Of a DNA stretch of 32,000 bases, positions 1-32,000 are shown in pieces. The stretch's first letter is position 1, and each line of letters starts with the position of its first letter. Made by a program: the position numbers and the translations under genes. The DNA lies in contig NC_002939.5 in NCBI RefSeq assembly GCF_000007985.2, forward strand, positions 2,610,001 through 2,642,000, given 5' to 3'. Source of the stretch: Geobacter sulfurreducens PCA (GTDB lineage Bacteria; Desulfobacterota; Desulfuromonadia; Geobacterales; Geobacteraceae). The notes below the pieces were generated by a model. It searched no databases. It was not told the DNA's origin and saw only the letters and a list, made by a program, of their open reading frames with translations.

Positions 1-703
1 TGCCGTGGACCACGAAGCCCCGGCGGCAGCCCAGCTTGTGGAGGACCCGGGCCAGGGGCTCCACCAGCTCCTCCCGGTAGACGCCCAGCACCTGGCAGTC
101 GGCGCCGGCGGGGTTGGTGAGGGGGCCGAGGATATTGAAGATGGTCCGGATGCCGATCTCCTTGCGGGGGCCGATGGCGTGCTTCATGGCGCCGTGCAGG
201 GCCGGGGCGAAGAGGAAGCCGATGCCGATCTTCGCAATGGCCTGCTCCACGGTCTCCGGGGTCACGTCCAGGTTGACGCCCAGGGATTCCAGCACGTCGG
301 CGCTGCCGCAGGCCGACGACACGGCCCGGTTGCCGTGTTTGGCCACCTTGACCCCGCAGGACGCCACCACGAAGGAGACGGTGGTGGAGATGTTGAAGGT
401 GTTGGTGCCGTCCCCGCCGGTGCCCACCACGTCCAGGATCGTTTCCTGGTCGATGTTGATGTCGTCCCGGTCGATATCGAGGACTCCCTTGCCGACCCGG
501 ATGGGGGTTGCCCGGTCCCGCATCACCCGCGCCGCGCCGGTGATCTCCTCCACCGTCTCACCCTTCATCCGCAGGGCGGTGATAAAGGCCGCGATCTGGG
601 CCGGGGTCGCCCCGCCGGACATGATCTGGTCCATCACCTCGATCATTTCCGCTTCCGTGAGGTCGATGCGCTCAACCACCTTGGCGATTGCTTTTTTGAT
701 CAT
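1..703 (-). CDS. trpD: anthranilate phosphoribosyltransferase, N-terminal ~234 codons (3' end lies beyond window start)
   Basis: Absent from the ORF track because it runs off the window edge. Reverse complement from ATG 703..701 reads [61 protein letters not shown]... and contains [14 protein letters not shown] (TrpD GTGGDG motif). It follows trpE-trpG on the same strand. Confidence 0.9.
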
Positions 704-714
704 CAGGTTCACCT

Positions 715-771
715 GTAGGGGCGATCCTTGTGATCGCCCTGTTTCCGGGCGAATACAAGATTCGCCCCTAC
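715..771. repeat. REP-like palindromic element (two tandem ~8-bp-stem hairpins that can also form one long hairpin) in the trpG-trpD spacer
   Basis: Hairpins gggcgatc-cttgt-gatcgccc (719..739) and gggcgaat-acaag-attcgccc (748..767). The outer arms gtaggggcga and tcgcccctac are also complementary. The trpG stop codon (768..770) lies inside the right arm. Confidence 0.6.
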
Positions 772-1340
772 GACCGTGTTATCTCCAGGAAATTACGCAG
801 AAGATCCATCCCCCCCTCGGTGAGGATCGACTCGGGGTGGAACTGGACCCCCCAGACCGGCAGCTCCCGGTGGGCAAGCCCCATGATCTCCCCCTCCTCT
901 ACCCAGGCGGTGATCTCCAGGCAGTCCGGAAGGCTGGCCCGCTCCACCACCAGGGAGTGGTAGCGGGTGGCGTTGAAGGGGTTGGGCAGCCCCCGGAACA
1001 GCCCCTGGCCGTTGTGATGGATGGGCGATGTCTTGCCGTGCATGAGGGTGGAGCTGCGGACCACCGTGCCGCCGAAGGCCGCGCCGATGGACTGGTGGCC
1101 AAGGCAGACGCCGAGGATTGGAATCTTCCCGGCAAAATGCCGGATGGCGGCCACGGAGATTCCCGCCTCCTCGGGCGAGCAGGGTCCGGGAGAGATGACC
1201 AGGCGCCGGGGCGCCAGGGCCTCGATCTCATCCAGGGTAATGCCGTCGTTGCGGAAGACCCGCACATCCTCGCCCAGCTCGCCGAAATACTGGACGATAT
1301 TGAAGGTGAAGGAATCATAATTGTCAATCATCAGGAGCAT
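768..1340 (-). CDS. trpG: anthranilate synthase component II (class I glutamine amidotransferase)
   Basis: 190 aa starting [19 protein letters not shown]. Contains the GATase triad context GVCLGHQ and FHPES. Sits directly downstream of trpE with a 1-nt gap. Confidence 0.93.
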
Positions 1341-1341
1341 G

Positions 1342-2817
1342 TCAGTCCAACCCCTTTTCCGCGGTCTCGATGGCCTTTACCACGGCCATGGCCTTGTTGA
1401 CCGTCTCCTGGTACTCGGAGGCCGGATCAGAGTCGGCCACGATGCCGGCCCCGGCCTGGAGGTGCACCACGCCGTCGCGGATGACGAGAGTGCGGATGGC
1501 GATGGCCAGGTCCATGGTGCCGGAGAAGGAGAAGTAGCCCACGGCGCCGCCGTAGACTTCCCGGCGCACCGGCTCCAGCTCGTCGATGATCTCCATGGCC
1601 CGCACCTTGGGGGCGCCGGAGAGGGTGCCGGCCGGGAAGGTGGCCCGCACCACGTCGAAGGCGTCCCTCCCCTCGGCCAGTTCGCCCTGGACGTTGGAAA
1701 CGATGTGCATCACGTGGGAGTAGCGCTCGATCACCATGAGCTCCGACACCTTCACGGTGCCGGTGCGGCAGACCCGCCCCAGGTCGTTGCGCCCCAGGTC
1801 CACGAGCATCACGTGCTCGGCCCGCTCCTTGGGGTCGGCCAGGAGTTCCTCCGCCAGTTGCTCGTCCTGTTCCGGCGTGGCGCCCCGGGGGCGGGTGCCG
1901 GCGATGGGGCGGAGCTCCACCCGGTTCCCCTCCCGACGCACCATGACTTCGGGAGAGGCGCCCACCACCAGGGTATCGTCCAGGCGGAGGAAAAACATGT
2001 AGGGCGACGGGTTCAGGGTCCGCAATACCCGGTAGATGTCGAGAGGGTCCACGGTGAGCTCGCCGGAAAAACGCTGGGACAGGACCACCTGGATGATGTC
2101 GCCGGCCCGGACGTACTCCTTGGCCCGTTCCACGGCATCCTCGAACGCCTCCCGGGTGATGTTGGAAGAAAAGGAGACCTTCCGGGCCGCGGCCGCGGCG
2201 GGCTGGGCCGGCAGCGGCGCCTTGAGCCGGGCAATGATCCCGTCGATCCGGGCAACGGCGTCGGCATAGGCCGCTTCGACGGAAACGCCCTCGTCCAGGT
2301 GGGCATTGGAGACCACCGTGATCTTCTGGCGCATATTGTCGAAAATCACGATGGTGTCGGTGATGAGGAAACAGGAGTCCCAGGCGCCGATCACGGCGGG
2401 TTTGTCCGTGGGAAGCCGCTCGAATTGGCGGACCATGTCGTAGCCGAGGTACCCCACGGCGCCGCCGAAGAAGCGGGGAAGCCCGGGGATCTCCACGGGC
2501 CGGAACCGGGCCAGGAAATCGCGGACAAAGCCGAGGGGGTCGTCCGTCGTCACGGAACGGGTCTCGCCGTTGGTGATGATCTCGACGGTGGTGCCCCGGC
2601 TCCGGATGACCGTGGAGGGGCTGGCGCCGAGGAAGGTATAGCGGGCCCACTTTTCGCCCCCCTCGATACTCTCCAGGAGGAAGGCATAGCGGCCGTCGTC
2701 GAGCTTGCGGAAGGCACTGACCGGGGTGTCCATATCCGCCATGATCTCGCGGCAGACGGGAATCAGGTTACCCCGGGCGCCCAGGGCGCGAAAGGTATCC
2801 ACATCGGGGAAATACAC
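1342..2817 (-). CDS. trpE: anthranilate synthase component I
   Basis: 491 aa with chorismate-binding signatures ([55 protein letters not shown]..). GTG start at 2817. Confidence 0.95.
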
Positions 2818-2907
2818 GGGAGGCTCCGGAACGGGTCGGCAAGGGAGGTGGAACGAAAAAAGACCCTTTTTAGAATGGGTTAAACTAGCACGGGGAACAA
2901 CGGGGTG

Positions 2908-4752
2908 TCAAGAAACGGCGCAGGTGGAAAAGGCGCCGGGCAAGGTGAAACAGAATGTTGCCCCCTTACCGGGCTCACTCTCGGCCCAGATGCGGCCGCC
3001 ATGACGGAGGACGATCCGGTGGACCGTGGCAAGGCCGACGCCGGTTCCCTCATATTCGGAGGCGGCATGGAGGCGCTCGAACGGCTTGAAGAGCTTGTCG
3101 GCATGGGTCATGTCAAAGCCGGCGCCGTTGTCCGACACATAGAAGACCGGCTCACCCTCCTGGTACCACCGGCCGAAGCGGATAACGGCGCGCTCGACGC
3201 GCGAGGTGTATTTCCAGGCATTCTGCAGGAGATTCTGGAGCAGCAGCGGCAGCAGCGTGTGGTCGCCGGTGGCCGCCAGCCCCTCCTCGATCGTGACATC
3301 GACCCAGCGCCCGGGTTCGGTCTCCCGCAGGGTATCGATGATGTCGCGGGCCAGGCGGCTCAGGTCCGTTACCTCTTCGGTCAGCTCGGTCCGGGAGACC
3401 CGTGACAGGGTCAGCAGGTCGTCGATAATGGAGCCCATCCGGCGCGTGGCGGCCTGGAGCCGCGCCAGGTACTCGCGCCCCTGGTCGTCCAGCAGATAGC
3501 CGTAATCTTCCAGCAGAAAGGTTCCGTAGCTGTTGATATGGCGCAGGGGCGCCCGCAGGTCGTGGGAGACCGAGTAGCAGAACGATTCGAGCTCATGGTT
3601 GGACACGGTGAGCTGGTTGGTACGCTCCTCAACCCTCCGCTCAAGCTCCGTGTTCAGAACCCGGATCGACTCCTCGGCCCGCATCCGCTGGATGGCCAGA
3701 GCGAAGAACTTGGCCACGCGGCCGATGGCTTCCAGGTCGCGCTCGGTGTAGTCCCGGCCGGGATTGGCCAGGGAAATCTGGGCCACCACCTCGTCGCCGA
3801 GCATGACCGGCACCGACAGGAAGTGCCGGAGCGGGATATGCCCGTGCGGTACCCCCACGGCGCTGGGATGGCCGGCGGGATCATTGGTGTAGAAGGGACA
3901 TTTCGTATTGAGCGAGTGGCCCCAGAGGGTCGGATAGGAACCATCCTGGCCGGGCGGAAACAGGATTCTCCGCCCCTCCTCCCCCCCCTGCCAGAGGCAG
4001 TCCATCATAGAGGAAAACGTATGGATCACCAGGGTCCGCGACAGCGGATCGATGGTGGCCACGAAGCCCTGCTCGCTCCCGGTGAGCCCCATTGCCTCTT
4101 CCAGGATGCGGGTGGTGATCTCCTCAATGTCGACATCGGGGGAGATCAAGCAGGGATAGAGTTCCGCCAGTGCCCGATCAACCTCCGCGCGCCAGAGCAA
4201 GTCGTGGGTCCGCGACACCACCTGCCGCTCCAGGTCGCGGTAGAGGACGGCATTGCGGAAGATCAGCGCGAGGACCGTGGCGAGCCGTTCCAGTGATGCC
4301 GTAATGGTCTGGATGCCGGCCCGGTCCATGACGTCGAGCAGCAGAAGCACCCCCACCCGCTGTCTCCCCACGTTGAGGGGAAGGATGAGCGAATCGCCGT
4401 AGCCGAGGGCAGCCAGCACCGCGCCCCCCCGATCCGGCGGGCCCGCCGGCGACCAGAGTTCCGGCCCCTCCATTTCGTGACTCAGGAAAGCCAGCTGTTC
4501 GAGGGACTCCGGCGGGATCTCGCCCCGGCGCCTCTCGGGACAGATGCTCACCAGATCATGCCACCCTTCGGGGGCTTTGGGGACGCACTGCAGGAGCGCC
4601 ACGGTCCGAACCCCGACCAGCTCGCGGATCTGGGCAGTCAGATACGCGCCGCACCGGCCGGGATTCTCCGCCAACTTAAGCACGTTCTCCAGCAATTCCA
4701 GAAAAAGGAAGTGGAACGCGTTCTGATCCCGCTCAACAATCGGCTCCGCCAT
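2908..4752 (-). CDS. sensor histidine kinase with tandem GAF-like N-terminal region, HisKA and HATPase_c
   Basis: 614 aa. H-box FCYSVSHDLRAPLRHINSY, N-box LLQNAWKYT, G-boxes VSDNGAGFDM and GTGVGLATVHRIV. No TM segment is seen, so it is probably cytoplasmic. Its start overlaps the upstream gene's end by 20 nt. Confidence 0.9.
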   Translation of the reverse strand: MAEPIVERDQNAFHFLFLELLENVLKLAENPGRCGAYLTAQIRELVGVRTVALLQCVPKAPEGWHDLVSICPERRRGEIPPESLEQLAFLSHEMEGPELWSPAGPPDRGGAVLAALGYGDSLILPLNVGRQRVGVLLLLDVMDRAGIQTITASLERLATVLALIFRNAVLYRDLERQVVSRTHDLLWRAEVDRALAELYPCLISPDVDIEEITTRILEEAMGLTGSEQGFVATIDPLSRTLVIHTFSSMMDCLWQGGEEGRRILFPPGQDGSYPTLWGHSLNTKCPFYTNDPAGHPSAVGVPHGHIPLRHFLSVPVMLGDEVVAQISLANPGRDYTERDLEAIGRVAKFFALAIQRMRAEESIRVLNTELERRVEERTNQLTVSNHELESFCYSVSHDLRAPLRHINSYGTFLLEDYGYLLDDQGREYLARLQAATRRMGSIIDDLLTLSRVSRTELTEEVTDLSRLARDIIDTLRETEPGRWVDVTIEEGLAATGDHTLLPLLLQNLLQNAWKYTSRVERAVIRFGRWYQEGEPVFYVSDNGAGFDMTHADKLFKPFERLHAASEYEGTGVGLATVHRIVLRHGGRIWAESEPGKGATFCFTLPGAFSTCAVS

Positions 4753-5338
4753 CGCCTGTGCTCTCTTCCACTACCCGGACCAGCGCGGCGGCATCCACCG
4801 CCTCCACCGTCACGGGAAGCCCCAAGAAATGCCCGATTCTCTCCAGCTCCACCAGGGGGACCGCCGTCACCCCGGTATCCAGGTACGTAATACGTGTATG
4901 CATCTCACCCATGAACTGGGCGGCCAGGCGTGAGTCGGCAAAGCCGAGGCGCCGGATAAAGACGTCTTCCCAGCGTGAGGTCCATTCCGGAAGCAAAAAA
5001 AAGACCCCATCGCGCAGCATCCGGTGGTAACGCTCCGGCCCGAGCAGAATTTCACAGCAGTTGACTCCCCTGACGCGCCGGACACCGGGCAGGGAACCAT
5101 GCTCCGACATACGTGCGTGACAGTCGCCAAAGAGGAGCACCACCGGCCCGTCGTCCAGAGAACCGATCAGCCGGGTAATCTCTGCCTCCAGCAGGCTTGG
5201 CGTCATGTGGAGCATCGACTCCAGAAAGCGTACGGGCCAGGGGAAGCGCCCCTGCCGCGCGAGATGCTCGATCTCCGGCCGGAAGATGCCGCAGCTCACC
5301 ACCGTCGCATGCCCTGGCCCCAGCGCGTTATTGTCCAT
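4733..5338 (-). CDS. DUF1638-like protein (family usually encoded next to corrinoid methyltransferase genes)
   Basis: The ORF track gives 4733..5425. I prefer the internal ATG at 5338 (MDNNALGPGHATVVSCGIFRPEIEHL...LLFGDCHA...), which overlaps the upstream stop by 11 nt. The family assignment is from memory of DUF1638 sequence features and its genomic association. Confidence 0.65.
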   Translation of the reverse strand: MDNNALGPGHATVVSCGIFRPEIEHLARQGRFPWPVRFLESMLHMTPSLLEAEITRLIGSLDDGPVVLLFGDCHARMSEHGSLPGVRRVRGVNCCEILLGPERYHRMLRDGVFFLLPEWTSRWEDVFIRRLGFADSRLAAQFMGEMHTRITYLDTGVTAVPLVELERIGHFLGLPVTVEAVDAAALVRVVEESTGDGGADC

Positions 5339-6353
5339 GGCGCTGCCACTGCCGGATGGTATCCGCAACCGCGGAGATGGTTTCCGGCGGGGTATTCCAG
5401 GGCACGTCCGCGGCCGAGGAGGCAAAGATGAAATGGCGGTCGTCCCGGCGGTCGGCCAGGATTTCTGCCGTGACGCGGCAGGCGTCGTCGGGAGTCAGCA
5501 GGCCGAGCAGCGGCCCGTTGAGCTTGCCGAGCAGGACCCGTCCGTCGCCGACCCTGGCACGGGCGTCCTGGAAGCTGTCCCGCGGATCAATGACGAAACC
5601 GGCCACGCCGGGGAGCTCGGCCAGTTCTCCGAGAAAGGGGGCGATCCGGTTGCCGCCGTGATGGAACACCAGGGGACCCGGCACCTGCGCAAAGGCCGCC
5701 GCCAGGGCCGGCACGATCCGCTCGGCCGCAATCCGCGAAGTAACCAGCGCCGTATTGAAGAACATGACCGGCATGGCCACGAAATCGGCGCCGTCGCCCA
5801 GGAGGCGGCTCGCCATGGCCACGAAATGGCGGCCGGTCTTTTCCAGCACCGCTGATGCCAGTTCCGGCTCGAAGAGCAGCGTCTCCAGCCACGCGTCGAT
5901 CCCCATGATGATGGCGGGGAGATCCACGGGCGCGGTGAGGATGCCGGCCAGGGGAACCCGTCCCTTGTACCCGTCCGCCAGGAGCCGGACGCTCTCCCGC
6001 AGGTAGAGGAGGGCCGGGTGCGCGTCAGGGTCGGGATCGGCGAGGCGCATGAAATCGGCGGCATTCTTCACCACCGGCTTGACCACGTTGGGGGGGCCGT
6101 GCCGGTGGTAGACGACGGTGCTGCCGAAGGCCTCGGCCTCGCGGGCAAGGGCAAAGGGAGCAAAGAGGATGTCCGGCCCGAAGAGCTCCGCCACGCGATC
6201 CTGCCCCTCGGCGTAGAGACGCGGCGACGTGTAGTACTGCTCCGGCGACGCGCCGATCAGCCGGGCGCCGTACAGGCTCAGGGTGAGGGTGAACGGCGGA
6301 CGGTCGGTTTCAACACCCCCCATGGCGGCCATGACCCGTTCGAACGATGTCAT
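5328..6353 (-). CDS. uroporphyrinogen decarboxylase (URO-D) family protein, MtaA/CmuA-like methyltransferase fold
   Basis: 341 aa, MTSFERVMAAMGGVETDRPPFTL..., with URO-D family length and pattern. Its ATG forms an ATGA overlap with the corrinoid gene's stop (6350..6353). Confidence 0.8.
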   Translation of the reverse strand: MTSFERVMAAMGGVETDRPPFTLTLSLYGARLIGASPEQYYTSPRLYAEGQDRVAELFGPDILFAPFALAREAEAFGSTVVYHRHGPPNVVKPVVKNAADFMRLADPDPDAHPALLYLRESVRLLADGYKGRVPLAGILTAPVDLPAIIMGIDAWLETLLFEPELASAVLEKTGRHFVAMASRLLGDGADFVAMPVMFFNTALVTSRIAAERIVPALAAAFAQVPGPLVFHHGGNRIAPFLGELAELPGVAGFVIDPRDSFQDARARVGDGRVLLGKLNGPLLGLLTPDDACRVTAEILADRRDDRHFIFASSAADVPWNTPPETISAVADTIRQWQRHGQ

Positions 6354-7030
6354 GCCGCATCACTCCGGTCATGGGCGCGGCGCCACAATTCATCGAACAG
6401 CGTCGGCGCGGCCAGGGCGCTGTCGGCAGTGCCGTCTCCGCCCACTTCAGCCACCAGCTCCGGCCGGAGCTTGAACACGGCGCCCCCCACGGCAAGCTGC
6501 ACACGGCCGGAAAGCCCCAGACGGTCCAGTTCGTCGCGGACCTGGCGGATCGTGCGCGCCGTGACGAGCATCATGGCGGAAACGCCGATGATCCGCGCAT
6601 CGCTCTCCACGGCCCGGGCAATGAACTCGTGGGGGGGAACATCGTTGCCCAAGTCGATCACCTGCCAGCCGGCCGCCCGCAGGAAGGTGACGACCATCTT
6701 CCGCCCCAGTGAATGAAAATCGTCCTCGATGTTGCCGACGACCACGGGTCCCCGGACCGGCGGGCGCCCGCTGCCGTCGGCGGAGGCCAGCGCCTTGGTC
6801 AGCGTATCCTCGGCGATCTTGCCCGCCACGAACCCCTGGGCAAGACTGATCTCGTCCCTTCCCCACCGATCACCGATCTCGCGCAGCACGGGCTCCAGCA
6901 GGTCGCTGAGGGCATTGGTGTAGCCGTGTTCGTCCGCCCACCGGTCGATCAGTGCATTGGCGCCGTCACGGTCGGCGTCGACAATGAGACGCAGCAGCTC
7001 TTCGTGCTCACTGGTCAGGGACTGTTCCAT
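6350..7030 (-). CDS. cobalamin-binding corrinoid protein (B12-binding_2 cap + B12-binding Rossmann domain, MtaC/MtbC-like)
   Basis: Start chosen at ATG 7030 (MEQSLTSEHEELLRLIV), preceded by a GGGGGG SD and 1 nt after the upstream kinase stop. Complete base-off/His-on signature: DFHSLG (DxHxxG), 41 residues, SAM (SxL-like), 28 residues, GG. The 333-aa track ORF extends spuriously into the kinase gene. Confidence 0.87.
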   Translation of the reverse strand: MEQSLTSEHEELLRLIVDADRDGANALIDRWADEHGYTNALSDLLEPVLREIGDRWGRDEISLAQGFVAGKIAEDTLTKALASADGSGRPPVRGPVVVGNIEDDFHSLGRKMVVTFLRAAGWQVIDLGNDVPPHEFIARAVESDARIIGVSAMMLVTARTIRQVRDELDRLGLSGRVQLAVGGAVFKLRPELVAEVGGDGTADSALAAPTLFDELWRRAHDRSDAA

Positions 7031-7031
7031 G

Positions 7032-9299
7032 CTACCCCCCTTCGGGCTGGTCCAGGGTAAAATAGACGGTTGCCCCCTTGCCCACCTCGCCCTCGGCCCA
7101 GACGCGGCCTCCGTGGCGCTGGACGATCCGCATGACCGTGGCGAGCCCGATGCCGGTCCCCTCGAACTCCTCGGTCCGATGGAGCCGCTGGAACGGCCGG
7201 AACAGCTTGTCCACGTAGCGCATGTCGAAACCGGCGCCGTCGTCGCTGACGAAGACGGCCCGGATGCCGTCGACGTCGGCCGTGCCGACCCGGATATGGG
7301 CCTCCTCGTTTTTCGCCGTATACTTCCAGGCATTGTCCACAAGGTTGGCAAGGGCCACGCGCAGAAGCGTCGGGTCCCCCTCCGCCGTGATACCGTCGTC
7401 GATCTCGAAGGAAACCCGCCGCTCCGGCCAGCTCTCCTGGTGCTCCCGCACCAGTTCCCGCGCTATCCGGCTCAGGTTGACCCGCTCCCGCCGCATGACC
7501 TCGCGGGAAACGCGCGACAGCTCCAGCAGGTCGTCGATGAGCTGGCCCATGCGCCGGGCCGCGCTCCTGATCCGCTCCAGATAGCCCTTGCCCGTTTCCG
7601 GGAGGACGTCGCCGCACTCCTCCATCAGCGCCAGGCCGAATCCGTTTATGTGGCGCAGGGGCGCCCGAAGATCGTGGGATACCGAGTAGCTGAACGATTC
7701 CAGCTCACGATTGGCGGCCTCCAGCAGGGCCGTCCGCTCGCGCACCCGCTCCTCAAGCTCTGCGTTGAGCTGGCGAATCCGCTGTTCCGCCTGCTTGCGC
7801 TCGGTGATCTCCCGCAGCACCGCCTGCACGGCCGGTCGGCCCTGATGGGAGTAAGGGATGCCCACCACCTCCACATCAACCACGGTTCCGTCCAGGCGAA
7901 CGATCTGCTGCTCGCACAGCGGCGCCGGACTCCGCTCCTGGTAGAGCAGCTTGATCCGCTCGGCAACCACCTGGCGGCTGTTGGGATGGACGAAATCTGT
8001 AATCTCCCGCCCCAGGAGCTGATCGGCGGTATCGGCACCGTACAGGCGCAGGGCCGCGGGGTTGGCGAATACGTAACGGCCATCACAGTGGATGAGGACG
8101 GCATCGGGAGCGGATTCCACCAGCTGGCGGTAGCGCTCCTCGCTTTCCACCAGCCGGTCCTGGCTCACCTGGTACTCGTCGAGCTGCTGGCGCAACTCCT
8201 CTTCGGTCATGGCCAGCTCTTCGTTGCGCTCCTTCAGCTCGCTTTCCCGCGTCTTGACCGCATCGGCCATGGAGCGGAACCCGTCCCCCAGCTCGTCTAT
8301 TTCGCGGAAGCTGCGGGGCAGAGGCACAACGTCATAGCTGCCGCGGGCGATCTGACGGGCGCTGGCCATAAGCGCCGTGACCGGACGGAAGATCACCGAC
8401 CTCCCCGCCAGGGCCAGCAGCGAAGCCAGCACGATGGTCGCCAGGATGGCAATCCGGAAAATCATCTCGATCTCGTTCACCGGGGCCAGGGCCGTAGCCA
8501 GGGGGACCTCGACGATGACGAGCCACCCCGTCCCCGGAATCTGCACCACGCTGCCGAGGTGGCTCTTGCCGTTCATCACGTAGGTATGGGTGCCGGCCTT
8601 GCCCGCCAGCCCCTCGCGGACGATGTCGAGCCCGCCCAGGTCGGTCTGCCGGCGGACCAGGGAGTAGTCCGGATGACCGATGACCTTGCCGCGACTGCTG
8701 ACGATGATGACCGTTCCCTGGTCGTCGGGCTTCGCATGGGCGGAAATGTCGCTCAACACCCTGAGCCCGAGGGTGCCGACCACGACCCCATCCCCGGCCG
8801 GCGCGGCGAACATGACCGCCGGATCTCCGGAAATAGACGACAGGAATACCTTGGACCGGCTCAACTCCCCCTTGGTGCGCGTTTCCAGGAAAATCGGCAG
8901 CCTGGAGAAATCCATGCCGAGGTAATCGCCGGACGAACCCTTTGCATTGCGCGCAAGTGCAACGTTCACGACCCTGCCGGTGCGGTCGAGCAGGAAAAGC
9001 GATTCGAAGAGACCGGTGGAACTGATCTCTTCCGCAAGTTCGACAGACTGGCTGGCCTGGTCCTTATCATCCTCCAGAACCTTGCCGATGTGCTCGATGA
9101 AGTTGGACGGTTCCCGCAGGCTGCTCTCCACCTCCCGCGCGACCGCCCGCGCCAGGGTGAGGTTGCTTGCCCCCACGTGATGCAGAAGATCGCTGCGCTG
9201 GGCTGATCGCGCGATCAGTCCCACAGTGAGCACCGGCACCACCCCTACTATGAGCAGGGCCGCCAGCAGAGCCGTCTTGAAGCTTATCCGCCGGTTCAC
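7032..9299 (-). CDS. membrane sensor histidine kinase (periplasmic Cache-like domain, TM, HAMP, coiled coil, PAS, HisKA, HATPase_c)
   Basis: 755 aa. N-terminal TM ALLAALLIVGVVPVLTVGLI, second TM IAILATIVLASLLALAG followed by a HAMP-like segment. H-box FSYSVSHDLRAPLRHINGF, G-boxes VSDDGAGFDM and GTGIGLATVMRIV. The GTG start overlaps the upstream stop (GTGA at 9296..9299). Confidence 0.9.
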   Translation of the reverse strand: MNRRISFKTALLAALLIVGVVPVLTVGLIARSAQRSDLLHHVGASNLTLARAVAREVESSLREPSNFIEHIGKVLEDDKDQASQSVELAEEISSTGLFESLFLLDRTGRVVNVALARNAKGSSGDYLGMDFSRLPIFLETRTKGELSRSKVFLSSISGDPAVMFAAPAGDGVVVGTLGLRVLSDISAHAKPDDQGTVIIVSSRGKVIGHPDYSLVRRQTDLGGLDIVREGLAGKAGTHTYVMNGKSHLGSVVQIPGTGWLVIVEVPLATALAPVNEIEMIFRIAILATIVLASLLALAGRSVIFRPVTALMASARQIARGSYDVVPLPRSFREIDELGDGFRSMADAVKTRESELKERNEELAMTEEELRQQLDEYQVSQDRLVESEERYRQLVESAPDAVLIHCDGRYVFANPAALRLYGADTADQLLGREITDFVHPNSRQVVAERIKLLYQERSPAPLCEQQIVRLDGTVVDVEVVGIPYSHQGRPAVQAVLREITERKQAEQRIRQLNAELEERVRERTALLEAANRELESFSYSVSHDLRAPLRHINGFGLALMEECGDVLPETGKGYLERIRSAARRMGQLIDDLLELSRVSREVMRRERVNLSRIARELVREHQESWPERRVSFEIDDGITAEGDPTLLRVALANLVDNAWKYTAKNEEAHIRVGTADVDGIRAVFVSDDGAGFDMRYVDKLFRPFQRLHRTEEFEGTGIGLATVMRIVQRHGGRVWAEGEVGKGATVYFTLDQPEGG

Positions 9300-10444
9300 G
9301 GCACCTCCACCCGCCGGAACGCTCCCTGGCGCACGGTCATCAGGAACGGCTTCCGGTCGGTATCGCCGAAACGATCAATGGTAAACTCGCCCTGAAGACC
9401 GGGAAAGGTTCCGGTGCCGAGGATCGCCCCCTTCAGCCCCCGGGGCGCGGGATTTTTTGCCAGCCCCGCGCCGGTCACCTTGACCGCCTGGTACGCATAG
9501 ACGGCCCCGAAGTCGGGAAGCTGGCCGAAACGTGTCTCGAAGGCCCGGCAGAAGGTCACATAGGGGGTGGAGTCGTCATCGCGGATGAAATTCTGGCAGT
9601 AAACGATCCCCTCCACCGCGGTCCCGCCGTGCATGAGGAGCTCGGGCGTGCTGGACCATTCGGTGGCGAAGAGGGCCGTGGAAGTGTCGAGCTTGCGGAT
9701 CTGCTGGCAGAGCATGGCGGCATCAACGGCACCGGCCAGGATGAGAACCCCCTGCGGCTTCTTTGCCAGGAGCGTTCTGGCCACGGACAGGTAATCGGTC
9801 TGGCCGGACGCATCAAAGGAGACCGCCGGCGCGACGGTGCCGCCCAGCGACTCGAACTGCCGGGTGAACGCCTGCCGCCAGTCGTCGGTGTAGGAGCGGT
9901 TGGAAAGGTCGTACACCACGGCCAGCCGGGACAGCCCCAGGCTCGTGCGGGCATATTCGGCCAGCTGCCGGGTCTTCTGGGCGTTGGTGGGATAAATGCG
10001 GAGGAAGTTGTCGTCTTTGCCGCTGAGATCGCCCGTGCTGACGGTGGGGCTGATCATGACCACCGGCGAACCGTTAATGACGGGCACCGTTGCCATGGCC
10101 ATGGAGCTGGTCATGGGTCCGACGATGGCGGCGACGCCGGCCGCGATCAGCTCGCGCACGGCAGTCTGGGCGCTCCCGGCCTTGCCCTCGTCGTCGCGGA
10201 TCACCAGTTCCAGGCGCTTTCCGTTAATGCCGCCCGCCCGGTTGATCTCCTCCACGGCAAAGATGGTACCGTCGCGGCCGGCAACGCCCAGATCGGAATG
10301 GCGGCCACTGAGGGTGCCCAGATAGCCGATTTTCAAAGAGTCGTCGCGTCGGCATCCCGACATGGTCGAAACCATGACAGCCGCGCAGGCGAGCAACGCA
10401 ACCGGACGCAGGGCGAAAAGCCGCGCGAAGGGCCGGATTACCAT
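9296..10444 (-). CDS. periplasmic substrate-binding lipoprotein, LivJ/Peripla_BP_6-like (ABC-type or sensor-associated)
   Basis: Start chosen at ATG 10444 (MVIRPFARLFALRPVALLACAAVMVSTMSGC, a signal peptide with lipobox). The body (KIGYLGTLSGRHSDLGVAGRDG..AVEEINRAGGINGKRLELV..DD) is typical of branched-chain-amino-acid-type binding proteins. The track ORF extends to 10594. Confidence 0.85.
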   Translation of the reverse strand: MVIRPFARLFALRPVALLACAAVMVSTMSGCRRDDSLKIGYLGTLSGRHSDLGVAGRDGTIFAVEEINRAGGINGKRLELVIRDDEGKAGSAQTAVRELIAAGVAAIVGPMTSSMAMATVPVINGSPVVMISPTVSTGDLSGKDDNFLRIYPTNAQKTRQLAEYARTSLGLSRLAVVYDLSNRSYTDDWRQAFTRQFESLGGTVAPAVSFDASGQTDYLSVARTLLAKKPQGVLILAGAVDAAMLCQQIRKLDTSTALFATEWSSTPELLMHGGTAVEGIVYCQNFIRDDDSTPYVTFCRAFETRFGQLPDFGAVYAYQAVKVTGAGLAKNPAPRGLKGAILGTGTFPGLQGEFTIDRFGDTDRKPFLMTVRQGAFRRVEVP

Positions 10445-10598
10445 GGGTATCGCTCCTCGGTGATCGAATATTCTCACGTGATCATGCCCATCCGAATCGG
10501 ACAGCTCCAGACCTCTTGCAAACAATGTTCCATCGTCGCACAGCTGATGCGCCGTTACCACAGGCAATCCGGAAACACTACTCCGTCGCATCATCCCC

Positions 10599-10628
10599 CT
10601 TGAAATTCGCTCCGACCATGATTAGGTT
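10599..10628 (+). promoter_or_regulatory. possible sigma32-type heat-shock promoter upstream of htpG
   Basis: CCCCCTTGAAA (-35-like CTTGAAA at 10599..10605), followed 11-12 nt later by CCATGATT. This only loosely resembles CCCCATNT. Its position about 45-70 nt upstream of the htpG ATG is appropriate. Confidence 0.3.
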
Positions 10629-10672
10629 AAAGACCACGCGCACACCACACCCCAAAGGAGATCACCATCCCC

Positions 10673-12625
10673 ATGAGCAAGACCGTCAAGAAATTCGAAA
10701 CCGAAGTCCAGCAGCTCCTGGACCTCGTGATCCACTCCCTCTACTCCAACAAGGACATCTTCCTGCGGGAGCTCATCTCCAACGCCTCCGACGCCATCGA
10801 CAAAGTCCTCTTCGAGTCCCACCAGAACGCGGCGGTCATCGAGGGCGAGCCCGAAGGGAAGATCAAGCTGATCCCCGACAAGGATGCCGGCACCCTTACC
10901 ATCCGCGACAACGGGGTCGGCATGACCCTGGAGGAAGTGGAGAAGAACATCGGCACCATCGCCCATTCGGGCACCAAGGCATTCCTGGCCAACCTGAAGG
11001 AGCAGAACGTGGCCGACCACCCGGAGCTGATCGGCCAGTTCGGGGTCGGCTTCTACGCCTCGTTCATGGTGGCCGACCGGGTCACCCTCGTCACCCGCCG
11101 GGCCGGCCACGACAAGGCGGCCGGGGTCCGCTGGGAGTCCACCGGCGACGGCACCTACACCGTGGAGGAATGCGCCAAAGAGACCCGCGGCACCGAGATC
11201 ACCCTCCACCTGAAAGAAGAGATGAAGGAATACCTGGACGAGTGGAAGATCCGCTCCATCGTCCGCAAGTACTCCGACTACGTCCAGTACCCCATCGTCA
11301 TGGACGTGACCCGCACCGAAGTGCCCAAGGGGGTGAACGGCGAAGAGATCGAAGGGGCCGGCACCATCGAGAAGACCGAAGAGGAAACCCTCAACTCCAT
11401 GAAGGCCATCTGGACCCGCTCCAAAAGCGAGGTGACCGAGGAGGAGTACGAGGAGTTCTACAAGCACGTCTCCCACGACTTTGAAAAGCCGCTGAAGACC
11501 ATCCACTACTCGGCCGAGGGGACCAGCGAGTTCAAGGCCCTCCTCTACCTGCCGGCCCACAAGCCCTTCGACCTCTTCATGCCCGAGCGCAAGAAAGGGG
11601 TCCAGCTCTACGTGCGCCGGGTCTTCATCACCGACTCCTGCGAACAGCTCCTCCCCGACTACCTCCGCTTCGTCAAGGGAGTGGTGGACTCCAGCGACCT
11701 GCCCCTCAACGTCTCCCGCGAGATCCTGCAGGAGGACGTGCAGATCAAGCGCATCCAGAAGAGCCTCGTCTCCAAGATCCTCTCAACCCTCTCCGAGATG
11801 AGGGAAAAAGAGGCCGACAGCTACCTGGACTTCTACAAGGAGTTCGGCCCGGTCCTCAAGGAAGGGGTCCACTTCGACTACGCCAACCGGGACAAGCTCC
11901 AGGACCTTCTCCTGTTCGAGAGCACCGCCACCGACGCGGGTTCGTTCGTCTCCCTCAAGGAATACGTGGAGCGGATGCCCGAGGGGCAGGAAGAGATCTA
12001 CTTCATCACCGGCACCAGCCGGGCGGCCCTGGAGCAGTCGCCGCACCTGGAGATCTTCCGCAAGAAGGGGTACGAAGTCCTGTTCCTGACCGATCCGGTG
12101 GACGAGTGGGTGGTGCAGGGGCTGCCGGAATACGGCGGCAAAAAGCTCAAGGCCGTTGACCGGGGCGACGTGATCCCCGCCACCGAAGAAGAGAAAAAAG
12201 AGCAGGAAGCCAAGCGGGAAGAGGCGGCCAAGCAGTACGGCGACCTCCTCTCCTTCGTAAAGGAGAAGCTGGCCGAGCGGGTGAAAGAAGTGCGGCTCTC
12301 CAACCGCCTCACCGACAGCGCCTGCTGCCTGGTGGCCGACGAGCACGGCCTCAACGCCAACATGGAGCGGATTCTCCGGGCCATGAACCAGACCGTGCCC
12401 GAGTCCAAGCGAATCCTGGAGCTGAACCCGGACCACCCCATCATGCAGGTCATGGCCACCCTCTTCGGCAAGGACAAGACCAACCCGCGCCTGGCCGACT
12501 ACTGCGACCTCCTCTACGACCAGGCCCTGCTCACCGAGGGATCGCCCATCGCCGACCCGCTCCGGTTCACCCGCCTCGTTGCCGAGCTGATGGTGGCGGA
12601 CGGCAAGGCCGCCGCGGGAGAATAG
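10673..12625 (+). CDS. htpG: molecular chaperone HtpG (Hsp90 family)
   Basis: 650 aa: [47 protein letters not shown]-like [15 protein letters not shown], and an Hsp90 middle and C-terminal region. AAGGAG SD upstream. Confidence 0.97.
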
Positions 12626-12686
12626 GCCGGCAGGCCCCCCTTCCCCGCGCAGTACTCAGCACCAATCCATTCCAGATTCCCGCCAT

Positions 12687-12716
12687 GGGGAGCCGAAGCA
12701 TCGGCTCCCCTTTTTT
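12687..12716 (+). terminator. rho-independent terminator of htpG
   Basis: ggggagccga-agca-tcggctcccc (10-bp perfect stem) followed by TTTTTT. Confidence 0.85.
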
Positions 12717-12763
12717 CGTTTCTATAACCGTTGATCGCCGCGTTTTATCGGGATTTTCCTGAC

Positions 12764-12792
12764 TTGACAGGGTGGGTGCGCGCTGAGATAGT
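12764..12792 (+). promoter_or_regulatory. sigma70-like promoter (TTGACA-17 nt-GATAGT) inside the left repeat copy
   Basis: TTGACA at 12764..12769, a 17-nt spacer, GATAGT at 12787..12792. The same architecture is conserved in the right copy. Confidence 0.45.
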
Positions 12793-12867
12793 TTCGGTGC
12801 GGGTGTTCATTAACTACTATGAAGTAAAAAGTAACACGTATTGCGGGAGGTGTTCGGAGTTTTTCCT

Positions 12868-12927
12868 GGGGCCGAAGGGGAAGGTAATTAAGTTGATGTT
12901 CCCGGAATTTTCCGGGAATTTTCCGGG
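12868..12927 (+). mobile_element. relic of the 3' end and right REP arm of a RAYT unit
   Basis: ggggccgaaggggaaggtaattaagttgatgttcccggaattttccgggaattttccggg parallels 20027..20084 (gggaccaaaaggtaatgataattaaaagtatggtgtccccggaattcgcccggaattcgc). That stretch covers the last RAYT codons (GPKG..), the stop, and the REP arm plus tandem ccggaatt units. Confidence 0.5.
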
Positions 12928-13149
12928 CTTCCTTCAGACCCCTCCTCGCGGAGGCGCCCTTGCCGTCGGCTAGTACTTTGGTACCCTGTCTCGCGACAGT
13001 GCTGGATTCTACGTACAGGGGACTTGCACCCCATTAGTTCACGCCCATGCCGGGCGTACACCAGCCGGTTGCACACCGTCCGGGGCTGAGAGACGCCCCG
13101 AAGCGGGTGAACCGGGCACCCCGTTATCCAAAGAGAAGGGAGAAAGGTC

Positions 13150-13476
13150 ATGTTGTTTCGTGAAAAAAAGTCGGCGTTAGTTCGTTTATCCGACTGCATC
13201 AAACTCGGTATCGGTAACTGTTTTGATACAACAAATGAAATTATCGCCCTCCACGAACGGTACGAAGCAACTTTTCAAAAAACGAGAGCGATAGCGAAAG
13301 ATATTCTGGAGGACAAAATAGCGGCTGAAGAGGGAGAAAGACAACTACTTGAATTGAATAAGAATGTTCCCGAGGAAGATGCAAGGCGTGGTGTGTATCT
13401 TCAGGGGCGTCTGCATTCTGAGAGCCTCTCCGTTCTCCTAAACTGCTGCTTTGCATTGGAGTCGTACGTAAATTCT
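13150..13476 (+). pseudogene. 5' fragment (109 codons) of HEPN-like gene disrupted by IS insertion
   Basis: The ORF reads ...LLNCCFALESYVNS up to the IS boundary, then runs into IS sequence. The 15-nt tcgtacgtaaattct (SYVNS codons) recurs in frame at 14827..14841 at the start of the 3' fragment. Confidence 0.8.
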
Positions 13477-13511
13477 GTAGCGCGCCCGGTACCCTGGACA
13501 CAAGATAAGAG

Positions 13512-14402
13512 TCACGCAGCCTTCTTGAGTTGATACTCCTCGAAAGCCTGTCGTGGGCTTCTGAACCCGAGCTTTTCAACCAGCCACAGCCGGTTGTAAC
13601 GATCCATGAAGTCAGCTACTGCCATCCTTACTTCTTCGATTGTGCGGTAATGGCGGCCATAGATGACCTGCTCTTTGATAGTCCGATTAAACCGTTCCGT
13701 CACCCCGTTGGTCTGCGGTTCGGCAACAAATGAGAAACTTGGGGCAATTCCCCAGAACTTGATCTGATTCTGGAAATGCTCTGAGAGGTATTGGCTGCCG
13801 TGATCCATCCTCAGTGCCAACCCTCGAGCAGCAGCGGCACCGACCGAGCCGAAACGGGCCTTGATTCCCATGGCGAGCGGCTGCAATGCGGCAAACCGGT
13901 CGCCATTCTTGGTCACATGCCAACCGACGCACTCGGCATTCCAATGCTCGACGGCGGTAAACAACCAGCACCACCCTTCTTCCAGGGTGAAGATCTTGGT
14001 GCCATCGGTACCCCACATGACGTTGGGGGCCGCCGTGATGATCTTGCCGGCGTGGTCCTTGGGCTGTCCCTGAACAACCCGGTGAGGGGAGAGCAGATTG
14101 TTCTCCCGCATGAGACGCAACACTCGTTTGCGGCCGACTTTTATCCCTTTGACGAAGCGTAGTCGTCCCCAGACCTTACGGTGCCCTTCGCCGACAAAGG
14201 GGGATGTCTCCAGGTCGGTCCGGATGAGAGAAAGTACCTCGTCGTCAGAGAGCGGTGTTTTTGGACCACGCTTGAGCAGTACAGCAGGCAATGTTTTTCT
14301 GCCTGCACGGCTATAGAACGACGAGCGGGGCACTCCCCAGGCAAGGCAGACGCGCTGAACGCCATAGGCTTTACCGGTGGCAGGGGAGATCGTAGCACTC
14401 AT
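13512..14402 (-). CDS. IS3-family transposase OrfB (integrase core / rve DDE domain)
   Basis: 296 aa. WGTDGT...(D), MDHGSQYLSEHF (D), GVTERFNRTIKEQ (E): the classic retroviral-integrase-type catalytic core. ATG overlaps the orfA stop (ATGA, 14399..14402). Confidence 0.92.
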   Translation of the reverse strand: MSATISPATGKAYGVQRVCLAWGVPRSSFYSRAGRKTLPAVLLKRGPKTPLSDDEVLSLIRTDLETSPFVGEGHRKVWGRLRFVKGIKVGRKRVLRLMRENNLLSPHRVVQGQPKDHAGKIITAAPNVMWGTDGTKIFTLEEGWCWLFTAVEHWNAECVGWHVTKNGDRFAALQPLAMGIKARFGSVGAAAARGLALRMDHGSQYLSEHFQNQIKFWGIAPSFSFVAEPQTNGVTERFNRTIKEQVIYGRHYRTIEEVRMAVADFMDRYNRLWLVEKLGFRSPRQAFEEYQLKKAA

Positions 14403-14761
14403 TTCTTCGATCTCCTCTGGGCCAAAGGGTGGGCACGCCTCGCTTTCTCCCGCAGTAGCTCGTTTTCCATGGTGATCTCACCGATGCGCTTGAAGGCTGC
14501 ATCGAGTTCCGCTGCCAACGGATCACCTTCACGAGCCTTGAGAGCAGATTCTATCCCCTGGAGTGCTTTCTGATGCCACTCTTCCAGGCGATAGATTTCG
14601 ATGCCCAACTCACGGGACAAGGCATCGATTGGTTCACCGCGCATCAACCGCAGGACAACCTCCTTTTTGCGGTTGGCGCTCCAACGTTTGACTTCCGGTG
14701 CTGCTCCAGTCGAGCTACGCTCTCCTTCCGCCGCACCGGAGACACTGACATCCTTTTCCAT
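14399..14761 (-). CDS. IS3-family transposase OrfA (HTH + leucine-zipper-like helix)
   Basis: 120 aa. RWSANRKKEVVLRLMRGEPIDALSRELGIEIYRLEEW is an HTH_Tnp_1-like motif, and the C-terminal region is coiled-coil. AAGGAGG SD upstream. Confidence 0.88.
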   Translation of the reverse strand: MEKDVSVSGAAEGERSSTGAAPEVKRWSANRKKEVVLRLMRGEPIDALSRELGIEIYRLEEWHQKALQGIESALKAREGDPLAAELDAAFKRIGEITMENELLREKARRAHPLAQRRSKK

Positions 14762-14841
14762 TGACGACCTCCTTGAACACCTAGATTTACCTCATTTTCG
14801 TGTCCAAGAAAACCGGGGCCGCCATATCGTACGTAAATTCT

Positions 14842-15333
14842 TTGGGGTTTCATCTACTGCAAGAAAAGGATTTCCTTGGTCTATTCCACGCAGGGCATGA
14901 ATCAACTACTGAAGTGCTTATTGCTGCCATTGAGAAGATGAGCACTCTCACAAAATGGGAGACACTGGGAAAACTTAAAAAAGGCAAAGGATTTAACAAG
15001 TCAACAAGTCCTTTTCAAGACCTGAAAATTCTTTTCAATTACCGAAATGACATTGCCCATGACAAAGTAGTTGATTACTCAGAAGACAGAGAAAACAAGA
15101 GGTACAACAACAAACTTCCTGACCCCGTAACCGGGTTTCTATCACTGAACCACGTAGTTTTCGCAGCAGATACATACTGGGGAATGATTTCTGAAATCCA
15201 TAGCATACTTGATACTGACATGACTGCATTCCATAAACATTACAACCTTAAACCTTGGTTTAACGACAATTTTGAACAAGAAGCAAGAGGTGCCAGTAAC
15301 GCGTATCTTAAAGTTACTGAGCAGGAAGGATAA
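14842..15333 (+). pseudogene. 3' fragment (163 codons) of the IS-disrupted HEPN-like gene
   Basis: Continues LGFHLLQEKDF... in the same frame as the duplicated SYVNS codons. Contains ILFNYRNDIAHDK (Rx4H, RNxxxH type) at 15043..15060. Deleting the IS plus one repeat copy restores a 272-codon ORF. Confidence 0.8.
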
Positions 15334-15401
15334 CACTTGGCTGGACCAGTCTACGATATTTGGGGTTTCGGTGACTTACTTGTAGAGAAGGAGGGAATGC
15401 T

Positions 15402-15983
15402 ATGCCGTACAGGAAATTATTATTAATAGGGTTATGTCTCGTTTTGCTGTGTGGTTGTAGGCACGGCAGTGCTTCTGTACCTAAAGAGGACAGTAACGAT
15501 TTGGATGTTCACGGAGCAGATGTTAATGGGCTTGATGACCCGCTAGAAAGTAAAGTTGAAATTACAACTGGCAGTAAAGGACTAATGTTCTCTCTTAGGG
15601 GCGGGCAATTTTACCGTGGCTACTTTGACAAAAAATCAAAAATACCTACATACCAACTATACGTTAGATTCCATAGCAATCAATGGATGAATTGGGACAC
15701 TGCGAAGTATCTCACCTTAGACGGATTGAAAGAGTCGCCTGTTATACGAGTCGGGACAGATGTTAAGTGCAGTCAATATAGCTGTGGGCATTATGAAGAC
15801 GTAATTTTAAAACTTGACCGATCAACACTTGATAAATGGAAAACAACAAATACAACTGTTAGGTTTTCTTCTTCTACTGTAACTGGTAGTAGTGATATTG
15901 AACTTGATAGTGAAGACACCACAAATTTCATTAATGCAATGGATGCTGTTGAGGCTTATTATTCTAGATCAATTTCAAAATGA
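15402..15983 (+). CDS. hypothetical lipoprotein
   Basis: 193 aa with a strong AAGGAGG SD. Signal peptide MPYRKLLLIGLCLVLLCGC has a lipobox-like LCGC. AT-rich codon usage matches its island neighbours. No family recognised. Confidence 0.7.
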   Translation: MPYRKLLLIGLCLVLLCGCRHGSASVPKEDSNDLDVHGADVNGLDDPLESKVEITTGSKGLMFSLRGGQFYRGYFDKKSKIPTYQLYVRFHSNQWMNWDTAKYLTLDGLKESPVIRVGTDVKCSQYSCGHYEDVILKLDRSTLDKWKTTNTTVRFSSSTVTGSSDIELDSEDTTNFINAMDAVEAYYSRSISK

Positions 15984-16082
15984 GGTCGCATGCCTAACCC
16001 TTATTAGGCCCCCGTCCGTCAAGGGCAAAAAAGAGCCCTGACGATTTTGAATCGCTTTTTAAATGAATCGGATCAGGACGAG

Positions 16083-16799
16083 AAAAAGGGGACAGGCTAC
16101 TTTTTGAGGGAACAGGATGCCACGGATAGCAAGAGGACATAGTGACGGTCTGATTTACCACGTCCTTAACCGTGGTAACGGCAGACAGAACGTCTTTCAT
16201 AAAGACGGCGATTTCAAGGCCTTCGTTGAACTAATGGCGACAGCACAAGAGACGTATGGTGTTGGCATTCTTGCTTATTGCCTGATGACCAATCATTTTC
16301 ACCTTCTCCTCCAACCGTCAAGGGCAGACGATTTGAGCAAATGGATGCAATGGCTCATGACGAGCCACGTCCGCCGCTACCATCGTCATTACGGCACGAG
16401 TGGTCACGTCTGGCAAGGTCGGTACAAGAGTTTCATAGTTCAGGATGATGATCACTTGCTGACCGTAGTCCGCTATATCGAGGCCAATCCTGTTAGAGCG
16501 ACAATGACCGCCAGCGCCAAGGACTGGCAGTGGTCTTCACACCCAGAACGGGTAGCAGGAACTAATCGAAGAATACTTGCCGCCCTGCCCAACACATTAC
16601 CAGCAAATTGGACACAGTATGTTGATACCGCAATGACCAGCAGCGAAATTGAAAGACTCCGCCGGAGCGTCAACAGACAAGCACCATACGGAAACGATCT
16701 GTGGGCAGATATGATATGTAAGGAGTTGGGATTAGAGTCAACAAGACGGGAAAGAGGCAGACCAAAAATTGATCGAAAAAAGTAGCCTGTCCCCTTTTT
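16083..16799 (+). mobile_element. RAYT unit 1: HUH transposase gene bounded by perfect 18-bp inverted repeats
   Basis: AAAAAGGGGACAGGCTAC at 16083..16100 and its exact reverse complement GTAGCCTGTCCCCTTTTT at 16782..16799 enclose the CDS. Confidence 0.8.
16117..16785 (+). CDS. REP-associated tyrosine transposase (RAYT / IS200-like Y1 HUH transposase, COG1943-type)
   Basis: 222 aa. HUH motif MTNHFHLLLQP, catalytic Tyr helix VVRYIEANPVRA, and WQGRYKS. Confidence 0.88.
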   Translation: MPRIARGHSDGLIYHVLNRGNGRQNVFHKDGDFKAFVELMATAQETYGVGILAYCLMTNHFHLLLQPSRADDLSKWMQWLMTSHVRRYHRHYGTSGHVWQGRYKSFIVQDDDHLLTVVRYIEANPVRATMTASAKDWQWSSHPERVAGTNRRILAALPNTLPANWTQYVDTAMTSSEIERLRRSVNRQAPYGNDLWADMICKELGLESTRRERGRPKIDRKK

Positions 16800-17069
16800 A
16801 TGTCCCATGTAAAGGGCATGACCCAAGACAAATTCGATTCCTTCCTTACGGCAGAGATCGGCAAGCCAGTACCAGGCAAACATGCATTCCACGCCGACCA
16901 CCAAACCATCACGGAAAGGCGCGACTGCTTTGAGAAAGGCCTCCGGCGAACTTGAGATGTTGCGGTGCAGGAGCACCTCGCCCTGTGCATCCAGGATACA
17001 GAGGAACATTTTCTTCGCATGAAGATCGATTCCGCAGTAGTGTTTGTGAGTTTTTGTGTAAAATCTCAT
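16800..17069 (-). pseudogene. N-terminal fragment (~90 codons) of IS110-family (DEDD) transposase, truncated at the RAYT unit
   Basis: From ATG 17069: MRFYTKTHKHYCGIDLHAKKMFLCILDAQGEVLLHRNISSSPEAFLKAVAPFRDGLVVGVECMFAWYWLADLCRKEGIEFVLGHALYM. This is an IS110 N-terminal domain pattern. Homology stops exactly where the RAYT inverted repeat begins, and the track ORF 16473..17114 is a chimera. Confidence 0.75.
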
Positions 17070-17223
17070 GGGTAAGGCCTCCTTTGGAGAATGGGTTCTC
17101 GCAAAGTCCAGCATACGGCAAAAATCCGTATGCCCAAGGGGGGCCTTACATAGTATCCAGCGCCAAGACCGGCCAAGAACCAGCCGGTCAGGCTTATGGC
17201 GTTGGTCGCAATAGGAAAAAGAG

Positions 17224-17964
17224 ATGAAAGTCGATCAAAAAATAATAGACCAAATAGTTGAACTCAAATCGCGCCAGTTGAAGCGAACAGGAAGGGTGGA
17301 TCAAGTACACAAGCGACTAATTCCGGTCTCTGAGGCATATAAACTTCTTGCCAGCAGAGATATCTCCAATCGTCAAGTACGAACAGAGCTGTTGAGATAC
17401 ATTCCGGTCAGCCTTGTCGCCTGTATTGAAGGATATTTTACCCTTGCAATTAAAGACATAGTGGATGGCGGTCCTCCGTTTTCAAATAATGTAAACAAAT
17501 TTAAAGATTTAACTTTTAAGCTGGAATCTGTCCTTGCCCTTCACGAAAAGAACGTGACATTGGGTGATATCGTCGCAGGAATACTGCCGCTCAGCAATCC
17601 GAGTGCAATATATTCATGCATGGAAACCATTTTGGGGGAATCGTTTACCGAAATGGTTAAGCACCATGAATTGAAATGCCCGCATTGTGATGAAAAATCC
17701 CCTCTTCACCTAATGTTTCCGAGTTTTTTCAAGGAAATAGAGCAGATTTACAAAGTAAGGAATATTTTTTGCCATGAAATTGCTCCGTCCGAGAGCGTAT
17801 CAGTAAAACAAATTGGCAAACTATTAAGTAGTGGAACACTTTTCATCTATGTTTCGGAGTCAATTATTACTGACGCGATGTTATTCATGGGGCAGCCAGA
17901 CTTGACGCTGAACAATGTACTGAAGAATGTCAAAAGGAAGACAAGCCTTCCATTCCACAGATAG
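17224..17964 (+). CDS. HEPN-like protein (RNxxxH motif), paralogous in layout to the IS-disrupted gene
   Basis: 246 aa. EIEQIYKVRNIFCHEIAP (Rx4H) at 17758..17775. An earlier helix LVACIEGYFTLAIKD parallels LLNCCFALESYVNSLG of the other copy. AT-rich. The fold assignment rests on the motif only. Confidence 0.55.
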   Translation: MKVDQKIIDQIVELKSRQLKRTGRVDQVHKRLIPVSEAYKLLASRDISNRQVRTELLRYIPVSLVACIEGYFTLAIKDIVDGGPPFSNNVNKFKDLTFKLESVLALHEKNVTLGDIVAGILPLSNPSAIYSCMETILGESFTEMVKHHELKCPHCDEKSPLHLMFPSFFKEIEQIYKVRNIFCHEIAPSESVSVKQIGKLLSSGTLFIYVSESIITDAMLFMGQPDLTLNNVLKNVKRKTSLPFHR

Positions 17965-17993
17965 ACGAGGAAAATTCTATTCCCAACAGCGCC

Positions 17994-18560
17994 GTGGACA
18001 CTGACGCGGCAATAACCCTGCCGCGCAGGTCACGGCGCGACACGTTGGAAGAGAAGAAGGAGAGAAGCGTGACACAATCAGTTGATGTATTAACAGGCAT
18101 TTGCGACAAATACTTCAAGGAACGGCGTAAACATACTTTGGACAGGTGGCTAACTTTCCGAGCGCTAAAGGAACGCTGCCTTTATGATCCGAAGAGAGAG
18201 CTAAAAGTATTCAGAAACATCATGATTGATGGATTCATGCGTGACCATAGCTTTAGGAGTTGGCTTCAGAAGGAGATAGAAAATGGAGTTATCAATAGAG
18301 ATGATTTAATAAACTATGTGGTTTTACTTAAAAATCACAAAAGTCGTGTTTCGTGGAGAAGTGAGTTTATAACTATTTCTGTTGGTATAACTGCCTTGTT
18401 GACAACAGCGGTAAGCTTATTCAATTTACCTCAAATTATTCCTGTTATTATAGCCATTTTTACGTTTTTCGCACTATCTGAAAGAACAATGTTAAATGAC
18501 ACAAAATCTGCCACAGACGAGCTGCTTGCCATTCTTGAATCTGAAGCTTCTGCAAAGTGA
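17994..18560 (+). CDS. hypothetical membrane protein with two C-terminal TM segments
   Basis: Track start is GTG 17994. An in-frame GTG at 18069 preceded by AAGGAG is the more likely start (163 aa). TM region ITISVGITALLTTAVSLFNLPQIIPVIIAIFTFFAL. No family recognised. Confidence 0.6.
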   Translation: MDTDAAITLPRRSRRDTLEEKKERSVTQSVDVLTGICDKYFKERRKHTLDRWLTFRALKERCLYDPKRELKVFRNIMIDGFMRDHSFRSWLQKEIENGVINRDDLINYVVLLKNHKSRVSWRSEFITISVGITALLTTAVSLFNLPQIIPVIIAIFTFFALSERTMLNDTKSATDELLAILESEASAK

Positions 18561-18639
18561 CTGCTTTAACGTTGATACGTCAATCAAACCCATAGAAACA
18601 ACTGATATTAAATAACAATAACCAAAGGAGTATTTCTAC

Positions 18640-19281
18640 ATGAAGCGCACTATCACTTTAATATTATTTTGTATTTTAGCTCAGAATGTAACGATGAACT
18701 ATTGTTTCGCCGATGTTCTTTCCGAAGCATATACATATTTCAAAAACAAAAATTACGATAATGCCTTACCATTACTAGAAAATCTTGTAACAGAAGGAAA
18801 TCTCGACGCTTATAATTTGCTAGGAACAATGTACAAAAAAGGATATTCAGTACCACAAAATCCTAATAAAGCAATTGAGTTATATGAGTTTGCCGCAAAG
18901 AAAGGGCATGCAGGAGCACAATATAACCTAGGACTAATGTATGAATCTGGCTCCGGTATATTGCAGGATTATTCTCAAGCCATAAAATGGTATAAACTCG
19001 CAGCTATTCAAAACGATTCTGGTGCGTTAAACAATTTAGGCCATATTTATCACAATGGATTAGGTGTTAAGAAAAATATGAAAGAGGCATGCAATTATTA
19101 CGGTAAAGCAGCCGCAATGGGTGACGCGTTGGGCAAATGTAATATGGCTGGATGCTATGCTCAAGGCGAAGGTGTAAAGAAAGATTATAAGAAAGCAAAA
19201 GTTCTTGCAAAAGAGGGCTATGAACAAGGTGAAGCGGCTTGTAGTGAGGTCTGGGATATTTTTGAACTAGCAAAACACTAG
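18640..19281 (+). CDS. secreted Sel1-like repeat (SLR/TPR) protein
   Basis: 213 aa. Signal peptide MKRTITLILFCILAQNV.., then four to five SLR units (..AQYNLGLMYESGSGILQDYSQAIKWYKLAA.., ..ALNNLGHIYHNGLGVKKNMKEACNYYGKAA..). AAGGAG SD. Confidence 0.85.
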   Translation: MKRTITLILFCILAQNVTMNYCFADVLSEAYTYFKNKNYDNALPLLENLVTEGNLDAYNLLGTMYKKGYSVPQNPNKAIELYEFAAKKGHAGAQYNLGLMYESGSGILQDYSQAIKWYKLAAIQNDSGALNNLGHIYHNGLGVKKNMKEACNYYGKAAAMGDALGKCNMAGCYAQGEGVKKDYKKAKVLAKEGYEQGEAACSEVWDIFELAKH

Positions 19282-19321
19282 CATTCCAACAAGACACATG
19301 GACGCCGACCGCCCGGCAACA

Positions 19322-20070
19322 AATTCTGGGGACACCATACTTAATTACCTATTGACAAGCGCATTAACCATCACCAACGTGCCTCCATGGCCAGAATTGC
19401 ACGCGTCATAGCAACGGGAATTCCCCATCATGTTACGCAACGGGGCAACCGAAGAATGCCAACATTCTTCAATGATGAGGATTACCGAGCATATATCGCT
19501 CTGCTCGGCGAATGGTGCCGGAAATGTGGCGTAGATATCTGGGCGTACTGCCTTATGCCGAACCACGTTCATCTTATTGCTGTCCCAGAAACCGATGACG
19601 GCTTGCGTCGCGGGATCGGCGAGGCACACCGGCGATATAGTCGCATGATCAACTTCCGTGAGAACTGGCGCGGCCATCTCTGGCAAGGGCGTTTTGCCTC
19701 GTTTCCAATGGATGAATCCTATCTTCTCGCTGCCGCTCGCTATGTAGAAATGAACCCGGTACGCGCCCGCTTGACGCCGAAAGCTGCGTTGTGGCCCTGG
19801 AGTAGTGCTCGGGCGCACCTTGACCGGATGGACGATGAACTGGTCAAGGTTGCGCCTCTATTGGAATTGGTTGGAGACTGGAGTCTGTTTCTTGCCGGAA
19901 CAGGAGAAGAAGATCAGTTAAACGATATCCGAAAACACGAGCGAACCGGCAGACCTCTTGGAACAGAAGAATTTGTCGAACGTCTGGAATCGGCCCTTGA
20001 ACGCCCGTTAAAGAAAGGGAAGCCGGGACCAAAAGGTAATGATAATTAAAAGTATGGTGTCCCCGGAATT
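19322..20070 (+). mobile_element. RAYT unit 2: HUH transposase gene bounded by 21-bp inverted REP-like arms
   Basis: aattctggggacaccatactt (19322..19342) against aagtatggtgtccccggaatt (20050..20070) gives 20/21 complementarity. The core 13-mer is GGGGACACCATAC. Confidence 0.8.
19387..20049 (+). CDS. REP-associated tyrosine transposase (RAYT / IS200-like Y1 HUH transposase)
   Basis: 220 aa. HUH MPNHVHLIAVP, Tyr helix AARYVEMNPVRA, and WQGRFAS. Confidence 0.88.
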   Translation: MARIARVIATGIPHHVTQRGNRRMPTFFNDEDYRAYIALLGEWCRKCGVDIWAYCLMPNHVHLIAVPETDDGLRRGIGEAHRRYSRMINFRENWRGHLWQGRFASFPMDESYLLAAARYVEMNPVRARLTPKAALWPWSSARAHLDRMDDELVKVAPLLELVGDWSLFLAGTGEEDQLNDIRKHERTGRPLGTEEFVERLESALERPLKKGKPGPKGNDN

Positions 20071-20133
20071 CGCCCGGAATTCGCAGTTAATTTACGATAG
20101 CGAGAGGACCCCACCTGAAATGGAAGAGGAAAG

Positions 20134-20349
20134 AATTCTGGGGACACCATACTTAATTACCTATTGACAAGCGCATTAACCATCACCAACGTGCCTCCAT
20201 GACCAGAATTGCACGCGTCATAGCAACGGGAATTCCCCATCATGTTACGCAACGGGGCAACCGAAGAATGCCAACATTCTTCAATGATGAGGATTACCGA
20301 GCATATATCGCTCTGCTCGGCGAATGGTGCCGGAAATGTGGCGTAGATA
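20134..20349 (+). pseudogene. truncated tandem duplicate of the RAYT unit 2 left end (REP arm + first 50 codons)
   Basis: 216 bp matching 19322..19537 at a constant offset of 812, with one mismatch seen (atgGcc versus atgAcc). Homology ends abruptly after codon 50 (..RKCGVD), so track ORF 20199..20414 is a fusion artefact. Confidence 0.85.
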
Positions 20350-20410
20350 GCCCCGGCACCCAGGTTACACGTGTTAAAGATTTGAGTCGTTCCCTGAAAG
20401 GTGGCTTGCC

Positions 20411-20548
20411 GTGAAAAGCTTCATGATTAGATATGCCATGACGGTGTCAGCAGGCATGTTTTGCGTGTTGGGCTTGCTGATGGCCGGCGATCGGCTCTTA
20501 GAGCCTGTTACCATCAGCGTGATCGTTGTGTTGTTCGCGTGGCCGTGA
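20411..20548 (+). CDS. possible small hydrophobic protein (45 aa, two predicted TM stretches)
   Basis: GTG start, VKSFMIRYAMTVSAGMFCVLGLLMAGDRLLEPVTISVIVVLFAWP. GC-richer than its surroundings, with a weak SD (gaaaggtgg). The stop TGA is the first triplet of the REP doublet. Below the track's size cutoff and may be non-coding. Confidence 0.25.
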   Translation: MKSFMIRYAMTVSAGMFCVLGLLMAGDRLLEPVTISVIVVLFAWP

Positions 20549-20604
20549 GTTCCGGGGACACCATACCTAATTCAAGAGAGATGAGTATGGTGAGAGGTGG
20601 CCCC
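20546..20604 (+). repeat. REP doublet (degenerate right arm) upstream of hipBA
   Basis: tgagttccggggacaccatacctaattcaagagagatgagtatg is identical to 22393..22436. The right arm gtatggtg is interrupted (agaggtggcccc). Confidence 0.75.
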
Positions 20605-20613
20605 TAACCCTCA

Positions 20614-20681
20614 TTGACAATTTACCCTCAAAAATGGATACTATGATATCCTTTAAGCAGCCAAAGATTACTATAGTATCC
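20614..20681 (+). promoter_or_regulatory. hipBA promoter with HipB-type operator half-sites
   Basis: TTGACA (20614..20619), 17 nt, GATACT (20637..20642). GGATA-6 nt-TATCC palindrome at 20636..20651 overlaps the -10, and another TATCC lies at 20677..20681. GGATA and TATCC are the half-sites of the E. coli hipBA operators. Confidence 0.5.
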
Positions 20682-20690
20682 AGGTGACGT

Positions 20691-21029
20691 ATGCCATCAT
20701 CACAAAACAGAACGTACCTCCCTGCTACCCGCGAGGCGACGGAACTCCTCGGCAAGCTAATCCGACTGGAGCGGCGGGAGCGCAGGATGTCTGAGGCCGA
20801 GTTAGCCGGACGCGCTGGTATAGCCCGCCGGACATTGCAAAGAATCGAACGCGGCGATCCTGGGTGTGCAATCGGATTATTTTTCGAACTGGCTGTCTTA
20901 GTGGGGGTGACGTTGTTTGACTCTGACGACCGTTCCACTATTACTATGCATTTAGATCGGGTGAACGACAGGCTCGCAGTCCTGCCCAGCCGGATCAGGT
21001 CTTCGACAAAGGTTCATGATGAATTCTAA
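20691..21029 (+). CDS. hipB: XRE-family HTH antitoxin, HipB-like
   Basis: 112 aa. LLGKLIRLERRERRMSEAELAGRAGIARRTLQRIERGDP is a Cro/C1-type HTH. Overlaps the hipA start by 14 nt. Confidence 0.85.
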   Translation: MPSSQNRTYLPATREATELLGKLIRLERRERRMSEAELAGRAGIARRTLQRIERGDPGCAIGLFFELAVLVGVTLFDSDDRSTITMHLDRVNDRLAVLPSRIRSSTKVHDEF

Positions 21030-22305
21030 TCTAACAGAGCTATATGTCTGGATCTGGCTTCCGAACGAGACAGAACCGGTTGTTGCAGGGAGACTCGCGG
21101 CGCAGGGGCGGACCTACATCTTTAACTATGGCCGCAGCTACTTGGAACGCCACAATGCCATACCTATTTACGACGCCGAGTTGCCGCTGACGTCCGGCGT
21201 CATCCCCCTCGTTGCAGGACTCACTATGCCGGGGTGCTTGCGTGACGCATCCCCCGATGCGTGGGGGCGTCGGGTAATTCTGAATAAAAGGTTTGGTAAA
21301 ACAGCCTTACAGATTGACCCGGGGAGTATTGATGAACTGAGCTATCTGATCGAGTCCGGCTCAGATCGGATAGGAGCGCTCGATTTCCAACGTTCTCCAA
21401 CGGAGTACATACCCAGGCTTGCTTCCGGCGCTCCCTTGGAAGAGCTGATCAAGGCCGCCGAATTGGTCGAAAAGGGAGTGCCGCTCACTCCTGAACTTGC
21501 TCAAGCGCTGCAGCATGGCACCTCTATTGGCGGGGCACGGCCGAAAGCATTGGTGCAAAGCGACAATCACAAGTTTATTGCCAAATTTTCTACTTCAACC
21601 GACCTTTACTCAGTTGTTAAAGCCGAGTTTATCGCCATGAAGCTGGCGCTTATGGCTGGTTTGCACGTGGCCCCGGTGAACCTTTTGCAAGTAGCCGGCA
21701 AGGACGTTTTAATGGTGGAGCGATTTGATCGCGTTGCTGCGCCTGCCGGTTGGCAACGGAAAGGGATCGTTTCCGCATTGACGATGCTGCAGCTGGACGA
21801 GATGATGGCACGGTATGCGAGCTATCATGATTTGGCGAATTTGGTGCGGCAACGATTCATGCGTGCCCCGTCAACGCTGAGAGAACTCTTTTCCCGCCTT
21901 GCCTTCAACATCTTAATCGGCAACACCGACGACCACGCCCGTAACCATGCTGCTTTTTGGGATGGTCGCATGCTGCAGCTTACCCCTGCTTACGACATTT
22001 GCCCGCAGTCGCGGACCGGGCGGACAGCATCGCAGGCAATGCAGATTTCAGACGGCCAAAACTCAAGCCAGATTACCACCTGCCTGAAAGCGGCTCCACA
22101 CTTCCTGCTCAACGAAGCAGAGGCGGGCCTGATCATTGAAGGGCAGATCCGTTGTATTGAGGAGAACTGGCCAACGATTTGTGAAGAAGCGGACTTAAGC
22201 GAGATTGACCGCAATCTGATGTGGAGAAATCAGGTGCTTAATCCCTTTGCCTTTGAAGGGTTAGAGGGCAGTTCGCTCGAGAGGTTAGCAAAGAAGTACC
22301 GTTAA
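21016..22305 (+). CDS. hipA: type II toxin HipA-family serine/threonine kinase
   Basis: 429 aa. N-terminal coupling domain (LYVWIWLPNETEPVVAGRL), SIGGARPKAL, ERFDR, and catalytic GNTDDHARNHA. Confidence 0.92.
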   Translation: MMNSNLTELYVWIWLPNETEPVVAGRLAAQGRTYIFNYGRSYLERHNAIPIYDAELPLTSGVIPLVAGLTMPGCLRDASPDAWGRRVILNKRFGKTALQIDPGSIDELSYLIESGSDRIGALDFQRSPTEYIPRLASGAPLEELIKAAELVEKGVPLTPELAQALQHGTSIGGARPKALVQSDNHKFIAKFSTSTDLYSVVKAEFIAMKLALMAGLHVAPVNLLQVAGKDVLMVERFDRVAAPAGWQRKGIVSALTMLQLDEMMARYASYHDLANLVRQRFMRAPSTLRELFSRLAFNILIGNTDDHARNHAAFWDGRMLQLTPAYDICPQSRTGRTASQAMQISDGQNSSQITTCLKAAPHFLLNEAEAGLIIEGQIRCIEENWPTICEEADLSEIDRNLMWRNQVLNPFAFEGLEGSSLERLAKKYR

Positions 22306-22392
22306 GCCAATGGAAGACAGTGGGGTCAGGAAGTTTTTGCCTTCTTGCTATGCAGGGAGGTGCCTTTTATATGATTATCAGGCTTCCAGCGC

Positions 22393-22449
22393 TGAGTTCC
22401 GGGGACACCATACCTAATTCAAGAGAGATGAGTATGATGTCCCCACGAA
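22393..22449 (+). repeat. REP doublet (intact hairpin) downstream of hipBA
   Basis: ggggacaccatac (22401..22413), an 18-nt loop, then gtatgatgtcccc (22432..22444). The first 44 nt are identical to 20546..20589. Confidence 0.8.
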
Positions 22450-22470
22450 TTCTGCCGCCGAGAGGAAATA

Positions 22471-23286
22471 ATGATGAAGCTGCTTGCCCGCACTATTTTC
22501 GTGAGCTTAGCACTACTATTCGCCAGTTGCGGAGACAGGAACCATTCTTCCGAGGTCATGGTTTCTGGACACGTGACCAAACTCCAATTCAACACGGCCC
22601 CTTCGGGGGCACAGGGCAACGTGGTTGCCAAGGCAGCGTTCGCCAACGTTAGCGGGGCAGTCGTAGAGGCATTTTGGGTAGACGACTATGGGAACAAGAA
22701 AGAAGGTTCTCTCGGGACAGCGGTGTGCGATTCTTTCGGAACCTATCGGATGACTCTGCCAGCGGAGACCAGGAAGGCCGGCGTACTCGTTATCGGAGTC
22801 ATGCTGGATGACCCGACTAGTGCTATGCGTGCCTTCGTCACAGGTCCAATTGTTGACATCGATCTAGTATCCGAGTACGTGTTCCGAGACACGATACGAC
22901 CTGGACATCATCTTGGACAGGTGCCTGTCTCTGACCTTGTTGCTCACACCGAGTCTGTCCGATTCTCCATCCAAGAGATCAGCTTTGATCAAGCCGAGAC
23001 CCTGTCGGATGCCCTTGTGGCAATCTACACACTCTGCAATCCGCCGCTTTTGGGCAATAGCGAGCTATCGGTCCAAGCTGTGGCTGACGCGATTACGCGC
23101 TACCTCGAGCTTCGCCCCAATTCAGCAGACACCGTGGAGGGGATCAAATGCTGGTGGATAGATTGGGGGATGTTCCAAGGATCGGACGTAACAACTCAGA
23201 TAGCCTTGGAGCTTCTTGAGCAGCAGGGCGTGGTAGAGCAACTGGCAATCGGGAACCGAATCTTTTGGCGGAAGAAACGGGCATGA
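22471..23286 (+). CDS. hypothetical lipoprotein (possible beta-sandwich N-domain)
   Basis: 271 aa. MMKLLARTIFVSLALLFASCG is a signal peptide with lipobox. SD gagagg. No family recognised with confidence. Confidence 0.7.
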   Translation: MMKLLARTIFVSLALLFASCGDRNHSSEVMVSGHVTKLQFNTAPSGAQGNVVAKAAFANVSGAVVEAFWVDDYGNKKEGSLGTAVCDSFGTYRMTLPAETRKAGVLVIGVMLDDPTSAMRAFVTGPIVDIDLVSEYVFRDTIRPGHHLGQVPVSDLVAHTESVRFSIQEISFDQAETLSDALVAIYTLCNPPLLGNSELSVQAVADAITRYLELRPNSADTVEGIKCWWIDWGMFQGSDVTTQIALELLEQQGVVEQLAIGNRIFWRKKRA

Positions 23287-23500
23287 ACCTGTCTGCCAAC
23301 TTGAGGCAAGGAACAACCATTAAATAGCTGGTGTCAAGCGACAAAAACATTCCCTATGGAATTCCGGGCCTGGCGAGCGCCAGAAAAGGGTGCGCAGTGT
23401 CAACGGCTACGGAAGGCGTCAAGCAGGACGGTTTATGATAGGAGATATGTGACACCTGAGGGAACGTTGTTAGCCATACCCCACACCACACGGAGGCAGT

Positions 23501-24334
23501 ATGCTCAAAGGGTACACCCTTCCCCGCACGCCGCGCGGCACCTCAAGTCTTGCTCCCCTGCCGCCCTGGCACTATGTCGGCAATGCGATTGCGGTTGAAT
23601 TCGATGCCGCCCCCACGGCAGCCGCCGCTTTTCTGCCCGAGGGGCTCGAACTGCATTCGGGGCGCTGCGCCGCGTATTTTGTTGAATGGCAGTACGCGAG
23701 CGATACCGGCGAGGAATATCTGGACCCGATTCGCAGCCAATACCGGGAGACCATCATCCTGCTTTCGGCGAGCTTCGAGGGAGCGCCGGTCGCCTACTGC
23801 CCCTTTATCTGGGTGGATCAGGACGTGTCCCTGATGCGCGGCCTGGTGCAGGGTTGGCCGAAGCAGATCGGATCAACCTGGATCACCAGGGCGTACGATC
23901 TGCCGTCAAAGGCCGCTCCCGTGGTGGGGCCGGGCGGCAGGTTCGGGGCAACGCTGTCGGCGAAGGACCGGCGGTTGCTCGAAGCGCAGGTGACGCTGCG
24001 CGAGGTGACCGAGACCTTGCCTTCGCCCGGGTTCGCCAAGGCGGTGAACACCCGCTACTTTCCGGAGCTTGTGGCGGGGAAGCATGACAGCCCGGCCGTG
24101 CACGAGCTGGTGCAGCTGAAATCGCGCGATGTGCGGGTCTCTCCCGTCTGGAAGGGAGATGCCGCGCTGAAGATCTTCGATCACCCCTATCTGGAGCTGC
24201 CCGACCTGAAGCCGGCCTCGGTCCTGGCCGGGTATCGCTTCTCGTTCGCCCTCACCGTCGACGACCTGATTCCGCTGCGCGACCTGCGGGCAGACACCCA
24301 AGCGGCCGACGACAGGGCCACGGCGGTGGAATGA
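23501..24334 (+). CDS. acetoacetate decarboxylase (ADC) family protein
   Basis: 277 aa. The N-terminus MLKGYTLPRTPRGTSSLAPLPPWHYVGN is characteristic of the ADC family (PF06314-like). GC-rich like the core genome. GGAGG SD. Confidence 0.8.
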   Translation: MLKGYTLPRTPRGTSSLAPLPPWHYVGNAIAVEFDAAPTAAAAFLPEGLELHSGRCAAYFVEWQYASDTGEEYLDPIRSQYRETIILLSASFEGAPVAYCPFIWVDQDVSLMRGLVQGWPKQIGSTWITRAYDLPSKAAPVVGPGGRFGATLSAKDRRLLEAQVTLREVTETLPSPGFAKAVNTRYFPELVAGKHDSPAVHELVQLKSRDVRVSPVWKGDAALKIFDHPYLELPDLKPASVLAGYRFSFALTVDDLIPLRDLRADTQAADDRATAVE

Positions 24335-24369
24335 TCGGGCAAACATGCCCTTGCCCTGATTCCCGCCAA

Positions 24370-24398
24370 GGGGAGCCGGTATTTCGGCTCCCCTTTTT
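24370..24398 (+). terminator. rho-independent terminator after the ADC-family gene
   Basis: ggggagccg-gtattt-cggctcccc followed by TTTTT. The stem sequence is nearly identical to the htpG terminator. Confidence 0.8.
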
Positions 24399-24445
24399 CG
24401 TGCCATCACAGCCTCTGCCCGGCACTCTATCAGGATTTTCCTATC

Positions 24446-24474
24446 TTGACAGGGTACGTATGCGCTGGAATAGT
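24446..24474 (+). promoter_or_regulatory. sigma70-like promoter (TTGACA-17 nt-AATAGT) inside the right repeat copy
   Basis: TTGACA at 24446..24451, a 17-nt spacer, AATAGT at 24469..24474. It faces an AT-rich ~350-nt leader and the PocR kinase gene. Confidence 0.45.
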
Positions 24475-24825
24475 TTCATCATGCGTTCTAATGCCATTAC
24501 TCTCACTTGAGTTATCACACACCATGTCATACATGGCGACAATCCAGCTTAATCACTGATGTGATTCAAGTAGTGTATGACATATAATCTTATTAAGCCA
24601 TGACTTACCCTGCAGAATAGGTAGCTATGTAAAGAGATGACTGTCTAACAAATGCATCAAAACTATAAAATAGTTGTCACAGATCACACAATGTTACCAG
24701 TTCAACTAGTGGATGAGCACAAGATCCGCACCATGCAAAACCAGCTTTGTAATTAAAAGGCGTGTACGGAAAAGATTCTTCGCGGTGGGGCATCAGTCCT
24801 AACCGAGATTTGCCGCTGATGAAAT

Positions 24826-27800
24826 ATGGGCTCGGCCCCGTATGTTCGAGGAGGTACCGTGGACTATACCCTGAAGGATCTTCTGGACATTCCCGGACTG
24901 CAGGCGCTGCTCGATTCTCTGCGGGCGCTTCATCAGCTTGCCTCCTCCGTAATCGACCCTGAAGGTACCATTCTCGCCGCTTCGGGCTGGCAGCGGCTCT
25001 GCACGGAATATCACCGGGCACACCCACCCTCCCGGCAAAAGTGCATCGAAAACGAACTCCGCGTTGGCTCCCAGGCCGGCGAGTCACTCATGCCTGTCAT
25101 CCACCGCTGCCCCATGGGACTTGAGTATGCGGTCACGCCAATCGTTATCGAGGGAGAGCACCTGGCGAATATCTTTGTCGGCCAGATTTTCACCTCCTCT
25201 CCGGACGAGTCGTATTTTGTCCGCCAGGCGCGGCAGTTTGGATTCGACGAGGACGCCTACCTGGCGGAAATGCGGAATGTGCCGATCTTTGACGAGGAAA
25301 CGCTTCACTCGTATCTCGCCCTTTTCCGCAGCATTGCCAACATGCTTGCGGAGCAGGGCCTGCACGTACTGCGACAGCGCGTGGCCAACGAGGAGCTCCG
25401 GAAGAGCGAAAAACGCCACCAGACCATTCTCCAGGCCGCCCTCGGCGGGCTTTGCACCATCGACATGCAGGGCCGGCTGCTCGAAGTCAACGAGGCCTAT
25501 TGCCAGAAGATCGGCTACAGCCGGCAAGAACTGCTGACCATGAGCATCTTCGACCTGGAGGCAGCCGAAACGCCCACCATGACATCCGCGCACATGCGGA
25601 AGATCATGGAAGACGGGGAAGGACATTTCGAATCGCGCCATCGGTGCAAGGACGGAAGCGTTATCGACGTGGAAGTCAACGTCAGGTACTGCCCCGAAGA
25701 TGGCGGCCAGTTTATCGCCTTCCTGCGCAACATTACGGAGCGCAAACGTGCTGAAGCGCTCCATAGGATGGGGCAGGATATCCTGCTCGCGCTCAACGAG
25801 AATGAAGATATGAAGGAGGCGATCCAGCGGGTTCTGGGTCTGCTGAGATCGGCTACCGGGGTCGATGCCGTTGGGATTCGCCTGCAGGACGGAGACGATT
25901 TCCCCTATTTCTACCAGGAAGGGTTCCCTCCGGACTTTCTGCAGAAAGAGGACTCCATCGTAGCAAGGAATAAGGATGGCGGGGTGTGCCGGGACTCATG
26001 CGGCAACGTCTGCCTGGAATGCACCTGCGGCATGGTGATTTCCGGCAGTACGGACCACGCCAACCCGCTCTTCACCCCGGGGGGGAGCGCCTGGACCAAT
26101 GATTCGTTTCCCTACCTCGAAGTGCCGGCCGACCAGGACCCCAGGACAACTCCGCGCGACGAATGCATCCACCAGGGGTACGCATCGATCGCCCTGATCC
26201 CCATCCGGGCAAAGGGACGAATCGTCGGGCTGCTGCAGCTGAACGACCGCCGCAAGGGGCGCTTTACTCGCGAGGGGATCGAAGCCCTCGAAGACATCGC
26301 CAAGAACATCGGCGAGGCAATGCTGCGCAAGCAGGCCGAGGAGAAACTTGTTGCCAGCGAGCGCTTCCTCCGCATGCTCACCAATCAGCTGCCGGGGATG
26401 GTCGGCTACTGGGACCGGGATCTCCGCTGTCGCTTCGCGAACGATGCCTACAAGGAATGGTTCGGCAGGTCGCCGGAGCAGATCATCGGCCTCACCGTCC
26501 AGGAATTGATGGGGGAAGAGCTGTTCCGCCTGAGCGAGCCGTACATCCGGGGCGCCTTGCAGGGGGAACCCCAGAATTTCGAGCGGGAGCTGGTGAAGCC
26601 GAACGGCGAAACGGGCTACACCTGGGCCCAGTACATTCCCGACATGGTGAACGACAAAGCGATCGGCTTCTTCGTGCTTATCTCGGATGTGACCGAACTC
26701 AAACGAGCCGAGCAGGAAAAGGCTGCTCTCGAAGTCCAGCTCATGCAGGCCCAGAAAATGGAATCCGTGGGACGTCTGGCCGGGGGTGTGGCACACGACT
26801 TCAACAACATGCTGAGCGTCATCCTGGGGCATACTGAAATGGCACTCCTGCGCATGGACCCCAACCAACCGACCTATGCCTCGCTCCGCGAAATCGACAA
26901 AGCAGCCCAACGTTCTGCCGACCTTACCCGGCAACTCCTGGGCTTTGCGCGGCAGCAAACCGTTTCCCCCAAAGTGCTGAACCTGAATGAAAGCATTTCG
27001 GGGCTGCTCACTATGCTGCACAGGCTGATCGGCGAGAATATCCGCCTTCAGTGGCAGCCGGCGGCGAACCTGTGGCAGGTTCGCATGGATTCGTCGCAGA
27101 TCGACCAGATCATGGCAAACCTGTGCGTTAACGCCCATGATGCCATTGCCGACGTGGGCGAGATCATCATTGAAACAGGGAACTGCACCTTCGACGAGAG
27201 GGACGGTACGATTCATCCCCATGGGGCAGTCGGTGATTACGTGAGGATCCGCGTGAGCGACAATGGTTCGGGGATGGACAAGGAGACGCGTGCCCACATC
27301 TTCGAACCGTTCTTCACCACCAAGGAAGTGGGAAAGGGAACCGGCCTGGGATTGGCGACCATCTACGGCATCGTCAAGCAAAACAACGGACTGATCGATG
27401 TTGCCAGCGAGCCGGACAAGGGAACGACCTTCTCCATCTATCTCCCCCGATTCAAAGGAAGCGAGGAGCCGGCGACGCCGAGAACGGCAACGTCCTCCTT
27501 CAACCGGGGCAATGAAACGGTCCTGCTGGTGGAGGATGAACCGGCTATCCTGGCGATGACAACGGAGATTCTGACCCAACTGGGCTACGCGGTCCTGCAG
27601 GCGCCCACCCCCACCGAGGCGTTGCGCATCGGCTGCGAGCACAAGGGGGAGATCCATTTATTGATGACGGACGTCATCATGCCCGAAATGAACGGACGGG
27701 AGCTGGCCAAGAGCCTCTCACAGTTCTATCCCCGGATCAGGTGCCTGTACATGTCGGGGTACACCTCGGACATCATTTCCCCCCACGGCGTGCTCAACGA

Positions 27801-27873
27801 CAGCGTCCACTTCCTCCAGAAACCGTTCGACTTTACTACCCTTTCGCTAAAGCTGCGCGAGGTGCTCGACTGA
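24826..27873 (+). CDS. hybrid sensor histidine kinase: PocR, PAS, GAF (Cys-rich insert), PAS, HisKA, HATPase_c, receiver
   Basis: 1015 aa. PocR-like [14 protein letters not shown]...[31 protein letters not shown]-box [37 protein letters not shown], and receiver [13 protein letters not shown]. In-frame GTG 24859 preceded by GAGGAGG may be the true start. Confidence 0.9.
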
Positions 27874-27997
27874 GTCGGCCGCACCGGAAGCGGGTCAAAG
27901 GCATGGTCGTCAGCCACTTAACGTGGTAACTAATTATGGCAGGTAAAACGAGATGGTGCGTAACCTACCGTCAGAGATCTTGACAGAGGAGATTCCC

Positions 27998-28579
27998 ATG
28001 AGACTGGTCGTTTCTCTCAGCCCAGCATTCATAATAGCCGCGATGTGCTTCTCGGTCTCTGTTTGCCCAGGGATCCGTGCCGAGGATTCAGCCACCTATG
28101 AATGGACGGATGACCAGGGGACGGTTACGTTTTCCGACAATCCGGCGCGCATTCCGGACAAGCAGAGGAAACGGGTCAAAAAGAGAGCGACCATCGCAGG
28201 AGAAGCGTCTCAGGCGGTGATTGAGCAGAAGACCGCCCCCGTCAAAAAGCAGCAGCCGCAGAGGGTGGAAAGCTATGGCGGTCATGGCGAAGGCTGGTGG
28301 CGACAACAATTTTCCACCATCCGGGCGGAGATAGCGCAAACCAGGGCCGACCTGGAAACCAAGCGGCAGAACCTCAAAACCCTCCATTACAAAATGACCG
28401 TAAGCAACGCCACGACCCAGGGCATATTCGGCAATCCCAGGAAAAACCGGAACAATTACCGGGCCGCGCACGATGATATCCGCGAGGGCGAAAAACAGCT
28501 CGAGGCTCTGGAGCAGAAACTCGTCGACCTGGAAAGTGAGGCGGCACGCCATGGGGTCCCGTTTGAATGGCGCAGATGA
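27998..28579 (+). CDS. DUF4124-like secreted protein with C-terminal coiled coil
   Basis: Start chosen at ATG 27998 (GAGGAG SD). Signal-like MRLVVSLSPAFIIAAMCFSVSVCPG, then YEWTDDQGTVTFSDNP (DUF4124 signature). The track ORF starts at 27953. Confidence 0.75.
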   Translation: MRLVVSLSPAFIIAAMCFSVSVCPGIRAEDSATYEWTDDQGTVTFSDNPARIPDKQRKRVKKRATIAGEASQAVIEQKTAPVKKQQPQRVESYGGHGEGWWRQQFSTIRAEIAQTRADLETKRQNLKTLHYKMTVSNATTQGIFGNPRKNRNNYRAAHDDIREGEKQLEALEQKLVDLESEAARHGVPFEWRR

Positions 28580-28719
28580 TGCCGCAAGGGAATGTGTGCC
28601 CCTGCCTTCAGGGGGATGCTGTTAACGTGCTGTGTCCAGGAGTGTACGTATGTATCTGAATAAAGATAACTCCCTGACACTATCGACGAGGCTTCATCGA
28701 AATCGGGGAATTCTTCTGG

Positions 28720-29685
28720 TTATTGCTGGAGGTGGGGCAGGTATTCGACAATCAACTCTTCGACCATATTTGCCTGCAGGATGTCTCTTTGGCGCTTCAT
28801 GGGGTCCCGATCAGGCTGTTCAGCCATCCATCGTTTGAACCTGACAAAGGCAGCCGGAGAAATAGTGTTCATCCTTGCCATGTGGCCGGTCGTGGCAATG
28901 ATCATCGCGGAAAAACGCGGCCCATCGAGAAGTAAACCAGCATTCCGGGCCGGTACGGCATAGAACTCATCATCCTCGTCAGTCAGCCGCAGCGGGTGGG
29001 GATCACCGTCTTTCGGCTCCCTTCGGATGATATCGACTTCAAAACCCTTGCTGTTGACGGCCGTGTATTTCTGGTCGTCGCGGATCCTGAAGGTGGGATC
29101 TACCTTCTGTATCAGCTTCAGCATCGATGTACCCATGGTGGTCATCTGCGTGATAAAGCTCAGACGCTTCCGGGTATCCAGAAGAAGGTCAATGTCCTGG
29201 GTTGCCAATGCTGCCGCTTCTCCAAAACCAACGCCCGCGGCAGCTTCATAGGCGTAGAGGGAATGGGTGCCAATAACCGTGAAATATTCCGAAAGCCCTA
29301 CTTTTACGAGCTTGTTCAGTATGTCGATGAGGATACGAGGCGCCCGGCCGACAAAGAGCGCCCGGTTCATCCGCTGTTGTCGCTCTAGTGCGCTGGTAAG
29401 ATCTGCGAGCCTTTGCTCGGCTTCAGCTTTTCTGGCAGTGAAATTCCGGTAAATCTGCTCCGTCTTCTCAGAGCGAGGACCAATACTTTTTTGAGCGTTG
29501 CCGGGGGACGTCCGGATCAGGTATTCCGTTTCGCCCTGTCGCTTCCAATACATGCCTCCGCGTACTTCGGAAGCAGCTTTTCGGGCATCTTCCCAAGCCG
29601 TGAACGTTGCTTGAGCGTCGATATATTGACGTCTGGCATCTTCACCTATATCAATCCACTGATACTTTTTCCGTATTTTTTTCAT
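28720..29685 (-). CDS. GSU2403-family nucleotidyltransferase-fold protein
   Basis: Start preferred at ATG 29685 (MKKIRKKYQWIDIGEDARRQY). The track start at 29721 is a TTG. NTase-fold signature VIGTHSLYAYEAAAG ... TQDIDLLLD (hG[ST] ... DxD). The family name is recalled from the NCBI family nomenclature. Confidence 0.75.
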   Translation of the reverse strand: MKKIRKKYQWIDIGEDARRQYIDAQATFTAWEDARKAASEVRGGMYWKRQGETEYLIRTSPGNAQKSIGPRSEKTEQIYRNFTARKAEAEQRLADLTSALERQQRMNRALFVGRAPRILIDILNKLVKVGLSEYFTVIGTHSLYAYEAAAGVGFGEAAALATQDIDLLLDTRKRLSFITQMTTMGTSMLKLIQKVDPTFRIRDDQKYTAVNSKGFEVDIIRREPKDGDPHPLRLTDEDDEFYAVPARNAGLLLDGPRFSAMIIATTGHMARMNTISPAAFVRFKRWMAEQPDRDPMKRQRDILQANMVEELIVEYLPHLQQ

Positions 29686-29875
29686 ATTTAGAGTTTTATA
29701 CGGAAAACATCTTATATTCAAGTAGATAATTCTATTTGAACAGTAAGGCTCTTTCCCTCATACAGCCAGTCTACGTTGAAAGAAGTGCGCCCACTGCGCT
29801 GATGATCTGTTGCGCCTTGCTCACAGGTCATCGGCAGAACCGTTATCGCAGACCACCGCCACTCGGATCACTTTT

Positions 29876-30640
29876 CTACTTCCCGCATTTCGTCGTTGCG
29901 TCGAAGAGAGCTCCTGCTTCCTGAAGATCGGCGCACCTGACCGGATCGAAGCTCTCCCCCAATCTGTTGGTTGCCGTGTCATAGATCGACACGGAGTGAA
30001 ACCTGGATTGCCGTAAATCCGCTCCCTTCAGTTTTGCATCCCTGAGTAGTGTGCCATTGAACGTTGCTCCTCGAAAATTTGCCCCTTCAAGGTCCAGGGA
30101 GCCGAGATCGGTTGCCGAAAGATCGGCAAAGGAGAAGTTTGTTCCCCTCAGCACGGCACCGCCGAGATTGGCATACTTGAGCTTCGCCCCCGAGAAATTC
30201 GCATTTGTCAGGTTTGCCTGACTGAAATTGCCCTTTTCGACGTTCACCTTGCGCATGTCGGCACCCGACAGATTTGCACCAACGAATTTCGCATGATGGA
30301 TGTATGCCCCGCTGCAATGTGCCGACCTCATGTCGGCCGTATCGAATATCGCCTCATCCAGGCTTGCACCATCCATCTGCGCGCCGGTCAGGTTTGCGCC
30401 GGTGAAGTTGCACGCGCCACAGTCATCAATTGCGGCTGCACTCAGGTCAGCCCCGGTGAAGTTGGATTCGTCCAGCTTTATTCCCTTGAGATCAACCCCC
30501 TTCAAGTCTGCACTCACAAAGTCACAATGCTCGCACTCTCCAAGCGATTTGGCGCGTTCGATCACCAGGGGGTCGAATGCGTGGGCCGTAGCAATGCTCA
30601 AAAGACCGAATGCAACTGATGTCGCCAGTTTGTTGAACAT
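29876..30640 (-). CDS. secreted pentapeptide-repeat protein
   Basis: Start chosen at ATG 30640 (GGAGG SD). Signal peptide MFNKLATSVAFGLLSIATAHA, followed by about 35 tandem A(D/N)LXX pentapeptides (ADLKGVDLKGIKLDESNFTGADLS...). The track ORF's 122-aa N-extension is implausible. Confidence 0.88.
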   Translation of the reverse strand: MFNKLATSVAFGLLSIATAHAFDPLVIERAKSLGECEHCDFVSADLKGVDLKGIKLDESNFTGADLSAAAIDDCGACNFTGANLTGAQMDGASLDEAIFDTADMRSAHCSGAYIHHAKFVGANLSGADMRKVNVEKGNFSQANLTNANFSGAKLKYANLGGAVLRGTNFSFADLSATDLGSLDLEGANFRGATFNGTLLRDAKLKGADLRQSRFHSVSIYDTATNRLGESFDPVRCADLQEAGALFDATTKCGK

Positions 30641-30720
30641 TGGAAGCCTCCTTGGAAGCGGAATCAAATTCGTGTCAATTATATCATCTGCATACGGCAA
30701 GCCGGGGAATGCCTGACAAC

Positions 30721-30741
30721 AAATAAACCGGGGTTCCCCGG
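30721..30741 (-). terminator. rho-independent terminator after cbpM
   Basis: On the minus strand, ccggggaaccccgg (6-bp GC stem) is followed by TTTATTT. Confidence 0.6.
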
Positions 30742-30792
30742 CCTCTCTCAGATAGTTTCCCCCAGCCATCACTCTCAAACCCCACAGAGCCC

Positions 30793-31095
30793 TCAAAGTC
30801 TCCGTTCCAGATCGTCGATGCGGTCCAGCAACTCCATCACCAGGGCCACGGCATCGAAGCTGAGACGAAGGTCTCGTTTCAGGCGCAAGGCTTTCCTGGC
30901 CCTGACCACGGCGCTCCGGTCGAACAGCGGAGTTGTCCCGGTCGATTGCGGCTCGATGAGCCCGATGGCAAAGAGCCGCTTCGCTACCGAGAGATGGCAC
31001 TCGCACAGCCTGCTCAGCTCATGGAGGGTAATGCCCGGCACGGAGACCAGTTCATGTTTTCTGCTGATTATGATTTCATACTGTTGAGCTGTCAT
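30793..31095 (-). CDS. cbpM: chaperone-modulator protein CbpM (MerR-like HTH)
   Basis: 100 aa, located 12 nt downstream of a zinc-finger-less DnaJ homologue. Its size, its position and the pattern ITLHELSRLCECHLSVAKRLFAIGLIEP...ALRLKRDLRLSFDAVALVMELLDRI fit CbpM. Confidence 0.75.
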   Translation of the reverse strand: MTAQQYEIIISRKHELVSVPGITLHELSRLCECHLSVAKRLFAIGLIEPQSTGTTPLFDRSAVVRARKALRLKRDLRLSFDAVALVMELLDRIDDLERRL

Positions 31096-31107
31096 AGCGG
31101 TCCTCGG

Positions 31108-32000
31108 TCACATACGCGGATCGAATCGCGATTCTTTGGCCAATTCCTCGAAGAGATGCCGTTCTCTGTCTGAGAGGTGCTTCGGCACCACGATACGCAC
31201 ACTCACCAGCAAATCTCCGTGGCGGCCCGAAGCAATCGGCATTCCCTTGCCGCGAACGCGCAAGATCTGGCCGCTCTGGGTTCCGGCCGGCACGGTGAGA
31301 TTGATCCTGCCGTCTACCGTCGGTACCGGCACCTTGGCACCTAACGCGGCTTCCCACGGGGTGACATCGACCATGGTAGTCAGGTCGTTGCCGTTCAGGG
31401 TGAAGCGGCTGTCAGGGAGAATGCTGACCCGCAGGAAAAGGTCGCCGGCTTCACCACCTCCCGTGCCACGCCCTCCCTGCCCGGCAAGCCGGATCAGCGA
31501 GCCGTCGGTCACCCCTGGCGGGATGGCAACATCATAGGTGCGCCTCGTCCTGGCCAGCCTGCCGGCGCTGTCCGCCTCCGCCCGTTCCAGTTCAATGCTT
31601 TTCCTGGCGCCATGATAGGCCTCAGCAAGCGTGATGGTGATGGTGGCCTCATGGTCGCGGCCTCGCCTTCTCCTGGTGCCTCCCCCCTGGAATTCAGCCG
31701 ATCCACCAAAGTTCCACCCGCTGCCGAACAGGTCCTGAAAGAAGTCACTGAACTGGCCCGGATCGGCAGTGGAGAAATGATGTCCGGCGTTGTCGCCTCC
31801 CTGATAGCCCTGAGTGCCGTGCCGTCCATCCCAATCGCGGCCGAGCTGATCGTACGTAGCCCGTTTGTCCGGGTCACTGAGCACCTCGTAAGCCTCGTTG
31901 ATCTGCTTGAATTTCTCTTCGGCATCGCCGGCCTTATTGATATCGGGGTGGTACTTGCGGGCCAGCTTACGGTAGGCCCGCTGTACCTCCTCTTGGGTTG
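31108..32000 (-). CDS. cbpA: curved-DNA-binding protein CbpA (DnaJ family lacking the Cys-rich zinc-finger domain); N-terminus beyond window end
   Basis: The reading frame is open to the window edge. The upstream part reads [53 protein letters not shown] (J-domain with HPD). A G-rich linker and two C-terminal DnaJ_C repeats follow, with no CxxCxGxG. Confidence 0.88.

Follow-up and report, generated by a model that had tools for sequence, protein, structure and literature searches.

A widespread four-gene cassette of anaerobes, with a copy at GSU2387–GSU2384 of Geobacter sulfurreducens, as a candidate cobalamin-based sensory module

Results

The stretch examined, from Geobacter sulfurreducens PCA, covers GSU2384–GSU2389, six minus-strand open reading frames within an analyzed window of 32,000 nt, to which all positions refer. 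GSU2389 (9296..10444, with its ATG at 10444) encodes a LivJ-like periplasmic binding protein (SBP) of 382 aa (Peripla_BP_6, 1.8e-52), and GSU2388 (7032..9299, with a GTG start) a membrane histidine kinase of 755 aa (HK1; Pfam dCache_1, HAMP, PAS, HisKA, and HATPase_c). Next come a corrinoid protein, GSU2387 (6350..7030, 226 aa); a UroD-superfamily, MtaA-like TIM-barrel protein, GSU2386 (5328..6353, 341 aa; Pfam URO-D, 1.1e-60); a DUF1638 protein, GSU2385 (4733..5338, 201 aa; PF07796, 1.2e-26); and a cytoplasmic sensor histidine kinase, GSU2384 (HK2; 2908..4752, 614 aa; Pfam GAF_2, HisKA, and HATPase_c), whose product is identical to AAR35757. Pfam searches and a rereading of the sequence bore out the six domain calls of an earlier sequence-only reading, as well as its start/stop overlaps, matching H-boxes, and B12 motif.

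When the junctions were read from the sequence, the coordinates proved right for the GTGA overlap at 9299–9296, the ATGA at 6353–6350 (corrinoid/URO-D), the 11-nt overlap at 5328–5338 (URO-D/DUF1638), and the 20-nt overlap at 4733–4752 (DUF1638/HK2). The TAGCATG between the HK1 and corrinoid genes exists too, but it spans 7034–7028 and not 7030–7034, a minor slip, since the stop codon TAG occupies 7034–7032, C 7031, and ATG 7030–7028, leaving a 1-nt gap. No terminator-like site was found on the minus strand within the six-gene cluster, and searches returned neither a cobalamin riboswitch nor any other Rfam match.

GSU2387 combines a four-helix cap with a Rossmann B12-binding domain of the His-on type (Pfam B12-binding_2 and B12-binding, 6.5e-23). 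Its cobalamin signature is as originally described, i.e., D104-x-H106-x-x-G109, 41 residues, S151-x-M153, 28 residues, and G182-G183, and the DxHxxG/SxM/GG motif is kept in 78 orthologues. Among solved structures, it comes closest to the corrinoid proteins of methyltransferases (MttC 7XCN, 5.6e-18; 1Y80; 4JGI; MtaC; MtmC), while the match to CarH was weaker both against the PDB (46 bits vs. 69 bits for methyltransferase corrinoids) and in NCBIfam (59.5 vs. 92.8 bits). AerR structures were also matched.

GSU2386 is closer to MtaA than to HemE, and the top PDB match of its profile was MtaA (4AY7, 6.8e-19), but it reached only 72.8 bits against the NCBIfam MtaA/CmuA model, for which the cut-off is 235. 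In the alignment, the H-I-C-G and G-C-G of MtaA correspond to H-H-G-G and n-a-D. Throughout the family, the full-length MtaA-like barrel is conserved with many invariant residues. The recognizable catalytic residues of characterized relatives are absent from GSU2386, and the protein might therefore bind and not catalyze. We regard it as a putative corrinoid-protein methyltransferase without the MtaA zinc site; zinc-free MT1s of the UroD family are known, and CdmB, MtvB, OdmB, and MtoB are UroD-superfamily MT1s (PMC13222342). The sequence-only reading had argued from the lack of a substrate-specific MT1. It is true that none of the MttB/MtaB type was seen among the scanned ORFs, but the argument is weak because UroD-family proteins can themselves be MT1s (PMC13222342); the missing piece is rather the MT2.

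In the DUF1638 family, C16, C73, C94, H44, and a PEW motif are invariant and C95 is nearly so. The AF2 model of GSU2385 (pLDDT 92.7) has an alpha/beta fold with a Rossmann-like lobe, of which strands beta1, beta3, and beta4 carry the three invariant cysteines at their C-terminal ends; no PDB entry matched DUF1638 by sequence or by fold.

The kinase HK2 is composed of a module-specific N-terminal GAF domain (NTD; residues 12–190, 4183..4719), a second GAF (GAF_2 in Pfam; residues 208–355, 3688..4131), and a HisKA plus HATPase_c transmitter (residues 390–605, 2938..3585). The H-boxes of HK1 and HK2 are FSYSVSHDLRAPLRHIN and FCYSVSHDLRAPLRHIN, respectively, and their transmitter modules share 57% identity over 250 residues. 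The domain for which HK2 had been called a GAF kinase is GAF_2, which is not the conserved one: the middle domain varies among orthologues, being PAS in most (39/51) and GAF in 9/51, whereas the unannotated GAF at 12–190 is the sole part common to all downstream kinases of the cassette. The NTD of GSU2384 has no Pfam match, although 19 of 51 orthologues gave a Pfam GAF match at E<1. Its AF2 model (pLDDT 87.5) adopts a GAF fold of ~175 residues ending in a C-terminal signaling helix (LE..V..RT.EL), and Foldseek matched it to phytochrome GAF domains with probability 1.0 but a TM score of just 0.5–0.6. P72, P125, and L126 are invariant, and R43, G47, R74, G134, L163, N167, R181, and T182 near-invariant, as is E175 in A2 and A8; the domain has no conserved Cys or His of the kind expected for direct chemistry on a cofactor.

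An index-free search of 1.84 billion proteins gave 512 cluster representatives for the NTD, which lies at the extreme N-terminus of its proteins. Downstream of it, the 51 orthologues carry HisKA and HATPase_c (46), PAS (39), REC (34), GAF (9), or GGDEF (1), and HisKA_2 and HWE occur in 13 and 11 of 75 database representatives. With HisKA kinases, HisKA_2/HWE kinases, hybrid kinases, and one GGDEF protein behind it, the NTD appears, from its domain contexts, to behave as an input domain.

Related loci were located via DUF1638 alone, the forward-synteny set comprising 80 genome loci, G. metallireducens, and a metagenome relative. In all of this set, and in all 84 DUF1638-found loci, the genes for the corrinoid, URO-D, DUF1638, and NTD proteins follow one another in this order on one strand, and an HK2-orthologous gene lies 3′ of DUF1638 in all related loci. 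The hosts are anaerobes from about ten phyla. Synteny confined to this strain would, by the sequence-only reading itself, have refuted it; the order is instead kept across many phyla. In each locus, the NTD model matched a single ORF, which in every case came after DUF1638 or was fused to it. Conversely, DUF1638 was found upstream in 18/18 NTD-found metagenome loci, and the trio upstream in 4/4 NTD proteins looked up from the 1.84-billion-protein search. Wherever context was checkable, i.e., in these 18 loci and four look-ups, the NTD thus appears restricted to the cassette.

Median spacing across ~90 related loci is −4 nt from corrinoid to URO-D and −13 nt from URO-D to DUF1638, so that the tight packing is not a chance trait of the G. 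sulfurreducens strain; the DUF1638 stop lies a median 24 nt ahead of NTD residue 12. Judged by these distances, translational coupling of the cassette genes is conserved. In-frame DUF1638::NTD fusions occur at four loci from different phyla (L023, L029, L062, and L079) and in 5/75 database representatives, which points to coupling at the protein level, beyond transcriptional coupling alone. A URO-D::DUF1638 fusion is found in the isolate Malonomonas rubra. MAGs or metagenomes supplied most of the fused ORFs, some of which may be assembly errors, yet they recur independently.

The six genes had been taken as one unit, but the conserved unit has four. The SBP gene stands beside the cassette only in a 78%-identical relative (L004), where HK1 accompanies it as well; any kinase upstream was seen in only ~10/77 loci, and the G. 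metallireducens cassette lacks both. The SBP, a probable partner of HK1, and the Cache kinase are lineage-specific additions.

Within ±10 kb of the 80 loci, no MT2, RamA-type activase, or stand-alone response regulator is conserved, and CODH/ACS genes never adjoin the cassette in this set; no B12 transport or biosynthesis genes were linked to it. In the window, a scan of ORFs of at least 150 aa agreed with the earlier statement that MttB/MtaB-type and RamA-type genes are missing. The same held for the response regulator, the sole receiver domain being the C-terminus of a PocR hybrid kinase (24826–27873). Each host genome could carry genes for an MT2 and an activase at another site. No earlier description of the cassette was found in the searchable literature.

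Discussion

Since the conserved neighborhood includes neither an MT2 nor an activase nor a regulator, DUF1638 is at times fused to the NTD, and the NTD keeps to this gene context, the comparative data would best be read as a cobalamin-based sensory module feeding two-component signaling rather than a catabolic pathway. Such a module had already been suggested from the DNA alone; the synteny, the cassette-only GAF, and the varied outputs speak for it as well, while its details (six genes, the MT1 argument, and the choice of GAF) required correction. We infer from these comparisons that the cassette binds cobalamin, transfers methyl groups, brings its proteins into contact, and regulates the kinase.

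We give a probability of roughly 0.55 to the view that GSU2387-2386-2385-2384 represents one instance of a widespread four-gene signaling cassette that works as follows. The UroD-type protein would dock on the corrinoid protein and set its state, most likely by methylating Co(I) from a methyl donor, possibly reversibly; the cassette encodes no onward methyltransferase. DUF1638, whose three invariant cysteines probably hold a metal or Fe-S site, would recognize this state and bind the NTD GAF, and the signal would pass via the conserved helix to the kinase or, rarely, to a GGDEF output. DUF1638 is thus proposed as an adaptor between the corrinoid protein and the GAF domain of the kinase, its link to the kinase being likely. 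What the cassette would report in these anaerobes is whether a methyl donor is available or, on another view, the balance of redox and methylation states among Co(I), Co(II), and CH3-Co(III). Upstream of the cassette of G. sulfurreducens and its close relatives, the SBP and the Cache kinase, with its paralogous transmitter, have been added, which probably lets extracellular and intracellular cues converge on the same response regulator. If true, this would be an undescribed route for a B12-based chemical signal into two-component signaling. GSU2386 and GSU2387 went undetected in proteomes (PMC7894505), as fits low-abundance signaling proteins.

Alternatively, the cassette could be a conventional methyltransferase system of metabolism that encodes its regulator in cis. 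URO-D (as MT1) and the corrinoid protein would then take the methyl group from a substrate and hand it to an MT2 encoded elsewhere, DUF1638 would be a maintenance factor, and the kinase would sense the substrate directly through its GAF and control only expression. GAF domains are commonly small-molecule binders, which suits this account. The missing MT2, activase, and regulator weigh against it, as do the protein-level coupling implied by the fusions and the cassette-restricted NTD, unlike general substrate sensors such as PocR; moreover, to our knowledge, the hosts Geobacter, Geothrix, and Bacteroidales are not methylotrophs. Kinase genes do accompany catabolic methyltransferase genes, possibly as nothing more than their regulators, in the mec cassette, where a receiver protein is interleaved too (PMC9768040), and in Methanosarcina, where MsmS/RdmS lie next to mts genes (PMC11784639), and the split MetH of Phaeobacter, a metabolic corrinoid enzyme, needs DUF1638 (PMC5764234). 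That the proteins are undetected in G. sulfurreducens proteomes (PMC7894505) is a further point against the account, which we hold to be possible but rather unlikely. A corrinoid/methyltransferase pair for an acetyl-CoA (Wood–Ljungdahl-like) pathway with the monofunctional CODH has been speculated for G. sulfurreducens, which has no annotated CoFeSP/MeTr (PMC7894505). However, the corrinoid protein is of the small His-on MtaC type and not a CoFeSP, URO-D is not a pterin-binding MeTr, the proteins were undetected under autotrophy-like conditions (PMC7894505), and the cassette is always kinase-tied and never CODH/ACS-linked in the 80 loci. This synteny, if it stands, effectively refutes the idea.

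The kinase might instead read super-reduced Co(I) vs. oxidized Co(II) in the corrinoid protein, or its cobalamin loading, as a redox, oxidant, or B12-status sensor, with DUF1638 as a redox partner holding an Fe-S or metal site through Cys ligands and URO-D as mainly a docking or capping partner. This would suit the three invariant cysteines, the anaerobic hosts, the URO-D protein without known catalytic sites, and the literature that places DUF1638 with RamA in cobalamin reductive reactivation (PMC5764234, PMC12478193). However, without a substrate the conservation of a full-length barrel and its many invariant residues is difficult to explain, neither a riboswitch nor linked B12 genes were found, and cluster binding by DUF1638 is read from sequence only, which leaves this sensor improbable in our judgment. 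Very improbable is a renewable B12 photoreceptor, in which light cleaves the corrinoid Co–C bond as in CarH/AerR, URO-D and DUF1638 re-methylate and re-reduce the cofactor, and the kinase reports light. GSU2387 does share the cap-plus-Rossmann architecture of CarH, and phytochrome GAF domains are the best structural matches of the NTD. Such matches are generic for GAF folds, however, the bit scores place GSU2387 closer to methyltransferase corrinoids, and the hosts are anaerobes of subsurface, sediment, or gut-type habitats.

Among known systems, the three-component systems MtaBCA, MttBC-MtbA, OdmABCD/MtvABC, and CdmBCA (MT1/corrinoid/MT2 plus a RamA-type activase) likewise set a small His-on cap-domain corrinoid protein beside a UroD-superfamily TIM barrel, and in CdmBCA and Mtv UroD-family members work as zinc-free MT1s (PMC13222342). 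In contrast, the conserved unit of the proposed signaling cassette has neither MT2 nor activase, DUF1638 and a kinase being obligatory instead; its proteins fall far under all NCBIfam equivalog cut-offs, and the MtaA zinc ligands are missing. MsmS and RdmS of Methanosarcina acetivorans bind heme via a GAF cysteine, are not known to carry an H-box, and are thought to regulate mts expression. They too are cytoplasmic GAF-containing kinases, and adjoin the fused UroD-type/corrinoid methyltransferase genes mtsD/F/H (PMC11784639 and references therein), whereas the cassette GAF lacks a conserved Cys/His, its kinases have normal H-boxes, DUF1638 is present and sometimes GAF-fused, and the hosts are bacteria of many phyla.

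The mec cassette of anaerobic dichloromethane catabolism also has a histidine kinase gene among corrinoid/UroD-type methyltransferase genes, encoding a PocR-kinase (MecA), corrinoid protein (MecB), MT1s (MecC/E/I), receiver (MecD), and MT2 (MecF) (PMC9768040). Unlike GSU2384–2387, it includes an MT2, more than one MT1, and a response regulator; the sensor domain of its kinase is the widespread PocR, and it has neither DUF1638 nor a dedicated GAF. CarH/LitR, AerR/PpaA, and other B12-binding-domain signaling proteins similarly use a cap-plus-Rossmann B12 module for regulation and not catalysis, but in those systems the module senses light and either forms part of a fusion with a transcription factor or binds one directly. 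GSU2387, by comparison, stands alone, is nearer to methyltransferase corrinoids, has a UroD-type protein and DUF1638 as companions, and is linked to kinases. In the split, corrinoid-protein-dependent methionine synthase of Phaeobacter inhibens, to which DUF1638 is genetically tied, a stand-alone cap-plus-B12-binding protein cannot function without DUF1638, whose gene lies directly 3′ of its own (PMC5764234). A RamA-like protein occurs there alongside DUF1638, and in Ruegeria DUF1638 is again co-regulated with corrinoid methyl transfer (PMC12478193). Whereas the Phaeobacter system has MetH homocysteine- and pterin-binding partners and methionine as its output, the cassette has a UroD-type partner and a sensor kinase gene downstream.

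Results

Four of the six clustered genes form a conserved cassette

By ORF and domain analysis, the six minus-strand genes encode a periplasmic binding protein (GSU2389, window positions 9296-10444), a dCache_1-HAMP-PAS histidine kinase (GSU2388, hereafter HK1; 7032-9299), a corrinoid protein with B12-binding_2 and B12-binding domains (GSU2387; 6350-7030), a URO-D family protein (GSU2386; 5328-6353), a DUF1638 protein (GSU2385; 4733-5338) and a GAF_2-HisKA-HATPase_c kinase (GSU2384, hereafter HK2; 2908-4752). An exact protein look-up identified the window proteins as AAR35756-35763, and locus tags GSU2386/2387 and GSU2388 appear in PMC7894505 and PMC8835794, respectively. The start/stop overlaps that the sequence-only reading had described between the six genes are present in the sequence, the sole slip among the junctions being that of TAG-C-ATG, whose true span is 7034-7028. 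The cluster lies between trpE/trpG on its downstream side and a divergent htpG on its upstream side, and no terminator-like site was found inside it on its own (minus) strand. A TTGACA-17 nt-TAGTTT element at 2875-2910 (-), noticed by eye and not scored by the terminator scan, overlaps the GSU2384 stop within the 90-nt gap before trpE; judged by its sequence, it may be a promoter of trpE/trpG's own, in which case the trp genes could be transcribed separately from the kinase cluster. An Rfam scan of the window returned no element, and hence no B12 riboswitch; a check for plasmid origin gave no match.

To see how far this arrangement extends, we collected related loci through DUF1638. A word-index protein search returned 384 relatives, and a scan with a DUF1638 alignment of one genome per species (185,579 species) returned at least 163; the best 80 of these were retrieved together with 10 kb on either side. 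Because the genome scan relies on patterns, the numbers it yields are minima, and the loci are mostly MAG contigs. Among these best 80 of 163, the order corrinoid protein, URO-D protein, DUF1638 protein and then a protein with a GSU2384-like sensor was found at all loci with sufficient contig, and the synteny beyond this strain that had been proposed for checking thus holds for four genes, on one strand, in every DUF1638-derived locus where the contig allows. The six-gene operon had been taken as the unit; the four-gene part of that proposal stands, but the binding protein and the upstream kinase are not conserved. All six genes recur in a metagenomic relative (78% identical); some kinase lies upstream at about 10 of 77 loci, and the binding protein is found in the close relative only. 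In G. metallireducens, the genes for the corrinoid, URO-D and DUF1638 proteins and the GAF kinase overlap, without a binding protein or Cache kinase. There (strain GS-15, locus L001, 5918-13078) the cassette has the E1-beta/E2 genes of a 2-oxoacid dehydrogenase complex on one side and a gene for an LplA-like lipoate ligase on the other, with the E1-alpha gene farther upstream beyond unrelated small genes, a setting seen at none of the other loci.

Clustering of all ORFs from 82 loci revealed nothing conserved beyond the four cassette genes. After these and their antisense shadows, the next ORF clusters occurred in at most 22 of the 82 loci, and the recurrent neighbors scanned were of Holophagaceae type (Geothrix and relatives), encoding an aldehyde dehydrogenase, an MFS transporter, MscS and an HgmA-like protein, all unrelated to the cassette. 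Within the fetched flanks of the 82 loci, the conserved neighborhood contained no second, onward methyltransferase (MT2, pterin- or CoM-directed) and no reductive activase.

The hosts among the best 80 of 163 loci span Bacteroidota, Acidobacteriota (Holophagaceae, Geothrix), Planctomycetota, Spirochaetota, Chloroflexota, Nitrospirota, Ignavibacteriae, Clostridia and Desulfobacterota, the last including Desulfovibrionaceae, Desulfobacteraceae, Desulfuromonadales and Malonomonas; one short cassette contig was binned as Methanospirillum. Record titles of L005-L084 also give Geobacter, Prolixibacteraceae and other Bacteroidales, Anaerolineae and Phycisphaerae. This list recalls the patchy spread of the corrinoid-dependent mercury methylation genes hgcAB, a likeness that may simply reflect corrinoid-rich anaerobes.

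The kinases and their missing response regulator

HK1 and HK2 each carry HisKA with a phospho-acceptor His and HATPase_c. Their H-boxes are as the sequence-only reading described, and their transmitter modules share 57% identity, which, at the sequence level, suggests a shared, unlinked response regulator. No adjacent cognate regulator was conserved across the loci, and the earlier claim that the window holds no response regulator was borne out for stand-alone receivers: its sole receiver domain in 32 kb is part of an unrelated 1015-aa hybrid kinase (PocR-PAS-GAF-PAS-HisKA-HATPase_c-REC; 24826-27873, plus strand). A PocR sensor domain also occurs in the MecA kinase of a dichloromethane corrinoid methyltransferase cassette (PMC9768040). 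For GSU2388, a Cache pocket of amino-acid or dicarboxylate type has been predicted (PMC8835794), and in G. sulfurreducens the added binding protein and Cache kinase probably supply a periplasmic input.

The trio is tied to a distinct GAF domain of the kinase

We then asked which part of the downstream protein is shared. The GAF domain noted in the sequence-only reading is the annotated GAF_2, but an alignment of 51 complete downstream proteins showed that the sole region common to all is instead residues 12-190 of GSU2384, upstream of the Pfam GAF_2 (hereafter the NTD). The remaining architecture varied, with HisKA and HATPase_c in 46 of the 51, PAS in 39, GAF in 9, and GGDEF and HisKA_2/HWE in one each; 34 were hybrid kinases with their own REC. 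The window NTD had no match to Pfam GAF, GAF_2 or GAF_3 even at E<1, and a weak GAF match (E<1; best 2e-07) was seen in 19 of the 51 orthologues. An AlphaFold2 model made with the database representatives as alignment (pLDDT 87.5) depicts a GAF fold that leads into a long helix, and Foldseek returned 206 PDB matches at E<=1e-3, the top ones being phytochrome and other GAF domains at probability 1.0 (TMq 0.5-0.6), with phytochrome GAFs in first place (E ~3e-6, TM 0.53-0.62). P72, P125 and L126 (GSU2384 numbering) are invariant, and R43, G47, R74, G134, L163, N167, R181 and T182 nearly so, as is E175 in two alignments; the alignments contain no conserved Cys or His. Methylation of the kinase on a conserved NTD cysteine is therefore rejected.

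A word-index protein search with the NTD gave no significant match among 1500 candidates, probably a limit of the word index, since phmmer, run without an index against 1.84 billion cluster representatives, found 512 proteins (334 at E<=1e-10), in which the NTD almost always starts at residue 10-20. In 75 of the top 150 matches, the architectures comprised HATPase_c (56), HisKA (44), receiver (25), HisKA_2 (13), HWE (11) and GGDEF (1). By its position and domain context, the NTD behaves as a sensory input domain, and it constitutes a previously unrecognized GAF subfamily of ~500 clusters at 50% identity.

The link between this domain and the trio (corrinoid, URO-D and DUF1638 proteins) was evident in both directions. 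An NTD HMM matched exactly one ORF at each of 84 loci and in the window, always after DUF1638 or fused with it. Conversely, a metagenome scan seeded with the NTD gave DUF1638 immediately upstream at 18 of 18 loci, with URO-D and corrinoid proteins where the contig was long enough. The seed of this reverse test was the Bacteroidales version only and the test therefore taxonomically narrow, so four look-ups from the unbiased phmmer search were added (P0196, P0239, P0272 and P0319); in all four, one of them a HisKA_2 kinase, the trio lay directly upstream. Since the genomic partners of the NTD are fixed, its ligand or partner is directly testable.

The gene junctions are tight. Over ~90 loci, the median spacing is -4 nt from corrinoid protein to URO-D and -13 nt from URO-D to DUF1638, and the end of DUF1638 precedes the codon of kinase residue 12 by 24 nt (median), so that the kinase start codons usually overlap DUF1638. 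In several loci the genes are joined outright, and gene fusions are a classical sign that separate proteins act together physically. In-frame DUF1638::NTD fusions with a 20-30-residue linker occur in different lineages (L023, Phycisphaerales; L029, Desulfobacteraceae; L062; L079) and in 5 of 75 database representatives, while the isolate Malonomonas rubra DSM 5091 encodes URO-D::DUF1638 as a single in-frame ORF with a short charged linker (L073, 5663-7354, plus strand). Because of the DUF1638::NTD fusions, we single out DUF1638 as the component predicted to be adjacent to the kinase GAF domain.

A second, far more divergent trio lies beside the canonical cassette in a Desulfuromonadaceae MAG (L072, 12676-18503, minus strand), followed by a PAS histidine kinase, whose N-terminus has a faint likeness to the NTD (hhalign probability 25%), and a REC-HK-REC hybrid. 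As this divergent trio also precedes a kinase, the arrangement is probably older and broader than present models capture.

The corrinoid and URO-D proteins resemble methyltransferase components

GSU2387 matched the B12-binding_2 cap (PF02607, 1e-09) and the B12-binding Rossmann domain (PF02310, 6.5e-23). The DxHxxG-41-SxM-28-GG signature reported from the sequence alone was confirmed, and each residue of this base-off/His-on motif (D104, H106, G109, S151, M153, G182 and G183) is at least 95% conserved in 78 orthologues. The closest solved structures were MttC (7XCN, 5.6e-18), then 1Y80, 4JGI, MtaC and MtmC, whereas CarH-type photoreceptor structures scored more weakly (~46 bits). Its best NCBIfam match, TIGR02370 (pyl_corrinoid), reached 92.8 bits against a cut-off of 215.3, and it was far below the cut-offs of the MtbC, MtgC, MtaC and CarH models (59.5 bits against 400 for CarH); no HTH domain accompanies it by Pfam. 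With all NCBIfam matches so far below cut-off, GSU2387 is best placed, by sequence comparison, in a distinct subfamily of methyltransferase-type corrinoid proteins, and corrinoid binding is predicted.

GSU2386 is a URO-D TIM barrel (PF01208, 1.1e-60), and the profile of its family matched MtaA (4AY7, 6.8e-19) better than any HemE (best 6.9e-11); against TIGR01463, GSU2386 itself scored 72.8 bits (cut-off 235.4). The position of the HemE catalytic Asp is an invariant Pro in this subfamily, as in MtaA, and we therefore reject a true uroporphyrinogen decarboxylase. We take the zinc ligands of MtaA in 4AY7 to be the His in H-I-C-G and the Cys in G-C-G, part of the H-x-C ... C site that activates the thiol acceptor in MtaA, MtbA and MtsA. 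Throughout the subfamily, H-I-C-G aligns to H-H-G-G and G-C-G to n-a-D; both zinc cysteines are missing, and a thiol (CoM-type) methyltransferase is likewise rejected. The UroD superfamily includes the substrate-specific methyltransferases (MT1s) CdmB, MtvB, OdmB, VdmB, MtoB and MecC/E, of which CdmB functions zinc-free, as does a Moorella enzyme (PMC13222342), so the missing zinc site is no argument against activity. For the same reason, the premise that the window has no MT1 is weak, as UroD-superfamily proteins can be MT1s (PMC13222342); what the conserved unit lacks is instead MT2 and the activase.

DUF1638 carries conserved cysteines

GSU2385 scored 93.9 bits against PF07796 (gathering score 27) and has no sequence relative in the PDB. 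Its AlphaFold2 model is alpha/beta (pLDDT 92.7, pTM 0.87); Foldseek returned nothing at E<=1e-3, the best being a weak LacI/PBP-like alpha/beta match (probability 0.75, TM 0.41). Three cysteines (C16, C73 and C94) are invariant and a fourth (C95) almost so; they lie just past beta-strands 1, 3 and 4, and H44 and a PEW...W...F motif are conserved. In Rossmann-like sheets, cofactors usually sit at the C-terminal strand ends, and the position of the cysteines in the model thus suggests a metal or Fe-S site. Functional data on DUF1638 are genetic only. In Phaeobacter inhibens, a split methionine synthase depends on a RamA-like (reductive activase) protein and on a DUF1638 gene located downstream of a stand-alone B12-binding protein (PMC5764234), and in Ruegeria the level of a DUF1638 protein goes up along with the corrinoid-dependent demethylation of glycine betaine (PMC12478193). 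An Ada-like model, in which a Zn-bound DUF1638 cysteine would itself be methylated, is speculation and a poor fit with a catalytic-cycle role in split MetH.

Other features of the window

A low-GC island at 13000-20500 (GC 0.38-0.54, compared with ~0.65 in the upstream and ~0.51-0.61 in the downstream flank) contains an rve-type integrase (13512-14402, minus strand), two IS200/Y1-transposase-like genes (16117-16785 and 19387-20049), a RiboL-PSP HEPN protein (17224-17964), a Sel1-repeat protein (18640-19281) and several ORFs with no Pfam match, and is probably a mobile or defense island. The domain scan also identified a HipA-like toxin kinase (HipA_C and Couple_hipA; 21016-22305, plus strand) followed by an acetoacetate decarboxylase family protein (23501-24334), and, on the minus strand, an NTP_transf_8 nucleotidyltransferase (28720-29721) adjoining a long pentapeptide-repeat protein (29876-31006).

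Discussion

Together, these results favor a sensory module in which the state of the trio would be read by the kinase through DUF1638 and the NTD, a reading to which, from sequence, synteny and modeled structures, we assign a probability of roughly 0.55. The URO-D protein would dock on the corrinoid protein like MtaA-type barrels and set its state; the most plausible route is methylation of Co(I) from a methyl donor, perhaps reversible, so that the methylated fraction of the corrinoid protein would mirror donor concentration. DUF1638, which appears generally to act on stand-alone corrinoid proteins, would recognize this state and contact the NTD GAF, and the conserved helix (LE..V..RT.EL) could pass the signal on to the kinase.

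The same genes might instead constitute a metabolic methyltransferase system with a cis-encoded regulator, for which the mec cassette (PMC9768040) and MsmS/RdmS (PMC11784639) are precedents; this leaves the exclusivity of the NTD, the fusions and the missing MT2 and regulator all unexplained, and we regard it as doubtful. A sensor of redox or B12 status shares most features with the favored model and differs in the signal; we think it rather unlikely, and within a sensory model a methyl donor is a likelier signal than redox state alone. That the module is a B12 photoreceptor seems very improbable, given the ecology of the hosts and a corrinoid protein closer to methyltransferase types than to CarH. 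Least credible of all is the Wood-Ljungdahl role proposed in PMC7894505, against which both domain types and synteny speak; the present result corrects that guess for GSU2386/2387.

Returning to the sensory module, a bolder version would be a new class of signal input, in which protein-bound cobalamin is (de)methylated or oxidized by a dedicated UroD-type enzyme, its state read by DUF1638 and relayed to a dedicated kinase GAF, so that anaerobes of about 10 phyla would sense a methyl donor (for example methyl halides, methoxylated aromatics or methylated sulfur or nitrogen compounds) via one-carbon chemistry, not ligand binding. We advance this tentatively, at somewhat less than even odds. To our knowledge, B12-based regulators known so far are light sensors or riboswitches. 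If true, this would be the first use of corrinoid methyl-transfer chemistry, normally catabolic or biosynthetic, as a two-component input working in the dark. DUF1638 would gain a first mechanistic role, that of reading the state of corrinoid proteins, which makes for a concrete hypothesis on a family needed for split methionine synthase and induced with glycine-betaine demethylation. The presence of one cassette copy in G. sulfurreducens PCA, a genetically tractable model, makes knock-outs, phosphotransfer profiling and anaerobic biochemistry feasible now. We found no description of the cassette or the NTD GAF subfamily in the freely searchable full-text literature.

Among known systems, MsmS/RdmS have a conserved GAF Cys for covalent heme and no H-box, whereas here the NTD has no conserved Cys or His and an H-box is present. 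Catabolic cassettes combine MT1, corrinoid protein and MT2, with or without an activase, but MT2 and activase are absent from the conserved neighborhood here. CarH/AerR join a B12 module to a DNA-binding regulator, in contrast to the HTH-free cassette with its CarH score far below cut-off. We group the cassette both with two-component sensing that depends on accessory proteins and with regulation based on B12; should the methyl-sensing mechanism hold, it would add a new category of signal input.
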